From the NCBI GenBank assembly GCA_964566535.1, contig CAZMIO010000004.1, positions 1 to 64,000 of the forward strand: a stretch of 64,000 nt of DNA, read 5' to 3'. The notes beneath the pieces were generated by a model. The model had not been told where the DNA came from and did no database searches. It saw nothing but the letters and a program-made list of their open reading frames with translations. How positions within the stretch are numbered: the first letter of the stretch is position 1; each line of letters starts with the position of its first letter. Both the position numbers and the translations under genes were made by a program. Source of the stretch: an uncultured Methanosarcinales archaeon. GTDB taxonomy: Archaea; Nanobdellota; Nanobdellia; Woesearchaeales; CAZOXR01. Below, in pieces: positions 1 to 64,000 of the stretch.

Positions 1-185
1 AAGCAAGAGGTTATGTAGCTATCAACTGCATCAAACCTAGATTCTTTTGATTGTGCTTGTTTTTGTTCCTTTTCAACTTGCTTTTTTGCTGTATAAGTTA
101 AGATGAAGATGAAGAATGATATTGTAATCAATAGCACAAAGCCTACGATAATGAACAAACTTATTTGTGATTTTTTTTGTTTCAT
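1..185 (-). CDS. Partial (runs off window edge) protein with class III/pilin-like signal peptide
   Basis: Manual translation from ATG at 185: MKQKKSQISLFIIVGFVLLITISFFIFILTYT...; KKSQ followed by a hydrophobic stretch; directly downstream of the 1315-aa gene. Confidence 0.7.
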   Translation of the reverse strand, partial: MKQKKSQISLFIIVGFVLLITISFFIFILTYTAKKQVEKEQKQAQSKESRFDAVDSYITSC

Positions 186-190
186 TTTTT

Positions 191-3100
191 TTATGTTTCT
201 GTAACTATGACAGTTATGGTGTCGATTCCTACAGCCCCTCTACTGTCAGTGACAGTTAAAGTTACAGTATAAATCCCTGCTGTGGGGTACCGGTAATTTA
301 TGATACTACTTCCCACAGTAGTTCGATCATCCCCCAAATCCCACTTGTAAGTAATTATGCCACCAACCGGACTATTCCCCCCGCCATTAAAAGTAATGCT
401 CTCATCGACTATTACTTGTAAGTTGTCTGATGGAGTAGTTATTTCAGCTGTTGGAGGGGGCAGTGCGTCTGGATTAATTCTTATCTTAGATGTTAGGTCT
501 GGCCATATCCCATTTAAAGAGTTAGAATCAGCTATTGCTGTGACTAAATAGTGATGTGGGTCAGTAGCGTGGGGTACGCATTGGAGGGAAGCCAAGTTAG
601 GGTAGTTAGCTATCTGTTCACAAACGTCCATTGCGAAACCGAGATATTCCACTGCGAGATAGTCTTTGGAAGGGGTGGGTTCAATTACTCCAATTATTGT
701 CCTCTCGTTTTTCGCAGCCAAGTATACTTTATTTAGTTTTTGATGTGCCGCTATTTGGGGTGGAAGCTGTGTAGATGGTTTCTGTTCGAACCAAGCAATA
801 AGTGAAGAGACTGCATTGGTGATAGTGGTCCAAATGCCCCTCCCTGCAGATGATTTGAAGATGATTAAGTTTTTCTCATTATTATAATAAGCATCTAGTG
901 AGCCGCACTTCTGAAAGTCGCTGCTTGGGGTTAATGATCTGCATTCGCCAGAATTTAGGCTTGCCTTTGATAAGAATAAATCTAATTGTCCTAAGTCATC
1001 CACTGATGTTCCTATGACTATATCTGTTCTTGATTTTAATACGCAGAAAGGATTTTCAAATGGACCGGAAGGCTTATTGAGTGAAGCTTCTTTATCGTCA
1101 CAGAATAATGTATAATCTGAAGGATTTGAGAACTCAACTAACTTTTCAACTATTAATTTTGTTCTTGAAGACCAAACCGCATTTCCGTCAGCTAGTAATT
1201 CGCAGTAGTTGTCCCCCTTGTCCGTTTCTCCGTCTTCATTAACATAAGTTCCTGCTTCTACGCATGAAGGGGTTGCTGTAGCGCCTGCGAAGCATTGGTC
1301 TGTCCTGCATATTCCTGTTTCGGAGGTTGAGAAATGGTATTTGGATCTAAGTTCGTCCCAAGTTCCATCTGTACATTCATAATCTAAACTAGGATCGTTA
1401 AGTAGTCTTACTCCTGATGCGACGCATTTCGCACCATTCCAGCAATTATCGTTATGGCAGCACCCCGGAGTGCCTGTTCCGCCTGGGCGAGAGGAGGATT
1501 GTATCCCTATTGAAGGATCATAAGGTATTGTTGTGCCATCAAGATCAACTTCGTTAGTGAATTCTGTTTCACCGTAGTTACAATAGAAGCTGCTATCTGG
1601 GCCAGGAACCTGACATCGGCTTACTGAATAGTAGGTTGGTTGTTGATCTGCAGGGAAGGTTGGACGAACTTCTGGACCGCAAATATTCCATTGTGAATAA
1701 TAGTACATAACATTGTTCCAGGCATCGTCCCTAAGGGAATCCCCCACTCGGACATTGTTGGGAACTCCTCGGCGGTCCCAGCAGCCGGCCAAGGTATGTT
1801 GGCTGCTTGCCCCTCCCCCCATTAGTAAAGAAGGGTGGAAACCACAGCACCTATTGCCCGTCCACATATATCCCGGTTGTTCGTTACATGCTTGAAGATC
1901 ATTATGGAAAAGGTCGGGGTCACCGTCCCATTCGTATATTAGGTCTGCCCCATCATCTTTTAATGTACAGTACCTATTTGTATTCCCGGTTGTGATACTA
2001 AATGCATCTAAGAAGATTAGATCATAATAAAATTCTCTTGGCCAAAGGTCAGTAGAAATGTCTTTGGCGATGGATGCAGGTACATCTTCTGACTTTAATT
2101 CTATAGATATCCTTACTACTTTTTCCCTTTGGTCTGTAGGAAGTTCCTCATCTAAGTCGATTTTAACTCTGTGCCAGATTCCGGGGCGAATGTCTCCTTC
2201 GATAAACTCTGTGAGTGAGATTTCGGAGATGGCTGAGTTCACATCTGGGCTATTGGGGTCGGTAGGATCGTTGTATTCTATGGTTATTGTATATACTTCT
2301 GGCATTTTTGCACTGAAAAAGGAGAATTCGAGATACTCTTTGATCTCAGGATTGTTCCTGTTACCAGACCAGTCAGTTTTTAAAAGTTCTAGGTACTCTT
2401 CATCTACTGGTTCTTCTTCGGAAGGTCTTTCTCTTAGTTGTACATCATACCATGTGAATGAGTTTGTGCCCCTTGGGACCCTATATAAACCAATTGCCCC
2501 AATGTTATTATAAAGACATCTACTTCCCGGTTTTAATTCTCCGTCCGTTGCACAGTTTTCTATTGTTCCGTAATCTTTAAATGTGGTTGCCCTAGAACCA
2601 GGGTAGAAATCGTGAGCCAGGTCTTCGGTATTTGCACCACAACCGGCCCAGAATCCGACGTTTCCTTTTTTTATGCACATCCATTGAGGGGCAGGTATGC
2701 TACTGCCCGCAGGCCCATCGTCCCCATCGCCTGTGCCAGTAGAAAATTCTTCCCCCGCAATACTATAACGGACATCTGTGAGGGGGATGTTTTTCTTATC
2801 CATGCTTCCAGAATCATAATCTTCGTCATCGTCGGGCGGGTCAATTTCGTTTGTTCGAAAGTTGGTGTTTACGAGGGGAGGTTGCCAGTCTGGTGCTTTG
2901 GCATAGAAGATATGTGAGTCTACCGCTTCTGCCCCCAGATTTTCTTCTATGCTTGCTCGAAGGTGTGAAGTTCCTCCTGCTGGTCCACAGGCAAGCCAGG
3001 CATCTGCATTAATTCTGCCGTCTTTTGAGGGGAATCTGTAGTTCGAGTTAGCCAGTAAGTCGAAGAATACTAATTGTGGTGCTGATGCACGGTAGACCCT

Positions 3101-4138
3101 TGTTGAAATAAGTTCTTTTGAGAGGTCTACATAATCTGTTGCGCGTTTCCATTTCCATTCATCATTAAAGAATGTGCAGATGTATTCTATGTTTCCTTCA
3201 TCAGTATCTAAGAATAAATAACCATTATCCCTCCCGCCGTCTTGGTTTGGGTCATCTCCGCAACAGCCGTCTGAGCCGTCATGGGCTATGGGATTTGCGA
3301 ATTTGGTTAGGACTGCTTCGTTGAAGTCTCCTTCTACAGCTTCGCACATAGCAGCATAGGTGTCCTGAGCAGGGTTTGGGCCATTAACTCCGTCGCTTCC
3401 TTCGTCTCCATGTTCCGCTCCTCCGCAGAGAGGGGTTCTTTTTCCGGGGCCTGGTGCCCCTCCTTCTCCCCCTATTGTGTCAAAAACAATCTCTTTAGAA
3501 AGGGTATTGTAGAATAGATTTATCCGTCCCCCTGCTCCTCCGCCTCCCCCGCCACAACCGGCATTTCCCACACTTCCTCCTCTGCTTCCTGGTCCGCCAA
3601 CCCCTCCTTTAGCTGAAATTTTTCCTGTACCAGTGATGTCTATTGCATTGATAGTAATTTCTCCCCCTGAGCCCCCGCCCCCTGATTTTGTACAAGCATC
3701 GCAGTTTTCTCCTGCTATCCCTTGTGTCCCATCAAATCCGCTTGCATCAATCTCCCCCACTACATTAAGTTCTGTTGCTATATTAAGAGTTATTGTGCCT
3801 CCTGCGAAGCCTCCGCTTTGTCCTTGTGAACCAAATCCTCCTCCATTCCTTCCGCTAACTCCATCCTTTGGTCTTGAGGGATGCCAGCTACACCAGACAA
3901 CACACCCTGCTTTGTCTCCTCCTGCTCCTCCTGTGCCCCCCCCACCAATACTTGCATCATAACCCACAGTATTAGCCAGTACCCTAATCGTTGCAGTGCC
4001 TTCAACAGTTAATGAATGGAAATTATAAGTTCCGCCGTGAGATAGTGAACAGTCGGTACTGACTACACAATCGTCGTTTTCTGCACAGCCGCAGCCTGCT
4101 GCGAAGGTGAAATTACTGAAAATCAAGGAAACTGCCAT
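191..4138 (-). CDS. Large secreted/surface protein: Gly-rich N-terminus, Cys-rich modules, C-terminal PKD domain (true start probably upstream, ~4222-4225)
   Basis: 1315-aa ORF; GGGGSGG repeats, GCCGDD and CC motifs, C-terminal 'ITYKWDLGD...YRYPTAGIYTVTLTVTDSRG' PKD signature. Confidence 0.8.
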   Translation of the reverse strand: MAVSLIFSNFTFAAGCGCAENDDCVVSTDCSLSHGGTYNFHSLTVEGTATIRVLANTVGYDASIGGGGTGGAGGDKAGCVVWCSWHPSRPKDGVSGRNGGGFGSQGQSGGFAGGTITLNIATELNVVGEIDASGFDGTQGIAGENCDACTKSGGGGSGGEITINAIDITGTGKISAKGGVGGPGSRGGSVGNAGCGGGGGGAGGRINLFYNTLSKEIVFDTIGGEGGAPGPGKRTPLCGGAEHGDEGSDGVNGPNPAQDTYAAMCEAVEGDFNEAVLTKFANPIAHDGSDGCCGDDPNQDGGRDNGYLFLDTDEGNIEYICTFFNDEWKWKRATDYVDLSKELISTRVYRASAPQLVFFDLLANSNYRFPSKDGRINADAWLACGPAGGTSHLRASIEENLGAEAVDSHIFYAKAPDWQPPLVNTNFRTNEIDPPDDDEDYDSGSMDKKNIPLTDVRYSIAGEEFSTGTGDGDDGPAGSSIPAPQWMCIKKGNVGFWAGCGANTEDLAHDFYPGSRATTFKDYGTIENCATDGELKPGSRCLYNNIGAIGLYRVPRGTNSFTWYDVQLRERPSEEEPVDEEYLELLKTDWSGNRNNPEIKEYLEFSFFSAKMPEVYTITIEYNDPTDPNSPDVNSAISEISLTEFIEGDIRPGIWHRVKIDLDEELPTDQREKVVRISIELKSEDVPASIAKDISTDLWPREFYYDLIFLDAFSITTGNTNRYCTLKDDGADLIYEWDGDPDLFHNDLQACNEQPGYMWTGNRCCGFHPSLLMGGGASSQHTLAGCWDRRGVPNNVRVGDSLRDDAWNNVMYYYSQWNICGPEVRPTFPADQQPTYYSVSRCQVPGPDSSFYCNYGETEFTNEVDLDGTTIPYDPSIGIQSSSRPGGTGTPGCCHNDNCWNGAKCVASGVRLLNDPSLDYECTDGTWDELRSKYHFSTSETGICRTDQCFAGATATPSCVEAGTYVNEDGETDKGDNYCELLADGNAVWSSRTKLIVEKLVEFSNPSDYTLFCDDKEASLNKPSGPFENPFCVLKSRTDIVIGTSVDDLGQLDLFLSKASLNSGECRSLTPSSDFQKCGSLDAYYNNEKNLIIFKSSAGRGIWTTITNAVSSLIAWFEQKPSTQLPPQIAAHQKLNKVYLAAKNERTIIGVIEPTPSKDYLAVEYLGFAMDVCEQIANYPNLASLQCVPHATDPHHYLVTAIADSNSLNGIWPDLTSKIRINPDALPPPTAEITTPSDNLQVIVDESITFNGGGNSPVGGIITYKWDLGDDRTTVGSSIINYRYPTAGIYTVTLTVTDSRGAVGIDTITVIVTET

Positions 4139-4221
4139 TAAGATTAAAACTAAAACTAGCTTGTTTTTAGTTTTGGGTCCGTTCTCTTCCCTCTTTTTTT
4201 GTTTACTCGTTTTGTGGAATA

Positions 4222-4368
4222 TTATTTTCTCCCTCTTTTTTCGTCTTTTTCTACCTTTTCCCGAATAGCATCGTTAATATAATCAATTAGAGTCATATTA
4301 TGGATTAAAGAATTAAGTTTAGCTTTTTTATGAAGCCCTGTATCAACTTCTATGTTTACGCGCGCCAT
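4222..4368 (-). CDS. Small ribbon-helix-helix-like DNA-binding protein (48 aa, not in ORF track)
   Basis: Manual translation MARVNIEVDTGLHKKAKLNSLIHNMTLIDYINDAIREKVEKDEKRGRK; alternating beta-strand followed by two helices, typical of the RHH/CopG fold. Confidence 0.7.
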   Translation of the reverse strand: MARVNIEVDTGLHKKAKLNSLIHNMTLIDYINDAIREKVEKDEKRGRK

Positions 4369-4505
4369 CTTTTTGGGTGGAAATAACTTAGTTAACTTGC
4401 TTTAATAAGCTTAATAAGCTCAATTAGTTAGATACATTAAAGTACATAAGTTATTTTTAAGAAACTAGTATTTAAAAGTTTCGAAAATGCCAATAGAAAA
4501 CAAAG

Positions 4506-5021
4506 TTATCTCAAAATTAGATTAAAAAAAGAAGAAATATCAGAATAGTTCCTCATCTGGTAAGGATTTGAAGCAAATGAACCAAAAATTACATCAACAC
4601 CATACTTTTTAGCCAACCTTAAGTTTAATTTTGCATTTTTAGTAAACATACGTTTTTTTGTCAAAAAGCTAGAAAATGAAAATGCTAAATTAACATCATT
4701 TTTCTTAGCCAATTTACATAAAACGTGATTAAAATTAGTGTTCTCACAACCATACAGTACATTAAAGAATGGTTTTTCTAAAAAAGATTGATTTTTCTGA
4801 GAAGATTCGGTTAAAATGTAATCAACTTGTTGTTTAATTTGTTTTTTTGTTTTTATCCCAATTAAAAGTTTAATTTTCGTTTTTTCTTGTAATTTTTTAA
4901 TTTTCTCCTTTAATTGAAGAGAATAATTACCATAAATCAAACATAGTTGCTTATAACCCAATTTAGAAGCAATATCAATAAACTCAACTTCATTACCATT
5001 TGGAAAAATATAATCCATCAT
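4506..5021 (-). CDS. rnp3: RNase P protein subunit Rpp30-like
   Basis: 'ASKLGYKQL', 'FNHVLCKLAKKNDVNLAFSF', 'LAKKYGVDVIFGSFASNPYQMR' match the Rpp30 pattern. Confidence 0.75.
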   Translation of the reverse strand: MMDYIFPNGNEVEFIDIASKLGYKQLCLIYGNYSLQLKEKIKKLQEKTKIKLLIGIKTKKQIKQQVDYILTESSQKNQSFLEKPFFNVLYGCENTNFNHVLCKLAKKNDVNLAFSFSSFLTKKRMFTKNAKLNLRLAKKYGVDVIFGSFASNPYQMRNYSDISSFFNLILR

Positions 5022-5116
5022 AAGCCAGTGATTAGTTAAGAATTATATAAACGTTGTTGTTGAGAAGATAAATATTTATATCATTTAATCAAATTTATTA
5101 TTATTAATTACAAAAG

Positions 5117-5680
5117 GTGATAATTATGGGATGGAATCCGTTTAAAACAAAAAGTGCAAACGCAGCAGAAGTAAAAGTTCCGGCAGCAGTTCAAACTGCC
5201 GAGTTTAGTAAACATTATGGGGGTCCTCAATGGATTAAAAGCCAAATGGAGATAGAGGAAAAAGATGATGTTGCTGAGATGTTGGGAGTAGAGGCGTGTG
5301 CTAAAGAGATTGTAGGAGTTTATGGTGAACTTCGAAGAGCTAGGAGTTTACTACATGATAAGGATAGAAGGGAAGTAGACGTTCCAACTAAAAGCATTAT
5401 TCAACGAGCAGGGGTTTTGGCAGGCAGCCTTATTAGAATAAGGACTAGGTTAAGGGAATTAAGTAAGGTTGGTGGCAGTAGTCCGCTTGACTTAAAAATT
5501 AGAAGGGAGATGGCTGCTTTTTTAAATGAGATTATACAAACTGGAGGTACTAAAGAAACCCCCTCAAATGCTATTGATGGAATTATAAAGATGTATAATG
5601 GTTGGTTGGTTGCTTTAAGGGAGGGGAATGTTGTAGGGATAAAACAAGCAGGGGCCCCATTTATTTATTTAATCATGTAA
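5117..5680 (+). CDS. Hypothetical helical protein; possibly continues into 5602..5844 via a -1 frameshift
   Basis: 187-aa ORF with upstream TATA-like tttata and ggtga RBS-like sequence; no family recognised. Confidence 0.55.
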   Translation: MIIMGWNPFKTKSANAAEVKVPAAVQTAEFSKHYGGPQWIKSQMEIEEKDDVAEMLGVEACAKEIVGVYGELRRARSLLHDKDRREVDVPTKSIIQRAGVLAGSLIRIRTRLRELSKVGGSSPLDLKIRREMAAFLNEIIQTGGTKETPSNAIDGIIKMYNGWLVALREGNVVGIKQAGAPFIYLIM

Positions 5681-5844
5681 ATACTTTAATCGCTGCTTTC
5701 AGGAAGGTGCTTTCCATACTCGTAAGGGACTTTGATGACCTTAAGCACCACCTAAAGACTGCCGATACAGTTATTGCAGATATAAGGCAACGATCAAGGA
5801 GCACAGTTACTATTAAAAAAGTAAGGGTTTCAAAGGCAGCATGA

Positions 5845-6660
5845 TCATTGGAATTCTTTTAATTTTTCTTTAATTTCTTTCTCAGAATAGCCAATCAAAG
5901 GCCTAAGAACCAAATGAGAATCAATATTTTTAAGATTCTCAAGTGTTTGATTAACGACAATTGCCTTATCGCAATTTAATTCAGTTAAATCCCCAATAAT
6001 CTTCAATTTAACCTTAGAATCAAATTTATTAAGTAAAGTTATGTCAATTTCCTTATATGCTACTGGATAAATCGCACAACCGCGCTTCATTGCCAATATC
6101 GCGGCCAATAAACTAGACCTGTCCTCAATTAAGGCATAAACCGAACCTTCTATGCCAACTGGAAGTCCACCATTTGCAGGAATAATTTCAGTAAAAATAT
6201 AAGTATCGTCCGCTATTTCAACATAAAGAGTTAAGTCAGGATCTTTTAATTTAACTTTAGCTTTTGTTTTTTCTGCAATTATGCTACCAATTTGAACGTT
6301 AACTTGCATGGAAGTCAAATTAAATCGCTTATCTTGCCTATTCGTATCTATTTTGAATGTTTTTTTATCATTTAATTTAGTTTTCGCAAATTCAATACAT
6401 TTTTCAGTTATTCCCTTAATGTTTGATTCGACCCCTGTAGCATAACTAAATGAAGTTATCCCAAATACCTCTTTCAAAAAACCACATTTATCATTAGTTT
6501 CAATCAAAATCCTTCCGCGAGGCCTAGAAACTGAAGAATAGTCGGTTTTATTCAATTTTAAGAACGATTTGATATTGTAAATTAATTTTTCCTCAAAAAA
6601 CTTCCTATTCTTACCCTTAAGTGCTATTTCACCATACCTTACAATAATTGTGTTGTGCAT
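5845..6660 (-). CDS. THUMP-domain protein, ThiI-like with degenerate PP-loop
   Basis: 'IIVRYGEIALKGKNRKFFE', THUMP region, 'GGLPVG...AMKRG', 'VLRPLIG'; SGGxDS absent. Confidence 0.8.
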   Translation of the reverse strand: MHNTIIVRYGEIALKGKNRKFFEEKLIYNIKSFLKLNKTDYSSVSRPRGRILIETNDKCGFLKEVFGITSFSYATGVESNIKGITEKCIEFAKTKLNDKKTFKIDTNRQDKRFNLTSMQVNVQIGSIIAEKTKAKVKLKDPDLTLYVEIADDTYIFTEIIPANGGLPVGIEGSVYALIEDRSSLLAAILAMKRGCAIYPVAYKEIDITLLNKFDSKVKLKIIGDLTELNCDKAIVVNQTLENLKNIDSHLVLRPLIGYSEKEIKEKLKEFQ

Positions 6661-6723
6661 TAGAAAAAAGAGTATATTTTTGTTTAAATAGTTATTGTAT
6701 GTTCAAGGTGGTTTTACCGGGGT

Positions 6724-6747
6724 GTGACCCCTTTGTTTCTTCTGGAG
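6724..6747 (-). promoter_or_regulatory. Origin recognition box (ORB), left copy
   Basis: Reverse complement CTCCAGAAGAAACAAAGGGGTCAC resembles the archaeal ORB consensus TCCAGTGGAAAC-AAAGGGG. Confidence 0.8.
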
Positions 6748-7520
6748 TTTGTGGAAGTAGGTAGTTGTTGTGTGTTTGGTTTTGTTTTTTGGTGTTGTCG
6801 AGTTATTTTCTTGGTTTTTTTGTTAGTTGTAGGGTTATTTATTGATTTATTCTAGTATTGTCATTATTTTTTGTTTCTTTGGTCATTAGATCGTCAGTTT
6901 ATTTGTTATTTATTATCTCATTTTGTCATTATTCTTTTTTTTTTGTTATTTTTTGTTATTTTGTTTTGTTTTTCGTATTTTACTGATGGCTTTGTTTTTT
7001 TGTTATTTCTATTTTTTTTGTTTTTGTTTCATTGAAATTTTCTTTCTTTTAGTTGTTGTCTTCTTTTTTTCTATTTTATTATTAATCTTATTTATTTTAT
7101 TTTTATTATTACCTTTTTTGTTATTTTATTATTTTATTNNNNNNNNNNNNNNNNNNNNNNNNNNNNNNNNNNNNNNNNNNNNNNNNNNNNNNNNNNNNNN
7201 NNNNNNNNNNNNNNNNNNNNNNNNNNNNNNNNNNNNNNAATCTTATTTATTTTATTTTTATTATTACCTTTTTTGTTATTTTATTATTTTATTATTTTTT
7301 ATTTAATTATTATTTTTGTTTTTATTTCCCCTTTCCCATTATATTATTAATTATATATTTTATTTTATTTATTATATATTATATATATTATATTATTATT
7401 TTCTATATAGAAAATAAATAAATAATAAATAAAGATAATTAATAATAATAATAAAAAAAGAAAAACGAGAAAGAAAAAAGAAAAGAAAAAACAAAGGCCA
7501 CCAAAACAAAAAACAAAAAC

Positions 7521-7544
7521 TTCCACTGGAAACCAAGGGGTCAC
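7521..7544 (+). promoter_or_regulatory. Origin recognition box (ORB), right copy
   Basis: TTCCACTGGAAACCAAGGGGTCAC, near-canonical ORB with G-string; ~20 bp upstream of the cdc6 TATA box. Confidence 0.9.
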
Positions 7545-7595
7545 AGTAACTAGAGTATAATAAAATATATAAACCTACGTTTCTTATGGAAATGT

Positions 7596-8807
7596 ATGGG
7601 ACAAAAGGGATTAACATCGTTTTTTGAGGAATTTCTGGATAAAGAACCTTTATTTCAGAATAAGAGGGCGTTACAGAGCCAGTTTATGCCTGAATCTATC
7701 TCTCATAGGGACGTTCAGATAAAGCAGGTTGCTAACATCTTAGCACCAGCATTACGTTTGGAAAAACCATCCAACTTATTCGTTTATGGTAAAACTGGCA
7801 GTGGCAAGACGCTAACTGTAAAGTATACTATCGACAAAATGAATGAGGTAATAAACAAAAAAAAGATCCCGCTAAATATAATGTATCTCAATTGCAAACT
7901 AAAAAAAGTTGCAGATACAGAATATCGACTAATCGCACAGCTTGCAAGAAACTTCGGTAAAAGTATCCCTAGTACTGGACTACCTACAGAAGAAGTATAT
8001 AAGATCTTTTTTAGTGCACTAGATAACGAAAAAAAACTAGTCATACTAGTCTTAGACGAAATCGACCAATTAGTTAGGAAAACTGGGGATGAAATCTTAT
8101 ACAATCTAACCAGGATGAACGAAGAACTAAAAGAAACCCAGATATCTTTGATGGGCATTTCTAATGACCTTACCTTCATAGATGGCCTAGATCCAAGGGT
8201 AAAATCCTCTTTGTCTGAAGAAGAGCTCATTTTTCCACCTTATAATGCATTACAAATCCAGGAAATATTAAGGCAAAGGTCTAAAACGGCATTTAAGGAA
8301 GGGAGTTTAGAAAACGGACTAATTGAAAAATGTGCCGCATATTCTGCAAGGGAACATGGGGATGCAAGAAGGGCATTAGAGCTCTTAAGGGTCGCAGGAG
8401 AAGTTGCAGAAAGGGAAGGGGAAACCGTAGTAAAGATAGGTCACTTGGATAAGGCGGAAAATAAGATAGAAAAAGATAAAGTAATGGATATGGTCGCAAC
8501 ACAACCCAAACAATTCCAGGCAGTGTTATATGCAATCGTATTAGTTAACGAAAAGGGTAAAAATTCCATATTTACTGGGGAAGTTTATGATGTTTATAGG
8601 GATGTATGTTCAAAAACAGCATTACGGCCACTGACCCAAAGGAGAATTTCTGATGTTATTGCAGAGTTTGATATGTTTGGGATTATCAATATTAAAGTAA
8701 TTTCTAAAGGAAGGTATGGCAGAACAAGGGAAATTTCATTATCCACCCCATCATCAGTTATACCTAAGATAAAAAAGTTACTTGAAGACGACTTATCATT
8801 AAATTAA
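7596..8807 (+). CDS. cdc6: Orc1/Cdc6 replication initiator
   Basis: Walker A GKTGSGKT, Walker B LDEID, 'HGDARRAL', C-terminal wHTH 'SKGRYGRTR'. Confidence 0.97.
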   Translation: MGQKGLTSFFEEFLDKEPLFQNKRALQSQFMPESISHRDVQIKQVANILAPALRLEKPSNLFVYGKTGSGKTLTVKYTIDKMNEVINKKKIPLNIMYLNCKLKKVADTEYRLIAQLARNFGKSIPSTGLPTEEVYKIFFSALDNEKKLVILVLDEIDQLVRKTGDEILYNLTRMNEELKETQISLMGISNDLTFIDGLDPRVKSSLSEEELIFPPYNALQIQEILRQRSKTAFKEGSLENGLIEKCAAYSAREHGDARRALELLRVAGEVAEREGETVVKIGHLDKAENKIEKDKVMDMVATQPKQFQAVLYAIVLVNEKGKNSIFTGEVYDVYRDVCSKTALRPLTQRRISDVIAEFDMFGIINIKVISKGRYGRTREISLSTPSSVIPKIKKLLEDDLSLN

Positions 8808-8823
8808 TCATCATTCTTACATT

Positions 8824-10437
8824 ATGCAACAAGAACTAATTTTAAAAAAGAAGGAACTAGTGGAGTTTTTCCTAAAGGATAACATACTGATAAGTTCAGA
8901 TATTTTTGTACAGTTGGATGAGGCAGAGTTATACAATGCACATAAAATCATAATGGCAGATACAAAGACTTCTGACTTCCTCATACTAAATAATGACATT
9001 AAAAACCTTTTTTGTAAATCAAGGCACCTCGAAGTCAATTGGTTAGACTTAGAAAAATCAATGGTGTTGTTAGAGAAAGGCAAAAACAAGAAAGTGTATA
9101 AGAGATTTATTGATTATTTGACATCGCCAAAAACGGAGGAAAAACCAATAAAGGTGGACGAGCTGCCAGAATTAGAGACGCCCCAGGTAAAAGTAATCTC
9201 TTCTTACAAGGAAGAGTCCGTAAAAAGGGAAATTCAGGATTTTGTAAAGTATTACTCTGCAAGGTATAAGGCACTTGAAGCAATACTTATGCAAAGACCA
9301 GACCTAACTAATATTACTTCCATAAATCGGATAATCCAAAAAAAAGACAGGGAAGCAGTAACTTTAATTGGACTCATCAAAGAAAAAGAAACGACCAAAA
9401 ATAATAATGTGATGATCACTCTAGAAGATACAACTGGGAACATTAAGGTACTGGTAAATAAAAACAAGCCAGATCTTTACGACACAGCAAAGAACATGGT
9501 GGTAGATGAAGTTATTGCAGTCAAAGGAGTAAATGGGCAGAACATTGTTTTTGCAAACAAAGTTTATCTGCCAGACGTCCCATTAAGGGAACTTAAGAAA
9601 AGCCCAGAGGAAGGATACGCATTAGTTTTATCTGATTTGCATGTTGGTTCTAATAATTTCCTCCCTGACGATTTTGATAGGTTGATTAAATGGTTGAGGG
9701 GGGAGCTAGGAAACGAAACACAACAAGAAACAGCCAAAAAAGTCAAGTACATTTTCATCGTAGGGGATTTAGTGGACGGGTGCGGAATCTATCCTGGGCA
9801 GGACGATGAATTGACCATCAAAGACATATCAGAGCAGTACGAAGAATGCGCAAGATTGTTAAAGCAGATACCTTCAAGGGTAAACCTCATTATCTGCCCA
9901 GGAAACCACGATGCTATGCGGATGGCAGAACCACAATTACCAATCTATAAAGATTTTTCAAAATCTTTACATGAGATGTCTAATGTACTCATGGTTTCTA
10001 ATCCCGCTTTAGTGAACATAGATTCAACAAAAGACTTCTCAGGGTTCGACGTCTTATTGTACCACGGATATTCTTTTGATTATTTTGTTGCAAATGTGGA
10101 TTCGATAAGGAACAACGGAGGTTATGATCGTGGCGACTTAATAATGAAGTACTTACTCCAAAGAAGACATCTAGCACCATCCCATACTGCCACATTATAC
10201 ATCCCAGATCCCACTAATGACCCGTTAGTGATAGACCCAGTTCCAGATTTATTTGTTACGGGACATATACATAAGTCAATAGCATCAAATTATAGGGGCG
10301 TTACAATGATTTCAGGATCGTGCTGGCAGGCAAAAACCCCCTTCCAGGAAAAAGTAGGACACAATCCTGAGCCAAGTAGGGCACCAATAGTAAATCTTCA
10401 AACAAGGGAAGTAAAGATTTTGAAGTTTGGAAAGTAA
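8824..10437 (+). CDS. polB: DNA polymerase D small subunit DP1
   Basis: OB fold plus calcineurin-like phosphoesterase motifs SDLHVGS, GDLVDG, PGNHD, YHG, GHIH. Confidence 0.96.
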   Translation: MQQELILKKKELVEFFLKDNILISSDIFVQLDEAELYNAHKIIMADTKTSDFLILNNDIKNLFCKSRHLEVNWLDLEKSMVLLEKGKNKKVYKRFIDYLTSPKTEEKPIKVDELPELETPQVKVISSYKEESVKREIQDFVKYYSARYKALEAILMQRPDLTNITSINRIIQKKDREAVTLIGLIKEKETTKNNNVMITLEDTTGNIKVLVNKNKPDLYDTAKNMVVDEVIAVKGVNGQNIVFANKVYLPDVPLRELKKSPEEGYALVLSDLHVGSNNFLPDDFDRLIKWLRGELGNETQQETAKKVKYIFIVGDLVDGCGIYPGQDDELTIKDISEQYEECARLLKQIPSRVNLIICPGNHDAMRMAEPQLPIYKDFSKSLHEMSNVLMVSNPALVNIDSTKDFSGFDVLLYHGYSFDYFVANVDSIRNNGGYDRGDLIMKYLLQRRHLAPSHTATLYIPDPTNDPLVIDPVPDLFVTGHIHKSIASNYRGVTMISGSCWQAKTPFQEKVGHNPEPSRAPIVNLQTREVKILKFGK

Positions 10438-10438
10438 A

Positions 10439-13400
10439 ATGGCAGAAAAACAAATGAGCAAGGAAATAGAATCTTACTTTCAAGATATCAATAAGGAAGT
10501 TAAAAAAACAAATGATGTTGCCAACAAGGCCAGAAAGAAAGGCCTCGATCCGGAAGATAAGTCGGCAATTCCTCTTGCAAAGAATATGGCAGAAAGGGTA
10601 GAAGGCCTAATCTCTGCAGTCGCCCCTCAAATAATTGGTTCTGGAATATCAAAAAGGATCCCTGAGTTGGAAAAACTATATGGTAGTCTAGATTGGAGGG
10701 TGGCTTTAGTTATTGCCGAAGAGATAGCTAATGAGAAGTTCTGTAAGTTTGAAAATAAGATGGAGGCAATAACTATAGGTATTCGGGTAGGGTTTGCTTA
10801 TTTGACCTTGGGGAGTGTCGCATCCCCTTTAGAGGGGTTTGTTGAGATTAAGATTGGTAAAACTAGCGCGAACGAAGAATATTTCGATGTCTATTATTCT
10901 GGCCCAGTAAGATCTGCAGGGGGAACAGCGGCAGCAGTCTCAGTTGTGCTAATCGATTATATTCGAAAAAAGTTAGGATATGCTGCCTATGACCCAACCG
11001 AAAAAGAAGTTCTGAGGATGATTACTGAGGTTAATGATTATCATGAGAGAGTCACAAACCTCCAGTATAAACCAAGTGAAGAAGAACTAAAGTTTTTGTT
11101 AAAACATATGCCTGTGCAGATTAATGGAGACCCATCTGAGAAGATCGAGGTTAGCAATCACAAGGACTTAAAGAGGATTGCCACGAATAGAGTGAGGAAT
11201 GGGCCTTGTTTGGTAGTTGCAGAGAGCTTAGCTCAGAAGGCCCCAAAGGTTTGGACAAGACTTTCTAAGTGGGCAAAGGATTTTGATTTAGAGAATTGGG
11301 CTTTTTTGGAAGAATTTGTTAAGATACAAAAGAAGATGAAATCAGGGGACGGCAGTAGCGATGAAGGGGACAAACCAAAAGAAAAAATAACTCCGGTCTA
11401 CACTTACATCCAGGATTTAGTTGCTGGAAGACCAGTACTAACTCACCCATTAAGGACAGGGGGATTTAGGCTAAGGTATGGGCGGTGTAGGAATTCTGGC
11501 TATTCGTCTGCTTGTTTGAGTCCCTTGACAACACTCGTGTTGAATAGATATATTGGCATAGGGACACAACTCAAAGTTGAGAGGCCAGGCAAGGCTGCTT
11601 CAATGTCTGTTTGTGATTCCATTGATGGGCCGATCGTCAAATTAAAAGATGGATCTGTAGTAAAGATAGAAACAGAACAAAAAGCAAAAGAGGTTTTGGA
11701 TTATATCGATAAGCTTCTTTATTTGGGAGACATTCTTTTTAATTATGGGGATTTTTTTAATAGGGCACATATATTATTACCTGCAGGATATTGCGAGGAG
11801 TGGTGGATTCAAGAGCTAGAAAAAGCAACTGTTGATCTATTTGGGAATTTAGACCTGGTTAAACTATCTGGATTAGTAGACATCCCAACAGAAGAATTAG
11901 AGTTAGTCGTTAAGGACCCACTTTATCATAAGTTAAGTGCCAGTAATTCCATCTCTCTTTCCGAGAAACTAGGAATCCCTCTACATCCAAGATTCACATA
12001 TTATTGGAAGAGTCTGAATAACGAGGGACTATTCGCTTTGGCAGAAATCATTGGCAAGATCCAAATTATAAATGACGAAGTAACTGGAGAGATTAAAAAG
12101 TTGATACTCCCTTTAGAACCCAAACTGAAGCAGGCACTTGAAGACATAGGCATACCTCATTCTATTGCAACGGAAAATGTTATTTTGGAAAAGGGGGACG
12201 CACTGGCTTTTGCATATAGTATTGGGTTAACCAAAAAAGGGGCAATGGAAATTAAATCTGCGATAGAAGATGGCATTGAAGGGGGACCAATTAAAATAAT
12301 CAACTTACTGTCAGGGATTAAAGTGAGGGACAAGTCCGGAACATTTGTTGGAGCAAGGATGGGCCGGCCAGAAAAGGCAAAAATCAGAAAGTTAACTGGA
12401 AGCCCACATGTACTATTTCCTGTGGGGGAAGAAGGGGGGAAAATGAGGTGCTTTCAGTCAGCATTTGAAGCAAAAAAAATAAATTCTAATTTTCCAATCT
12501 ACCACTGTAATAAGTGTGAAAAGGAAACGATATATCCTATTTGTGAGACTTGCGATAGGAAAACAAAGAAGCTTTATTTTTGCAAACAATGCGGGATTAT
12601 CGAGACAGATAAATGCGACCACGGGGATGCGCAGGGCTATAAGAGAAGAGACATAGACATTAATTACTATTTCAATAGCTGCTTAAAAAAATTAGGCATT
12701 AAGGCATACCCCGATATGATTAAGGGGGTAAAGGGAACTTCAAACAAAGACCACATTCCAGAACATTTGATGAAAGGAATCTTAAGGGCAAAACACGAGA
12801 TTTATGTTAACAAGGATGGCACTACCCGGCATGATATGACTCAACTTGCGCTAACTCATTTTAAACCAATGGAGGTTGGCACAACAATTGAAAAGTTAAA
12901 GGAGATTGGATATACTAATGACATAAAAGGGAATCCTATTGAAAATGAAAATCAAGTTTTGGAGCTAAAGCCTCAAGACATAGTGCTTCCTTCATGTAAC
13001 CAATCTATTGAAGAGGGGGCAGACCACATACTGTTCAGGGTTGCCAACTTCGTGGACGATTGTTTAAAACAGTTTTATGGCACAAATTCATTTTATAATT
13101 TAAAGTCAGAAAAAGATCTTGTAGGGCAGTTAGTTGTAGCTTTAGCGCCACATACCTCTGCAGGAATTGTATGCAGGATAGTGGGATTTTCAAAAACCCA
13201 AGGATTTTATGCACATCCGATGGTCCATGCAGCAACCCGTAGAGATTGTGATGGGGACGAAGCAAGCGTTGTGTTGTTGCTTGATGCAATGCTTAATTTT
13301 TCACGACAATACCTTCCAAATACGAGGGGGGCCACACAAGATGCACCGTTAGTTTTAACTTCTAATTTGGTTCCTGCAGAGTTAGATGACATGGTCTTTG

Positions 13401-13993
13401 ATATGGATGTTGCGTGGAAATATTCGCTTGACTTTTATGAAGCCTGCGAGGCATACAAATATCCTTGGGATGTTGATGTAGATATGATTGGGAAGCGGTT
13501 GAATAAGGAAGGACAATATGAGGGGATGGGATTCACACACCCCACAAGAGACATTAATTCAGGTGTAAGATGTTCTGCTTACAAAACCCTTCCATCCATG
13601 GAAGAGAAACTTAAAGGGCAGATGGATTTAGCAGAGAAAATTGTTGCAGTTGATGAATCTGATGTTGCAAGATTGGTTATTGAAAAACATTTTATTCGAG
13701 ACATTAGGGGAAACCTAAGAAAGTTTTCACAGCAGATGTTTAGGTGCGTTGCCTGTAATGAAAAATTTAGAAGGCCACCCTTAGTTGGGAAGTGTACTCA
13801 GTGCGGTGGAAAAATTATTTTTACTATCTCTCAAGGTTCAATTGTTAAATACCTCGAGCCAGCAATTTCTTTGGCTGAGAAATATAATGTAAGGCCATAC
13901 TTAAAACAAAGTTTAGAATTAACTAAACGGCATGTGGAGTGTGTGTTTGGCAGGGATAAGGAGAAACAAGCAGGATTGGGTGCTTGGTTTTAA
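10439..13993 (+). CDS. polC: DNA polymerase D large subunit DP2 (likely ATG start 10439)
   Basis: 'YYSGPVRSAGGT', 'GGFRLRYGR', catalytic 'RRDCDGDE', Zn fingers, C-terminal PIP box QAGLGAWF; no intein. Confidence 0.97.
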   Translation: MAEKQMSKEIESYFQDINKEVKKTNDVANKARKKGLDPEDKSAIPLAKNMAERVEGLISAVAPQIIGSGISKRIPELEKLYGSLDWRVALVIAEEIANEKFCKFENKMEAITIGIRVGFAYLTLGSVASPLEGFVEIKIGKTSANEEYFDVYYSGPVRSAGGTAAAVSVVLIDYIRKKLGYAAYDPTEKEVLRMITEVNDYHERVTNLQYKPSEEELKFLLKHMPVQINGDPSEKIEVSNHKDLKRIATNRVRNGPCLVVAESLAQKAPKVWTRLSKWAKDFDLENWAFLEEFVKIQKKMKSGDGSSDEGDKPKEKITPVYTYIQDLVAGRPVLTHPLRTGGFRLRYGRCRNSGYSSACLSPLTTLVLNRYIGIGTQLKVERPGKAASMSVCDSIDGPIVKLKDGSVVKIETEQKAKEVLDYIDKLLYLGDILFNYGDFFNRAHILLPAGYCEEWWIQELEKATVDLFGNLDLVKLSGLVDIPTEELELVVKDPLYHKLSASNSISLSEKLGIPLHPRFTYYWKSLNNEGLFALAEIIGKIQIINDEVTGEIKKLILPLEPKLKQALEDIGIPHSIATENVILEKGDALAFAYSIGLTKKGAMEIKSAIEDGIEGGPIKIINLLSGIKVRDKSGTFVGARMGRPEKAKIRKLTGSPHVLFPVGEEGGKMRCFQSAFEAKKINSNFPIYHCNKCEKETIYPICETCDRKTKKLYFCKQCGIIETDKCDHGDAQGYKRRDIDINYYFNSCLKKLGIKAYPDMIKGVKGTSNKDHIPEHLMKGILRAKHEIYVNKDGTTRHDMTQLALTHFKPMEVGTTIEKLKEIGYTNDIKGNPIENENQVLELKPQDIVLPSCNQSIEEGADHILFRVANFVDDCLKQFYGTNSFYNLKSEKDLVGQLVVALAPHTSAGIVCRIVGFSKTQGFYAHPMVHAATRRDCDGDEASVVLLLDAMLNFSRQYLPNTRGATQDAPLVLTSNLVPAELDDMVFDMDVAWKYSLDFYEACEAYKYPWDVDVDMIGKRLNKEGQYEGMGFTHPTRDINSGVRCSAYKTLPSMEEKLKGQMDLAEKIVAVDESDVARLVIEKHFIRDIRGNLRKFSQQMFRCVACNEKFRRPPLVGKCTQCGGKIIFTISQGSIVKYLEPAISLAEKYNVRPYLKQSLELTKRHVECVFGRDKEKQAGLGAWF

Positions 13994-14284
13994 TTATTCT
14001 AATATTGCTTGAACATGGGGGATAGAATCTATTTTAATCACGTTTTCTTTTTCGGCAATCCCTGCCTTTATTGCTAGGTCAACTGATTTTTGGCCAACTA
14101 AGTTTACCATATAAGCGTTTTTGAAAGAGTTTAGAATTTTTGTTTCATCTGCTTCTTGGCCGTCATAGAAATGCGATGTAAGGTCCAATTGGAGTTTACC
14201 TTCCTCAAACTTTTTCCCTTTAAGTTCAGAGTCACAAACGGCCACAATCTTTTTTTCTTGGTTTTCGTGGATTTTTAGAATCAT
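13994..14284 (-). CDS. DUF424 family protein
   Basis: 'IVAVCDSELKGKKF...FYDG...NLVG...IPHVQ' pattern; next to aIF2-beta as in many archaea. Confidence 0.8.
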   Translation of the reverse strand: MILKIHENQEKKIVAVCDSELKGKKFEEGKLQLDLTSHFYDGQEADETKILNSFKNAYMVNLVGQKSVDLAIKAGIAEKENVIKIDSIPHVQAILE

Positions 14285-14291
14285 CTTATGT

Positions 14292-14702
14292 TTAGATTTT
14301 TGCCTTTACGTGGTGTTTGCTTCCACATGCTGTGCATTTTAGGTAAGCAAAACTGCCTTCCTTTTCTATTTTAGTATCTGGTTTGCCACAATCTGGGCAT
14401 AGCACAAATTCATTTGCATATTTCCTTATTTTTTCATTGATCCTAGAAGCAGGAACCTTTGTTCCGAATATTACTGAACCAGATTTTTTCATTTCCCCAG
14501 GAGATGCAAGTTCTTTAAGAATGAATTTTAAAATATGTTCTACATTTCTTCTCAATATGTTGGCAATTTGATTTAAATTAGTTATGATTGTTTTATTACC
14601 TTGGATATGGCCTAGCACCTTTGGTATTTCAAACCGTTCTTTTTGGAACACTGCCTCTGGTAGGTCCTTTCTTGCTTTTTTCAATAGTTTTTCGTAATCC
14701 AT
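14292..14702 (-). CDS. eif2b: Translation initiation factor aIF2 beta subunit
   Basis: 'YEKLL...ERFEIP...GNKTII', C-terminal CPDC...CTACG zinc ribbon. Confidence 0.95.
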   Translation of the reverse strand: MDYEKLLKKARKDLPEAVFQKERFEIPKVLGHIQGNKTIITNLNQIANILRRNVEHILKFILKELASPGEMKKSGSVIFGTKVPASRINEKIRKYANEFVLCPDCGKPDTKIEKEGSFAYLKCTACGSKHHVKAKI

Positions 14703-14750
14703 ACATCCTGGAAAGGAGATTTTGTTTATAAATCTACTGATTAAGGGATT

Positions 14751-14937
14751 AAATCAGAAAGCCAGAAATCCTCACTCTTTTATCTCAAACTTCGCTTGAG
14801 GGGCTCAAAACTTGTTTTGAAGTAGGTTGGGGATGAATGGCTCTCCATTGGCTTTCTGATTTCCTAAAAATTTAGGTTAATATCGGTCCCGATCAATCTC
14901 CCATTTATGGCAGGGGTAGGGGACAACCTAAATTTTT
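14751..14937. repeat. Two adjacent long inverted-repeat structures; the first resembles an IS200/IS605 end
   Basis: Perfect 14-bp IR aaatcagaaagcca 14751-14764 / 14849-14862; perfect 13-bp IR aaaaatttaggtt 14866-14878 / 14925-14937; internal hairpins. Confidence 0.6.
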
Positions 14938-15001
14938 TTGAATTTACACTAACTACTAGTTTAACAAAAAGTATATAAATTGTGTGGGCTATTGACTAAA
15001 T

Positions 15002-15853
15002 ATGGTTGTAGAATCATTATTTCATCCGATTAGTGCAGAGAAGAAGCCCATGAGGTTATTTTTTATTGGTTTTTTGTATTCCTCAATAGCAGTTTTTCTT
15101 TCACTTTGGATTTTTGAGAACCAAGCAAGTTTTATTATGGTTTTTCTAATTGTCATTGCCTGCGTTCCTTTGTTGTATAATACCATCAAATTGGAAGAGT
15201 CTAAAGATATGGTGATTGTTGGTAGAAGAAAATTACTTAGGGAGCATGGTAAGGCAATAAAGTTTCTGATGTTTCTTTTTTTAGGCATAACTCTTTCTTC
15301 AGTTTTGTGGTATACTGTCTTGCCAAGAGAGGTTGTGAACACTTTGTTTGATAAACAAACAAAGACAATATCGGAGATCAACAATAATGTTTCAGGGAAT
15401 GCGACAACTCAAGTCGGAAGGTTTTTTAAGATATTTTTTAATAATCTGAAGGTGTTATCTTTTGCCATATTATTTGCACTTGTCTATGGTACAGGGGCAA
15501 TTTTTATTTTGACATGGAATGCTACAATCATAGGCACAGCCATGGGGAATTTTATTAGGCAGAATTTGGCTTCGTATGCAGGTACTTTTGGTGCAGTGAA
15601 TATTGCATCTTATTTTCAGGTTGTGTCACTAGGTATTTTAAGGTATATGATTCATGGGATTCCAGAGATCATGGCGTATTTTTATGGCGGTTTGGCAGGG
15701 GGGATAATCTCGGTAGCAGTTATACGCCACCACTACACCTCTAAGAAATTCCTAACAATAGTAGAAGATTCTGCAGATTTAGTCATGTTATCTATATTCT
15801 TACTTGTGGTAGGCGCACTTCTAGAAGTTTATATAACTCCAATACTATTCTAG
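15002..15853 (+). CDS. SpoIIM/DUF95 family integral membrane protein
   Basis: Multiple TM helices; 'IFFNNLKV', 'HGIPEI', 'ALLEVYITP'. Confidence 0.85.
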   Translation: MVVESLFHPISAEKKPMRLFFIGFLYSSIAVFLSLWIFENQASFIMVFLIVIACVPLLYNTIKLEESKDMVIVGRRKLLREHGKAIKFLMFLFLGITLSSVLWYTVLPREVVNTLFDKQTKTISEINNNVSGNATTQVGRFFKIFFNNLKVLSFAILFALVYGTGAIFILTWNATIIGTAMGNFIRQNLASYAGTFGAVNIASYFQVVSLGILRYMIHGIPEIMAYFYGGLAGGIISVAVIRHHYTSKKFLTIVEDSADLVMLSIFLLVVGALLEVYITPILF

Positions 15854-16540
15854 AATTTTTAGTTTTCCCGGCTTAACTTCGAATATTTCTCCTTCTTCCA
15901 ATAATTTTTTAACTAGTTGTTCTGCGTTTTCAAGGTTGGACTTAGAGATTACTTCTTCAGTGTCTGCACCCTCTCCGCTATCGGTTGATTTTATCAGTTG
16001 GAATATTTTGTCTGCAGGAGTGTTAGACTCTTCTACAGGGGGCTGAGTCATGTCGGTTGTCTCAACAACCGGTTCAGTTGCAACAACTTCTTCTTTTGGT
16101 GATTGTGGGGCAGAAACAGTCGGAGCAGAAATATTTTTAGCTAATTCTAATTGTCTTACTTTTATCCAATCAGGATTATCTACTTTTTTTAATACTTCAG
16201 GAGTTAAGTATTTTTCAGTTCCAAATTCCCTTGGACGACCGATTACTAGGACTATATCTCCAATATTTACATTATCAAAGATTCCATTATTTTCAAAGGT
16301 CCTAACTGAGATGTTGCCAGTTCCATCATCTAATACTACACTTTTATGGGGGGATGTTTGATCTGGGGCGTTTACCACCACCGTGCCAATTATATTTACT
16401 CTTGAGACTTGGTGGTTACCTATTTCAATATAGTTTGGACTCCATTCTCCCTCGTTTTTAGTATATTGTCCCTCGGCAATATCTTTTATAGTTACTTTAT
16501 ATGCTATCTGCCTTTTTATTTGTTGTTTTTGAGGTTCCAT
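15845..16540 (-). CDS. RPA32-like ssDNA-binding protein (OB fold plus C-terminal wHTH); likely start 16540
   Basis: 'VSRVNIIGTVV', 'LDDGTGNI', 'GDIVLVIGRPREF', C-terminal 'LLEEGEIFEVKPG'. Confidence 0.8.
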   Translation of the reverse strand: MEPQKQQIKRQIAYKVTIKDIAEGQYTKNEGEWSPNYIEIGNHQVSRVNIIGTVVVNAPDQTSPHKSVVLDDGTGNISVRTFENNGIFDNVNIGDIVLVIGRPREFGTEKYLTPEVLKKVDNPDWIKVRQLELAKNISAPTVSAPQSPKEEVVATEPVVETTDMTQPPVEESNTPADKIFQLIKSTDSGEGADTEEVISKSNLENAEQLVKKLLEEGEIFEVKPGKLKILE

Positions 16541-16620
16541 TTGTAATAAGAATGTTAAGTTAGAATCTAAGGTCATATAAAATTATTTTGATTGTAGAAA
16601 ATGGAGGTGGGATAGACTAA

Positions 16621-19600
16621 TTAAGGGATCTGGCTAATGAACCCCCTTTTTGGTTCAAAGATGTCTCCTTGACGTTTTAGTTTTTCTATTATCTCCTCTG
16701 TTTTTTCTTCATTAACTCCTTTTACCTTGGATTCTTCGATCACATCTTCAATAGGGATTGTTTTTCCGACTCTTGATTCAACTTCCTTAATCACATCCTT
16801 AACAACCAATATATTGCTTCTTTGTGAGGCCGAAATTCCAGATGCGATTCTGTCGATGTCTATTTTTCCAGTTTCTTTATCAAAACCTACCTGCATCATA
16901 CTATACTCCAGAAGTTCAATCGCTTTTCTTGAGTCTTTTTTTGTTACTTTGTCTGCTAACCTGATTTTTGCTGCTGCTTCGCTTAGTCTTACAAGTGCTT
17001 CCAACTGTCTTGGGGAGATTTGAATCGTTTTTATTCCTTCTCCTGAGCCACCAGCCCTCATCTTCATATAGTATTCTTGGATTTCTTGGATTGCCTCATC
17101 TGTTAATTGTGGGGATACGTTTTGACGGATGTATGCAACGTATTTTTTTATGAAGTCTGTGGGGATATCTGGCTCTTTGGTGTCTGGATTTTGATGGAGG
17201 TTTAACATGTGGGCAGAAAGGGCCTTGTCTTTTTTTTCATCCGGTAAATCTTTGATTGTGAAAATTAGGTCAAATCTATTGATCAAAGCAGGGGGCAATT
17301 CGATTTGTTCGGCTATGATCCCGTAAGGATCAAATCTTCCGAATTTGGGATTTGCCGCTGCTAAAACTGTTGTTCTGGATACAAGTGTAGCTTGAATATT
17401 TGCCTTTGAGATACTAACTGTCTGGTTTTCCAGTGCTTCATGCATTGCACTTGTATCTTCTGGGCTCATTTTGTCCATCTCGTCTATACAACAGATACCA
17501 TTTGAGCTTAAGACCATTGCACCTGCCTCTAATGACCACCCTTTCAAGAATTCGTCCTTCACAACAGAAGCAGTTAAACCTGCTGCAGAGATTCCTTTCC
17601 CAGAGATGTAGATTCCTTTTGGTGCTACTCGGTTTATTCTTTTAAGCAGGGCAGAATTGTGTATGACTACGCCATCTGCAACAAAATTATGGACTTTATC
17701 AATTTCGAGGTCATAAACATAATCTCCATTGGATTCAATGGTTTCTATACTTCTTATTTTGTCCCAGAATATATCGCTATTGGCGGTTTGATTAAGAATA
17801 TCAATAAGGGGGTCTGATTTTGCTTTACCTATTTCATTATATCTTTTACAAATTAATTTTAATTTATTGTATGAGGGAAACCTATCTCCCTTTTCATAAT
17901 GTTGGTAAGTAGATCTCGTAATTTCAAACGAATTCTGCGATAATCCATACTTTTTTCTTAATATTGATAACAACTCTTTTAATTCAGGGACTACATTGAG
18001 GTTTGTATTTATTTTTAGGTTCTTTTGAATTTCTTTGTTTAATTGTTCATTTTTTTTGGTGGACACAAATCCAATCTCTTTGAAGTATTTGATTACATCT
18101 TCTCCACTTATCCTAATTCGATAGTAACGCCTTTTTATTTTGGCTAATGTGTTTGTTGCACACTTCATAGAAGAGGATACTTGCGAAACAATACCAAATC
18201 TTAAGAGGATATATTTAATATCATAGATTAATTCCTTACTTTTAGAGCTGAATTCTATTTCTCTTCTGCCTTTTCTAATGTGCCCTTCACAATCAAATAT
18301 GGATTTTAGGAAGTCTTTTATTACATAATTCGGAGATTTACAAATCAGCTTAGGGATGCCCATACCTTCAGATTTTTTTGTTATATTTGGGAAGATTTTT
18401 TGTAAGATCCTTACGATGTCTACAGAAAACCAACGATAATCCCAACAATTATTTTTGTTAGTTTTATTGGAAACTTTACATCCAAATATCTTCTTGGTTA
18501 AGTTTTCAAAATCATTTAAAAGGTCTTGATCACTATTTGTGAATCTTATCACCCCAGATGTATCACTAAATCTGACGTACCCATCCCCTATTAAGTATCC
18601 TAAATATCTTGCGAAATCAGAATCAATGATTGGTTTGCACACATACTTTTTTTTGTTATTTGCTTTTGTTTTTTCAATGTCTGAAGGGGTTATCTGTAGC
18701 GAGCCCAGGATATCTATTTTTGAAGGGGTGGCAATATAGTCGCCTAACTTGAATTCGTCAGCCTTTTTAGAAAAAATCAGTCCATTTCTTGTTGTAAAAA
18801 TTGGGTGCTCTCTCGTTACAATTAACTCGTTTCCGGTTTGAGTAACTATCTTTATCATTTTTTTAGGAGATTTTCTTCTCCAAAATTTTAGTGGTTGTGA
18901 TGTGAAATTTAAACCATTTTCATTTATTGAAAAAATTTTCATTGTACTTTCTTGAGAGTTATTGAATGAAATATTTTTTTCGTAAAATGATTCCATGGTT
19001 GTAATTTCTCCATTCTCTAGAATTATTTTGGCATTGCCGTTAGTACACTTACCAGCTCCAGGGTCCCCTACAAGGAGTATGTGGGTATCTCCCCTACTAA
19101 CCACTTTGTCCTGCCTTACTTTTCTAACTCCTCCCACTAATTGGAGAATGAGGGACTCTTTTATCTTTTCATAGCCGTAGATAGATGGGGCTATTGAGTT
19201 AGTTAATCTTGTCAACACTTTAGGGTCACTGCCCAGATCCTTAATTGCAGCCTTCTCTTCATCAGAAATTTCAACGTCTAAGAATGATTCCTCCATTGCC
19301 TCCACAAAATTTGCCTCAATTATTAGGTCAAACCTTGTAGATTTTGCTCCTGTCCTCATAATTATTGGGACTTCTTTAATGATCCCAGTTGTTAAGATTT
19401 TAGAGCCAGGATTTGTTTTTCTCTCACTTAATGGACTTACCAAGTCCTCTTTTAGGAGGAGGTTCATTCTTTTTGGTTGTTGGCCCCCCTCTAATTGGTC
19501 AGGGGCTTCTTCAAGAACAATTCCTTGGGCATCAACCATCTCTTTACTTAATAATCTGAATTTCCCCTTTCTCCCACAGCCACATTTTGTGGGTTCTTTG

Positions 19601-20025
19601 AAACTTGCGTCCAATTGAAGGACATTAGTAATATTCCCACATGAGGGGCATTCAAATTTTGCAGAAGTTACTTGTGGACGAACATCAGATTTTTGACGAA
19701 CAACACCCTCTACTGTTAAGAGTTTTCCTAAATGGGCGCTTCTTATATTCCTTATATCTATCTTCTGGTTCTCTGGTAGGTTATTGAATCTAACTCTAAA
19801 ATTAATGATTTTTGAGTCAAGTTGTTCAACTGCTAGTTCCGCGGCTTTTATTACTTCTTCTGGTTGGTCTAGAAGAATGTTTGCTAGGTCTGGGTCGAAT
19901 TTTGAAAGTTCAGTAAATTCGACAACAAGAAATTGTTTATCTTTTCTTATGTTTGTTAATAGTTGTTCTTTATAGGTATCTTCAAACAATTCACCAAATT
20001 TTTTAATTTGCTCTGCCGCATCCAT
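16621..20025 (-). CDS. mcm: MCM replicative helicase with one intein
   Basis: Zn finger CPSCG, Walker A GDPGAGK|S, 'CCIDEMDKM', 'AAANPKFGRFD', 'PRQLEALVRL'. Confidence 0.97.
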   Translation of the reverse strand: MDAAEQIKKFGELFEDTYKEQLLTNIRKDKQFLVVEFTELSKFDPDLANILLDQPEEVIKAAELAVEQLDSKIINFRVRFNNLPENQKIDIRNIRSAHLGKLLTVEGVVRQKSDVRPQVTSAKFECPSCGNITNVLQLDASFKEPTKCGCGRKGKFRLLSKEMVDAQGIVLEEAPDQLEGGQQPKRMNLLLKEDLVSPLSERKTNPGSKILTTGIIKEVPIIMRTGAKSTRFDLIIEANFVEAMEESFLDVEISDEEKAAIKDLGSDPKVLTRLTNSIAPSIYGYEKIKESLILQLVGGVRKVRQDKVVSRGDTHILLVGDPGAGKCTNGNAKIILENGEITTMESFYEKNISFNNSQESTMKIFSINENGLNFTSQPLKFWRRKSPKKMIKIVTQTGNELIVTREHPIFTTRNGLIFSKKADEFKLGDYIATPSKIDILGSLQITPSDIEKTKANNKKKYVCKPIIDSDFARYLGYLIGDGYVRFSDTSGVIRFTNSDQDLLNDFENLTKKIFGCKVSNKTNKNNCWDYRWFSVDIVRILQKIFPNITKKSEGMGIPKLICKSPNYVIKDFLKSIFDCEGHIRKGRREIEFSSKSKELIYDIKYILLRFGIVSQVSSSMKCATNTLAKIKRRYYRIRISGEDVIKYFKEIGFVSTKKNEQLNKEIQKNLKINTNLNVVPELKELLSILRKKYGLSQNSFEITRSTYQHYEKGDRFPSYNKLKLICKRYNEIGKAKSDPLIDILNQTANSDIFWDKIRSIETIESNGDYVYDLEIDKVHNFVADGVVIHNSALLKRINRVAPKGIYISGKGISAAGLTASVVKDEFLKGWSLEAGAMVLSSNGICCIDEMDKMSPEDTSAMHEALENQTVSISKANIQATLVSRTTVLAAANPKFGRFDPYGIIAEQIELPPALINRFDLIFTIKDLPDEKKDKALSAHMLNLHQNPDTKEPDIPTDFIKKYVAYIRQNVSPQLTDEAIQEIQEYYMKMRAGGSGEGIKTIQISPRQLEALVRLSEAAAKIRLADKVTKKDSRKAIELLEYSMMQVGFDKETGKIDIDRIASGISASQRSNILVVKDVIKEVESRVGKTIPIEDVIEESKVKGVNEEKTEEIIEKLKRQGDIFEPKRGFISQIP
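17656..19047 (-). mobile_element. Intein (464 aa) with LAGLIDADG endonuclease and HTH, inserted in the MCM Walker A
   Basis: Begins CTNGN after GAGK; block B TREHPI; YLGYLIGDG and FLKSIFDCEG; ends VVIHN followed by Ser. Confidence 0.93.
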
Positions 20026-20090
20026 TTTAGATAAATTTATTTATTGTTTACGTACTGTTGTTACTAAAAATAGATAAAAAAAAGAAGAAA

Positions 20091-20642
20091 TTACTTGACT
20101 TTCTTTAAGTTAATAATCAGTTTGTCTAGTGCCGCATGGACTTCTTTCTCACTTTTTGTTCCAGTACAGACAATTTTTCCGTTACTAAACAACAAGAATG
20201 TTGCCTTTGCCTCTGCGAGTTTGTAGACTAAACCAGGAAACTGTTCTGGTTCATATTCAGTATTTTCAAGCTTCATTGCTAGCGTATTCAGATTAAGGTC
20301 CATCCCAACGGATCCTGAAGCTACAATATTCTGAATTTTAATTATTGGTTTTATTTTAATCTTAATGTCTATTTTTTCCAAACTTTTAATGATTTTTTTA
20401 ATTGATTCTTCTACTTTATCCATACTTCTTGCTCCAGTACAAACAACCTTACCTGAGCTAAAGATTAAAGCAGATGTTTTTGGCTCTTTAATTCTTATAA
20501 CAAGTCCAGGAAACTGTTCTGGATTGTATTCCGTGTTACTTAGTGTAGCACACATCTTTTCTAAAGGAATATCGTGCTCTAAAGCTGTAGATACAACTAT
20601 ATTAACTACTTTAATATCTCTTTTGGTTTCTTTCTTTGCCAT
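20091..20642 (-). CDS. tbp: TATA-box binding protein
   Basis: Two repeats 'EYNPEQFPGLV...LIFSSGKVVCTG' / 'EYEPEQFPGLV...LLFSNGKIVCTG'. Confidence 0.98.
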   Translation of the reverse strand: MAKKETKRDIKVVNIVVSTALEHDIPLEKMCATLSNTEYNPEQFPGLVIRIKEPKTSALIFSSGKVVCTGARSMDKVEESIKKIIKSLEKIDIKIKIKPIIKIQNIVASGSVGMDLNLNTLAMKLENTEYEPEQFPGLVYKLAEAKATFLLFSNGKIVCTGTKSEKEVHAALDKLIINLKKVK

Positions 20643-20808
20643 TTTGAAATTCCCCCATTTTAAGACCCTTAAAACTAAAAATAAAGCCCTAAAAAGCTTA
20701 AAATTGATTTTATTTAATAAGAATGTGTAACATGGTGTAGTTTATAAATACTTTTATTTATAAATGGATATATTGTAGCTTATAAACCCCCTTGATTTCG
20801 AGTGGAGA

Positions 20809-22377
20809 TTATTTATTCTTCAACAAATAATACCTAAAACCCTTTTCAATAGCCTCAAAACTAGCTTCAAGAATGTTAGTATTTACACCAACAGTGCCCC
20901 ATTCTTCTTTTCCATTCTTAAATTCAATATAAACCCTCACAGAAGATTCTGCCCCTAAGTCTTCAGCCATCATAACTTTGAAGTTTATTAATTTGACTTC
21001 TTCGATTGGTTGGTGGGATGTCGCAATCATTTTTTTTAGCGCCTTAAAGATAACATCAACTGGCCCACCTTTTACTGAATCTACAATCTCTTTATTTTTG
21101 CCATCTACTTTTCCCTTAAGGGAACATTCACTAAATTCGCCATTTTTTTGTTCTGATGTTACTTTCCATGATTCTATTTCCACCAAGTTATTTTTGTTCC
21201 CAAAGAACTGCTCAGTTAAAAGGAACTTTTCTGCTTTCAAGTCCCCAATATCATAGCCTTTTTTTTCAAGTTCTTCAACTTTGTTAAGCATATCTTTTAC
21301 CTTGGGATCATTTTTGTCTAATTTGTATCCGAATTTTTTAACTACTTCTACAATGTTTGATTTTCCAGATAGTTCTGATAATATGATATCTCTTTTGTTG
21401 CCCACTAATTGGGGGTCTATATGTTCATATGACGCACCTTTCATTATTGCATCTACATGGATACCTCCTTTGTGGGCAAATGCATTTTTACCGACGAATG
21501 GTTGGTGGTTATTTTGTTTGATATTTGCCAATAAGTAGACGAGTCCGCTTAAAGTTGATAGTTTCTTTAGATCAACCTTCCCTAATTTTATGTTTTTTTT
21601 GATAACTAAGTTAGGAATTAATTGGCATAAGTCCGCATTTCCAGCACGCTCTCCAAATCCATTTACTGTCCCCTGTACATGAGTTATCCCAAGGTCCACT
21701 GCCACTAATGCATTTGCAATTGCAGTTCCAGAGTCATTATGGGTGTGGATCCCAAGTTCTGTTTCAATGTTATTTTTGCCAAGGTATTCTTTTACTTCTT
21801 GGGTTATTGTTTTGAATTCAGATGGGAGGGTCCCCCCATTAGTGTCACATAAAACAAGAACATCTGCTCCTGCTTTTGATGCAGTTGCTAAACAATTTAA
21901 TGCATATTCTTTATCGTCTTTGTAACCATCAAAGAAATGTTCTAAATCATAGAATACTTCTAGATTTTTGCTTTTAAGGAATTTGATACTTTCTTCTATT
22001 GCCAAAAGGTTTTCTTCTGGTGTCGTCTTTAACTGTAATTTTATATGGTCTAGTATTGTCTTACCAAATATACAAGCTATTTTTGCCTTACTTTCTAAGA
22101 TTGCGTTTAAGTTAGGGTCTTCTTCTGCTTTGATACCCTTTCTTCTTGTTGACCCAAAAGCCACAATTTTCGCATTTTTTAGCTTTAGTTTTTCTGCCTC
22201 TAAAAAAGCCCCCATATCTTTTGGATTAGACCCCGGCCATCCAAGCTCAATATAATCAATGCCAAATTCATCAAGAGCAGCAACTATCTCAAGCTTATCT
22301 CTTAAACTGAAGTTTACATCAGAGCTTTGGGAACCATCCCTGAGCAATGTATCGAATATTTTTAGTTGGTTGTTCAT
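20809..22377 (-). CDS. cimA: Citramalate synthase (LeuA/CimA family, bacterial-type CimA)
   Basis: DRE-TIM 'DTLLRDGSQ', 'GWPGSNPKD', 'EHFFDGYK', 'HTHNDSG', 'AFAHKGGIH', C-terminal regulatory domain 'WGTVGVNTNILEAS'. Confidence 0.88.
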   Translation of the reverse strand: MNNQLKIFDTLLRDGSQSSDVNFSLRDKLEIVAALDEFGIDYIELGWPGSNPKDMGAFLEAEKLKLKNAKIVAFGSTRRKGIKAEEDPNLNAILESKAKIACIFGKTILDHIKLQLKTTPEENLLAIEESIKFLKSKNLEVFYDLEHFFDGYKDDKEYALNCLATASKAGADVLVLCDTNGGTLPSEFKTITQEVKEYLGKNNIETELGIHTHNDSGTAIANALVAVDLGITHVQGTVNGFGERAGNADLCQLIPNLVIKKNIKLGKVDLKKLSTLSGLVYLLANIKQNNHQPFVGKNAFAHKGGIHVDAIMKGASYEHIDPQLVGNKRDIILSELSGKSNIVEVVKKFGYKLDKNDPKVKDMLNKVEELEKKGYDIGDLKAEKFLLTEQFFGNKNNLVEIESWKVTSEQKNGEFSECSLKGKVDGKNKEIVDSVKGGPVDVIFKALKKMIATSHQPIEEVKLINFKVMMAEDLGAESSVRVYIEFKNGKEEWGTVGVNTNILEASFEAIEKGFRYYLLKNK

Positions 22378-22467
22378 TGTGTTTTGTTATCCTAGTTTTG
22401 TTTAAAAATTTAGTCATTATAATTCTTAGGCAGAAACAATGGCTACCCATATTATTAAGATGGCAGC

Positions 22468-22536
22468 TTACGCTATAATAATCTTAGTTATAATTAAGAA
22501 AAACTTACTGATCTTTGTTATATTGGAATCAATCAT
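22468..22536 (-). CDS. Putative Ile-rich leader peptide of cimA (22 aa)
   Basis: MIDSNITKISKFFLIITKIIIA*, 8 of 22 residues Ile; ATG ~25 nt downstream of TATA-like tttaaat (22561-22567); stem-loop right after the stop. Confidence 0.65.
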   Translation of the reverse strand: MIDSNITKISKFFLIITKIIIA

Positions 22537-22641
22537 ATATTAAAAAGAGTGTAGATTACTATTTAAACTTTTTGTTTTACCACTATTGAATAACAAATAA
22601 TAGAAAGCTTTATATACTAGTTATTTATCCTTTTACTTACA

Positions 22642-23448
22642 ATGATGGTTGATAGGCCCTTACTAGGGAAATTAAAAGAATTTGGATTAAACACTTATGA
22701 AGCAAAACTTTGGATAGCTTTGCTTTCTAGAGGAGTTTCTACAGCAGGAGAACTTTCTGACATAGCAAATGTTCCAAGATCAAGAAGTTATGACGTTCTC
22801 GAAAGTTTAGAGAAGAAAGGGTTTATTTTAATGAAGCTTGAAAAACCAATCAAATATATTGCTGTTGCACCTGAAGACGTTCTTGATAGGGTAAAGAAGA
22901 AAATTGAACAGGACTCAGTTAGTCAAATGAGTTTGATTGAGGATTTAAAATCTCAAGGGATTATAAATGAGTTAAACTTACTGCACTCTCAAGGTGTTGA
23001 TCTAATAGAACCTACTGATCTTTCTGGTTCATTAAGGAGCAAAGAAAATATTTATAGCCACCTTGAAAATAAGATTAAAACATCAAAAAGCGTTTCAATT
23101 TTAACAACAGAAAAAAGTTTAATCGATAAAGTAATATTAATCAAGTCAGTTTTTAGTAAGATCAAGTCAAAACCTAAGATAAGGGTAATGGCCCCAATTA
23201 CAAAAGATAACATTGAAGCTGCTAAAGAACTTTCAAAGTTTGCTGAAGTTAGACACACCGACAAAAAAGCAAGATTTAGCGTAATTGATGGTCAGGAAAT
23301 AATTTTTATGTTGATGGACAATGAAAAAGTTCACCCAAGCTACGATATTGCGATTTGGGCAAATTCAAGTTTTTTTGCTAAAACGCTAGACACTGTTTTT
23401 GATTCTGAATGGAAGAAACTTAAACCAGTAGAACAGATTAAAGTATAA
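22642..23448 (+). CDS. TrmB family transcriptional regulator
   Basis: 'FGLNTYEAKLWIALL...ELSDIANVPRSRSYDVLESLEKKGF'; C-terminal PLD-like effector domain. Confidence 0.92.
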   Translation: MMVDRPLLGKLKEFGLNTYEAKLWIALLSRGVSTAGELSDIANVPRSRSYDVLESLEKKGFILMKLEKPIKYIAVAPEDVLDRVKKKIEQDSVSQMSLIEDLKSQGIINELNLLHSQGVDLIEPTDLSGSLRSKENIYSHLENKIKTSKSVSILTTEKSLIDKVILIKSVFSKIKSKPKIRVMAPITKDNIEAAKELSKFAEVRHTDKKARFSVIDGQEIIFMLMDNEKVHPSYDIAIWANSSFFAKTLDTVFDSEWKKLKPVEQIKV

Positions 23449-23467
23449 TTTTTTTCTCTATGTTTTT

Positions 23468-24619
23468 TTAAAGAAATTCTCCGAAAGAAGTTCCCCCCAT
23501 GTATGGTTGGCTTACTGCTACTAATGGCGCGTTTAGTGTTGCTAATGCTTGTTCCGTTCTGAAGGCTGGGTCGGCACTGCTTGCACTACGATTTGCTTGA
23601 ATGCCCCTTTGGGCCAATTCGGGACCATCATAACCTCCCCTCCCAGCTAGATCAAAAACTGCCTGGCATATTACCTCTCGGTCGCCAGGTTCTATTTTTT
23701 CTAATACATGGCCAAGTCCACTACCTAACAATTTTACTTCAGGAGGAGTATGGTCTTTTGCGTAAGCTATCATCTTATCAACTAATCCATTATGGCCATC
23801 ATCATGTCTTAATGCCCAGGAAAAACCTACTCCCACATCATAGACTCCTTCCCCGTTGTGGCCAAGTGAATAGTCCATCATGAACCTAAAAACATTATTT
23901 GTAGAGTCGGGACTTGTAGTATATTCCAGCGCTAACTTAAGTCCTTTTGTAAAATAAGCTACACTATCAAAACTAGCAGCTTGGCTTTTATCTACTATTG
24001 ATTCGAGTAGCACTTCTCTGTCATCAGGAGTAAGTTTTGTATAAATTGTAAATATTGACCCTTCACGGAAAGCGGCTAAAATGTTTCTTTGGCCAGTTTG
24101 CTCATAGCAAGTTTGGAGCTCAGAATATACTTCTCTAATAAAATTAGGGTCCATTCCACGCAGTTCATTTACCTTACTAAGTGCTAAGACAACCCCACCT
24201 AAGTCTAAATCAAGTTGTGCCAACTCTTCATAAGCTGAAACGGATTTTTCTAGTACTCCTGATGTGTACATTCTTGCACATAACAAGGAGGCGGCTTGGA
24301 ATTCTGGAGTTGCAACAACTATTTCAATACCCTCAATAGTTACTGGTTTGCTATGGTTGGCCCTCATATCGTCCGCAGTTGTAGTGATAGTATCAAAACA
24401 ATTAGTTGCAGGGTATACATCTATTAGGACTCCTTCTTCTGTAACTTCCGTATGCCCTGCTCCAGGTTCAAGGCTCAGTACATCAACATCTTTAAAATAA
24501 GCTCCACTTTTCAATCCTGCATCTATAAGTAAAACCGCTCTTGCAGCACTTCCAGTATATATCCAATCATCATGGCTATGCCTCACACAGACTTCAAGGA
24601 ACTCATCTAATGTGACCAT
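23468..24619 (-). CDS. Hypothetical protein with N-terminal nucleotidyltransferase-like motif
   Basis: 'YTGSAA...KDVDVL...LIDV' = GS, DxD and third Asp pattern; helical C-terminal half. Confidence 0.5.
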   Translation of the reverse strand: MVTLDEFLEVCVRHSHDDWIYTGSAARAVLLIDAGLKSGAYFKDVDVLSLEPGAGHTEVTEEGVLIDVYPATNCFDTITTTADDMRANHSKPVTIEGIEIVVATPEFQAASLLCARMYTSGVLEKSVSAYEELAQLDLDLGGVVLALSKVNELRGMDPNFIREVYSELQTCYEQTGQRNILAAFREGSIFTIYTKLTPDDREVLLESIVDKSQAASFDSVAYFTKGLKLALEYTTSPDSTNNVFRFMMDYSLGHNGEGVYDVGVGFSWALRHDDGHNGLVDKMIAYAKDHTPPEVKLLGSGLGHVLEKIEPGDREVICQAVFDLAGRGGYDGPELAQRGIQANRSASSADPAFRTEQALATLNAPLVAVSQPYMGGTSFGEFL

Positions 24620-24770
24620 ATATCTAAGAATCCAAGCGCCATATTAATAAGTGTAGTTGAAATAATAACAAATTGTTATGTTAGCATATGTTTTAGAAAC
24701 ATTTATATACAACTAGTCCTATAAGTAAGATTAATTAATTGTTAATACATTAAAAAAAGAGGTGTGAAAT

Positions 24771-24989
24771 ATGGCTTTAGAAGAACCTATGGTTAGATTA
24801 TTACAAATAACACTTGCTATTATCGTGGGCACATTAGCTGCGATTGTTTATGCTTTGAGAGTTCTAGTGTTAATGGAGAGAAGAGTTTCAAGAATGGATG
24901 AGAATATTGAAAGGATGTCATCCAGAATAATAACTGAAGAACTCAAAATTGAAAGGTCATTAAAAATCAGAAAAAAGAAGAAGAAATAA
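24771..24989 (+). CDS. Small single-pass membrane protein with basic tail
   Basis: 72 aa, TM helix, coiled-coil, KKKKK end; RBS gaggtg upstream. Confidence 0.7.
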   Translation: MALEEPMVRLLQITLAIIVGTLAAIVYALRVLVLMERRVSRMDENIERMSSRIITEELKIERSLKIRKKKKK

Positions 24990-25005
24990 TTTTATTTTTC
25001 TTATT

Positions 25006-25395
25006 TTATTTAATCACTTCTTCAAATAATAATCCTTTTTTTTCTGCTAATTCTTTTGATACCATAAAGCAGTTTCCAGAATCATGAAGATCTTCTGGAT
25101 TTAGAAATAACCATTCTAATCTGTTAAATCTTACAGCAATCCATGGTTCTGCCCCAAAATGATTTGAAAATTCTTGGAGTTGGGTTATGTCTTCTTTTGG
25201 GATGTATTTACTCTTACTCTTTACTGCTTTACATTCAATTGCTAGTCTTCTCAATTTGTTTGTTGCTAAAAGATCTGAAGATGGGTACTTCATCGATCCA
25301 GAGCCTGCAATCCTTACTGCCGACCAATTGTCTGCTGCCCAGAATTTATGGATCAAATCACGTTCTGCATTCATACCTTTAGATTTTCTTGACAT
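25006..25395 (-). CDS. hjc: Holliday junction resolvase Hjc
   Basis: 'KGMNAERDL', 'RIAGSG', 'SDLLA', 'IECK'. Confidence 0.93.
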   Translation of the reverse strand: MSRKSKGMNAERDLIHKFWAADNWSAVRIAGSGSMKYPSSDLLATNKLRRLAIECKAVKSKSKYIPKEDITQLQEFSNHFGAEPWIAVRFNRLEWLFLNPEDLHDSGNCFMVSKELAEKKGLLFEEVIK

Positions 25396-25396
25396 T

Positions 25397-26290
25397 TTAT
25401 AGCTTTATCTTTAGTAAGTCGTAAGCATAAACTACATTATCAAAATAGTCTTTTGCGTCTTCTTCAATTTCTTTTAAGTCTTTGTATCTTGCACTAAAGT
25501 GAGTTAGGACAAGTTTTTTGGCATCTGCCCTATTAGCAATCAATGCAGCTTGTTTTGCAGTCATATGGTTGTGAGTTTCCGCTTTTTTCTCAAGATCTGA
25601 ATGGTATGTTGCTTCGCATATTAGTACATCTGCATCTTTTGCAAGTTTGTTACAATTATTGCAGGGAAGCGTGTCTGAGATCAATGCTATTTTCTTACCT
25701 TGTACAATGTAGGTTGTATCGGAAGGTCCTACCTTTTTCCCTTTCCAACTAATTGTTTTGTTTTGCTGGAGTTTGCCTAATAATGGGCCTTCTGGAATTC
25801 CAAGTTTATTTGTTTTTGAAACGTTAATCCTTCTTTTGTCTTTTTCAATAAAATTAAATCCGAACGTTTTTACTCCATGTTCAAGTTCTAGCGCTTCTAT
25901 TGAAAAATCATCATTTTCAAAGATAGTTCCTGGTTTTATTTCATGTATTACTAATTCCATATTTCTGTCAAATACAAATGCCTTGAACATATGTTCAAAA
26001 TGTTGTTTAGTCCCTTTTGGACCATATATTTCAAGGGTTTTAGTGTATTCAGATGCACTTAATGATTGGATCAATCCAGGAAGCCCTAATGTGTGGTCTC
26101 CGTGCCAATGGGTAATCAGTATTTTAGTCACTTTTGTTAATGGGATGTTTGCTATTTTGAACTGTCTTTGGGTTCCGTCACCACAGTCAATCAGGATTCC
26201 TTCAGATTTATAACTAATCAAAACAGCACTTTGGTTTCTTTCTTTTGTTGGTACCATTGAAGAAGTACCAAGAAATGTTATTTCTACCAT
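25397..26290 (-). CDS. rnz: Ribonuclease Z
   Basis: 'FLGTSSMVPTKERN', THWHGDH, exosite 'GIPEGP', 'THFSARY'. Confidence 0.96.
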   Translation of the reverse strand: MVEITFLGTSSMVPTKERNQSAVLISYKSEGILIDCGDGTQRQFKIANIPLTKVTKILITHWHGDHTLGLPGLIQSLSASEYTKTLEIYGPKGTKQHFEHMFKAFVFDRNMELVIHEIKPGTIFENDDFSIEALELEHGVKTFGFNFIEKDKRRINVSKTNKLGIPEGPLLGKLQQNKTISWKGKKVGPSDTTYIVQGKKIALISDTLPCNNCNKLAKDADVLICEATYHSDLEKKAETHNHMTAKQAALIANRADAKKLVLTHFSARYKDLKEIEEDAKDYFDNVVYAYDLLKIKL

Positions 26291-26389
26291 GTTGTTTTTA
26301 TGTTATTAAGGGTTTATATTAATGTTTTTATTTTATATATTAAAATCCAAACTTATTTAAATTGTTAGGTTACTCAAAAGGGTACTAAG

Positions 26390-26965
26390 ATGGGTAAAAA
26401 TAAAGAAAAAGAAAAGGACAAAGAAAAAGCTGAAGTGAAGGAAGAGATTAAGGCAGTATTTGCTAAAGAGCGAGTATTAACTGAAAATTCAGATGCTGCA
26501 AGAGAACTTTACAATCAAAGTAGGTATGGGCATATTCTGGATGATGGTAAAGTGCAGTTATCTTTGCTTGAAGCGCTTTATTTGATTGAAAAGAAGAAGA
26601 TTAAAGTAATGGATGGGAAGAATAAGGCTATATCAAATGACGCTTTTTTGAAGAAGGCCAATAAAGTAGAGCCTAATTTTTGGATTAGGTATTGTGTTTT
26701 TAAGGATATTAGGAATCGAGGATATATTATCAAGACTGCTTTGAAGTTTGGGGCTGATTTTAGGATTTATGATAGAGGAGTAAAACCCGGAGAAGACCAT
26801 GCAAAGTGGGTCGTTTACCCAGTTCATGAAGGATCTACCATGACTTGGTATGAGTTTGCAGCTAAAAATAGGGTTGCACATTCAACAAAGAAGAGGTTGT
26901 TGATGGGCATTGTTGATGATGAAGGATCGACCACGTATTATGAAGTGGCGTGGAAAAGACCCTAA
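26390..26965 (+). CDS. endA: tRNA splicing endonuclease
   Basis: 'LSLLEALYL', 'RGYIIKTALKFGADFRIY', 'DHA', 'RVAHSTKKRL'. Confidence 0.95.
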   Translation: MGKNKEKEKDKEKAEVKEEIKAVFAKERVLTENSDAARELYNQSRYGHILDDGKVQLSLLEALYLIEKKKIKVMDGKNKAISNDAFLKKANKVEPNFWIRYCVFKDIRNRGYIIKTALKFGADFRIYDRGVKPGEDHAKWVVYPVHEGSTMTWYEFAAKNRVAHSTKKRLLMGIVDDEGSTTYYEVAWKRP

Positions 26966-28091
26966 ATAAGGTCCCAAATTATTTTGTTTCTATATCCTCT
27001 TTTTATTATCTGTCCTTCTTTTTCTAATCTTCCAAGATGTGGCGAAATACCGTTTAGTGTGAAAAGCAAATAATCTGCTATTTCCATTGTTCTTGAAGGT
27101 TTAATTTCTAATAACTGTAATATTTTTTCTTCAATGAACATTGGGTCTCTTGTTCTTTGTTGTCTTTTTTGTGTTCTTAATGCACTATCTAATTTCTTTG
27201 ATTTATTAGGGTGCGAGAAATTAATTTCTTTTTTAAATATTTCATAAGACCTTCTCATGATGCTGAAGGATGTTCTAAATCTAGTTCCTTTTTTTGTACT
27301 ATATTGTGTTATCGTAGTTTTTCCAGTTTCAATATTAAATTCATTTAATAATTTTTTAATTTGACTTAAGATTCCTTCACTGCAGATACAAAGGGACAAA
27401 TTAGCGGTTATTGTTCCTTCATCATCGAAGATTGCTCTTAAGAATGCTTTTTTACATCCTTTTGTTGTTTTGAATATTTGATCCGGAATCTTATCAGGGT
27501 ATGTAAATTTAATATTGAATATGTGGGCTAATATGTCTGTAATTACTTTTGGGAAATATATAATGGGGGTTGTGTTTGGTTTTCTCTCGTAAGTATTAAC
27601 TTTTCCAAAAATCTGTAAATCACTTGAAAACTTATTTCTTAATTCTGAACTAGTATTTGCGTAGTAGGGGTATTTCCTTTAGAAGCATTACCATCTCCCA
27701 ATATATGGGCCATTATCGAATACAATTCTGGACATTCTTTTATTGGTAAGGTGGGATTAAGAATTTTCAATCCGCTTTTGGATCTTATTGAGACAACATT
27801 TTTTTCTAATTCTCTTTGATTATCTAAACTTGTAACTTTCTTAATTATCCTAATTGGGATTGATGAAGGGTATTTGGTCTTGGACCATTTGTGGCTTCCA
27901 TTTTCATAGGCCCTTATAGTTGATAAGTCGATACCTAGTTTCCTTGCAGTTGCTCTCTTACTACCATACTTTTTATATAAATTACCAAATAGTCGTTTCC
28001 TATATTCTTCTTTTAACGTTATGTAAATTGAATCAGGGAAGTCCAAAATATGAAATGCCTTAACTTTGTTTTTTTGATCGTTTGAATCCAT
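26962..28091 (-). pseudogene. Free-standing double-motif LAGLIDADG endonuclease-like gene with N-terminal HTH and C-terminal wHTH, split by a 1-nt frameshift
   Basis: First motif MAHILGDG in 27639..28091; after a -1 shift at the G4 run 27667-27670 the frame reads YYANTSSELRNKF...FLRAIFDDEG and continues into 26962..27399. Confidence 0.8.
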
Positions 28092-28178
28092 TTAATATCA
28101 CCAATTTTTACTAGATTGTGTGATTTAATATGTTAGATGAAAATGTCAAAAATTAAGAAGTGGATACATTTAAATACT

Positions 28179-28201
28179 TTTTGAGGGTGTTTGTCCAGTG
28201 G
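28179..28201. repeat. 23-bp element, copy 1
   Basis: ttttgagggtgtttgtccagtgg, identical to 57070-57092. Confidence 0.9.
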
Positions 28202-28269
28202 GTTGTGCTAGGGCGACTGTTGGATTTCTAATGAAAAGATTTAAATAATAATTAGCCAACTCATCTTTT

Positions 28270-28914
28270 ATGGCTTCTAAAATCAAATTAAAGGAGTTTC
28301 CAAAGAAGGAAACAAAACTAAACTTTAACCACATTATTTTGGCAGTAGTTGTTATAACACTTGCAGTTTCGATCTATACTTTGACTGAAGTAAATAAATT
28401 GAAAGGGGGAACTTCTGATGGACAAACAGTTTCTACAGAACAATTTTTAAGGATGTTAACTGCACATCCAGAGGCGAGTTCTTACGTAAACATACCCCCC
28501 TTGAATATAGTCAGAATAGATGAAACTAACTTAGCTAATATTCAAGCTCAGATTGAGGGTGTTGATCCAAGTTATATCGGTAAATACATCGTACAATATA
28601 CTGACAGATTAATCATTTATGATTTTGATAATGACATAGTTATTGGAAATGTGGATGTAGCGGCACCACAAAACTCACAATTACCTCAGGATTTTTCAGC
28701 CAAATTAGTTGCACATACTGAAGTAGCAGATGTTGCTAATGAAGATCCTTCAGGGGGACTACTTGATGCTGCTTCGCTTGATACACTAAGACAGCAATAT
28801 CCTGATGTTTATAAGGATGCTAAGGTTGGAGATTACCTGTTGAGATATAGTGATAGGCTAATCATATATGACTATCAGAATGATGCAGTGGTAGGGGCAT
28901 TTGCATTACGTTAA
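28270..28914 (+). CDS. Membrane-anchored protein with two tandem ~75-aa repeated domains
   Basis: N-terminal TM; LTAHPE...YTDRLIIYDFDNDIVIG and LVAHTE...YSDRLIIYDYQNDAVVG. Confidence 0.75.
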   Translation: MASKIKLKEFPKKETKLNFNHIILAVVVITLAVSIYTLTEVNKLKGGTSDGQTVSTEQFLRMLTAHPEASSYVNIPPLNIVRIDETNLANIQAQIEGVDPSYIGKYIVQYTDRLIIYDFDNDIVIGNVDVAAPQNSQLPQDFSAKLVAHTEVADVANEDPSGGLLDAASLDTLRQQYPDVYKDAKVGDYLLRYSDRLIIYDYQNDAVVGAFALR

Positions 28915-28942
28915 ATCAGGAAGCCAGAAATCTCGGACTGAC

Positions 28943-30598
28943 CTAATTTTTTTTTGAATTAAATAGCTCTGTTAAATTTAACTCTAATGCACATACTGGG
29001 ATGTCTAGACTGAAGTTTTCCAAAACTTTTGGAGAGACTTCTCCAATGTATGCTACTTTTTTATTGTTGACAATAACTCGCCCAACCCTTCCAGGAATGA
29101 ATGAGTCATGGTCAACGTCTTCTATCTCATAACTAATGTTTAATGATCTGAGCAGACAATCTAATATTTGTTTAATTTCGGTAAAATCAGCTTTTTCATG
29201 CGCTGAAAGGATGGCAACTCGCTCAAATTCATTTACTTTGCTAGTTTTCTTTGATGCAATTATTCCCTGTTCGAAAATCTTTTGAGGATACTCAACATGT
29301 TTGTTTTTGGATAGTACTTCAAAGAGGGAAGGGAGTATCCAGGACCTTACTGAGGAATACGTTTCAGAGACGGGATTTGAAAGTTCTATCGTTCCAGAGT
29401 TTTTTATATTCATCTTCCCATGGAGAATTTCCTTGTTTGTAAGAATTGGACTCATCACTTCGATGTAGCCTAATCCTACGGCCATTTCCCTAATCCGTTC
29501 TATTGAGCGAATCATTTGGCTAGTTTCCCCTATTGTGTAAGAGGTTAGTGGTTGTTCTTCTATTTTATTATACCCATAACTTATTGCAATGTCTTCTATT
29601 ATATCTACTGGATGTAAAATATCTTTTCTGAATGGTGGAATCTCAACTGTATTATTATCATAGTCATAATGAATTTTCTCTAATAGTTTCTTTATTTCAG
29701 CTTCCTTAAGATCCAAACCAATTAATTTTTTTACTTCATCCTTCCTTAGTTTTATTGTGTCATTAAACATATGGGGAGTAGTTATTTTTTTGTCTGAATA
29801 ATTTATTTCTAGTGAGTATATTTCGTATCCTCTGTCAAATAAAGCATATGCAAATATGTTTGTTGATAGAAGAACTGCATTTAAGTCAGTGCCTGTAACT
29901 TCAAATAATAAGTCTTCTTCTCCTTCTTCTACCTTCCCAGTTATTGCTGAATTAATTATAGGTGGGAAACTCAAGACCTGGTCTTTTGAGTCTAATAAGA
30001 TTGGATATTTTTTTTGGTCTTTTAATATCCAGGAATATTCCTTGCCTTTTGGATGTGATTCTAGGATTTCTTGTTGAGTCATTTCTCTTTTGAAGTCTAA
30101 TGGGGTAAATTTAACTGATTCAGGATTAGTTGCTTTATAGTGGATTGGAAATACAATTTTTTTGTATGAATATACTCCTATGGCTACCTTTTGACGTCTT
30201 CTACCAAAGTTTTCACAAAGTTTTTCTTGTAATTGGATCAATTGTTTGATTGAGTAATCATCTACCTTTTTTCCTTTAGCTACAAATCCTGCGATGAATG
30301 GCCTTACCTTAGAGACTGAATTATCTACAATTATTTTATAGTCTGACTTATTAATTTTTATTTTGGGAATTCCTTTTGTTTTTCCAAGGATACTTTTTAT
30401 TAATCTTGCAAATCCTTCTACTGACCACAAATATGGGAGATTAGTATCTCCAAAATCTATTTTTATCTCATCAGTTTCTTTGTCATAACCTTCAAAATCT
30501 CCCTTACCTAAATGGGCATAATCCCCGACTTCTTCTACTGATAGTTTCTTCCCTACTATGTTTTGCAAGTCTGTTAATGAAAATGTTATTGTTGGCAT
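28943..30598 (-). CDS. pheT: Phenylalanyl-tRNA synthetase beta subunit
   Basis: 'MPTITF', 'LSFPPIINS', 'RKDILHPVDIIEDIAISYGYN'. Confidence 0.96.
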   Translation of the reverse strand: MPTITFSLTDLQNIVGKKLSVEEVGDYAHLGKGDFEGYDKETDEIKIDFGDTNLPYLWSVEGFARLIKSILGKTKGIPKIKINKSDYKIIVDNSVSKVRPFIAGFVAKGKKVDDYSIKQLIQLQEKLCENFGRRRQKVAIGVYSYKKIVFPIHYKATNPESVKFTPLDFKREMTQQEILESHPKGKEYSWILKDQKKYPILLDSKDQVLSFPPIINSAITGKVEEGEEDLLFEVTGTDLNAVLLSTNIFAYALFDRGYEIYSLEINYSDKKITTPHMFNDTIKLRKDEVKKLIGLDLKEAEIKKLLEKIHYDYDNNTVEIPPFRKDILHPVDIIEDIAISYGYNKIEEQPLTSYTIGETSQMIRSIERIREMAVGLGYIEVMSPILTNKEILHGKMNIKNSGTIELSNPVSETYSSVRSWILPSLFEVLSKNKHVEYPQKIFEQGIIASKKTSKVNEFERVAILSAHEKADFTEIKQILDCLLRSLNISYEIEDVDHDSFIPGRVGRVIVNNKKVAYIGEVSPKVLENFSLDIPVCALELNLTELFNSKKN

Positions 30599-30601
30599 TT
30601 T

Positions 30602-32125
30602 TTAAATTACCTTACTAGTTCTTAATATATTTAGATCGTGAGTGAATAACTGTCTGATGTCTTTGATTCCTAAGTTAAACATTGCAATTCTATCTATACC
30701 TATTCCCCATGCCAAGACTGGGATTTCGCGTCCTAAGATTGGTTTTACTAGTTCTGGTCTGAATATTCCTGACCCTGCTAATTCAATCCATCCTAGTTCA
30801 GGATGTTTTGCATGGAGTTCTGCAGAAGGTTCTGTAAATGGAAAATATGCAGGAGTGATCTTTACTTGATCAGTTTTTGCAAATTCTTCTGCAAACATTT
30901 TTAGAAGACCCTTTAGATGTCTAAAGTCGAGATTTTCTTCAATTATTATTCCCTCTGTTTGAAAGAAATCTACGTTATGGGTAGCATCAATCACATCTGG
31001 TCTGAAGCAACGAGCTATTGAGAAATATTTTCCAGGAATCTTTAATTCTTTTGAAGCTAACATTCTTGCTGAGCAGGCAGTTCCTTGCGTCCTTAATAGG
31101 AGCTGTTTAGTTTTTTCTATATCAAATTTATACTGCCACCCTGTACTTATCGTCCCTGTTCCATTTTCATGAGATGCACGGACTTTGTCCATTAACTTTT
31201 GGTCAACTGAGCCTTGTTTTGGATCTTTTGTGTAGTATGCAGAATGTATATCTCTTGCTGAATGGTCTTGAGGCATGAATAATGCATCCATATTCCAGAA
31301 TTCCGTTTCAATAATCTTACCAAACATTTCAGTAAAACCTAACGAAAGAAATTTTTGTCTAACTTCATCAAGAAATCTTCTGTAATGTTGCTTCCTCCCT
31401 CCATGTATTGAAGGAACATTAATTTTTATGTCATACCTTCTAAACTCCTTGTTCTTCCAAGATTGATTTTTAATCATCAGAGGAGTTAGGCGTTCTGTTA
31501 ATTCTCTGAGGAGCGTTTTTGATTTAGCAACCTTTTTACCTAGTTCAGTTAGTTCTACAGATTTAAGTTTTTGGAGAACTATTTTGACAACATCTTTTCT
31601 GGATTTTAGATTTTCTAACGCAAATTTTTCTTCGTCTTTTAACGAAGCTATATCCATTGGAAACTGTTTTTTCAACAGTTCTTCTTCTAAAAGTTCTTTT
31701 TTAAGAAGAGACTTGCCTTGTTCAGTAAGCGAAATTGTAAGTCCTTTTTCTTTCTTAATATTAATCGCCGCTTTTTTTCTCAGAATCCCCAAACAGATAT
31801 TCACTTCTTCTTTTGAAATCCCAGAATCTTTAGTTATGTCTTGGATTAATGAGCCTTTTTCTTTTATCGCTGCTAGGAATCTTTTCTCAGGCAATCCTTT
31901 TTTGATATATGATCGCCCATTTCCCCCTAGTTCAATAACTTCTTTTACTTCTTCTTTTATCTTTATAACTTCCTTATTTTGTAGCCATTGCAATGCACGC
32001 ATGACTTCAACCTCTTGAAGTCCTGACTTATCAGTTATATCCTTGAACTGAATATGCTTTTCCAAAAGAGGTAGAACTTTTCTTTCTAATGGATGTAACG
32101 TATCAGCAAGTTTTTTTATGTCCAT
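30602..32125 (-). CDS. pheS: Phenylalanyl-tRNA synthetase alpha subunit (archaeal long form)
   Basis: 'FWNMDALFMPQDHSARD', 'FRPDVIDATH', 'YFPFTEPS', 'GIGIDRIAM'. Confidence 0.97.
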   Translation of the reverse strand: MDIKKLADTLHPLERKVLPLLEKHIQFKDITDKSGLQEVEVMRALQWLQNKEVIKIKEEVKEVIELGGNGRSYIKKGLPEKRFLAAIKEKGSLIQDITKDSGISKEEVNICLGILRKKAAINIKKEKGLTISLTEQGKSLLKKELLEEELLKKQFPMDIASLKDEEKFALENLKSRKDVVKIVLQKLKSVELTELGKKVAKSKTLLRELTERLTPLMIKNQSWKNKEFRRYDIKINVPSIHGGRKQHYRRFLDEVRQKFLSLGFTEMFGKIIETEFWNMDALFMPQDHSARDIHSAYYTKDPKQGSVDQKLMDKVRASHENGTGTISTGWQYKFDIEKTKQLLLRTQGTACSARMLASKELKIPGKYFSIARCFRPDVIDATHNVDFFQTEGIIIEENLDFRHLKGLLKMFAEEFAKTDQVKITPAYFPFTEPSAELHAKHPELGWIELAGSGIFRPELVKPILGREIPVLAWGIGIDRIAMFNLGIKDIRQLFTHDLNILRTSKVI

Positions 32126-32126
32126 A

Positions 32127-32936
32127 TTAATACCCCTTTGGGTAGGATCCTAATATTTTTAAGTGAAATTCTTTTTTAACTATTTCTAAGGCCTCTTTTA
32201 CTTTGGCATCATCCACATGGCCTTTATGATCTATAAAAAAGAAATAATCTCCTAATTTACTTTTTGTAGGTCTTGATTCTATCTTGTTTAGGTTAATTTC
32301 TCTCTCTGAAAAAATACCTAAAAGGGAATGTAATAATCCTGGTTTGTCTACTTGTGGATAAATTACAATGCTAGTTTTGTCATTTCCTGTTTTTTTAGCT
32401 TTACTTTTGGAGATTATTATGAATCTTGTAGTGTTGTGTTTGTTATCTTGGATATCTTTTTTTAATATTTTAATGTTGTAGATTTCTGCTGCTATTTTTG
32501 AGACTATTGCGGCTTTTGTTTTATCCTTCTTTCTAATTAATTTTTCTGCAGATTCTCCATTTGATATTGTTTGAGTAATCTCCGAATTTTTGAAATTCCT
32601 TCTTATGAACTTTATGCATTGGGCATATGTCTGAGGATGAGCATAAATAGTAGTTATATCTTTTATACTTCCTAAACTAACTAGATTATGACTTACCGGA
32701 ATTATTGTCTCAGCAATAATATTTAAGTCGAATTCAATTAGTCCATCTAACGTAAGGCCAACAGTCCCACCAATAGAATTTTCAATTGGGACAATCCCTA
32801 CCTCTGCATCTTCATTTTCAACTGAATTAAATATGTCCCATATTGTCTTTTTGAAGATTATTTCTGATTTAGGATTATAACTAAGGGTAGCCTGATGGCT
32901 AAATGTTCCTTTTGGTCCTAATGTGGCTATTTTCAT
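32127..32936 (-). CDS. pheA: Prephenate dehydratase
   Basis: 'LGPKGTFS', 'VPIENSIGG', 'NTTRF', ACT 'IESRP', 'LGSYP'. Confidence 0.96.
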   Translation of the reverse strand: MKIATLGPKGTFSHQATLSYNPKSEIIFKKTIWDIFNSVENEDAEVGIVPIENSIGGTVGLTLDGLIEFDLNIIAETIIPVSHNLVSLGSIKDITTIYAHPQTYAQCIKFIRRNFKNSEITQTISNGESAEKLIRKKDKTKAAIVSKIAAEIYNIKILKKDIQDNKHNTTRFIIISKSKAKKTGNDKTSIVIYPQVDKPGLLHSLLGIFSEREINLNKIESRPTKSKLGDYFFFIDHKGHVDDAKVKEALEIVKKEFHLKILGSYPKGY

Positions 32937-33787
32937 TTTTTCTTACTGTCTTTTTCAACTAATTTTTCAATTATAAAATCCGAATATTCTGAAGCCTTCT
33001 TCTTGAATGAATTTAAGTGCCTGGATGCAGAATTAAAAAACCCTACAAACGCTTTTGTGTCTTTTTTCTTAATGATCTTTCTTAGTTTTTTAGTGGAATT
33101 AGAAAACTCTCTAATTACCCTGTTTGTTTGAGGGTTTAAGATTTCAATGTCTGCATATAATTTTGGATCCTGATTTAGGATTCTTCCAATTACATCCATT
33201 CTTAGTTTGTATACAGGAGAACTATATTCTAATGCTTCGTCAATATTCACATTTAGTTCTTTTAGTGTATGTCCTAGGGATATTGCACTAAAATGGATAA
33301 TCCCCTGGATTATAGACATCATTTTATCATGCTTTTCTGGTGTAGTTATCTTTACTTTAGCTTTATTTTTTTCTAGAATATTTTTTAGCCAATTAAACCA
33401 TCTGCTACCCCTAGCTTTGCACAGTACAACTACTTGATTTTTTATTGTTTTGATACTTGGACCAAATATTGGGTGAGTACCTACAACTTCTGATTTTGAA
33501 TAACGGAGCATCGCTTTTACTGGATCACGTTTAAGAGATGTTAAGTCCATGATTGCCGCATCTTTTCTTATGTGTGGTGCTATCTTTTTGATTACATTCA
33601 ACGTATCGCTTATTGGGACCGTTATAACTACAACGTCAGACTGCTTTGCACATTCAATTGGGTTAAGTTTTGTCTTCCTCCCTGAGATTAATACTTCACA
33701 GTTATTAATCTCAAAGAATTTCTTGAACCATTGGCCCATTTGGCCTGTTCCGCCAATTATTCCTACAATAACTTTTTTATTCTTCAA
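32933..33787 (-). CDS. tyrA: Prephenate dehydrogenase
   Basis: 'GIIGGTGQMGQWF', 'DLTSLK', 'HPIFGP', 'HDKMMSIIQG'. Confidence 0.93.
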   Translation of the reverse strand: MKNKKVIVGIIGGTGQMGQWFKKFFEINNCEVLISGRKTKLNPIECAKQSDVVVITVPISDTLNVIKKIAPHIRKDAAIMDLTSLKRDPVKAMLRYSKSEVVGTHPIFGPSIKTIKNQVVVLCKARGSRWFNWLKNILEKNKAKVKITTPEKHDKMMSIIQGIIHFSAISLGHTLKELNVNIDEALEYSSPVYKLRMDVIGRILNQDPKLYADIEILNPQTNRVIREFSNSTKKLRKIIKKKDTKAFVGFFNSASRHLNSFKKKASEYSDFIIEKLVEKDSKKK

Positions 33788-33788
33788 A

Positions 33789-34943
33789 TTAATCGTTCTC
33801 CTTAAGCTTGGTCCACTTCTTATCTAATCTTGCCATGGAATCATACGCTCTTGCTAAATACAACGAGTCCAGAACTGCAATTGCAGCCATGGCTTCTGCC
33901 ACTGCATAGAGCCTTCCACATAAGGTAGGGTCTCTTCTTGTTATCGGTGATAGTTTTTCTTCCTTCATTGTTTTCATGTTAATTGATGTTTGGTCTAATG
34001 AGATTGTAGGTGTTGGTTTTACCGCTATTCTCATTACTATGTCTTCTCCTGTTGTTATGCCCCCCAGGATCCCCCCTGCATTGTTTGTATGGAACTTAAC
34101 CTTTCCATTTTTTAGATAGGGTTGGTCGTTGTTATCAGAGCCCCTCATGTTGCCTACTTTGAAGCCTGCTCCAAACTCAATTCCTTTTACCGCGCCAATG
34201 GATGAGAGTGCATGTGCTAAGTTAGCATTTATTTTATCAAAAACGGGTTCTCCTAATCCACCAGGTACATTATGGATTATTATTTCTATTATTCCTCCTG
34301 CCGTATCACCATCATTTTTAATATCTATAATGTCTTTTTCCATCTGTTTTGCTGCTTCTAAATCTGGACAGTTGATTTCATTTTTCCTGTAGTTCCTTTT
34401 TATCTCTTCAAATGACATATCTTTTGCTTTGACTCCCATAGATTCTTTTGTGTATGCAATTACTTCGATACCTTCTCTTTTTAGAAGATATTTTGCCACT
34501 GCACCGCCTGCTACTCTTGTTACTGTTTCTCTTCCAGATGCCCTTCCTGCTCCGCACCAGTCTTGCGCTTCACCGTATTTTAAAAAGAAAGGATATGTCG
34601 CATGGCCTGGCCTGAATATGTCTTTGTATTGATGGTATTGGTCAATGTGGACTTTTTGAGTGTCTACGTTGTAAATCATAATCCCTAAGGGCGCCCCTGT
34701 TGTTACTCCATCTTGGCCAAGACCGGCAAATATTGAGCATTGGTCTATCTCTTTTCTTGGAGAATTTAGTTTTCCAACCCCAGGTTTCCTCTTATCTAAT
34801 TCTTCTTGTATAACTTGATCTGTAATCTTTAATCCTGGTGGAACACCATCTACTATAACAGATAATCCTGAACCTTTTCCAATACCATAAGATTCACCAC
34901 AAGTAGTAATTCTAAATATTCTTCCGAATGAGTTTCCTAACAT
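33789..34943 (-). CDS. aroC: Chorismate synthase
   Basis: 'RPGHA', 'GRASGRET', 'NNAGGILGGITTG', 'AVKPTPTI'. Confidence 0.95.
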   Translation of the reverse strand: MLGNSFGRIFRITTCGESYGIGKGSGLSVIVDGVPPGLKITDQVIQEELDKRKPGVGKLNSPRKEIDQCSIFAGLGQDGVTTGAPLGIMIYNVDTQKVHIDQYHQYKDIFRPGHATYPFFLKYGEAQDWCGAGRASGRETVTRVAGGAVAKYLLKREGIEVIAYTKESMGVKAKDMSFEEIKRNYRKNEINCPDLEAAKQMEKDIIDIKNDGDTAGGIIEIIIHNVPGGLGEPVFDKINANLAHALSSIGAVKGIEFGAGFKVGNMRGSDNNDQPYLKNGKVKFHTNNAGGILGGITTGEDIVMRIAVKPTPTISLDQTSINMKTMKEEKLSPITRRDPTLCGRLYAVAEAMAAIAVLDSLYLARAYDSMARLDKKWTKLKEND

Positions 34944-34944
34944 T

Positions 34945-36216
34945 TTATATTACCTCCATATTTGCGTTTAGTTTTTTCATGAGTTTAATGTAACTAGGGA
35001 ATGTTACGTCAATTGCCTCTGCAGTCCCTATTTCAGTTTGGCCATCTGCTATTAGACCTGCTAGTGATAGTGCCATTACAACGCGGTGGTCGTGATGGCC
35101 GTTTACTCTTGCTCCTTTTAATCTCGAATGTTTAATTATTAACCCATCCGGTTTCTCCTTGATATCTGCCCCCATTTTTGAGAGTTCTTGCTTCATTATC
35201 TTAATTCTATCTGTTTCTTTTATCCTAGCATGACCTACATTGTTTATTGTAGTGGTTCCTTTTGCATAACATGCCAAGATTGAAACTGCAGGTAATGCAT
35301 CAGGGGTGTGGTTTAGGTCAAGTGCAGTTCCTTTTAATTCTGTCCCTTTTATTCGAACTTTATTTTCACTTATCTTGATGTTTGCCCCCATTTTCTTTAA
35401 GTAATCTATTATTTGTTTGTCTCCTTGTGAGTCTTTTATGTCTAATCCAGTTAAGGTCACATCAGACTCAGTTATTGCCGCTGCAACTAATGGGAATGCT
35501 GCTGAAGACCAGTCTGATGGGATGGATTTATTGAATGGTTTGTATTTCTGGTTTCCATAGATTTTGAATTCTGATAAGTTTTTGTTCTCATATCTTATTT
35601 TTTGTTCATCAAGCCAACCCAAAGTCAGCTCAATATAGGGAGTTTCACATAAGTTTTTCACTTTAATTTGGGTGTCGTTTTTTATCAGTGGGCAAGCAAT
35701 CAACAAACTAGACACATATTGAGAGCTTTTACAATTAATTGTAGTTGTGCCTCCCTTCATTGGACCTTCGATTTTGATTGGAGGGCAATTATTGTTATTT
35801 AATGAATCTGCCTTTGCCCCTAAATTATTTAGTGCATCTAATAATGGCTGAACTGGTCTTTTTTGGAGTGAAGAATCCCCATTTAATGTTATTGGAAAGT
35901 CTCCTAGTGCAGCAACTGAAGTGAGCAGGTTAATTGATGTTCCGCTGTTTAGTAAGTTCAGTTCTTTTTTTGGTTGTTTGGGTTGCCCATTAAATCCTTT
36001 GATGATTAATGTAGTGTCTCTCTTTTCTATTTCTGCACCAACTGCCAGACATCCATCAATTGCCGCCTTTGTATCTGCAGAATCTAATGAATTTTTTATT
36101 TTTGAGGTGCCCTCTGCTAATGAAGCTATCACTATCGCTCTGATTGTATGTGATTTTGAGGCAGGTATCTGTATTTCGCCTTTCAGTTTTTTTGTTGGTT
36201 TTACAATTAGTTTCAT
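34945..36216 (-). CDS. aroA: EPSP synthase
   Basis: 'PASKSHTIRA', 'NSGT', 'SSQYVSSLL', 'RIKETDRI', 'DHRVVMA'. Confidence 0.96.
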   Translation of the reverse strand: MKLIVKPTKKLKGEIQIPASKSHTIRAIVIASLAEGTSKIKNSLDSADTKAAIDGCLAVGAEIEKRDTTLIIKGFNGQPKQPKKELNLLNSGTSINLLTSVAALGDFPITLNGDSSLQKRPVQPLLDALNNLGAKADSLNNNNCPPIKIEGPMKGGTTTINCKSSQYVSSLLIACPLIKNDTQIKVKNLCETPYIELTLGWLDEQKIRYENKNLSEFKIYGNQKYKPFNKSIPSDWSSAAFPLVAAAITESDVTLTGLDIKDSQGDKQIIDYLKKMGANIKISENKVRIKGTELKGTALDLNHTPDALPAVSILACYAKGTTTINNVGHARIKETDRIKIMKQELSKMGADIKEKPDGLIIKHSRLKGARVNGHHDHRVVMALSLAGLIADGQTEIGTAEAIDVTFPSYIKLMKKLNANMEVI

Positions 36217-36217
36217 T

Positions 36218-37630
36218 TTAGTTAAACAATTTAAATTGTTCTTGAGCCTGGTAGGTAAACATTTTTTCTCCCGAAATTGTTTTTAGCTTTAGTGATTTTG
36301 CATCTTTTAGGAGTTGTGTTATTGGGGGAGTATAGACAGAATCAAAGACTACTGAAGAAGACACAGTTATTTTTTTCAGAATTTGTTTTGTTATTGGTGC
36401 TTTTTTGCTTTTCATTCCAATTGAGGTTGCATTTATTAGAATATCTATACCTTTCAGATTTTTAATTTGGTTGATATTTATTGATTTACAGCTTATTTGT
36501 TTTGCAAGAGCAGTAGCCTTACTTACTGTTCTGTTTGTGATGATAATCTGGCCCCTTTCTTTTTTAACTCCATAAGCAATTGCTTTTGAAACTCCACCCG
36601 CCCCAATAATCAGTACATTCTTATTTTTTATAGCTGTCTTTTCCTTTATTGCCTTTATTGCTCCAACATAATCTGTGTTGTAGCCGATAAGTTTGTTGTT
36701 CTTTTTAATTACTGTATTAACTGCTCCAATCTTCTTTGCAGTAGGTTCGATTTTATTCAGGTAGGGCATGATTGTTTTTTTATGAGGGATAGTAATACTT
36801 AATCCACTGATAATTTCCCTGTAGTTTTTTATGAATTCTTTTATGTTACTAACTAAAAAATTTACATAGATTTTGTTTTGCTTTAACTTTCCAAAGTTTT
36901 TGTTGTGCACTATAATCCCTTTGCTGTGCGATACTGGATTTCCAACTAATCCATAAATCTTTGGAGACTTAAGCTTGCAAATGTTGTATGTTTTGATTAA
37001 TGCTTCTGCAGTAAGTTGCCCTGGTGCTGATTCCCTTTCTTTGTTTAATGAAGCGAATGTTAGTTGAGCCCCAATTAGTGGTGAGAGAATCCTTGAAATC
37101 TCACCTTTTCCACCCATACAAAGAGCAATGATCTTTTTGTTTTGTTTTTTAGCTTTTTTTATTAGGTTTAGGATTTTTATATTGTCATTTATTGAATTTG
37201 CATGTGTTACTATTTTGATTATGTCCGGTTTATGGGATTTTATTTTTTTGTATATTGCTTCTAGATTTTTAGGAGTTTGTTTGAAGTTGTGGTACGAAAT
37301 AATCACCTTAGTCTTCTTTTTGTTTCTAATTAAGTCTTTGATGGTACCCTCCCCAGAAGAAAGTTCAATATCAATGTAATCTGCCTTTAGTTCGATTGCT
37401 TTTTTTAGAAGCCCGATTCTAGCTTTGTTTTCAATTGCATTTCCACCTTCACCTTTTTTCCTATTTGTAACTATAATTGGTTTTTTAGTTAATTTTATTA
37501 GTTTTTCCAGAAGTTCTTCAGATGGTTTTATCAAATCTAATCTCAATTCTATTATGTCTGCTAGTCTCAAAGCTAGCTTAATGTCTTTTAATGCTTTGTT
37601 GCCTAGTGAAACTATTGGTATACAGATCAT
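36218..37630 (-). CDS. aroE: Fused type I 3-dehydroquinate dehydratase / shikimate dehydrogenase (AroD-AroE)
   Basis: N-terminal 'IELRLD...SYHNF...APGQ'; C-terminal 'GNPVSHS', 'TIPHK', 'GAVNT', 'GYNTD', 'GAGG'. Confidence 0.92.
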   Translation of the reverse strand: MICIPIVSLGNKALKDIKLALRLADIIELRLDLIKPSEELLEKLIKLTKKPIIVTNRKKGEGGNAIENKARIGLLKKAIELKADYIDIELSSGEGTIKDLIRNKKKTKVIISYHNFKQTPKNLEAIYKKIKSHKPDIIKIVTHANSINDNIKILNLIKKAKKQNKKIIALCMGGKGEISRILSPLIGAQLTFASLNKERESAPGQLTAEALIKTYNICKLKSPKIYGLVGNPVSHSKGIIVHNKNFGKLKQNKIYVNFLVSNIKEFIKNYREIISGLSITIPHKKTIMPYLNKIEPTAKKIGAVNTVIKKNNKLIGYNTDYVGAIKAIKEKTAIKNKNVLIIGAGGVSKAIAYGVKKERGQIIITNRTVSKATALAKQISCKSININQIKNLKGIDILINATSIGMKSKKAPITKQILKKITVSSSVVFDSVYTPPITQLLKDAKSLKLKTISGEKMFTYQAQEQFKLFN

Positions 37631-37659
37631 TTAACCACCCAAATTTAACTCACTGATTG

Positions 37660-38763
37660 TTAAGACTCTTTTAGTGCACTGATAATCACTTTTTTATCAA
37701 TTGTTAAACCATATTTTTTATCAATTGTTTTCATCGTGCCTATTTTGTTTGGAAGTGTGAATTGAGGAATACCTAAAACTGATTTTTTATCTTTCTTAAG
37801 TTCATTTATGATTTTATTTGGTTGTATTCTAGGCATCTTTGTTTGAAGACCAAGTTTTTCAAACAAATTAATCTGCCTTTCTAATTCTTTTTTAGATAAC
37901 CACCCTAATTTGTTTGAAATTATAGATTCAACTATCATCCCAATTGAAATTGCCTGTCCATGAGAGTATTTTTTGTAGTGAGTAAGAGTTTCTAACGCAT
38001 GACCTATTGTGTGACCATAATTCACAATCTTCCTTAGATTCTTTTCTCTTTCATCTTCCTGTACTATTTTTGCTTTGATCTGACAGTTTCTCTTTACAAG
38101 TTTTGTTAATGTTTTTTCATCTTTGTTCAGGATTTTATCTATATTTTTTTCAATGAAACCAAATAATTGCTTATCTCTGATTATTGCATGCTTCACAATC
38201 TCTGCAAGACCATTCAGCAGCTCCTTTTTGGGCAGATTTTTAAGTAATGAGATGTCTATGTATACTGCTTTTGGCTGGTAGAAAGCACCACATGAATTTT
38301 TTCCCTGCTTAAGGTCAATTGCAACTTTTCCACCTATTGATGAATCTACTTGCGCTAATAGTGAAGTAGGAATCTGGATGTAGTTTATACCTCTCATGTA
38401 AGTTGCTGCAACAAATCCTGCAATGTCCCCTACAACCCCTCCGCCCAATGCAATGATTACAGAATCTCTATCAAGTTCAAGTTTGTGTGCAGACTCAATT
38501 AGTTGATTGTATGTAGAGATATTTTTACTTTGTTCCCCTGCTTTGAAAGAGATAATATCTACATTTAGTTTTTTGTTTCTTAAGTCTTTCAGAAGTTTAT
38601 TCCCAAAAAGTTTCCTTATATTGTTATCAGTAATAATCAAGTATCTGTTTGCCAACCTCTTCTTTTTTAGAATAGTTGGAATCTTACTCAGTACACCGCT
38701 TCCTATCAGAATGTCATAGGAATTATCCTGTGCCTTTTTAAGATTGAGGTGGACAGTTTCCAT
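37660..38763 (-). CDS. aroB: 3-dehydroquinate synthase (bacterial type)
   Basis: 'GGGVVGDIAGFVAATYMRG', 'VDSSIGGK', 'NYGHTIGHALE'. Confidence 0.96.
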   Translation of the reverse strand: METVHLNLKKAQDNSYDILIGSGVLSKIPTILKKKRLANRYLIITDNNIRKLFGNKLLKDLRNKKLNVDIISFKAGEQSKNISTYNQLIESAHKLELDRDSVIIALGGGVVGDIAGFVAATYMRGINYIQIPTSLLAQVDSSIGGKVAIDLKQGKNSCGAFYQPKAVYIDISLLKNLPKKELLNGLAEIVKHAIIRDKQLFGFIEKNIDKILNKDEKTLTKLVKRNCQIKAKIVQEDEREKNLRKIVNYGHTIGHALETLTHYKKYSHGQAISIGMIVESIISNKLGWLSKKELERQINLFEKLGLQTKMPRIQPNKIINELKKDKKSVLGIPQFTLPNKIGTMKTIDKKYGLTIDKKVIISALKES

Positions 38764-38767
38764 GGTT

Positions 38768-39778
38768 TCATATTTTTCTGCCTATAACTTTTGCAATTGC
38801 ATCTAATTGTTTCATTAGTTTTGCAAATTCATCTAAGTCAATTGTCTGATCTGCATCAACAATTGCGTTTTCAGGATCACAATGCGTTTCAATTATAAGG
38901 CCATCTGCTCCAGCTGCAACTGCTGCACGCGACATAGGGGTAACAAGGCTCTTCTTCCCAGTTCCATGACTTGGATCAACAATTACTGGAAGATGAGTAA
39001 GTTCTTTTAATGAAGGAACTGCATTGATATCTAATGTGTTCCTTGTATACGTTTCGAAAGTTCTTACTCCCCTCTCACATAGGATCACTTCTCTATTTCC
39101 TTGAGCCATTATGTATTCTGCTGCAAGGAGCAGTTCTTTGTAATTAGCCCACATTCCCCTTTTTAGGAGTACTGGCATTTTTGTTTTTCCAACTTCTTTT
39201 AGGAGAGGGTAGTTTTGCATATTTCTCGTTCCTACTTGCAGTATGTCCGTATATTTACTGACTAATTCAACATCTCTTGGATCAATTACTTCAGTAACTA
39301 TCTTTAATCCAGTTGCATCTCTTGCTTTAGCTAGAAGTTTTAGTCCTTTTTCACCTAATCCTTGGAAGTCATAAGGCCCCGTCCTTGGTTTATAAGCTCC
39401 CCCCCTTAGAATCTTAGCTCCTGATTTCTTTACTGATTTAGCTATCTCCACGATTTGCTTTTCACTTTCAACGGCACAAGGACCAGCTATGATTATTACT
39501 TCTTGACCGCCTATAACTACATCACCAACTCTAACCTTGCTTGCCTTTTTGCCTTCTTTGCTTGCTAGTTTGTATGGTTTTAGTACTTCCATGACTTTTT
39601 CAACTCCGGGCATTGCTTTTATTTTATTTACTGGTAGTATCCTTTCATCACCTATAATGGCAATGACTGTTCTTTCAGTCCCAACAAGCGGGACAGGTCT
39701 AAGTTTTAATGACTCTATTTTATGTATTGCATTCTCAATATTTTCCTTTTTTGCTTCCTTCTTCATTACAATTATCAT
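38768..39778 (-). CDS. aroF: DAHP synthase (type I-beta, N-terminal regulatory domain)
   Basis: 'IAGPCAVES', 'RGGAYKPRT', 'LLKRG', 'CERG', 'DPSHG'. Confidence 0.95.
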   Translation of the reverse strand: MIIVMKKEAKKENIENAIHKIESLKLRPVPLVGTERTVIAIIGDERILPVNKIKAMPGVEKVMEVLKPYKLASKEGKKASKVRVGDVVIGGQEVIIIAGPCAVESEKQIVEIAKSVKKSGAKILRGGAYKPRTGPYDFQGLGEKGLKLLAKARDATGLKIVTEVIDPRDVELVSKYTDILQVGTRNMQNYPLLKEVGKTKMPVLLKRGMWANYKELLLAAEYIMAQGNREVILCERGVRTFETYTRNTLDINAVPSLKELTHLPVIVDPSHGTGKKSLVTPMSRAAVAAGADGLIIETHCDPENAIVDADQTIDLDEFAKLMKQLDAIAKVIGRKI

Positions 39779-39829
39779 TTCTATCCCCCCACAGGACTTT
39801 TGTGTTTAATATACTTTCTTTTTTCCTAT

Positions 39830-40789
39830 TCATTTTCTTTTGATTGTGTTTTTTACAGCTTTAATTATTTGTTCAGGAGTTAGATTGTAATGTTCATAAA
39901 GTTCTTTTGGTGTTCCTGATTCTCCAAATGTGTCCATCATCCCAACCCGCTCTAATGGTGTAGGGATATTTTCTGACAACACTTCTGCCACTGCCGACCC
40001 TAGTCCGCCTATTATGTTGTGGTCTTCTGCAGTAACTATCGCTTTAGTCTCTCGTGCTGAACTAATTATGAGTTCTTTGTCAATTGGTTTTATTGTGTGG
40101 ATGTTGATGATTTTAGCATTTATGTTTTGTTCTTTTAATTTCTCATGTGCTTCTAATGCTATGTGGACTAAGGCGCCTGTTGCAATTATTGTTACGTCCT
40201 TTCCTTCCTTTAGTATGGTACCTTTCCCTATTTCGAATTTTTGGTCATTGTTTGTTATCGATGGAACTTTACCTCTCCCTAACCTTAAATAAATGGGGCC
40301 TTTATAGTCGACTGAAGCTTTGACGGCGCTTATTGCCTCATTATAATCTGCTGGTTGGATAACAGTCATGTTTGGAATTGCCCTCATCAGTGAAATATCT
40401 TCAGTAGCTTGATGTGAGGCACCATCTTCTCCTGTTAAGATGCCTGCATGAGACCCCACAACCCTCATATTTAATTTTGAGATTCCTGCCATCAATCTTA
40501 TCTGTCCATAAGCACGACCTGTAATGAACACTGCAAATGAGGAAGCATATGATATTTTTCCTGATGCAGCCAATCCTGCAGCAGTTCCAATTAAGTCTTG
40601 CTCACTAATTCCTAAATTGAAAAAACGGTCAGGGTATTTTTCTTGGAACTTTGAGGAATTTGTAGATTTTGAAAGATCTGCATCTAGTGCAACGATACGT
40701 TCATCTTTTCCTATTTCAACTAAAGCATCCCCATATCCTTCTCTAGTTGCTTTTTCTACTGGTGGTTGGTTGTCTGACATATTAATCAT
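39830..40789 (-). CDS. Transketolase C-terminal subunit
   Basis: 'ATREGYG', 'GISEQ', 'GEDGASHQ', 'AEDHNIIGGLGSAVAE'. Confidence 0.94.
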   Translation of the reverse strand: MINMSDNQPPVEKATREGYGDALVEIGKDERIVALDADLSKSTNSSKFQEKYPDRFFNLGISEQDLIGTAAGLAASGKISYASSFAVFITGRAYGQIRLMAGISKLNMRVVGSHAGILTGEDGASHQATEDISLMRAIPNMTVIQPADYNEAISAVKASVDYKGPIYLRLGRGKVPSITNNDQKFEIGKGTILKEGKDVTIIATGALVHIALEAHEKLKEQNINAKIINIHTIKPIDKELIISSARETKAIVTAEDHNIIGGLGSAVAEVLSENIPTPLERVGMMDTFGESGTPKELYEHYNLTPEQIIKAVKNTIKRK

Positions 40790-41610
40790 TAATCCTCTTG
40801 GTCAAGCTCCAAAATGCATTGTTTTAGTTCTTCTGGGTTGCACGCTTTTCCGTGCCATCCTACTTCATTTTCCATACAGCAAACACCCTTACCTTTTATT
40901 GTATGGGCTAAGATTAACGTTGGTTTGCCTTTTATTTTATCTGCACTATCGAGTGCAGTTATTATTTCAGTAAAGTTGTGCCCATCTATCTCTATTACGT
41001 GCCAGCCAAATGCTTCCCATTTTTCTTTAATTGGCTTTATTGATTTTACTTCGTCGTTGAATCCATCAATTTGAAGGTTGTTATTGTCAAGGATCGCCAC
41101 AAGATTGTCCAATTTGTAGTGTGAGGAAGTCATTGCAGCCTCCCATATTTGACCCTCTTGAATTTCGCCGTCCCCCATTAATACATAGACATTAGATTGG
41201 AGTTTGTCTAGTTTGAGTGCTAATGCCACTCCGTTGGCAAAACTTAAACCTTGTCCTAGGGGGCCTGTTGAGGCGTCAATCCCTGGACATTTTTCAATTT
41301 CTGGGTGGCCCTGTAAGATTGAGCCAACTTTTCTTAATGTTTTTAGGTGTGAAACTGGGAAATATCCAGTCCTAGCCAAAACTGAGTATAGCGCAGGACA
41401 TGAATGACCCTTGCTTAATACGAATCTGTCTCTATCTGGTTTGTGTGGGTTTTTTGGATCGTGTTTTAGCTTATGATAGTAGAGTGTTACAATTATGTCT
41501 GTTGCAGATAAAGACCCTCCTGGATGGCCTGAAGCTGCAGCTGAGGTCATCTCTAGGATATCCTTCCTAGTTTGCTTTGCTTCTTGCTTTAATTTGTCGA
41601 TTATCTCCAT
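40789..41610 (-). CDS. Transketolase N-terminal (TPP-binding) subunit
   Basis: 'SGHPGGSLS', 'DRFVLSKGH', 'GDGEIQEGQIWEA', 'WHGKA'. Confidence 0.95.
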   Translation of the reverse strand: MEIIDKLKQEAKQTRKDILEMTSAAASGHPGGSLSATDIIVTLYYHKLKHDPKNPHKPDRDRFVLSKGHSCPALYSVLARTGYFPVSHLKTLRKVGSILQGHPEIEKCPGIDASTGPLGQGLSFANGVALALKLDKLQSNVYVLMGDGEIQEGQIWEAAMTSSHYKLDNLVAILDNNNLQIDGFNDEVKSIKPIKEKWEAFGWHVIEIDGHNFTEIITALDSADKIKGKPTLILAHTIKGKGVCCMENEVGWHGKACNPEELKQCILELDQED

Positions 41611-41679
41611 TTTTTAGTTGATTTTTTTTATTGTTTTATATGTGTTATTATAATATAGCTCGGTTAAGGGAGAACATTG

Positions 41680-41707
41680 GTCCAGTATAGATTTAACTAT
41701 AGTGGAC
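41680..41707. promoter_or_regulatory. Palindromic candidate operator upstream of the tkt-aro operon
   Basis: gtccagtatag-atttaa-ctatagtggac, 10 of 11 arm positions complementary. Confidence 0.45.
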
Positions 41708-41853
41708 TATATAAAATAAAACCAAAAAGATCTATCTAGAAAAAACTCTTCAAACAAAAAATTGATTGAATTATTTATTCTGTTTAACATTGTGATATGG
41801 TAGTTGTTATTTATATATAAACATTTCGTTGTTAAAGAGAAAAAAATAAAAAA

Positions 41854-42666
41854 TTATTTGGGTGGAACGCCAGGTTTCATGTTTTTCCAGGCAACATCAA
41901 ACAAACTATCCATTGCTTTTGCAAAGAAAGGCGTTCTGACCCAGACTCCAACATCATAAGTAGGATGGACTTCAGCATCATCTAAAACCATGAAAATTAG
42001 TTCCTTCCCATCGATTACACAGAATCTTGCTTTGCTGTTGGTATGTCTGACTTCAGCTACACTGCTTACTTCTTTCATTGCCTGCATATTTTCTTTAGTT
42101 AAAGGTGCAGCTATTCTTATTTTAACGCCCCTTTTCTTGATTTTTTCGAATGTTGGCTTGAGTCCTTCTATTTTCCTTAGCAATCCTTTTGATGTAGTCA
42201 TCAATGTTACTGATTCTTCAGCGTTTCTTATTGTAAGTTCTAAGTGGTTGTATAGGTTATGTCTTCCTCTTAAAGATCCAGAAAGGTCAGTTGGTTCAAT
42301 AAGCTCAACACCTTGAGTGTGTAATGTGTTAAGTTCGTTAACAACTTCCGTTCCTTTTAAATTATCTAGTCTATCAATCTTTTCTTTTGCACCTTCTTTG
42401 AGGTTTTTCTTAACTCTTTCTAAAACTTCTGCTGGTGGTACTGCAATATATTTTATCGGTTTGCCAAGTTTCATTATGACAAATCCTTTTTTTTCCAGGC
42501 TTTCTAAGATGTCATAACTTCTTGATCTTGGAACATTTGCTATGTCAGAAAGTTCTCCTGCTGTAGATACTCCTCGTGAAAGAAGCGCTGTCCAAATTTT
42601 TACTTCATAAAGATTTAACGAGAAATACCTTCTCAATTTACTTAAAAATTCTTCTTTTACAATCAT
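41854..42666 (-). CDS. TrmB family transcriptional regulator (paralog of 22642..23448)
   Basis: 'LNLYEVKIWTALLSRGVSTAGELSDIANVPRSRSYDILESLEKKGF'. Confidence 0.92.
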   Translation of the reverse strand: MIVKEEFLSKLRRYFSLNLYEVKIWTALLSRGVSTAGELSDIANVPRSRSYDILESLEKKGFVIMKLGKPIKYIAVPPAEVLERVKKNLKEGAKEKIDRLDNLKGTEVVNELNTLHTQGVELIEPTDLSGSLRGRHNLYNHLELTIRNAEESVTLMTTSKGLLRKIEGLKPTFEKIKKRGVKIRIAAPLTKENMQAMKEVSSVAEVRHTNSKARFCVIDGKELIFMVLDDAEVHPTYDVGVWVRTPFFAKAMDSLFDVAWKNMKPGVPPK

Positions 42667-42879
42667 TTAATACACCCCCCTTTTTTAAGGAGTAAAAGGA
42701 TAGTACTACTTAATATATGTTACGGTTTTTTACCCCGTAACAGTACCTTTACTTTTAATTAGTTACGTTAATTATTTACTTTAAAGTCAAAACAGTAATT
42801 AGAATAAGTGTATAACTAATATATAAAGATTGTTAGACTATAGAATATGTTTTTTCTTGCTTTAAAAAGTGTTAATGAA

Positions 42880-44838
42880 CTATTTCCTATTCTTTATTAA
42901 GTCATCAACAACAGAAGGATCTGCTAATGTTGTTGTGTTACCAACGTCATCTCCACCTGAAGCAATTATTTTTAAGATACGTCTCATTATTTTTCCAGAT
43001 CTTGTTTTTGGTAATGCATCTACAAGCTGGACTTTGTCAGGCTTTGCAATTGGACCAATTTCTTTTCCTACATGGCCTCTTAATTCTTTTTCTAATTGCT
43101 CTGATTGTTCTACATCATTATTTAATATAACAAACGCGTAGAGTGCTTGACCTTTAATCTCGTGAGGCATTGGAACAACTGCTGCTTCTGCAACAGATTT
43201 ATGGGAAACCAAAGCAGATTCAACTTCTGCTGTACCAATCCTATGGCCTGAAACATTTATTACGTCATCAATTCTTCCCATAAGCCAGTAGTCTCCATCC
43301 TTATCTTTTTTTGCTCCATCTCCTGCAAAATACATTCCAGGGAATCTGCTCCAGTAAGTTTCTATGTATCTTTTATGGTTTTTGTAGACGGTTCTCATTA
43401 AGCCAGGCCAAGGTTTTTTTATTGCTAAATAGCCTCCTTCGTTAGTATTTGCCTCAGAGCCATTTTCTCTTAGGATTATTGGTTCTATTCCGAAGAAAGG
43501 TTTTGATGCCGATGATGGTTTTAGTGAGTGGGCTCCCGGTAATGGCGTTATTAGAATGCCACCAGTTTCAGTCTGCCACCAAGTATCTACGATTGGACAT
43601 TTTTTGTTTCCGATATTGTCGTAGTACCACATCCATGCCTCAGGATTAATTGGTTCTCCTACTGACCCTAGGAGCCTTAATGAGCTAATGTCATGTTTTT
43701 TGATGGGGCCCGTTCCATATTTTGCTATTGCCCTTATTGCTGTTGGGGCCGTGTAAAAAAGGCTGACCTTGAATTTTTCAACAACTTGCCAGAATCTACC
43801 ATTGTCAGGGTAACTTGGTACACCTTCAAACATTATTGAAGTAGCAGCATTAGCCAGTGGGCCATAGACAATATATGAATGGCCGGTTATCCAGCCAATG
43901 TCTGCCGTACACCAGTAGACATCTTTGTCATGGTAATCAAATATGTATTTGAAAGTTTGAGAAGTGTAGAGAAGGTAACCTCCCGTTGTGTGTAGGACAC
44001 CTTTAGGTTTCCCAGTTGTCCCTGAAGTATAGAGGATGAATAAAGGGTCTTCCGCACCCATCTCTTCTGCTGGACAGTCATCTGATGAGTCTTTTATTTC
44101 GTCGTTCCAGTAGATGTCGCGACCCTTTTTCATAGTCGTTTTGTTATTGGCTCTTTTTGCAACAATAACTTTTTTTATACATGAAACTCCTTTTAATGCG
44201 TCGTCAGCTATCTTTTTCAAGTCTATTATTTTCCCTGCTCTTAGCCCACCATCTGCAGTCAGAAGAATTTTACATTTACTGTCGAGTATTCTATCTTTTA
44301 ACGATTCTGCACTAAAGCCGGCAAAAACTATTGAATGTACTGCTCCGATTCTTGTACATGCCAGCATTGCTATGGCAAGTTCTGGAATCATTGGTAAGTA
44401 CATGCAGATTCTATCTCCCTTTTTTATTCCATGTTTTTTGAGAACGTTAGCGAATTTACAAACTTCTTTGTGAAGTTGTTTGTAAGTAAATTTTTTAACA
44501 TCTTTTTCTGGTTCTCCTTGCCAGATGATTGCAAGTTTGTCAGGGTTTGTTTCTAAATGTCTGTCTAAACAGTTGTAAGATACATTTAGTTTTCCGCCCT
44601 TAAACCAAGTGAATTCACATTTCTTTTTGTTCCAATTAAAACCAGAGTCCCATTTTTTGAACCAGTGCAAATCGTTAGCTTTATTTTCCCAGAATTTTTC
44701 AGGATCCTTTATTGATTCATTGTATAATTTGTTATATTCTTTTTCGCTTTTTATGTGGGCATTTTTGCTAAAACTTTTTGGTGGAGGAATTATTCTTTTT
44801 TCATTACCAATTGATTCTATTGTTGTTTCTTTTTCCAT
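42880..44838 (-). CDS. acs: Acetyl-CoA synthetase (AMP-forming)
   Basis: 'YTSGTTGKPKG', 'VDTWWQTETGG', 'PKTRSGKIMRR'. Confidence 0.97.
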   Translation of the reverse strand: MEKETTIESIGNEKRIIPPPKSFSKNAHIKSEKEYNKLYNESIKDPEKFWENKANDLHWFKKWDSGFNWNKKKCEFTWFKGGKLNVSYNCLDRHLETNPDKLAIIWQGEPEKDVKKFTYKQLHKEVCKFANVLKKHGIKKGDRICMYLPMIPELAIAMLACTRIGAVHSIVFAGFSAESLKDRILDSKCKILLTADGGLRAGKIIDLKKIADDALKGVSCIKKVIVAKRANNKTTMKKGRDIYWNDEIKDSSDDCPAEEMGAEDPLFILYTSGTTGKPKGVLHTTGGYLLYTSQTFKYIFDYHDKDVYWCTADIGWITGHSYIVYGPLANAATSIMFEGVPSYPDNGRFWQVVEKFKVSLFYTAPTAIRAIAKYGTGPIKKHDISSLRLLGSVGEPINPEAWMWYYDNIGNKKCPIVDTWWQTETGGILITPLPGAHSLKPSSASKPFFGIEPIILRENGSEANTNEGGYLAIKKPWPGLMRTVYKNHKRYIETYWSRFPGMYFAGDGAKKDKDGDYWLMGRIDDVINVSGHRIGTAEVESALVSHKSVAEAAVVPMPHEIKGQALYAFVILNNDVEQSEQLEKELRGHVGKEIGPIAKPDKVQLVDALPKTRSGKIMRRILKIIASGGDDVGNTTTLADPSVVDDLIKNRK

Positions 44839-44903
44839 TTTGACCTCTTTTTTAGATTTATATTATTATGAGGATACTACTTTTAAATATTTTACTGTAA
44901 GTA

Positions 44904-45968
44904 TCAGTAGTTAAGTTTAAATTTTAGAATAGCCCCAATCCCACCTAGGCCGTTTAGTTTTTTCCCTGCTTCGTTGTCTGAAGAAATAATATGTACTTCA
45001 CCTTTTGTTGCTTCTGTTGTCTTCATCATGTTTTCTAATTTGTGGAACGAGTTGTTGTCTCTTGCTTTCTTGATTAGTGTATCTGTGATTAAGAGGGTCT
45101 TTGCTGCACCTCCATTTACTGCGTTTTCAGTTTCCTTTAGTCCGTAAGCTGCTAGGTTGTCTTTTGAGATTTCTATGAAGAGAGACTCTACTAGGTTGAC
45201 TTCTTTCGTTGTTCTGTCCTGATTGAGTGCTTGTTGTGTTTCATTTCTTTTCAGGACCTCATTTATCGCAGGTTCAGTTACTGAGGAGCATGTTGCTTGT
45301 ATTATTTTGCTCTTCAATTCTTTGTTTTTGAGTTCCTTTAGAAGTTCTTCTTTCCAAAAAGCAGGACTTGCCAAAATTATGTTTTGCAGGTCTAATCTTT
45401 TGTCATACTCTTCTATTTTTTTTATAGCTTGAGCGTAGAAGTCAGACTTTATTTTATCTTTGTCTGCCTTTTTTTGCACATTTCCTTTTAGATGTGATAA
45501 AAGTTGGTAACCATACTTTTTCATCAAGGCAAAATATGCTTCTTCTCGGTCAAAGATAACTATCAATATTTTTGAGATTTTTTGGGAGAATGCTTCATTT
45601 AATTTATTTAGCTGGAATTTTAACCATTTAGGTTTCGTTATTGTAATTGTAGTGTTAGGTTCTAAGTTGAACGAATGGTGAGTGCCTCTTGCAATATCTT
45701 CCGGACCCTGAGTTATTGTTCCTAAGGTTCTTAATGCGTTTGTTGATTTAGAATATTCTATCTTTTCTGCTTTTATTTCAATAAAGACTGGTTTTTTGAT
45801 TATTTTGACGTTTCTTTGGTCTTTGTCCCCAATTTTTATCTTCCTAATAGTCTTCCCTTTAATTAAATCAGTGGGGTCAATTATTTGGTTTAAGCACCAG
45901 AGGTCATCTAGGTTCTGGATTTGTAGCTTAATTTCCCCTTTCTTTAGGTTGATTGATAATTTTTTCAT
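44904..45968 (-). CDS. pelA: Pelota ribosome rescue factor
   Basis: 'NLDDLWCL', 'GTHHSFNL', eRF1-like domains, 'LNGLGGIGAILKF'. Confidence 0.93.
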   Translation of the reverse strand: MKKLSINLKKGEIKLQIQNLDDLWCLNQIIDPTDLIKGKTIRKIKIGDKDQRNVKIIKKPVFIEIKAEKIEYSKSTNALRTLGTITQGPEDIARGTHHSFNLEPNTTITITKPKWLKFQLNKLNEAFSQKISKILIVIFDREEAYFALMKKYGYQLLSHLKGNVQKKADKDKIKSDFYAQAIKKIEEYDKRLDLQNIILASPAFWKEELLKELKNKELKSKIIQATCSSVTEPAINEVLKRNETQQALNQDRTTKEVNLVESLFIEISKDNLAAYGLKETENAVNGGAAKTLLITDTLIKKARDNNSFHKLENMMKTTEATKGEVHIISSDNEAGKKLNGLGGIGAILKFKLNY

Positions 45969-46046
45969 GTGTATAAAAATCAGAAGATTTATATATAAAT
46001 ATATTCATTTTTAAAGTGGATAGATAGATTTGTAAAAAAAGGTGGT

Positions 46047-47234
46047 ATGATGATTAAAAAAAAGGGTCAAGGCGGAGTTAATGCTGCTTTACTTGTCGCT
46101 ATCATTGCTGGTGTGATTATTCTTTATGTATTATTTCTTCCTGTAGGTGAAAAAGAGGAGCTATTTGGGGAAAGTACTAGTACTGGGGGAGGTAATGAGG
46201 GAGGGGGTGCTGATGACGTAATATTACTGTCTGAGGGTCCAGAACAGATAAGCCCATTTGAGAAACTTGAGGACATAGACATTCCTAATATTTATTTGAT
46301 TGAGGCGATTAATGCCAATGAGATAGAAAGAGTAAATGCATTTAGTGTGAGAAATGGGTTGTTTGATGATGTCAAGAAAGTAGTTCAGTTTGATATCGAT
46401 GATCTTGATAATACTGATAATGTTTTACTGTCGTTTAGCGCTGCTAAGAGAAAGGGCAATTTGATTATAAAACTAAACGATGAAGTGATTTATAATTTTG
46501 CTCCAAGTAAAGTAAATATTGTTGTGGAATTAAGAAAAGAGAAATTAGAGGGGATAAATTCCCTTGAGTTTAGCGTTTCATCTGTTGGAGCTGCTTTTTG
46601 GGCAACTAATGAATATGGTTTAGATGATGTTAGAATTATAGGAGACATAACTGATAGGAGTAGGCAGGAAAGTAGGAATATTTTTGAGATTACCAGTGGA
46701 GAATTTGAGAATCTTGAAAAGACAAGTTTAAGGTTCATCCCTTATTGTAGCAATATCGCAAACGTTGGTATTTTAGATGTGTTCGTAAACAATAGGAATG
46801 TTTATTCTGCTGCGCCAGTATGTGATGACCCAGTTAAGATTCCAATACTTGGCGCAACCGATATTGGAGAAAATAATGTAGTTTTCAAAACTTCAATGGG
46901 AAGCTATAGTATTGAGCAGATAACTGTGGAGCTGGAGTCTAAAGATGCAAGAAGTTTATCTTTCTTTTTCGAACTCGATGATGAACAGTATGCAGATGTT
47001 CAGGATGGAGATAAATCCGTTAATTTAACTATTGCCTTTGTTGACGATGATGAACTAAAAAAAGCAGACATTAAAGTCAATGGTAAAAGTTTCCCTAGAC
47101 AGCTTGACCAGGATGAGCCTTATTATAACAAACAATTGAGAAGTTCACAGCTTGAAGAAGGGAATAATTACATTGAGATAGTTCCAAAGAAATTACTTAA
47201 GATTGTTGATTTAGAATTGATATTATGGGATTAA
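46047..47234 (+). CDS. Protein with class III (pilin-like) signal peptide and acidic beta-rich extracellular part
   Basis: 'KKKGQGGVNAALLVAIIAGVIILYVLFLP'. Confidence 0.75.
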   Translation: MMIKKKGQGGVNAALLVAIIAGVIILYVLFLPVGEKEELFGESTSTGGGNEGGGADDVILLSEGPEQISPFEKLEDIDIPNIYLIEAINANEIERVNAFSVRNGLFDDVKKVVQFDIDDLDNTDNVLLSFSAAKRKGNLIIKLNDEVIYNFAPSKVNIVVELRKEKLEGINSLEFSVSSVGAAFWATNEYGLDDVRIIGDITDRSRQESRNIFEITSGEFENLEKTSLRFIPYCSNIANVGILDVFVNNRNVYSAAPVCDDPVKIPILGATDIGENNVVFKTSMGSYSIEQITVELESKDARSLSFFFELDDEQYADVQDGDKSVNLTIAFVDDDELKKADIKVNGKSFPRQLDQDEPYYNKQLRSSQLEEGNNYIEIVPKKLLKIVDLELILWD

Positions 47235-47306
47235 TTTTTGAGGTGAATTGGAGTTCTGAATTTTGGTAGTTGAAAATGGATAGTCTAAAAATAAATGAGG
47301 GTTTAA

Positions 47307-49964
47307 ATGGCTGGTCGTACTAGGAGGGCAGTAAACTGGACAGGCAGAAAAGTAGCACAAGGAAGTAAGGCTACTTGGGGAGGGGCAAAAAAGGCAAGAA
47401 GTTTTGCTGCTGGTGAAATTAGGGATGCTGCTTCAGCTGGTAAGGATCAAGTAGTTGATGCTGGATGGCGTGTTCGTGATAAGGTAGGAGATGGGGTTGA
47501 TAAGATAGGGGCCGCAAAGGATAAAGCTATAGATAAAATAAAGGATGCTCCTGGATATGCCTGGGGAAAAGGTAAGCAATTGGCAGGGTTTGGTTTAGGT
47601 GCTGGGTGGAGAGGAGTTAAAGGTGGGGCTAGAGCAGTAACAACTGGTTATGGATTGATGATTTTTTTTGGGTTGATTATACATATATTTCAGGTTTATA
47701 CTTCTAGGTTTGGACTTCTAGAAAGAACGTCAGCTTACTATATGATGCATATTATTTTATTTATTGTACTTGCTATTTTATACAAGGATGATGTACTTCC
47801 ATTAGGGATTATTTTAGTTGTGTATATATTTTTGCCCGGTGTTGTTGCTCTTGCTGGTATTTCAGCTGGCAGCATTTTTGGGGGAGGGGTGAACAGCCAA
47901 ACATTTATAGCATTATATGTTACAACATTTATGTATCCTCTTTGGTTTTTGTATGGGTGTTATAAATCTGAAGCTGGATTGGCAAAGTTTATTTTTAATG
48001 GATTTTTAATTACTTTAGTTGTTCTATTGTTTTTAGGGTTATCTGAAGGAGCTTATTTTAATGATGCTTTAGATGGTTTAGGAGAGGATACTGGTGTTGC
48101 GCCTCAAATAAATTCAATATATAATGGTTTTAGAAGTATGTATACAAATATAAAGACTTTTATTGAGACTACACCTGAGAATTTGCGGAAAGCGCAGGAG
48201 GATCTATTAGAATATGCGACGGGAGACTATTATAAGGGTCGTGTTGAGGAGAATGTTCGCGAGCAGATAGGGGTGTATATAGAGAATGTGCAGTCAGCTG
48301 AGAAGGAGTTTTATGTTGGTGACAGGGTTATTGTTTGGGGGACTTTGAAGGCAAAGACTTTGGATGAGACTGAGAAGTTTACTGTTGAAGCAGGCTGTGT
48401 GACTGATGAGGATGATGATAAGAATCCTGGTGAGGGTGGAGATATTAAACCTGGAAAACTTAAGAAGTTTAAAGTACAATCCTATGATGAGGAAGAGTTT
48501 AGCTGTGAATTTGAAGAAAATGAATTGGATAAAGGGACACATAAGATTTTACTGAATGCTGATTTTGATTTTACAACAATGGCTTATTTAAGAACTTATT
48601 TTATGGATGATAAAAGGAGAAGGGCAATGTTAAGAGAGGGTGCTGACATTCTTGGCAGCTTTAAGGTTAGTGAGAGAGATCCAATTGCAGTTTTTACAAA
48701 TGGACCTGTTAAGATCGGAGCTGAGACAACAAAGGCATTGCCTGTTGGTGTTTATGCGGGGAAGACTGTAAGGTTAGGTGTAACTTTAGAGAATCAATGG
48801 GAAGGAAAGATAAAACAAGTTAGGAGTATGACTATTGAAATTCCTGATGAGCTTGAGATTGATAGTTGTGATGAAGGGTATGATGCTAGTAAATCTGGTC
48901 CTGTTGAGGGAGGATTTATGAGATATGTTTTTGATTTTGAAGGAGATCCTAAATATCAAGATATTGATAAGTTTAGGTCAGTTAATTGTATTTTAACTGT
49001 TGGTCCAAGTTTTGAAGGACTTTTAGGAGATACTCTTCATCCGGCAACCAAGTACTATAGGATAAATGCTCATTATGATTACAGACTTGAGAGGCCTTTT
49101 GATATTGAGGTTAGGGATGCTAAGGGAGAGGGTGAAGGTGGTGGAGATACTAGTGGTGATGGTACGGATGGTGTTGATGATGGTGATGGTGCTGATGCGG
49201 ATGGTGGAGAAGTTGATGTCTCCTTTAGTAATGTTGATGATTTGAAATTTGTTGATTATGAAACTGGGGAAGAAGTTAGTGGTCCATTTAGTATGCCCTC
49301 TGAAGATAGACTTCTACTTTATCTTTGGTGGACATTGCCAAATATTGAGGATACGACAAAAAAAGTTAGTGGATATTTAATTAAGATATCTGAAGAAGTT
49401 ATAAGTAAGGGTAATTGGGATGAAATAAATTTATATAATGATATTGATTTTGCCGAACCTTTAAGTAACGAACGGAATAATCTGCTTTATAATTCAATTA
49501 TTGCAATCGCTGATGACGGATTTGAACCAGGTAGTAAAACTTTTTATTTAGGTATTAGACCGTATTTTGGAGATACTAATGATTTGGGTCCATTATCTAA
49601 TGTAGTAAGGTTTGAAGTTAACAAAATAGATGTTATTCCTCCTGCAAAGATAACTGAGTTAAGTGCTTCTATTTTTACTGGTTTTGGAAACGATGTGACC
49701 ATTGAATGGAAGGTGCCAGCGGATGATGGGATAATAGATAAATATGAGATAAGGCATTCGACTGATTCAACCAGTAATGAATGGGAAGATTTTGATTTCT
49801 TATTAGAACATCCTTCTGGGAATGAGGAGGCAGGGTCTGATATGTCTACTATTGATTTAAGTAGAGAAGAAGGAGTGCATTATTATGCTATAAAGGCAGT
49901 TGATGAAAGTGGGAATTGGGGAGAAATGTCTGATATTATTGCTGTAACGATTGATACAGATTAA
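47307..49964 (+). CDS. Large multi-pass membrane protein with Gly/Ala/Lys-rich N-terminus and C-terminal FN3-like domains
   Basis: ~5-6 TM helices at residues ~115-250; 'PPAKITELSA...VTIEWKVPADDG...YYAIKAVDESGNWGEMS'. Confidence 0.75.
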   Translation: MAGRTRRAVNWTGRKVAQGSKATWGGAKKARSFAAGEIRDAASAGKDQVVDAGWRVRDKVGDGVDKIGAAKDKAIDKIKDAPGYAWGKGKQLAGFGLGAGWRGVKGGARAVTTGYGLMIFFGLIIHIFQVYTSRFGLLERTSAYYMMHIILFIVLAILYKDDVLPLGIILVVYIFLPGVVALAGISAGSIFGGGVNSQTFIALYVTTFMYPLWFLYGCYKSEAGLAKFIFNGFLITLVVLLFLGLSEGAYFNDALDGLGEDTGVAPQINSIYNGFRSMYTNIKTFIETTPENLRKAQEDLLEYATGDYYKGRVEENVREQIGVYIENVQSAEKEFYVGDRVIVWGTLKAKTLDETEKFTVEAGCVTDEDDDKNPGEGGDIKPGKLKKFKVQSYDEEEFSCEFEENELDKGTHKILLNADFDFTTMAYLRTYFMDDKRRRAMLREGADILGSFKVSERDPIAVFTNGPVKIGAETTKALPVGVYAGKTVRLGVTLENQWEGKIKQVRSMTIEIPDELEIDSCDEGYDASKSGPVEGGFMRYVFDFEGDPKYQDIDKFRSVNCILTVGPSFEGLLGDTLHPATKYYRINAHYDYRLERPFDIEVRDAKGEGEGGGDTSGDGTDGVDDGDGADADGGEVDVSFSNVDDLKFVDYETGEEVSGPFSMPSEDRLLLYLWWTLPNIEDTTKKVSGYLIKISEEVISKGNWDEINLYNDIDFAEPLSNERNNLLYNSIIAIADDGFEPGSKTFYLGIRPYFGDTNDLGPLSNVVRFEVNKIDVIPPAKITELSASIFTGFGNDVTIEWKVPADDGIIDKYEIRHSTDSTSNEWEDFDFLLEHPSGNEEAGSDMSTIDLSREEGVHYYAIKAVDESGNWGEMSDIIAVTIDTD

Positions 49965-49965
49965 A

Positions 49966-51018
49966 ATGCAAACAAAAAAACTAATTTGGTTGTTGGTGGT
50001 TGTGGTAGTTTTGGCTGGGTGTGGTCAGAGGGGAGGAGGGGATACTCCAATAAAGAAAGAAGAGGTTTATACTGGCACTGAAGGTATAGTTATGAAGATG
50101 TTTAATGTGCCTGAGACAGTTGGTCAGAATGAGATATTTACAGCTGGGTTAGAAGTAGAGAACAAGGGAGCTTATCCTGATGATGAGGATAATTTTAAAG
50201 GCTATCTAGCTTTAGGATTGGATGGAGATCATATGGAAATCAAGGCTAATGGCTGGCGGAAGGATGAATGGGTGTATGGAAAAATTGGAGAGAATATTAA
50301 CGATAAAACAGTTAGATTTCAGGTTAAGGGAAAAACTCTTGATAATCCTTTAGGTGGGCTAGGGGTAACTGTTGTTACGCTGAATGCTAGGGAGCTAAGA
50401 GAAGATCAAAGCCAGTACCGTGATGTTGATGTTTTGATGACAGCCTGCTATAGATATCAGACAAAAGCTGTTCCAACTGTTTGTGTGGATTCATCACAAT
50501 TTAATTTAGTTGAGAAAGAGAAAGCCTGCGAAGTTGAAGATATTAAGCTGAAGGATCAGGGAGCTCCAATTGCTGTAACTAACATAGAACCTTCTATGCT
50601 GTATGATGATAGTGGAAATATAAAACCTATGTTTTTGATAACAATAGAGAATAAGGGAGATGGAGAGGTTATTAGTACGATGGAGATTGTTAGGGATGAA
50701 AAGGAGAAAATTAAAGAGGTAGATGGAAAAGTTGTGATTAAGTATAATGATAATATAATCCAGAAGATGTGCACATCACAAGGAGTAGATTATACTGAGT
50801 TTAATTCTGCTTTTATTACTGTTAAATTGAGGGGAACTCCTCTGGACTGTTCGCCTTATAGCGGCGTAATAAGGTTAAAGGAGGATGAGGGTATTGCAAG
50901 GTGTGTGCTGACGGATGGTATTGCGGAAGGAACTACTTATACAACTCCTTTAGAGATTACACTGGATTATGGCTATATGTCCACAGTTTCAGAGAAAGTA
51001 AGGGTTGAGAGGCGGTAA
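49966..51018 (+). CDS. Lipoprotein, paralog family member 1
   Basis: Lipobox LAGC; 'ACYRYQTKAVPTVCVD...QGAPIAV...LDYGY'. Confidence 0.75.
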   Translation: MQTKKLIWLLVVVVVLAGCGQRGGGDTPIKKEEVYTGTEGIVMKMFNVPETVGQNEIFTAGLEVENKGAYPDDEDNFKGYLALGLDGDHMEIKANGWRKDEWVYGKIGENINDKTVRFQVKGKTLDNPLGGLGVTVVTLNARELREDQSQYRDVDVLMTACYRYQTKAVPTVCVDSSQFNLVEKEKACEVEDIKLKDQGAPIAVTNIEPSMLYDDSGNIKPMFLITIENKGDGEVISTMEIVRDEKEKIKEVDGKVVIKYNDNIIQKMCTSQGVDYTEFNSAFITVKLRGTPLDCSPYSGVIRLKEDEGIARCVLTDGIAEGTTYTTPLEITLDYGYMSTVSEKVRVERR

Positions 51019-51082
51019 AGGCGTATCGTAACGAAACATTTATATAATAAAATCATGAAGTTAATATTTGGTAGTAATTAAA

Positions 51083-52201
51083 ATGAATAAAAAGACGTGG
51101 TGTATTATCGTAGTTGCTATAGTTGCTATTTTCTTGAGTGGATGCGGTCAGTTAGGTAATAACGATGAACCCACTAAAACTACTAATTATAGGGTTGGGA
51201 CTAAAGGATTGACTATAGATGTTCTTAATGCTCCTGATAGAATTTATGAAGGAGATCAACTTCAAATGATTATTGAGGTTGCTAATGATGGTGCGTATCC
51301 TCAACCAGATGGTAAGGGCGGTTTTGAAGGTGCTTTTAGCGCATATCTATGGTTTGGGGGTTATGATCCAAATATTTTATACATTACAGATGAATCAGAT
51401 ATAAGTGATATATCTGGTAAGGCAAAGACATATTCAAGTAAGGATGATGGTGCTAGATTGGGTCCTGTAAGAGACCCTACGGCCGGTGGAAGTGGAGGCA
51501 CTATTGTTAAAAGGTATGTAGACTTAACTACTACTGAGGGTATCTTATTAGAAGGAAAAAATCCATTAAATGTTGATGGAGGATTTAAGTCGTTTTTAGT
51601 TAATCTTAATGTAGATGATAACTCTCTTCCGAGTGCTACTCCTTCATATCCTACTCCTATTTTAATTGATTTAACATATAGATATAAGACATTTGCATCC
51701 CCTCTAGTGTGTATAGATTCTGACCCTGGAAGTACTTCAGTTAGAGAAAAAGTATGTGATGTTGGGCAATATAATGTGATTCCAACAGCGTCTCAAGGAG
51801 CCCCTGTTGCTGTTAGTAGAGTTGAGACAGAAGCGGCCCGTAATAGTCTAATAGTTAGGATATTTGTTGATAATGTGGGTGGTGGGAGAGTTATACCTTT
51901 GGTTGGCTCTACTGGTACTCTAGATTTTACTGATGATCCAAATAATGGTTATAGATACAGTTCACTAAATAAAGTGCTGATTAACGATGTGAAAATTTCA
52001 GGGGTTGGTTCTGCTGCAACATGTACTCCAGGCAAAACAGAGTTTATTGATGTTGATAGGGGAAGAGGGTACATTCTCTGTAGATTTGATCTAACTAGTT
52101 TAGGTAGTAGAGTTTACGAAACCCCTTTAGAAATTGAATTAGAGTATGGTTATCAGACTTCAATAAGAAAGGATATAGAAGTATTGGAAAGGATTATTTA
52201 A
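51083..52201 (+). CDS. Lipoprotein, paralog family member 2
   Basis: Lipobox LSGC; 'YRYKTFASPLVCID...QGAPVAV...LEYGY'. Confidence 0.75.
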   Translation: MNKKTWCIIVVAIVAIFLSGCGQLGNNDEPTKTTNYRVGTKGLTIDVLNAPDRIYEGDQLQMIIEVANDGAYPQPDGKGGFEGAFSAYLWFGGYDPNILYITDESDISDISGKAKTYSSKDDGARLGPVRDPTAGGSGGTIVKRYVDLTTTEGILLEGKNPLNVDGGFKSFLVNLNVDDNSLPSATPSYPTPILIDLTYRYKTFASPLVCIDSDPGSTSVREKVCDVGQYNVIPTASQGAPVAVSRVETEAARNSLIVRIFVDNVGGGRVIPLVGSTGTLDFTDDPNNGYRYSSLNKVLINDVKISGVGSAATCTPGKTEFIDVDRGRGYILCRFDLTSLGSRVYETPLEIELEYGYQTSIRKDIEVLERII

Positions 52202-52266
52202 ACAGTTAATTATAAATATAAGTAAAGGTATATTTAGCTATAATCATAAAAATGGAGGATGTTAAG

Positions 52267-53223
52267 ATGAAAAAATACCTAATTGCTGTTCTTGGTTTGA
52301 TTTTGTTTATTGCTGGTTGTGCTGGTGGCGATGCCCCAATATCAACAGCTGGAAAGCCATTTATTGGCGGAACAGATGCTATTGAATTTAACTTTTTAGA
52401 AGGAGCGCCACCACCTGAAGTGTATGATAAGGGAGAGTTTCCTTTTGAGATTACATTAAATGTTGAGAACAAAGGAGAACATGATTTAGTTGCAAATGAT
52501 ATTAAACTATCTTTATTGGGTTTTTATCCTACTGATTTTGGTGTACAATCTGCAGATATAACCAAAAAATTGAACGAAGAATTAACTGGGGCATACATTG
52601 ATTCTGAGGGAAATGAGATTCCTGGAGGAGTGACTTACGTGACTTTTGGAGATGCTGATGGATTTAGTTATACTCCCGAGTTGAAAGGCAATAATGAGTT
52701 TCCAGTTAGGGCAGAGGCTTGTTATAAGTATGGGACAGAGGCACAAGCTGATTTATGTTTCTTAAAGGATTTAACAGACACTAGAGACACAGTATGTGCT
52801 GTAAATGAGAATAAAGTAATTGAGAGTTCAAGTGCTCCAATCCAGATAGAGAATTTACAAGAAAATGTTGCTGGAGCTGATAAGATAACTTTCTCATTTG
52901 AGGTAGTACATAGGGGAACAGGAGCAATATCTGATCTTAGGACAGATGCTAATGGGCCAATATGTAGCGATGAGTTAGGTGAGAAAAACAAAGTTAAAGT
53001 GCTTGTTACAGGTCTTGAAGATTTAATAGACGGAACTCTTGATTGTGGCGGTATTGATGCTAATGACTATGCGACCCTATATGGTGGCAAAAGAATTGTA
53101 AGGTGTACTGCTAACTTAAAAGCAAGATCAAGTGATTTCGAGAGAAAGGTTTTTGTTGACTTAGAGTATAATTACAAGGAACACAAAGACACAAAGATTT
53201 TAGTAAAGCACGTAACTGGTTAA
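52267..53223 (+). CDS. Lipoprotein, paralog family member 3
   Basis: Lipobox IAGC; 'ACYKYGTEAQADLC...SSAPIQI...LEYNY'. Confidence 0.75.
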   Translation: MKKYLIAVLGLILFIAGCAGGDAPISTAGKPFIGGTDAIEFNFLEGAPPPEVYDKGEFPFEITLNVENKGEHDLVANDIKLSLLGFYPTDFGVQSADITKKLNEELTGAYIDSEGNEIPGGVTYVTFGDADGFSYTPELKGNNEFPVRAEACYKYGTEAQADLCFLKDLTDTRDTVCAVNENKVIESSSAPIQIENLQENVAGADKITFSFEVVHRGTGAISDLRTDANGPICSDELGEKNKVKVLVTGLEDLIDGTLDCGGIDANDYATLYGGKRIVRCTANLKARSSDFERKVFVDLEYNYKEHKDTKILVKHVTG

Positions 53224-53239
53224 TTTTTTTATTTTTTTT

Positions 53240-55786
53240 CTAATTTGTTATAAGAACTACTTGTGAGAGTAATGTTTCTAACTGAATAAATTCATCTGAC
53301 CCTTCTGTCATCCTAAACTCTATTTCACCGCACTTTTCGACCAATTCCATCTTTTTTCTACCATCTAACTCCAAGTCTAAAATTGCCTTTTGGATTTGCT
53401 TTATCATATCAATTCCAGATAAACCATAGTTAAGCATTGTATCTAATAGTTTTTTTCTTGCTTCTATGAAATTATTCTTAAGACACAAATTTAAAATATC
53501 TTTTACTTCTTCTGGCCTTGCAGATGAGACTAATGAATAAATTAGTTCTTCATTTATTTCTTTGCTAATTGCAGCAGACGATTGCAATATATTTTCAAGT
53601 TTTCTACAGTCCCCTCCAGATATTTCATAAAGTGCTTCCTTAACTGAATCTGTAATTTTAAGCTGTTCTTGTTCTGCTATTATGTTAATTAACTCAATTA
53701 TCTCCTCTTTGTCCAACGGCTTAAATCTAAATACAGCACATCTACTTTGGATAGGATCAATTATTTTTGATGAGTAATTTGCACTTAAAATAAATCTAGT
53801 AGTTCTAGTATAATTCTCCATCGTTCTTCTTAGAGCTTGCTGAGCTTCTCTCGTTAGGGCGTCGCAGTTATGGACAACAATGTCATTTGCAATGAATCTT
53901 TTATTTTCTGTTGATAAACAATAAACATATCCTGGATCTTCTATCTTTTCAATAGACGTTAGATAATGATAAGCTGAATCTCCCATCTTTAATCTTTCTC
54001 TCCATTCTTTGAAGTGAGGTACTGGTCTAAATGTGTATATGTACTTCCCTAATCCTTTTTTCCATTCCAAATATCTTATTACCTCTTTAGAAGTTCTATC
54101 TTTATATGTGCAATATCTATAACCTATTTTGGTTAGGAACTTATATATGTTCTCCATAGAATTGGTTATCCAAATTCTACCTTCAATCGTCTTTGTTTTA
54201 TCTTTTCTTAATGATTTATAGCCAGGACATATCCTATATTTTGTATTTATTCCAAGATCTTTGAATAGTTTCTGAATTTGTTCTAAGTAATCTATCAAGT
54301 CGTCTTTTAAATCTTCTCTTTTGGATATACCTACTGTGATAGGTTTAACTGTTCTTCCTTGAAATTTAGGCTCATATCCATCCCCTCCTAAAAATGCTGC
54401 AAGATACTCAATTTTAATTGAATCTTCACCGCCCATAATCCAAGAGGGTATTTTTACAATGTTATCGGTTTTTTTACCTACAGGTGCACCTAGAGAATAA
54501 AACAAACTTAATAATTCTATCTTATAAGCACCAAATGACCAACATTCTCCTTTTTTCCATCTGGAATGTCTTATATTACCTAATGCATGGTATCCTATCT
54601 TATTAATGTCATTCTTTATTTCTTTAAGATCTTCTTCTTTTCCTGAAAAGAAAAGTTGTTTTGTTTTTAGTGAGAGACATCCGTCACTAAATAGGTGCCC
54701 AAGGAGTCTTGCACAGACTTTGGCATTTTCTAATTTTAGAGGAAATAATTCTTTATTTTTCAATTGTGTTAGTATATATTCTTGATTAGAATTATTTTGA
54801 GTTCTTTTTTTTGTATATAAATTATCCAATGATTTACCAACATTATTTACCAAATAAAACTTTTTATCTTCTTTTTTAACAATTCCTTCCTTAATTAATG
54901 AAATATAATAAGGATTGTTTTTATCGCTTAGAATAGATGTTATCTTTGCAGAACTAACATTACTTTCTTTTGTGATTTCTTCTCTTATCAATCCTTGCGG
55001 AAATTTCCCTAATAGCTCAATAATTTCTTTTTCAGGAGATTTTCCAATGTATCTTTCTTTCTTTCTAATTTCTTGACATAATCCTATTAGATTGTAGTTA
55101 ATTATCCCGGATGTGGAGATATCTGAATTTTCAAGAGCAGGTTTTATTTGAGGACATAATATCAAATCCTTGATTTTAAGTTGGTCTGCTCTTTTCCAGC
55201 CACCTATTGTTAAAAATTCATGATTTCCCGTTGCTAGAATTTCTTTATTATGTATTTTAATCTTATAAAATCCTTGATTTGATTGGTGAGGTATTTTCAT
55301 GACCCCTAATGTGTTAAGGAAAATAAGCTCACCATTATCATCTATCGAGAGAGTTTTATATTCTTTAAAATCATAATTGGCAACGAAATCACCTAATTTA
55401 ACATTCTTAATTTCATTGTCCGATTTTATAGTTATCATCGAATCATAAGCTAAACATTCATCCAAATAAATTATCTTGAATGGAACATCTCCAATTGCTC
55501 TTGTTCTTGCAAAATCCTTTACTTTGTTTCTGATGATGTCAATTCCTCTTTCATCAGATGCATTTAACTCTAGAAAGTTTTGGTGCCAATCTTTATCAAA
55601 TAGTTTTTTTGCAATTACTAATGATAATGAAGTTTTTCCTATTCCTGCCGGACCTGCGAATAACAAATGAGGCATGTTTTTTTGTTCGACAAATGCCTTT
55701 ATTCGTTTGACTATCTCTTTCTGACCTTTTATGTCTGAGAACTCTTTTGGCCTGTATTTTTCAGTCCAGATTGCATTAGATTCCAT
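53240..55786 (-). CDS. rfcS: Replication factor C small subunit with one intein
   Basis: 'WTEKYRP', GPAGIGKT, 'ELNASDERG', LDE|CDALT, 'IQSRC'. Confidence 0.97.
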   Translation of the reverse strand: MESNAIWTEKYRPKEFSDIKGQKEIVKRIKAFVEQKNMPHLLFAGPAGIGKTSLSLVIAKKLFDKDWHQNFLELNASDERGIDIIRNKVKDFARTRAIGDVPFKIIYLDECLAYDSMITIKSDNEIKNVKLGDFVANYDFKEYKTLSIDDNGELIFLNTLGVMKIPHQSNQGFYKIKIHNKEILATGNHEFLTIGGWKRADQLKIKDLILCPQIKPALENSDISTSGIINYNLIGLCQEIRKKERYIGKSPEKEIIELLGKFPQGLIREEITKESNVSSAKITSILSDKNNPYYISLIKEGIVKKEDKKFYLVNNVGKSLDNLYTKKRTQNNSNQEYILTQLKNKELFPLKLENAKVCARLLGHLFSDGCLSLKTKQLFFSGKEEDLKEIKNDINKIGYHALGNIRHSRWKKGECWSFGAYKIELLSLFYSLGAPVGKKTDNIVKIPSWIMGGEDSIKIEYLAAFLGGDGYEPKFQGRTVKPITVGISKREDLKDDLIDYLEQIQKLFKDLGINTKYRICPGYKSLRKDKTKTIEGRIWITNSMENIYKFLTKIGYRYCTYKDRTSKEVIRYLEWKKGLGKYIYTFRPVPHFKEWRERLKMGDSAYHYLTSIEKIEDPGYVYCLSTENKRFIANDIVVHNCDALTREAQQALRRTMENYTRTTRFILSANYSSKIIDPIQSRCAVFRFKPLDKEEIIELINIIAEQEQLKITDSVKEALYEISGGDCRKLENILQSSAAISKEINEELIYSLVSSARPEEVKDILNLCLKNNFIEARKKLLDTMLNYGLSGIDMIKQIQKAILDLELDGRKKMELVEKCGEIEFRMTEGSDEFIQLETLLSQVVLITN
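53867..55456 (-). mobile_element. Intein (530 aa) with LAGLIDADG endonuclease and wHTH insert, in the RFC Walker B
   Basis: Begins CLAYDS after YLDE; block B TGNHEF; LLGHLFSDG and YLAAFLGGDG; ends IVVHN followed by Cys. Confidence 0.93.
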
Positions 55787-55839
55787 TATTTTATGGGAAC
55801 GTATATCGGTTTAAAAAGTTTTATTTTTTTAGAAAAAAA

Positions 55840-56103
55840 TTAAACAATATCTTCTTCAGCAATAACCATAAAATCGCCAATTGCGATGACTGCTGAGAAA
55901 GGTATTAGAATTTTGCCTTCTTTGTTCTTTTCTAGCTCTAGTTTTTGAGTGTAAGATGTTGGATTACTTAATACCATGTGAATGAGCTCTCCAGAACGTG
56001 TTTCAAAGATTATATCTCCAACTTCACCAAATCTTTTTCCTGTTTTGCTGACCACAGTCTTGCTAATTAATTGTTTTGAAAATTTTTTATCTTCTTCAGC
56101 CAT
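55840..56103 (-). CDS. PRC-barrel domain protein (CdpB-like)
   Basis: 'KTVVSKTGKRFGEVGDIIFETRSGEL...IPFSAVIAIGDFMVI'. Confidence 0.85.
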   Translation of the reverse strand: MAEEDKKFSKQLISKTVVSKTGKRFGEVGDIIFETRSGELIHMVLSNPTSYTQKLELEKNKEGKILIPFSAVIAIGDFMVIAEEDIV

Positions 56104-56179
56104 AAAAATCCCTTTTCTATATTAGTATGGTAATGAATGAACCTAGTTATATATAAACTTTTTGCTTCAATGAAATAGA

Positions 56180-57037
56180 TTATTTATTGCCGAGTAGTTG
56201 TAATTCCCTCATGCGCTTTTCAATTGTTTTTTGGTTAAAACAATGTTCTTTTATGCCACATTTGTTGCATTTATTCTGATTCTTTTCAAAATCAGGAATA
56301 ATCTTTCCACTTAGTAATGATTTTACTTTTTTTATTAATTCTAATACTTCTTCCCTTAGAAACGGATTGATTGATATGTGTCTGCGTTGCTTTGTGTCTA
56401 AATAAGTTATGAAACCTTCTTTTACTTGAGTATTATGATGTTCTTCTAACAGTAATGAGTATGCTGCTAACTGGATCTTATGGTTGGGCCATACTCCCTC
56501 TTTTGGACAAGAGCCAGTTTTGAGCTCAATTGGTACCATTCCTTTTTCATAGACCTCAATTTGGTCTACAATGCCCCTAAGGCCCAGTTTATCTGATGAG
56601 ATGCGTTGTTCAGATATTATTTTAGGAGTTAGTTTTTCCCACAACTCTTTTCCATATATCTTATTGAGTTGGATAAATCCCAATATGTTGAATGCTCTTG
56701 TTTCTGATTCATCTTTAATTAATGGCCATACGCTTTTGAAGAGATCTTCTGGCTTAACATTGAATTTTGCTAAACTATTTTTGTTTTTTCTTATTGCTTC
56801 TCTTGTTATCTCAGTGTAATTGAGCTCATATAATCTTCTTATCTGCTCAAAATCTAGTTTTTTTGTAATCGAGATTACAATTGACTCTTCTTTTTCGTTA
56901 ATTGCTTCGTAGATCTTATGTCTGATGGAGCCCTTTATTGTCGCTTCCTTCATCGGCTCAAAGAACTTTAGAACATATTGAAGATAGAGCTTACGCTGGC
57001 AGTACGAATAAGATGACAGTGCCGAAACCGAAATCAT
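56180..57037 (-). CDS. Solo Cas4/Dna2-like PD-(D/E)xK nuclease with Fe-S cluster
   Basis: N-terminal 'YCQRK', 'LRGIVD', 'PIELKTG', 'QLAAY', C-terminal CxxC-x5-C; no cas genes or array nearby. Confidence 0.88.
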   Translation of the reverse strand: MISVSALSSYSYCQRKLYLQYVLKFFEPMKEATIKGSIRHKIYEAINEKEESIVISITKKLDFEQIRRLYELNYTEITREAIRKNKNSLAKFNVKPEDLFKSVWPLIKDESETRAFNILGFIQLNKIYGKELWEKLTPKIISEQRISSDKLGLRGIVDQIEVYEKGMVPIELKTGSCPKEGVWPNHKIQLAAYSLLLEEHHNTQVKEGFITYLDTKQRRHISINPFLREEVLELIKKVKSLLSGKIIPDFEKNQNKCNKCGIKEHCFNQKTIEKRMRELQLLGNK

Positions 57038-57069
57038 TGTTTTTAGAATTTTGAGGAGGTTTATATATG

Positions 57070-57092
57070 TTTTGAGGGTGTTTGTCCAGTGG
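57070..57092. repeat. 23-bp element, copy 2
   Basis: ttttgagggtgtttgtccagtgg, identical to 28179-28201. Confidence 0.9.
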
Positions 57093-57791
57093 TTAGCTAG
57101 CTAGTCTTTCTTCTAAACTTAGTCTTAGATTTGTTCTTGCGTGGTGTAAAGTAGCTTTTACGGTGCCAACTGAAATTTCTAGTTTATCTGCAATCTGTCT
57201 TATTTTAAGGAAATGGTAATAGTGGAGCATTGTTATTTGTCTTTGTCTTGGGGATAATTCTCCCACAACATCATAGACAGCTTCTACTTTTTGATTTAAT
57301 GCCGCATTATCTTCTGGGGAATCTCCTGGGTCAACAACCTTTCCAATCTCGAACTGGTACGGTTGGCCTTCTTCCCTTGGTTCATTAGTTAATGGTGCAC
57401 CATCATAAAAAACAGATTGACGGCCCCATTTTCTTCTGGAGTCTATGAACGTATAGTAAACTGCTGATAAAGTATATTTGATATAATTTCCTTTTTTTGG
57501 TGGGGTGGTGTTTTTGAACATTCTGAAGAATGTCTCTTGAACAATCTCTTCAGCTTCATCACGGCTTTTGGTGAGTGAAGTGGCAAAATGGTGGAGATAG
57601 CTACTATTTCCTAGGAGAACTTGAGCTGCCCTTTCTCTTCGTATATCTTGACTTAATGCTAGATTATATAGTTTGAATCCTTGATCTTTTAATTGGTCTG
57701 AAGTTATTTGACCAGTGTCTAGAATTTCAGTTAGTTCAGGATCAGAATCTGCAGAGCTTGTTTGCGGTCGGTATTGCATTTTGGGGCTCAC
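57093..57791 (-). CDS. ECF-type sigma-70 family protein
   Basis: Region 2 'LHHFATSLTKSRDEAEEIVQETF...FIDSRRK'; region 4 'LSPRQRQITMLHYY...IRQIADKLEISVGTVKATLHHARTNLR'. Confidence 0.85.
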   Translation of the reverse strand: MSPKMQYRPQTSSADSDPELTEILDTGQITSDQLKDQGFKLYNLALSQDIRRERAAQVLLGNSSYLHHFATSLTKSRDEAEEIVQETFFRMFKNTTPPKKGNYIKYTLSAVYYTFIDSRRKWGRQSVFYDGAPLTNEPREEGQPYQFEIGKVVDPGDSPEDNAALNQKVEAVYDVVGELSPRQRQITMLHYYHFLKIRQIADKLEISVGTVKATLHHARTNLRLSLEERLAS

Positions 57792-57873
57792 AAGGAGTAT
57801 TAATGCTCAGAATTATATAAATTAGTTGTAAATTGCAGATAAATTTATATAATCACTGAATATTGTTGATTGT

Positions 57874-58833
57874 ATGAATAATAAAGAAAAGATTGAGTTG
57901 ATAAAGAGGAATACTGTTGAAGTTGTTAATGAGGACGAGTTAAATGAAGTTCTGAAGAAAAGCAAGCCAGTTGTTTACTGCGGGTATGAAGTTTCAGGTG
58001 AGGTACATCTGGGTCACATGGTAACTACAACTAAGCTTCTTGATTTTCAAAAGGCAGGATTCAAAGTTAAGATTCTATTTGCAGACTGGCATACTTGGTT
58101 GAATAAGAAAGGGGATTGGGATGAAATACATAAGTTAGAGAAATTGTGGGAAAAGGCATTTATTGGATTGGGCTTAGACAAGGCTGAGTTTGTTTTAGGT
58201 TCAAAATTACAAAGGAATATGGAATATATTGATGATGTTATGCAGATAGCAGTAAAGACAACCATCAACAGATCCTTAAGAAGTATGCAGGAAGTTGCAA
58301 GAGACATCGAGCATGCTCATGTTTCTCAAGTTATCTATCCATTCATGCAGATAGTTGATATTAAGGCATTGAAAGTAGATGTTGCTTATTCAGGAATAGA
58401 ACAAAGGAAGATTCACGGTCTTGCAAGGGAGATATTACCTAAGTTAGATTACAAAGCCCCAGTTTTAGTTCATACTCCATTGATACCTTCTTTACAATCT
58501 GGGGAGAAGATGAGTTCATCTAAACCTGAGAGTTTGATTTCGGTAAGAGATAGTGAAGAAGAGATTAAGAAGAAGATCAAAAAAGCCTATTGTGTTGAAG
58601 GAGAGGTAGCGGATAATTCAATACTTTCAATTGCTAAGTTAATCGTGTTTCCAAGAATTAAGAAGTTAGATATCAAAAGACCTGCAAAGTTTGGTGGAAA
58701 TGTTAGTTTCAAGAGTTATGAAGAACTTGAGAAAGCATTCGTTGATAAGAAGTTACATCCAATGGACCTAAAGACAGCAGTTGGAGGCCATCTAATCAAG
58801 ATATTAGAACCAGTAAGAAAGGTTTTTAGTTAG
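57874..58833 (+). CDS. tyrS: Tyrosyl-tRNA synthetase (archaeal type)
   Basis: 'YCGYEVSGEVHLGH', 'YPFMQIVDI', KMSSS, 'LHPMDLK'. Confidence 0.96.
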   Translation: MNNKEKIELIKRNTVEVVNEDELNEVLKKSKPVVYCGYEVSGEVHLGHMVTTTKLLDFQKAGFKVKILFADWHTWLNKKGDWDEIHKLEKLWEKAFIGLGLDKAEFVLGSKLQRNMEYIDDVMQIAVKTTINRSLRSMQEVARDIEHAHVSQVIYPFMQIVDIKALKVDVAYSGIEQRKIHGLAREILPKLDYKAPVLVHTPLIPSLQSGEKMSSSKPESLISVRDSEEEIKKKIKKAYCVEGEVADNSILSIAKLIVFPRIKKLDIKRPAKFGGNVSFKSYEELEKAFVDKKLHPMDLKTAVGGHLIKILEPVRKVFS

Positions 58834-60034
58834 TTTGTTCTATAACTGCTAAAGTATAATTCTTTGTCAAGTATCTTTTTGCCGTTTCTTTAATATCTTT
58901 CTTTGTTATACTCTTTATTTTGCTAAGATAAGCTTGGTTCAGTGATGAATCTTTAATCATTTCCCAGAAGTTTAGTTCGTCTGCAGTATGTCTTGTATCT
59001 TCTTTTTCTAATATATATGAACCTTCTAAGAATCCTTTCGCATCATCAAGTTCTTCTGTTGTTATATTTTTCAGCTTGTCAAATTCATTTAAGATTATGC
59101 CAATTGCTTTCTTAATGTTTTTCTTGTCAGTATTTAGGTAGACTGCAAATGTTCCAAAATCTTTGTTTGGGTCGTGGTAGACATTAACCTCATAAGCTAG
59201 TCCTCGTTTGCTTCTTATCTCTTCAACTATCTTTCCTGATTGTCCCCGTGCAAGTAATGCCTTAATAATATCTAAAGTGTAAGAATCTTTGTGGAGCCTA
59301 ATCGGTGTTTTGTATCCTAAGACCATGTAGGAGTTTAGAATTTTCTTCTTCTCGATTGTTTTTTGTATTGTTGTTTGTTGGGGTTCTTCTGTTGTTAGTT
59401 CTTTGATTGGTCCAGGTTTTATTTTTGAAAAAGCCCTTTCTATTTTTTCTTTTGGATCACTTATTCCCCCTACAACTGAAATAATCATGTTGTTAGGAAC
59501 ATAATATTTTTTGAAATAATTTTGGAGGTCTTTTTTTGTAATACCTTTTACAGTTTTTATCGTTCCATAAGCTGGGTACTTAGAAGGGTGCGTCTTAAAT
59601 AGAGTTTGAGTAAATAAAACCCATTGATGGAATCTTGGTTCATCGGTAACCATATTTATTTCCTTTAGGATTATGTTTCGTTCTTTTTCAATTGACTTAT
59701 CTTTGAATAATGGATTTTGAGTAATATCCGATATTATGTCTAGGGCTATATCAAAATGTTTTTTTTGAACTTTAATATAAAATGTAGTTCTCTCATTTGA
59801 TGTATATGCATTTAGTTCTCCGCCTAATCTTTCGATCTCATTTGCTATTATTGTACTATTAGCCCTGTTTTTTGTCCCTTCAAATACCATATGTTCTAAG
59901 AAATGAGAGATTCCCAAAATCTTTTTTGTTTCGTTATTTGAACCAACCTTGACTGTAACGCAGATAGTTACAGAGTCCGATGACTTTCGATCAAAGATCA
60001 ATGTTATTTTATTCTTCAACGTATATTTTTGCAT
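58826..60034 (-). CDS. M16 family zinc peptidase
   Basis: 'GISHFLEHMVFEGT' (HxxEH), 'LNAYTS', 'IRSKRGLAY'. Confidence 0.93.
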   Translation of the reverse strand: MQKYTLKNKITLIFDRKSSDSVTICVTVKVGSNNETKKILGISHFLEHMVFEGTKNRANSTIIANEIERLGGELNAYTSNERTTFYIKVQKKHFDIALDIISDITQNPLFKDKSIEKERNIILKEINMVTDEPRFHQWVLFTQTLFKTHPSKYPAYGTIKTVKGITKKDLQNYFKKYYVPNNMIISVVGGISDPKEKIERAFSKIKPGPIKELTTEEPQQTTIQKTIEKKKILNSYMVLGYKTPIRLHKDSYTLDIIKALLARGQSGKIVEEIRSKRGLAYEVNVYHDPNKDFGTFAVYLNTDKKNIKKAIGIILNEFDKLKNITTEELDDAKGFLEGSYILEKEDTRHTADELNFWEMIKDSSLNQAYLSKIKSITKKDIKETAKRYLTKNYTLAVIEQTN

Positions 60035-60075
60035 AATAGAAAAATAATTAAAGTAGTATATAAACTTTTGTTTGT

Positions 60076-61143
60076 ATGAAAATTAAGGAATTACAAAAAG
60101 AGCTGGTAAAGAAGAAGGTCGATTTTGCACTTTTTTACAATTTAAATCCAGATGGCCTAGATGTTAATTTGTTTTATTTCTCAGGGTACAAAGGAATCGG
60201 TGCTTTAGTTGTTGGACAAAAGAAGGCATTCCTTATGGTTCCCAAAATGGAGTTTACTAAAGCCAAAGAAAGTATGGTCAAAAGAGTTTACAAATTAGAT
60301 AAGAAGAGGCTGTTTGATAGTATTTTAGAAAAGGTGAATAAAAGTAAAGTTAAGAAAAGAAAGATTGGAATAGATATGTCAGTTATGACACTAAGGGTAA
60401 AAAAAGGTTTTAAGAAATCTTTTAAGAAAAGTAAATTGGTCGATGTTTATGATATTTGTGAGGGACTAAGGGAAGTAAAGACCAAGGAAGAAGTTAAGTT
60501 GATTAAATATGCATGTAAGATAAGCGATAGAATCCTTTTGAAATGTTTTAAGAATTTTAGAAAGTTTAAGTATGAGACTGATGTTGTAGCCTTTTTAGAA
60601 TCGGAGACTAGAAAAGAAGGATGTAGTCTAGCTTTTCAGCCAATTGTAGCTTCCGGTGTTGGCGGAAGCCAAGCCCACTATGAAGCAAAGAAAGTCAAAT
60701 TAAGAAAAGGCTTTTGTGTGATTGATTTTGGAGTAAGGTACAACGGTTATTGTTCCGATACGACTAGGACCATTTATTTGGGGAAGCCATCGGCCGGAGA
60801 AGAGATGATGTATGATCTATTGCTGAGCGTTCAGAAGAAGGCAATTTCCGAAGTGAGGATCGGAAGAAAGGTTTCAACAATCGTTCAGATTGTGAATAAG
60901 GGGCTGGGTAAGTACAGCAAATATTTCACACATGGTTTGGGTCATGGTGTTGGTGTAAAACTGCATGAGCTGCCGAACGTTCTTGAAAAGAGCAAAGGTA
61001 AATTTCAGAAGGGGAACATTTTTACAATCGAGCCTGGCGTTTATTTTCCAGGGAAGTATGGCATAAGGATTGAGGACGATATTTATTTGGGAAAGAAAGT
61101 TGAAGTATTGACTAGAGTAACGAAAGATTTAATAATAGTTTAG
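60076..61143 (+). CDS. Xaa-Pro aminopeptidase (M24)
   Basis: 'DFGVRYNGYCSDTTRT', 'HGLGHGVG', 'TIEPGVY', 'IRIEDD'. Confidence 0.94.
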   Translation: MKIKELQKELVKKKVDFALFYNLNPDGLDVNLFYFSGYKGIGALVVGQKKAFLMVPKMEFTKAKESMVKRVYKLDKKRLFDSILEKVNKSKVKKRKIGIDMSVMTLRVKKGFKKSFKKSKLVDVYDICEGLREVKTKEEVKLIKYACKISDRILLKCFKNFRKFKYETDVVAFLESETRKEGCSLAFQPIVASGVGGSQAHYEAKKVKLRKGFCVIDFGVRYNGYCSDTTRTIYLGKPSAGEEMMYDLLLSVQKKAISEVRIGRKVSTIVQIVNKGLGKYSKYFTHGLGHGVGVKLHELPNVLEKSKGKFQKGNIFTIEPGVYFPGKYGIRIEDDIYLGKKVEVLTRVTKDLIIV

Positions 61144-61145
61144 GA

Positions 61146-62939
61146 ATGAACAATCTTAAGATGAAATACGATGATAAGAAATTCTATGAGGAAGTTAAGA
61201 AGTATACTGATATTCTAAAAGATAAGGTCAAGGATAAAATTGTTTTTGTTTTAATGGAGCTAGATAATGAAAAAGCGTTTTTTTCCATAGCCCCATTGTC
61301 CAGAGCTATCCACAATATTGGCGGGGACTTACATGTTTTGATCAATGGAAATAATAATTTTGAGATTTTAAAGGATGTTTGGTATGTTTATGAAGAATAT
61401 AAGAAAGGACTAGATACTGATAAGGTCAATGCTTTGAAAGGGTTCATTCAAGCTGTAAACAAGAGGACTAAGAAGGAAACCTTTGAGAATATATTCAAGA
61501 AGCCAGAGTTTATTTTAAAGGCAGAAGAGAAAGGTTTCTCTGGAACTCTTGAATTAGATTACTATGATGAATGGCATAAAAAGTATAGGTTTAATGAATT
61601 GGTTGAATCTGCTAACCAGATATGGGGACAAGGGTACGCTCTGAAAAAAGGAGAGAAGGTAGGAGTAAGTTTTGTGCTAGTCCCAGATAAGGAGAACACT
61701 GAACTCCCATTGGAAGATTATCTTGATTCTTATTTTATTGCATTGGCAATGGCAGAAAGTGCAATTAAGAAAGGAGCTCATGTGAGTTTGTCTGCATTTA
61801 GCGATAGATTCTCTATGCTTGCTAAGTCTGTTAGGAGTGTAGATTTAGCTACTACGCTTAAAGGATGTGAACTGGATAAAGATATTGATGAAGATGTTTT
61901 TAAGAAATACAATATCTTTTCAAAAGAAGTCATCAGAGATAGGATGAAGTACATCAAGGCAGGATTTAGCATACACGGAAAAGGTTATTATGGTAAGCAT
62001 TTTTTCGGAGAAGAAATTGGCTATCCCACTTCTAATAAGAAATCAAGATGGACTAGTCCAGGGCAGATGATGTTAAAGGATAGATACAGTCCTCAATCAC
62101 TTGAAGAGAGCAGAGACCCTGTAATGAGATATGCTCTAACCGAGACATTACCTATTGATATTTTTATTGAGACCTGTAATCTAGATTATACTATCCTAAA
62201 GAAGAGGAGCGATAAGATAAGGGATATTTTTAACAAATGTAGTTATATTAGGGTTGTTGGAGAACCTGTTGACGGACATAAGACTGATTTTAAGGTTGAG
62301 CTGATAAGAAAGGACGGATTCAGGAGAGCATTTACTTCATCTGATTGCGATGTTACTAATATTATAGATCAAGAGAATTTGAAGAAGACTGGTGCTCGTA
62401 CTGGTTCTTATGCTAACTTTCCTTCTGGAGAGACATTTACAACACCCGAGAAAGTAACTGGAGTTATGGTTGGAGATGTCGTCATCAACATAGATAGGAG
62501 TTATGTGATCCCTCCGAATAATCCTATTGTTGTTAGCTTTGATGATAATGGAGATTATAAGATCGTTAAGGCCCCTGCCGATATAAAGAAGGCGATGGAT
62601 AGGGAACTTAAGGAATGTAGGGAGAAGATAAAAATTTATGAGAAAAATGGAAGCTTGCCTAAGGAAATTACTGATATGTATACAAGGAACTTTAATTCAG
62701 TTGGAGAATTTGCTGTTAATACAAATCCAAAAGCAAAGTTATGTGATTATTTAATTGTTAATGAGAAGATTGCAAAGATGATTCATGTTGCTTTAGGTCT
62801 TGGTTTTGATCCTGACAAAAAAACTGTCTATCATTGGGATATTGTTGTTAATTCTCCAAGGCAAAAACTAGATATTTATGGTGTTGATGCTGATGGTAAG
62901 ACTCAGTGGGTTATTAAGAAAGGAGAGTTTGTTGTTTAG
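61146..62939 (+). CDS. M29-like aminopeptidase with long N-terminal extension
   Basis: C-terminal 'NFPSGETFTTP', 'GEFAVNTNP', 'NEKIAKMIHVALG', 'HWDIV'. Confidence 0.7.
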   Translation: MNNLKMKYDDKKFYEEVKKYTDILKDKVKDKIVFVLMELDNEKAFFSIAPLSRAIHNIGGDLHVLINGNNNFEILKDVWYVYEEYKKGLDTDKVNALKGFIQAVNKRTKKETFENIFKKPEFILKAEEKGFSGTLELDYYDEWHKKYRFNELVESANQIWGQGYALKKGEKVGVSFVLVPDKENTELPLEDYLDSYFIALAMAESAIKKGAHVSLSAFSDRFSMLAKSVRSVDLATTLKGCELDKDIDEDVFKKYNIFSKEVIRDRMKYIKAGFSIHGKGYYGKHFFGEEIGYPTSNKKSRWTSPGQMMLKDRYSPQSLEESRDPVMRYALTETLPIDIFIETCNLDYTILKKRSDKIRDIFNKCSYIRVVGEPVDGHKTDFKVELIRKDGFRRAFTSSDCDVTNIIDQENLKKTGARTGSYANFPSGETFTTPEKVTGVMVGDVVINIDRSYVIPPNNPIVVSFDDNGDYKIVKAPADIKKAMDRELKECREKIKIYEKNGSLPKEITDMYTRNFNSVGEFAVNTNPKAKLCDYLIVNEKIAKMIHVALGLGFDPDKKTVYHWDIVVNSPRQKLDIYGVDADGKTQWVIKKGEFVV

Positions 62940-63016
62940 GAGTTATTAGGTTTATTCTTTCTACTGTGTTATAAAAGAAACTTTTATAAACAATCCGTTC
63001 AATAAATAGTTTGAAG

Positions 63017-63613
63017 ATGGTAAAAAGGGGTAAGAATGCAGCGTTTGCTCTATCTATTAATGCTATAGTTATAATTATTTTGGCAATCACTTTCTTAGCC
63101 TTGAGTATTGGTTTTATGAAAGGAATGTTTACTAAGTCTGAGCAGACCGTCGAAGAAGTCTTAGGGTCAGCAAGACAGTGTAAGAAAGAGCCTAGTTCGG
63201 CAGAACCTATGACTGCGTGTCCTGACAAGGTTGTGTTGAAAGGAAGTGAGTCAGGAGTGGTTAACGTTGGCTATTATAATGTTAATAACTACAAGGGAGT
63301 CTGTATTTTTGGTGTTAGTGGAGGAGGAACGGAGTTAGTTGTTCCTACCGAGACGATCGAAGTCGGGGCTAATACATTCATTTATCGTCCAATAATTGCC
63401 AATGGTCCTTTTTCAAATGGTTTGAGTAGTTTTAATTTAGAGATTAGGTGCTTGAGTGAGGAGCAGTTGATAGATTCTGTTGGTGGAGCAGCTACTTGGA
63501 CTGCTATGTCATCAGCTGATAAGACTGCTGCATTTAATACTTACTTTAATCCTGGCAATCCAGCTAGACTATCCATTGAGACAACTAAATCAATCTTAGT
63601 TGAAGTTAAGTAA
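63017..63613 (+). CDS. Pilin-like protein with class III signal peptide
   Basis: 'KRGKNAAFALSINAIVIIILAITFLALSIGF'. Confidence 0.65.
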   Translation: MVKRGKNAAFALSINAIVIIILAITFLALSIGFMKGMFTKSEQTVEEVLGSARQCKKEPSSAEPMTACPDKVVLKGSESGVVNVGYYNVNNYKGVCIFGVSGGGTELVVPTETIEVGANTFIYRPIIANGPFSNGLSSFNLEIRCLSEEQLIDSVGGAATWTAMSSADKTAAFNTYFNPGNPARLSIETTKSILVEVK

Positions 63614-63884
63614 AATTTATAAAGGAAATAGACAAAGAGTTTCCTAAGCATACCAAGAGTAAGAAATTAGGGGCATTTNNNNNNNNNNNNNNNNNNNNNN
63701 NNNNNNNNNNNNNNNNNNNNNNNNNNNNNNNNNNNNNNNNNNNNNNNNNNNNNNNNNNNNNNNNNNNNNNNNNNNNNNGGAAATAGACAAAGAGTTTCCT
63801 AAGCATACCAAGAGTAAGAAATTAGGGGCATTTAAGAAGTAATAAAGAAAATATTTATATTTTTCTTTCTTTTTTTAGTTAAAA

Positions 63885-64000
63885 ATGACAGAATTACAAA
63901 AAGCAGCTAATATTGTTCTAAAAGAATGCATGAACTTCAAGGAAAGTGAAAGTCTATTAATAGTCTTTGATGAAAATAAAAAGTCTATCGTAGATGTTTT
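63885..64000 (+). CDS. Partial CDS, probable M29/leucyl aminopeptidase N-terminus
   Basis: MTELQKAANIVLKECMNFKESESLLIVFDE... Confidence 0.6.
   Translation, partial: MTELQKAANIVLKECMNFKESESLLIVFDENKKSIVDV

Follow-up and report, generated by a model that had tools for sequence, protein, structure and literature searches.

The cimA gene in this 64,000-nucleotide stretch of DNA (hereafter the window) is preceded by a short open reading frame rich in isoleucine codons, and sequence comparison indicates that such an Ile leader upstream of cimA is real, conserved and matched to the pathway product in the Woesearchaeota. The leader very probably senses isoleucine through the ribosome that translates it, and for its output the balance of evidence tilts toward premature termination of transcription, with a single hairpin as the gate. 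It is not a textbook attenuator, as it has neither a conserved terminator/antiterminator pair nor conserved start-site masking; among the RNA structures considered, only a hairpin behind the leader stop codon is robust family-wide. The features of the locus are the following.

20809..22377, minus strand: cimA, (R)-citramalate synthase, 522 aa (TIGR00977, 572 bits; cut-off 450)
22427..22433, minus strand: alternative partner of the hairpin 3' arm, in the window locus only
22432..22441, minus strand: CAUUGUUUCU, which holds a UUCU word placed 7 nt past the stem; candidate pause or termination point
22442..22467, minus strand: post-stop hairpin, 6 bp predicted; across the family, pyrimidines prevail in the 5' arm and purines in the 3' arm
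22468..22482, minus strand: putative sensor segment, Ile-Ile-Ile-Ala-stop, the terminal codons of the leader
22468..22536, minus strand: leader ORF, 22 codons, 8 Ile, predicted leaderless, with an Ile-rich 3' end
22560..22567, minus strand: TATA box TTTAAATA, its first T 31 nt upstream of the leader AUG
22568..22574, minus strand: A-rich, putative BRE-like element preceding the TATA box, so named from its sequence

The source genome (G000) measures 1.45 Mb at 35% GC and is 91% complete, and the close CimA homologues for which an organism is named belong nearly all to Ca. Woesearchaeota, Nanoarchaeota or Nanoarchaeia, which makes the source a probable Woesearchaeote. No threonine deaminase scores above cut-off in this 91% complete genome, so CimA is likely the entry step of isoleucine synthesis there. 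The genome also holds ilvD, and its leuA locus continues with ORFs that read from their N-termini as ilvB, ilvH, leuC, leuD, leuB and ilvC.

Reading of the ORFs confirms what a preliminary description of this locus had reported, a 22-codon uORF (22536-22468) with 8 Ile, five of them in the last eight codons, as well as a BRE/TATA-like element ahead of it (TATA at 22567-22560, A-rich stretch at 22574-22568); relatives carry a similar purine-rich stretch upstream of the TATA box. The distance from the leader stop to cimA, estimated there at about 90 nt, is 90 nt, and the cimA AUG lies 64 nt past the hairpin. The stem-loop placed at 22467-22442 is present, but ViennaRNA predicts only 6 bp around a 14-nt loop (-7.6 kcal/mol), which alone folds no better than shuffled sequence (z -0.40, not significant), and the same holds for the whole window leader (z +0.48). 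The case for a real hairpin in the window therefore rests on conservation and co-variation across relatives. What had been called a short U-rich stretch is CAUUGUUUCU, with 6 U in 10 and no U-tract; no terminator-like site of the bacterial type was called in 22300-22700. An Rfam covariance scan of 22200-22800 gave three chance-level matches and no T-box, riboswitch or leader-RNA match at gathering score. When the 265-nt intergenic region was dinucleotide-shuffled 5000 times, 0.46% of the shuffles yielded an ATG ORF with at least five Ile in its last ten codons, a p of about 0.005 for the Ile run of this locus alone. A second AUG, 24 nt past the hairpin, opens an out-of-frame ORF that overlaps the cimA start (22417-22319, minus strand), and some long-gap relatives have similar extra AUGs. 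Elsewhere in the window, an ORF of 1134 aa reads as an MCM helicase (16621-20025, minus strand) with an apparent intein, Cys at its start and His-Asn at its end, after the Walker A motif.

Conservation was examined in the order to which the genome belongs, where 83 of 401 genomes carry a match to the CimA/LeuA family. Forty-three full-length cimA-type loci were taken and three, from genomes flagged as unpublished, were dropped, leaving 40; the paralogue sample comprised 47 of roughly 95 matches, and the outgroup 80 cimA loci (78 bacterial, 2 archaeal) from the genome collection. Loci were assigned to groups by protein score, quick tree and NCBIfam. A leader was defined as an ATG ORF of 8-45 codons ending at most 400 nt from the gene, an Ile leader having at least four Ile in its last ten codons and a Leu leader at least five Leu. 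An Ile leader precedes 34 of the 40 cimA orthologues (shuffle mean 1.08, maximum 4), which speaks for the uORF on two of the points raised in the preliminary description, its conservation and an Ile content above chance for AT-rich DNA. All five Leptospira-type cimA-like genes have one as well (four of these were scanned, with NF042433 as best match, below the NF042433 cut-off). The leuA loci instead carry Leu leaders with Leu/Val runs (31/34, vs an Ile leader in 2/34), and Ile leaders occur at only 1/8 other paralogues and 1/80 outgroup loci; no Leu leader was found outside leuA in the other locus groups tested, and shuffling gives 0.2-1.1 leaders per set. Leader composition thereby sorts two look-alike enzymes, CimA and LeuA, that often stand under one name in databases.

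Six cimA loci have no qualifying leader: one has three Ile, another has two Ile and the same hairpin, in two the gene has a TATA of its own, at 32 and at 47 nt upstream, one is apparently operon-internal and one is a divergent copy. The Ile leaders span 22 families and, in a quick tree, several enzyme clades. In that tree the cimA of locus L008 (G026:C29) nests among Geobacteraceae/Deltaproteobacteria yet carries a full archaeal Ile leader, a combination that suggests attachment of the leader after separate acquisition of the gene.

The anatomy of the leaders was examined in a working set of 40 Ile leaders (35 at cimA, with at least three Ile, and five at cimA-like genes) and 31 Leu leaders, one locus of which contains an N-run and was left out of most structure tests. 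The Ile leaders are 15-34 codons long with 4-13 Ile codons each (n=40). Ile stands at position -2 in 40/40, at -3 in 37 and at -4 in 30, and in all 40 leaders at most one codon separates the final Ile from the stop. Codon usage is mixed (ATT 128, ATC 47, ATA 45), the Ile codons fall predominantly in one frame (220/7/20 by frame), the flanking genes range from 26 to 57% GC, and the N-terminal halves are only 11% identical; together, these properties suggest selection on codons and not on DNA repeats. The peptides have a charged N-terminal half and a hydrophobic tail, which resembles a short membrane anchor. One might thus suppose that the ORF has no regulatory role, being a small membrane peptide or a product of chance Ile richness in AT-rich DNA beside an unrelated hairpin, with cimA under the control of a divergent TrmB-like gene. 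The unremarkable fold of the window hairpin alone and the presence of such an ORF at 22642-23448 would suit this reading. However, the encoded residue changes from one downstream enzyme to another (Ile, Leu/Val, Phe/Tyr/Trp, Cys), the run is frame-specific, made of mixed codons and persistent at 57% GC, and no such run precedes ileS, valS or ilvD in G000 or the bacterial cimA loci. A non-regulatory origin is very improbable and already largely refuted by the leader counts and the codon and frame analysis. The divergent ORF itself (22642-23448, plus strand) is TrmB-like by sequence reading and has no NCBIfam match at 1e-20.

A TATA box lies 30-33 nt upstream of the leader AUG in 64 matches among the 71 leaders, a result with some built-in circularity, since TATA spacing decided between in-frame starts that were otherwise tied. 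Among 1038 ordinary G000 genes the TATA-AUG distance peaks at 28-32 nt (279 hits); such spacing is common in this genome, and many genes look leaderless. SD-like words precede 2/71 leader AUGs vs 52/71 main-gene AUGs. The leaders, having promoter spacing typical of leaderless starts, are hence predicted to be leaderless. Together with conservation and product matching, this predicted geometry strongly supports the original suggestion of an isoleucine-sensing, cognate-codon leader in an archaeon.

Directly behind the leader stop, a hairpin of -7 kcal/mol or better, starting 0-3 nt past the stop, is present at 32/40 Ile leaders and 26/31 Leu leaders vs 29/1307 ordinary genes. In the family its loop is 50% U. 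When 20 of the 40 Ile leaders were aligned with MAFFT, RNAalifold found no consensus structure, because stems of different length failed to align, and co-variation was therefore tested by comparing cognate with swapped duplexes. The arms vary in sequence but fit their partners, cognate arms pairing at -12.7 vs -5.6 kcal/mol for swapped ones; since the arms were taken from each predicted fold, this comparison is equally a test and a positive control. The hairpin also appears to be tied to the last Ile codon, as its start moves downstream by about 3 nt in leaders whose final codon is Ile: it starts at least 3 nt past the stop in 7/9 leaders ending in Ile vs 5/31 ending otherwise (p 0.006, or 0.03 with another definition, values that overstate the effect since the genomes are related). 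No such effect was found in the Leu leaders (p 0.84 and 0.16).

The word UUCU accompanies this hairpin. It occurs within 45 nt of the stop in 34/40 Ile leaders (shuffle mean 7.6) and 18/30 Leu leaders (6.8), and 13 of the 18 occurrences behind the hairpin begin 7-8 nt past the stem; only 15/40 Ile leaders have UUUU in the 60 nt behind the stop. At putative transcription-unit ends in G000, UUCU is about two-fold enriched (0.46 vs 0.23 shuffled), compared with 0.29 for AGAA there and 0.20 for UUCU inside operons. The enrichment is strand-specific in tandem gaps, and the word enriched after the putative unit ends is UUCU rather than UUUU. In 11/40 Ile leaders, UUCU is missing from the 5' arm, from the loop and from the following 18 nt. 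A CAUUGUU word was rejected as a general terminator, being found at 0/388 convergent gene ends. The genome encodes aCPSF1/FttA (900 bits; cut-off 580), a factor that acts on U-rich nascent RNA (PMC13675443, PMC13681488), and hairpins can enhance archaeal termination (PMC13675443).

These features can be assembled into a scheme in which transcription into cimA would depend on a mini-gene, predicted to be leaderless and with Ile codons at its end, which acts via the hairpin behind its stop. When Ile-tRNA is scarce, the ribosome would lag on the Ile run, the hairpin would fold behind RNA polymerase, and the folded hairpin would shield the pyrimidine-rich UUCU signal, so that cimA is transcribed. 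When isoleucine is plentiful, the ribosome would move past the final Ile codon as far as the stop, melting the 5' arm, and the UUCU-rich RNA, now without structure, would set off termination, probably by way of aCPSF1/FttA. With 4-13 Ile codons per leader, starvation would delay the ribosome before it gets to the hairpin, which should thus mark the ON state; the variable spacer between leader and gene (29-141 nt at Ile loci, 39-346 nt at Leu loci) suits a transcriptional output. Several points count against the scheme: a UUCU located after the hairpin stays unshielded by it, 11/40 Ile leaders have no UUCU at the places named, UUUU is uncommon behind the stop, the Leu leaders show no offset effect, and candidate Cys and Trp leaders have no hairpin. 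This wiring, with premature termination as the output, is about as probable as its negation. Direct evidence for transcription-translation coupling is scarce in archaea, and its extent is still open (PMC13681488).

The distance from the last Ile codon to the hairpin would also permit the opposite wiring of the same sensor. The base of the hairpin lies about 6 nt after the last Ile codon, at +13 from the P site. The mRNA entry port of the ribosome is near +11 to +13. When the RNA is blocked to A-site+8 in folding, the hairpin is kept (mean P 0.85), and with the ribosome at the stop it is lost (P 0.25 or 0.06), as the first scheme would have it; in the window locus, however, P is 0.00 with a block to A-site+12 vs 1.00 at +8. 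In Haloferax the ribosome footprint has its edge 15-16 nt from the P site (PMC7261190), which would cover 3-4 nt of the stem. The footprint and the loss of the window hairpin under the A-site+12 block support a model in which hairpin and UUCU form a hairpin-enhanced terminator, the OFF state, kept open by a ribosome that stalls at the final one or two Ile codons and thereby covers the base of the stem. The invariant Ile at -2 (40/40), the UUCU that begins 7-8 nt past the stem in 13/18 cases and the hairpin-enhanced termination possible in archaea (PMC13675443) are in line with it. However, a starved ribosome would be caught far upstream by the numerous Ile codons that come before, so that the hairpin could form and the response would take the wrong sign, and the stem is reached from the last Ile codon only; we regard this opposite wiring as rather unlikely.

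Classical attenuator structures fared poorly. A conserved III:IV helix, plausible by eye, failed family-wide (p 0.84 and 0.72), with a z below -1.65 in 1/40 loci. An I:II helix of 3-4 bp in eight loci beats swapped partners (p<0.0002) but not synonymous recoding, and a small GNRA-type I:II helix was rejected as not enriched over such recoding. The window locus alone is able to form all three helices, I:II, II:III and III:IV; there, blocking of the 5' arm lets the helix at 22427..22433 form (P 0.6-0.7; z -2.4). A pair of hairpins that exclude each other, antiterminator (II:III) and terminator (III:IV), is not conserved across the leaders, and an intrinsic terminator, i.e., a GC hairpin followed directly by a U-tract, was neither called at the window locus nor conserved in the family. 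The classical bacterial attenuator design accordingly does not hold for the family. Head-to-tail pairing is nominally significant in the Ile leaders only (p 0.0006), a value for which GC content and kinship are uncontrolled.

The preliminary description had proposed translational control; for such control by masking of the cimA start site, no conserved base-pairing was found. Under translational attenuation, the vacated Ile tract or the hairpin would mask the cimA Shine-Dalgarno/AUG, and a stalled ribosome would free it. The leaderless, terminal-run layout is that of mycobacterial poly-Cys ORFs (10.1101/834739), short-gap loci have an SD-like word that adjoins the 3' arm or overlaps with it, and start-site accessibility is 0.57 with a stalled ribosome vs 0.49 free, being higher in 29/40 loci. 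Weak pairing with the start region was also seen for the 5' arm (p 0.012) and for the post-hairpin RNA (p 0.046), two of 22 tests and with no correction for their number. However, pairing of the Ile tail with the start region is no better for cognate than for swapped partners (-6.17 vs -6.21 kcal/mol; p 0.57 for Ile, 0.45 for Leu), although swapping is a weak control here because Ile tails resemble each other, and it is unexceptional against other G000 start regions (median rank 0.38). In the window it amounts to -2.5 kcal/mol, which 88% of G000 start regions match or beat. Gaps of up to 141-346 nt, and the 64 nt between hairpin and AUG in the window, also argue against masking, and this mode of control is considered unlikely.

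A further proposal is that ribosome position governs cleavage or decay of the finished mRNA, or that the hydrophobic nascent peptide arrests the ribosome. aCPSF1, encoded in G000, is a nuclease, the peptides combine a charged N-terminal half with a hydrophobic tail, and the hairpin is placed where translocation could slow. Set against this, the N-terminal halves, 11% identical, hold no peptide motif beyond the cognate run, and fusion to cimA by frameshift or readthrough, a candidate that was rejected, is not general, the path being closed by a stop in 28/40 Ile and 28/30 Leu loci. Such post-transcriptional or arrest-based control is quite improbable. The preferred reading thus remains hairpin-gated premature termination.

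G000 carries further leaders, and those of the Leu/Val, aromatic and Cys types, by their sequences, point to a regulon.

Window 41707..41790, minus strand: sister leader ending in Phe/Trp/Tyr, with hairpin (z -2.4), before a transketolase-aroF-aroB-aroDE-aroA-aroC-tyrA-pheA cluster
G000 C2:184094-184168, plus strand: Leu/Val-rich leader with hairpin (L022), before the leuA-led branched-chain cluster
G000 C3:141822-141890, minus strand: Cys-ending leader before a cysK cluster
G000 C7:34791-34823, minus strand: Cys-ending leader before a tRNA-like element and cysS
G000 C3:95081-95137, plus strand: leader with a GTG start, four Ser at its end and a strong hairpin; a DUF1015 gene and ORFs that read as serC and serA lie downstream

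The aromatic leader and hairpin recur at 10 of the 23 transketolase loci fetched (5 of them not parsed), and Cys-Cys-Cys ORFs occur at 6/30 cysS loci, where the RNA behind them is U-rich, carries a CAUUGUU-like word and has no hairpin. The Ser leader is not clearly conserved, with only one weak candidate beyond G000 among 21 loci (9 not parsed). No His leader was found at the 28 hisG loci, of which 16 were not parsed and where operon starts were mostly not reached, and ileS, valS and ilvD in G000 have no leader. A TrmB-like ORF with a weak TrmBL2 match adjoins the aromatic leader (41854-42666, minus strand), and one also lies upstream of that leader in several relatives. A short ORF with a conserved Ser-Asp-Cys-x-Trp core lies about 200-230 nt before a trpE-like gene (G000 C9, start 33126, minus strand; L254-L278); it occurs at 16/28 trpE-like loci, with a looser variant at a 17th, mostly without a hairpin, and is possibly a sequence-conserved Trp leader, perhaps an arrest peptide. 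Another TATA-led ORF, of 10 codons (G000 C1:52541-52573, plus strand), is followed by a CAUUGUU word before an aminotransferase-like gene and is a possible Ala or Cys leader.

In bacteria, ilvL, ivbL, leuL and thrL are leader-peptide attenuators. The bacterial ribosome-mediated attenuators of trp and his (PMC1183508) share with the archaeal leaders a short ORF with codons for the end product and an adjacent RNA structure, and multivalent versions (Leu/Val; Phe/Tyr/Trp) exist in bacteria as here; the corynebacterial ilvBNC uORF is another case of this type (PMC10272879, PMC11857589). Unlike these, the archaeal leaders have a TATA promoter, a predicted leaderless start, a cognate run that reaches the stop and a single conserved hairpin, with no conserved terminator hairpin and U-tract. 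The mycobacterial poly-cysteine ORFs (Ms5788A; 10.1101/834739) are similar to the Ile leaders in that a leaderless first cistron has its cognate codons at the 3' end and several operons are controlled as a set. However, the poly-cysteine tract pairs with the downstream Shine-Dalgarno and controls translation (10.1101/834739), a pairing that is not conserved in the archaeal leaders, which also cover several amino acids and have the post-stop hairpin.

Among archaea, the Methanothermobacter trp leader has a very short Trp-codon ORF. Rfam RF03001, leuA-Halobacteria, is an archaeal cis-regulatory candidate likewise named after a branched-chain gene; it has no match at the window locus, its best score in G000 is 15.3 bits vs a cut-off of 47.9, and the part of its consensus available is unlike the Woesearchaeota leaders. 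Its source paper may describe this RNA in attenuation terms. TrpY and Tar/TK0271 (PMC6737238) also exert amino-acid-dependent control of archaeal operons, but as DNA-binding proteins acting at promoters, and the available main text of that paper contains neither "attenuat" nor "leader". The accessible parts of archaeal ribosome profiling studies (PMC7261190, PMC11456600, PMC10117724) treat uORFs in general only, and their supplementary uORF tables may list such leaders. No report of cognate-codon attenuation in archaea was found in our search, outside which subscription journals mostly lay. What is new here is the Ile/cimA case in this order, its occurrence on unrelated CimA clades, the spacing between last Ile codon and hairpin, and the UUCU link.

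Overall, the leaders may represent a Woesearchaeota multi-amino-acid attenuation regulon, with a leaderless sensor ORF, one hairpin at the ribosome entry port and aCPSF1/FttA-type termination at UUCU, a module attached afresh to genes of different sources; we propose this tentatively, at a probability somewhat short of even. If true, it would provide direct evidence from genomes for a gating of factor-dependent termination by the position of the ribosome in archaea. Known control of amino acid synthesis in archaea is exerted by DNA-binding proteins. As a portable element of 110 nt, consisting of a codon sensor and one hairpin, it is directly testable in Haloferax, Methanococcus or Thermococcus. 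Members of the DPANN are usually treated as host-dependent, and the leader would point to fine metabolic regulation in a DPANN lineage.

Follow-up and report, generated by a model that had tools for sequence, protein, structure and literature searches.

A divergent ECF-type sigma-70 family gene in a variable slot between Cas4-like and tyrosyl-tRNA synthetase genes of a DPANN archaeon

Results

Locus and promoters

The window, that is, the whole 64,000-nt stretch of DNA analysed here, contains on its minus strand an intact open reading frame (57093..57791, stop included) that encodes a sigma-70 family, ECF-type protein of 232 aa from a GTG start at 57791; gene callers use an alternative ATG start at 57779, which yields 228 aa (P0001). 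The gene lies between a Cas4-like PD-(D/E)XK nuclease gene downstream (56180..57037, minus strand) and the divergent gene for an archaeal-type tyrosyl-tRNA synthetase upstream (tyrS, encoding TyrRS; 57874..58833, plus strand), both confirmed by domain matches. Because the gaps to these two neighbours are 55 and 82 bp, there is no space for an adjacent anti-sigma gene. Both neighbours are conserved and stand head-to-head in relatives: they are directly adjacent in genomes G017 (gap 98 bp), G005 (127 bp) and G011 (about 200 bp), and enclose other cargo in G002, G003 and G006, which in G006 is a small two-gene pair. Within this conserved divergent pair, the sigma gene has been inserted alone into a variable slot. 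PADLOC returned no match for the sigma gene, and the neighbouring gene matched Cas4 models only. A 12-nt inverted repeat (57183-57194 / 57832-57843) was considered as a flank of the insertion and discarded, as one arm lies inside the ORF and the repeat is probably due to chance.

The sigma gene has a TATA box of its own, TTTATATAA (57821-57813, minus strand), which begins exactly 30 nt before the GTG. This is the genome-wide peak position of TATA-like motifs, with 145 starts at -30 and 386 at -32 to -28 in 1272 upstream regions. The divergent tyrS TATA box (57844..57852, plus strand) is likewise located at -30, and the two boxes form a perfect 12-nt inverted repeat (57812-57823 / 57842-57853). 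Immediately past the sigma stop codon begins the promoter of the Cas4-like gene (57060..57092, minus strand), consisting of a 23-nt element, CCACTGGACAAACACCCTCAAAA (57092-57070), and a TATA box (57068-57060). Bacterial-type promoters near the sigma gene were not enriched in a promoter scan (8 sites versus 9.8 +/- 3.3 in shuffles). The preliminary description of this DNA had listed an intact 232-aa frame with an archaeal TATA-like box, flanked by archaeal tyrS and a Cas4-like gene and lacking an adjacent anti-sigma gene, and the sequence bears out each of these points.

Domains and fold of the sigma protein

A Sigma70 domain search, as proposed earlier, gave scores above the cut-off for the Pfam models Sigma70_r4_2 (47.8 bits versus 25.7, residues 171-222), Sigma70_ECF (24.9 versus 21.1) and Sigma70_r2 (24.9 versus 24, residues 65-121, hence marginal), as well as for the NCBIfam model TIGR02937 (sigma70-ECF; 66.6 versus 42.9, residues 55-224). 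None of the NCBIfam ECF subfamily or equivalog models exceeded its own cut-off, the top one being TIGR02983 (69.8 versus 141.55). Region 3 and region 1.1 were not found in the ORF with Pfam Sigma70_r3 and r1, and a short linker takes their place. The protein falls outside the class of LuxR/GerE-type regulators with a single helix-turn-helix domain, since it contains sigma-2 and its GerE score (15.9 bits) stays under the cut-off (23.5).

Four segments can be distinguished along the protein, for which an AF2 model reached a mean pLDDT of 81.3. The N-terminal region (residues 1-54; 57630..57791, minus strand) is predicted to be disordered over residues 1-16, followed by a helix at 18-26 and the beginning of a long helix at 31-61. 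The sigma-2 domain (residues 55-129; 57405..57629, minus strand) carries the motif DEAEEIVQETF in regions 2.1-2.2, in agreement with the preliminary description, and its helices 63-129 were modelled with block-mean pLDDT of 80-96. Its regions 2.3-2.4 read YTLSAVYYTFIDSRRK, in which alignments show the usual W and N to be replaced. A linker modelled with low confidence (residues 130-158; 57318..57404, minus strand; block-mean pLDDT 56-62) leads to the sigma-4 helix-turn-helix domain (residues 159-231; 57099..57317, minus strand; block-mean pLDDT 78-98, mostly >90), the region 4 motif that had also been noticed before. In Foldseek the top matches of the model were all ECF sigma factors; it aligned to the sigma-2 domain of solved ECFs and matched the region-4 structures 3hug and 2h27 at a TM score of 0.8. 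By sequence, SigL was the closest of the solved structures (E 7e-9). The gene is a genuine sigma-70/ECF-type member with a sigma-2 and a sigma-4 domain.

In having sigma-2 and sigma-4 without region 3, and in exceeding the TIGR02937 cut-off, the protein resembles bacterial ECF (group 4) sigma factors such as M. tuberculosis SigL (6dv9_F) and SigH (5zx2_F), B. subtilis SigW (5wuq) and E. coli sigma-E (1or7). The N-terminal extension described earlier as atypical does exist. Its length is ~35 aa beyond a typical ECF, and not the ~55 aa first given, because the AED..QETF motif begins near position 44 in a consensus of 125 homologs and at residue 79 here.

Host genome and assembly

The sigma gene lies 57 kb into a contig of 99,444 nt. 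The preliminary description had placed it in an archaeal chromosome, and archaeal markers of replication, transcription and translation are indeed found throughout the window (Cdc6, PolD DP1/DP2, MCM, TBP, aIF2-beta, Hjc, tRNA-intron endonuclease, an aRF1-like protein and RFC). The host is a small marine archaeon. Its genome is 91% complete with a contamination of 0.09%. Codon usage of the sigma gene is host-like (GC3 0.262, z -0.53; codon fit z -0.40), and the GC content of the ORF, 0.385, is slightly higher than that of its neighbours.

At least part of the stretch is present in 20 runs from 15 studies, and five of the runs were flagged as possible sources. Contigs identical to the window were recovered from run X7 (record 19, spanning 56207-57484, and record 20, spanning 57477-57905), run X8 (record 28, 56449-57460) and run X12 (record 5, 57390-58075). 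Since these contigs from independent runs bridge both gene junctions, the locus is not chimeric. Among the 40 of 63 differences listed for four runs, no variant position fell into the sigma gene, and no RNA run containing the stretch was found among the 22 runs listed. Loose ends at 57059 and 57092 in X12 were considered as traces of a sigma-less strain; they derive from another locus of the genome (C10:41499), which shares the 23-nt promoter element, and are no sign of such a strain.

Relatives, paralogs and phylogeny

Including this gene, the genome encodes 3-4 sigma-family paralogs. Further copies are those of C8, C13 and C1, and the one on contig C8 has a region 3 (51.1 bits). TIGR02937 exceeded its cut-off in 85 of 201 genomes of the order (~40%; 81 of 197 when four unpublished genomes are left aside) and in 79 of 201 genomes of a phylum sample. 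Most copies in the order are of the longer region 2-3-4 type, often within much longer open frames. Unlike these, the gene described here is of the short ECF type and carries an N-terminal extension; no sequence in the libraries searched exceeds 29% identity to it. In relatives, sigma genes are frequently arranged in tandem arrays.

Among 1.84 billion representatives, the best non-self match was 29% identical and only seven matches reached E<=1e-10; the 90%-identity cluster of the protein has one member. Its sole near relative is P0156 (28-30% identity), a protein of a related archaeon that has an N-terminal extension too. The two align from residue 20 in the N-terminal region (27% identity, 52 aligned positions), with 28% identity in sigma-2 and 33% in sigma-4. 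The upstream neighbour of P0156 is 65% identical to the RNase Z-like gene of the window. Searches with P0156 retrieved only bacterial ECFs of ~30% identity from genome contigs and, from metagenome contigs, one contig of 1389 nt (L171) that holds the first 123 residues.

Against the Sigma70_r2 score of 24.9 bits stand 51-78 bits for a set of 12 named bacterial ECFs, which were picked by similarity to P0156 and are not a neutral sample; the 21 ECF-like genes of the order have a median of 40.5. In P0156, Sigma70_r2 reached 16.4 and Sigma70_r4_2 61.6 bits. Measured against the Pfam profile, region 2 is much more eroded than in bacterial ECFs and region 4 is well kept. To conclude from this that only the DNA-binding half matters is an argument from profile scores, because sigma-4 is barely better conserved than the other parts in the comparison with P0156.

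A tree was calculated from 61 rows comprising this protein, P0156, the 21 ECF-like proteins of the order, the 12 named bacterial ECFs and 26 representatives, after the removal of 64 of 125 rows that shared 55% identity or more with a row that was retained. The tree is poorly supported, with one of 58 inner branches starred. Placing all 23 archaeal rows in one clade lowered the log-likelihood by 20 (p-AU 0.245), and a tree in which this sigma protein and P0156 stand together lay 38 log-likelihood units above a free quick search. Terminal branches measured 1.2-2.8 for the archaeal ECF-like genes versus 0.5-1.1 for the bacterial ones.

Transcription machinery

Bacterial transcription has sigma factors as its defining initiation factors; in archaea, TBP, TFB and TFE take this part. 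TBP is encoded in the window and TFB on contig C1, and the sole RNAP largest subunit found in the genome is the archaeal RpoA1 (1227 bits, over cut-off). Bacterial RNAP was not found in this 91%-complete genome, the rpoC model matching below cut-off and at the RpoA1 locus, and the genome contained no match to the zf-HC2 anti-sigma model (PF13490).

The clamp coiled-coil of the archaeal enzyme is homologous to the beta-prime clamp helices of bacteria. Its 29-residue segment in RpoA1 is nearly invariant across 30 genomes of the order, and because relatives that carry sigma genes do not differ in it from those that lack them, it gives no sign of co-adaptation. Folding sigma residues 17-232 together with RpoA1 clamp residues 50-420, from alignments and without controls, gave a score of 0.00 and a mark of 0.32.

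Discussion

Sigma-70 genes in DPANN archaea are already known. As described by Castelle et al. 2021 (PMC8204110), they are prevalent in Woesearchaeota, mis-binning has been excluded, and no anti-sigma factors were found for them (family fam00359). The surprise that the preliminary description attached to such a gene in an archaeon was, in the light of that report, overstated. The gene described here shares with those in that account a contig with archaeal markers, the presence of TBP and TFB, and the lack of any anti-sigma factor found. New in the present analysis are the insertion slot, the canonical TATA box at -30, the typical codons, the 3-4 paralogs, and P0156 with its common extension.

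The reading we favour, to which we give about an even chance, is that of a long-resident archaeal gene whose product is most likely a sequence-specific DNA-binding regulator. That it most likely does not serve as a bacterial-style initiation subunit follows from the host cell, which has only an archaeal RNAP with TBP and TFB. An ECF-type sigma-70 member was inserted as one gene between the divergent Cas4-like and TyrRS genes and would now be driven by a standard archaeal TATA promoter, probably giving rise to a leaderless mRNA. The well-preserved sigma-4 helix-turn-helix would read DNA, and some other contact would be served by sigma-2, which has diverged, and by the N-terminal extension peculiar to the family. 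We infer that the protein is expressed, binds DNA and acts independently of binding to an RNAP core. A sigma factor repurposed as a DNA-binding regulator had been one of two roles suggested in the preliminary description; the lack of a bacterial RNAP, the eroded region 2 and the well-kept region 4 are compatible with this suggestion.

Bacterial ECFs differ from this gene in several respects: it resides in a host in which neither a bacterial RNAP nor a zf-HC2 match was found, its region 2 score is low, and its expression signals are archaeal. A cognate anti-sigma gene nearby, a typical though optional trait of ECFs, is missing here, with Cas4-like and TyrRS genes as neighbours and the genome searched for zf-HC2. 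A segment ahead of sigma-2 without an adjoining anti-sigma gene is also found in extended ECFs of Planctomycetes, whose N-terminal extensions have been proposed to be regulatory in the review PMC8103513. By that account, those proteins are bacterial and work with bacterial RNAP, and the likeness to the extension here is one of position.

With a confidently modelled sigma-2 fold that retains the core-binding-type motif EAEEIVQETF, the protein may still contact the polymerase clamp. It could be a factor bound to the archaeal enzyme, with sigma-2 docking on the RpoA1 clamp coiled-coil and the protein steering or modulating initiation with or instead of TFB. The clamp segment needed for this is present and nearly invariant, and sigma-family genes persist in ~40% of the sampled genomes, with no bacterial RNAP candidate in this one. 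We nevertheless regard such a factor as unlikely, given a region 2 score far under that of bacterial ECFs, the substituted W and N of regions 2.3-2.4, and a clamp segment that looks the same with or without sigma genes. Moreover, according to PMC7289017, the use of a sigma factor is not known for any archaeal RNAP.

Similarly improbable, in our view, is a functionless remnant of an old bacterial transfer, neutral or decaying, whose frame is open by chance. The extreme divergence, with a best non-self match of 29% and seven matches at E<=1e-10, would suit such a remnant, as would the marginal region 2, the long terminal branches of archaeal ECF-like genes and a sigma pair 28-30% identical versus 65% for the adjoining housekeeping protein. 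A remnant would, however, hardly combine a frame intact over 232 codons, a canonical promoter and host-like codon usage with a confident two-domain model, and the same architecture including the N-terminal extension recurs in a related archaeon. The sequence is also identical in runs of several studies.

The gene could also be carried as cargo by a virus or other mobile element of these archaea and work for that element rather than for the cell. It is a lone gene in a slot that holds differing cargo in relatives, where tandem sigma arrays are common, and two rpoS-annotated genes, one of them in a prophage, have been described for DPANN viruses (Nat Commun 2025, PMC12647753). Those genes are, like this one, of the sigma family and linked to DPANN archaea; they differ in being rpoS-like and, by description, virus-borne, whereas the gene here, of ECF type, has housekeeping genes on both sides. 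Genes of mobile elements, such as those for an integrase or a capsid, are lacking beside it, PADLOC gave no match and its codons are host-like, which makes this origin decidedly unlikely. A viral affinity through the phage sigma family phrog_1740 was considered as well and set aside: the match (79 bits) reflects generic ECF likeness only, because 12 chromosomal bacterial ECFs score higher (81-132 bits).

The second role suggested in the preliminary description, an exported effector that hijacks the RNAP of a bacterial partner, appears highly improbable. A bacterial-type architecture in a cell in which no bacterial polymerase was found, and the general view of DPANN archaea as symbionts (PMC8204110), would speak for it. 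Against it stand a hydrophilic and predictedly disordered N-terminus without a visible hydrophobic segment, the erosion of precisely the core-binding half, region 2, and the hosts known for DPANN, which as given in PMC8204110 are archaea. In addition, several paralogs in the genome and sigma genes in ~40% of the genomes sampled make the family look domesticated and lineage-wide rather than a special weapon, so that the suggestion found no support. A bacterial fragment fused to archaeal DNA by assembly or binning, for which only the unusual gene content and a slightly raised ORF GC of 0.385 could be cited, has a negligible chance of being correct given junctions bridged by identical contigs from independent runs, a position deep inside a 99-kb contig rich in archaeal markers, typical GC3 and codon fit, an archaeal promoter and a genome contamination of only 0.09%.

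Both the DNA-binding regulator favoured here and the polymerase-bound factor would be interesting with regard to how transcription evolved. A sigma family kept, multiplied and presumably expressed from archaeal promoters in ~40% of the genomes of the order would mean either that an initiation module from bacteria has been turned to another task or that sigma-like proteins are able to address the archaeal polymerase. The phenomenon itself is already published; the locus offers a clean test case, with one inserted gene, a defined promoter, no bacterial RNAP found, a second homolog and a candidate DNA element nearby.

This element, CCAC-TGGACA-N17-T(A/T)TAAA, is specific to the genome and a candidate target of sigma-4. 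Sigma-family proteins might be parts of a hybrid promoter recognition, in which sigma-4 would read a -35-like box, set at a constant distance of 17 bp upstream from an archaeal TATA box, and help TBP, TFB and RNAP onto a gene set, an arrangement that we consider very unlikely. The element was absent from 60 relatives, many of them with sigma genes, and was not flagged by a sigma-70 promoter scan. It occurs in at least 16 copies, one directly after the sigma stop codon, and copies drive seven LAGLIDADG-like genes, two genes for Bro-N proteins and one each for a Cas4-like nuclease, a tyrosine recombinase and a protein with RNase H fold.

An intact ECF-type sigma-70 gene in an archaeal chromosome

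The sigma gene is a 232-codon open frame with a GTG start (window 57093..57791, minus strand). Searches with the two Pfam models suggested in the preliminary description gave matches over cut-off for both, namely Sigma70_r2 at residues 65-121 (24.9 bits versus a cut-off of 24) and Sigma70_r4_2 at residues 171-222 (47.8 bits), and Pfam also matched Sigma70_r4 and Sigma70_ECF. The NCBIfam superfamily model TIGR02937 (sigma70-ECF) covered residues 55-224 with 66.6 bits (cut-off 42.9), and none of the narrower NCBIfam subfamily or equivalog models came near its own cut-off. By sequence, the closest solved structure was the M. tuberculosis ECF SigL (6dv9_F, E 7e-9). In an AlphaFold2 model built from a 125-sequence input (mean pLDDT 81.3), the tip (residues 1-16) was disordered, and a linker of low confidence (residues 130-158) separated a helical sigma-2 domain from a four-helix sigma-4 domain. 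Foldseek comparison of this model with the PDB returned 32 matches at E<=1e-3; among the matches listed all were sigma-factor chains, with the ECF sigmas SigL, SigH, SigE, SigW, AlgU and sigma-E at the top ranks. Pfam, TIGR02937 and the fold agree with the original assignment of an intact sigma-70 gene with regions 2 and 4.

The sigma gene is located 57 kb inside a contig of 99,444 nt; the genome, of 1.45 Mb, is rated 91% complete and 0.09% contaminated. Archaeal genes in the window encode Cdc6/Orc1, the small and large subunits of PolD, TBP, aIF2-beta, Hjc, MCM, RFC, a tRNA-intron endonuclease, an eRF1-family protein and RNase P p30. Window positions 55800-59000 are present at least in part in 20 public runs from 15 studies, labelled as marine, seawater or hydrothermal-vent metagenomes, five of them flagged as possible sources. 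Logan contigs from four of these runs were compared with the window. The junction between the Cas4-like gene and the sigma gene is bridged by window-identical contigs from runs X7 (56207-57484) and X8 (56449-57460), and that between the sigma gene and tyrS by contigs from X7 (57477-57905) and X12 (57390-58075). A chimeric assembly, against which a continuity check had been proposed, is therefore very unlikely.

Elsewhere in the window, the RFC small subunit (53240-55786, minus strand) and MCM (16621-20025, minus strand) each contain an intein with a LAGLIDADG-type insert; the intein is missing from the RFC genes of the relatives G004 and G029 (316 aa in locus L252). Five successive ORFs of 323-885 aa at 46047-53223 (plus strand) had no Pfam match at E<=1e-5 and form a block that is syntenic in both relatives. 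The last three look like paralogs, since they match overlapping stretches of the G004 locus.

Promoter and start codon

In a crude gene set of the genome (1278 ATG-started ORFs of at least 100 aa), TATA-like motifs cluster 28-32 nt before start codons, with 145 motif starts at -30 versus 2-22 at other positions, indicating that most genes are leaderless. At the sigma gene, TTTATATAA begins exactly at -30 from the GTG, and the divergent tyrS carries the same TATA box at -30 from its ATG, and together these boxes make up a perfect inverted repeat of 12 nt. This placement favours the GTG as start over the ATG at 57779 used by gene callers (P0001, 228 aa), a difference of four residues. The archaeal TATA-like box attributed to the gene in the preliminary description thus occupies the genome's commonest motif position. 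GC3 (0.262, z -0.53) and codon fit (z -0.40) are typical of the genome, and overall GC (0.385, z +0.88) is slightly high, within range.

A second perfect 12-nt inverted repeat consists of TTTATCTGCAAT at 57183-57194, inside the coding sequence for sigma-4, and ATTGCAGATAAA at 57832-57843, which lies between the TATA boxes of the sigma gene and tyrS. Its 12-mer occurs in four copies in the genome versus about 0.6 expected; the pairing is probably due to chance.

Insertion between the Cas4-like and TyrRS genes

In relatives from the same order, the genes for the Cas4-like nuclease and TyrRS are conserved as divergently oriented neighbours. They are adjacent in G017 (98-bp gap), G005 (127-bp gap) and G011 (gap of about 200 bp). 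In other relatives the slot holds different cargo: a 120-aa and a 203-aa ORF in G002 (L255 2409-3655; by eye, a decarboxylase-like ORF), two small ORFs resembling by eye a toxin-antitoxin pair in G006 (L259 2395-3054), and a 292-aa ORF, dehydrogenase-like by eye, in G003 (L260 3354-4232). The closest TyrRS, with 65% identity, is that of G004, where it abuts PRC-barrel and RFC genes; no Cas4-like gene was found in this 83% complete genome. With the slot empty or otherwise occupied in relatives, the sigma gene is a single-gene insertion into a variable site, which itself looks like a recurrent insertion point.

A divergent member of an order-wide sigma family

A word-indexed search of 5.8 billion clusters retrieved only the sigma protein itself and four weak matches. 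Exhaustive phmmer comparison with 1.84 billion representatives gave 5999 matches at E<=1e-3, only seven of them at E<=1e-10, and the best non-self match was P0006 (29% identity, E 8e-15). Its full-length cluster mate P0156 (242 aa) aligns from sigma protein residue 20, indicating that the N-terminal extension is common to both, and identity is about even across the N-terminal region (27%), sigma-2 (28%), linker (32%) and sigma-4 (33%). In L171, the one contig recovered for P0156, the start of the sigma gene overlaps the 3' end of a gene for an RNase Z-like protein with 65% identity to the window copy at 25397-26290; P0156 therefore comes from a related archaeon and a different genomic site. 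The sigma pair has diverged far more than this housekeeping neighbour.

Within the genome, TIGR02937 gave three matches over cut-off and one below. Besides the sigma gene, the family comprises a 281-aa protein carrying regions 2, 3 and 4 (53, 51 and 53 bits; C8:8310-9155, minus strand; L001 1471-2316), a 316-aa protein in which region 4 is accompanied by a weak region 3 (C13:29574-30524, plus strand; L003 1204-2154) and a 496-aa protein whose duplicated N-terminal segment precedes a sigma-like C-terminus (C1:3406-4896, plus strand; L004 583-2073). GC3 is typical in all four genes, and each is preceded by a TATA-like box near -30. By eye, the C8 paralog is flanked by a bacterial-looking S-adenosylmethionine synthetase and a radical-SAM-like ORF.

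TIGR02937 exceeded its cut-off in 85 of 201 genomes sampled from the order (81 of 197 without the four unpublished genomes G182, G112, G132 and G121) and in 79 of 201 in a phylum-wide sample. Other genomes of the order yielded at least 21 more short ECF-like ORFs. Order-level matches often stand in tandem arrays or within open frames of 400-1700 aa, the latter suggesting fusions to other domains. Four lie in a row at G039:C3:16405-20160, the longest sigma-bearing frame reaches up to 1763 aa (G113, C5:268776-269492), and further examples are G192:C6:9240-11698 and, in the unpublished G182, contig C53.

This family agrees with passages of Castelle et al. 2021 (PMC8204110), which describe DPANN sigma-70 genes as prevalent in Woesearchaeota, exclude mis-binning, report that anti-sigma factors are absent and call the mechanism unclear. 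We infer a DPANN/Woesearchaeota-like host from those passages together with genome size and gene content. The phenomenon as such is, on the same passages, already published; the sigma gene is a very divergent member, for which a well-defined insertion site, a promoter and one homolog are added here.

Whether the DPANN proteins form a clade of their own had been raised at the outset. The tree of 61 rows, kept after 64 of 125 were dropped for at least 55% identity to a kept row, was essentially unresolved (1 of 58 inner branches starred), with much longer terminal branches in archaeal than in bacterial rows. Constraining the sigma protein and P0156 together gave a likelihood above that of the free quick search. 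With the 23 archaeal rows constrained to a single clade, the log-likelihood was 20 lower, and this arrangement was not rejected (p-AU 0.245). A single origin is therefore possible; the tree itself did not resolve such a clade.

Possible function of the sigma protein

The archaeal RpoA1 model had one match in the genome (C3:85367-87937, 1227 bits), and the only match of the bacterial beta-prime model in this 91% complete genome was the same locus, below cut-off. TBP is encoded inside the window and TFB on C1. The zf-HC2 domain, the one anti-sigma family searched, was not found in the genome, of which 9% may be missing. The TFB gene (C1:31432-31992, minus strand; two TFIIB repeats, 86 and 79 bits) weakly matches the sigma-70/ECF model at region-4 positions, below threshold (E 1.3e-4, model positions 128-163).

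Judged by its Pfam score, the sigma-2 half is badly eroded. Sigma70_r2 scores of 24.9 bits for the sigma protein and 16.4 for P0156 compare with a median of 40.5 in 21 ECF-like genes of the order and 51-78 in 12 bacterial ECFs picked by similarity to P0156; for Sigma70_r4_2, the sigma protein and P0156 score 47.8 and 61.6 bits. In regions 2.3-2.4 of the sigma protein the conserved W and N are replaced. Since there is no bacterial polymerase, sigma-2 is eroded and the gene looks maintained, we favour a DNA-binding regulator, to which we give about an even chance: the sigma-4 helix-turn-helix would contact DNA in a cell with no bacterial polymerase to serve. Against a role for the DNA-binding half only, both the sigma-2 fold and the motif EAEEIVQETF are retained, and sigma-4 is not much better conserved than sigma-2 between the sigma protein and P0156. 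The same fold and motif would fit an action on the clamp of the archaeal polymerase, which we consider unlikely. No more probable is a neutral relic, given the intact frame, canonical promoter, host-like codons and architecture retained in the relative. That the gene is mobile-element cargo is quite improbable, as no integrase or other mobile-element gene adjoins it. The earlier proposal of an effector aimed at a bacterial partner's polymerase found nothing in its favour and is very improbable.

A genome-specific promoter element next to the locus

The sigma stop codon is directly followed by CCACTGGACAAACACCCTCAAAA, after which comes the Cas4-like gene's TATA box. The pattern CCACTGGACANNNACCNNCNNAA has 15 exact matches in the genome and a 16th, variant copy, versus none among 60 relatives and none in the genome for a reversed control. 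The genome-specific element has the form CCACTGGACA-NNN-ACC..C..AA, and T(A/T)TAAA follows every copy. Copies lie in the window at 57070-57092 and 28179-28201 (minus strand) and at C1:195843, 203907, 206298 and 224225, C2:115462 and 125350, C3:35070, 45971 and 175269, C10:18213, 19287 and 41499, C11:23763 and C14:9688.

In its TGGACA-17 nt-T(A/T)TAAA spacing the element is similar to a bacterial -35/-10 promoter; its T(A/T)TAAA box, however, is at the same time an archaeal TATA box, placed as usual relative to leaderless starts. A sigma-70 promoter scan did not flag the element and found no excess of such sites near the sigma gene. The element is a candidate operator for sigma-like proteins. 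Its role might be that of a regulon operator; alternatively, it may be a promoter that has spread together with homing-endonuclease-like genes. Seven of the genes 3' of the copies encode LAGLIDADG-like proteins, of which some have HTH domains, and two encode Bro-N proteins; the rest comprise genes for a tyrosine recombinase, an RNase_H_2-superfamily protein and the Cas4-like nuclease, along with some unknowns. Six copies have in common a longer repeat of about 130 nt.
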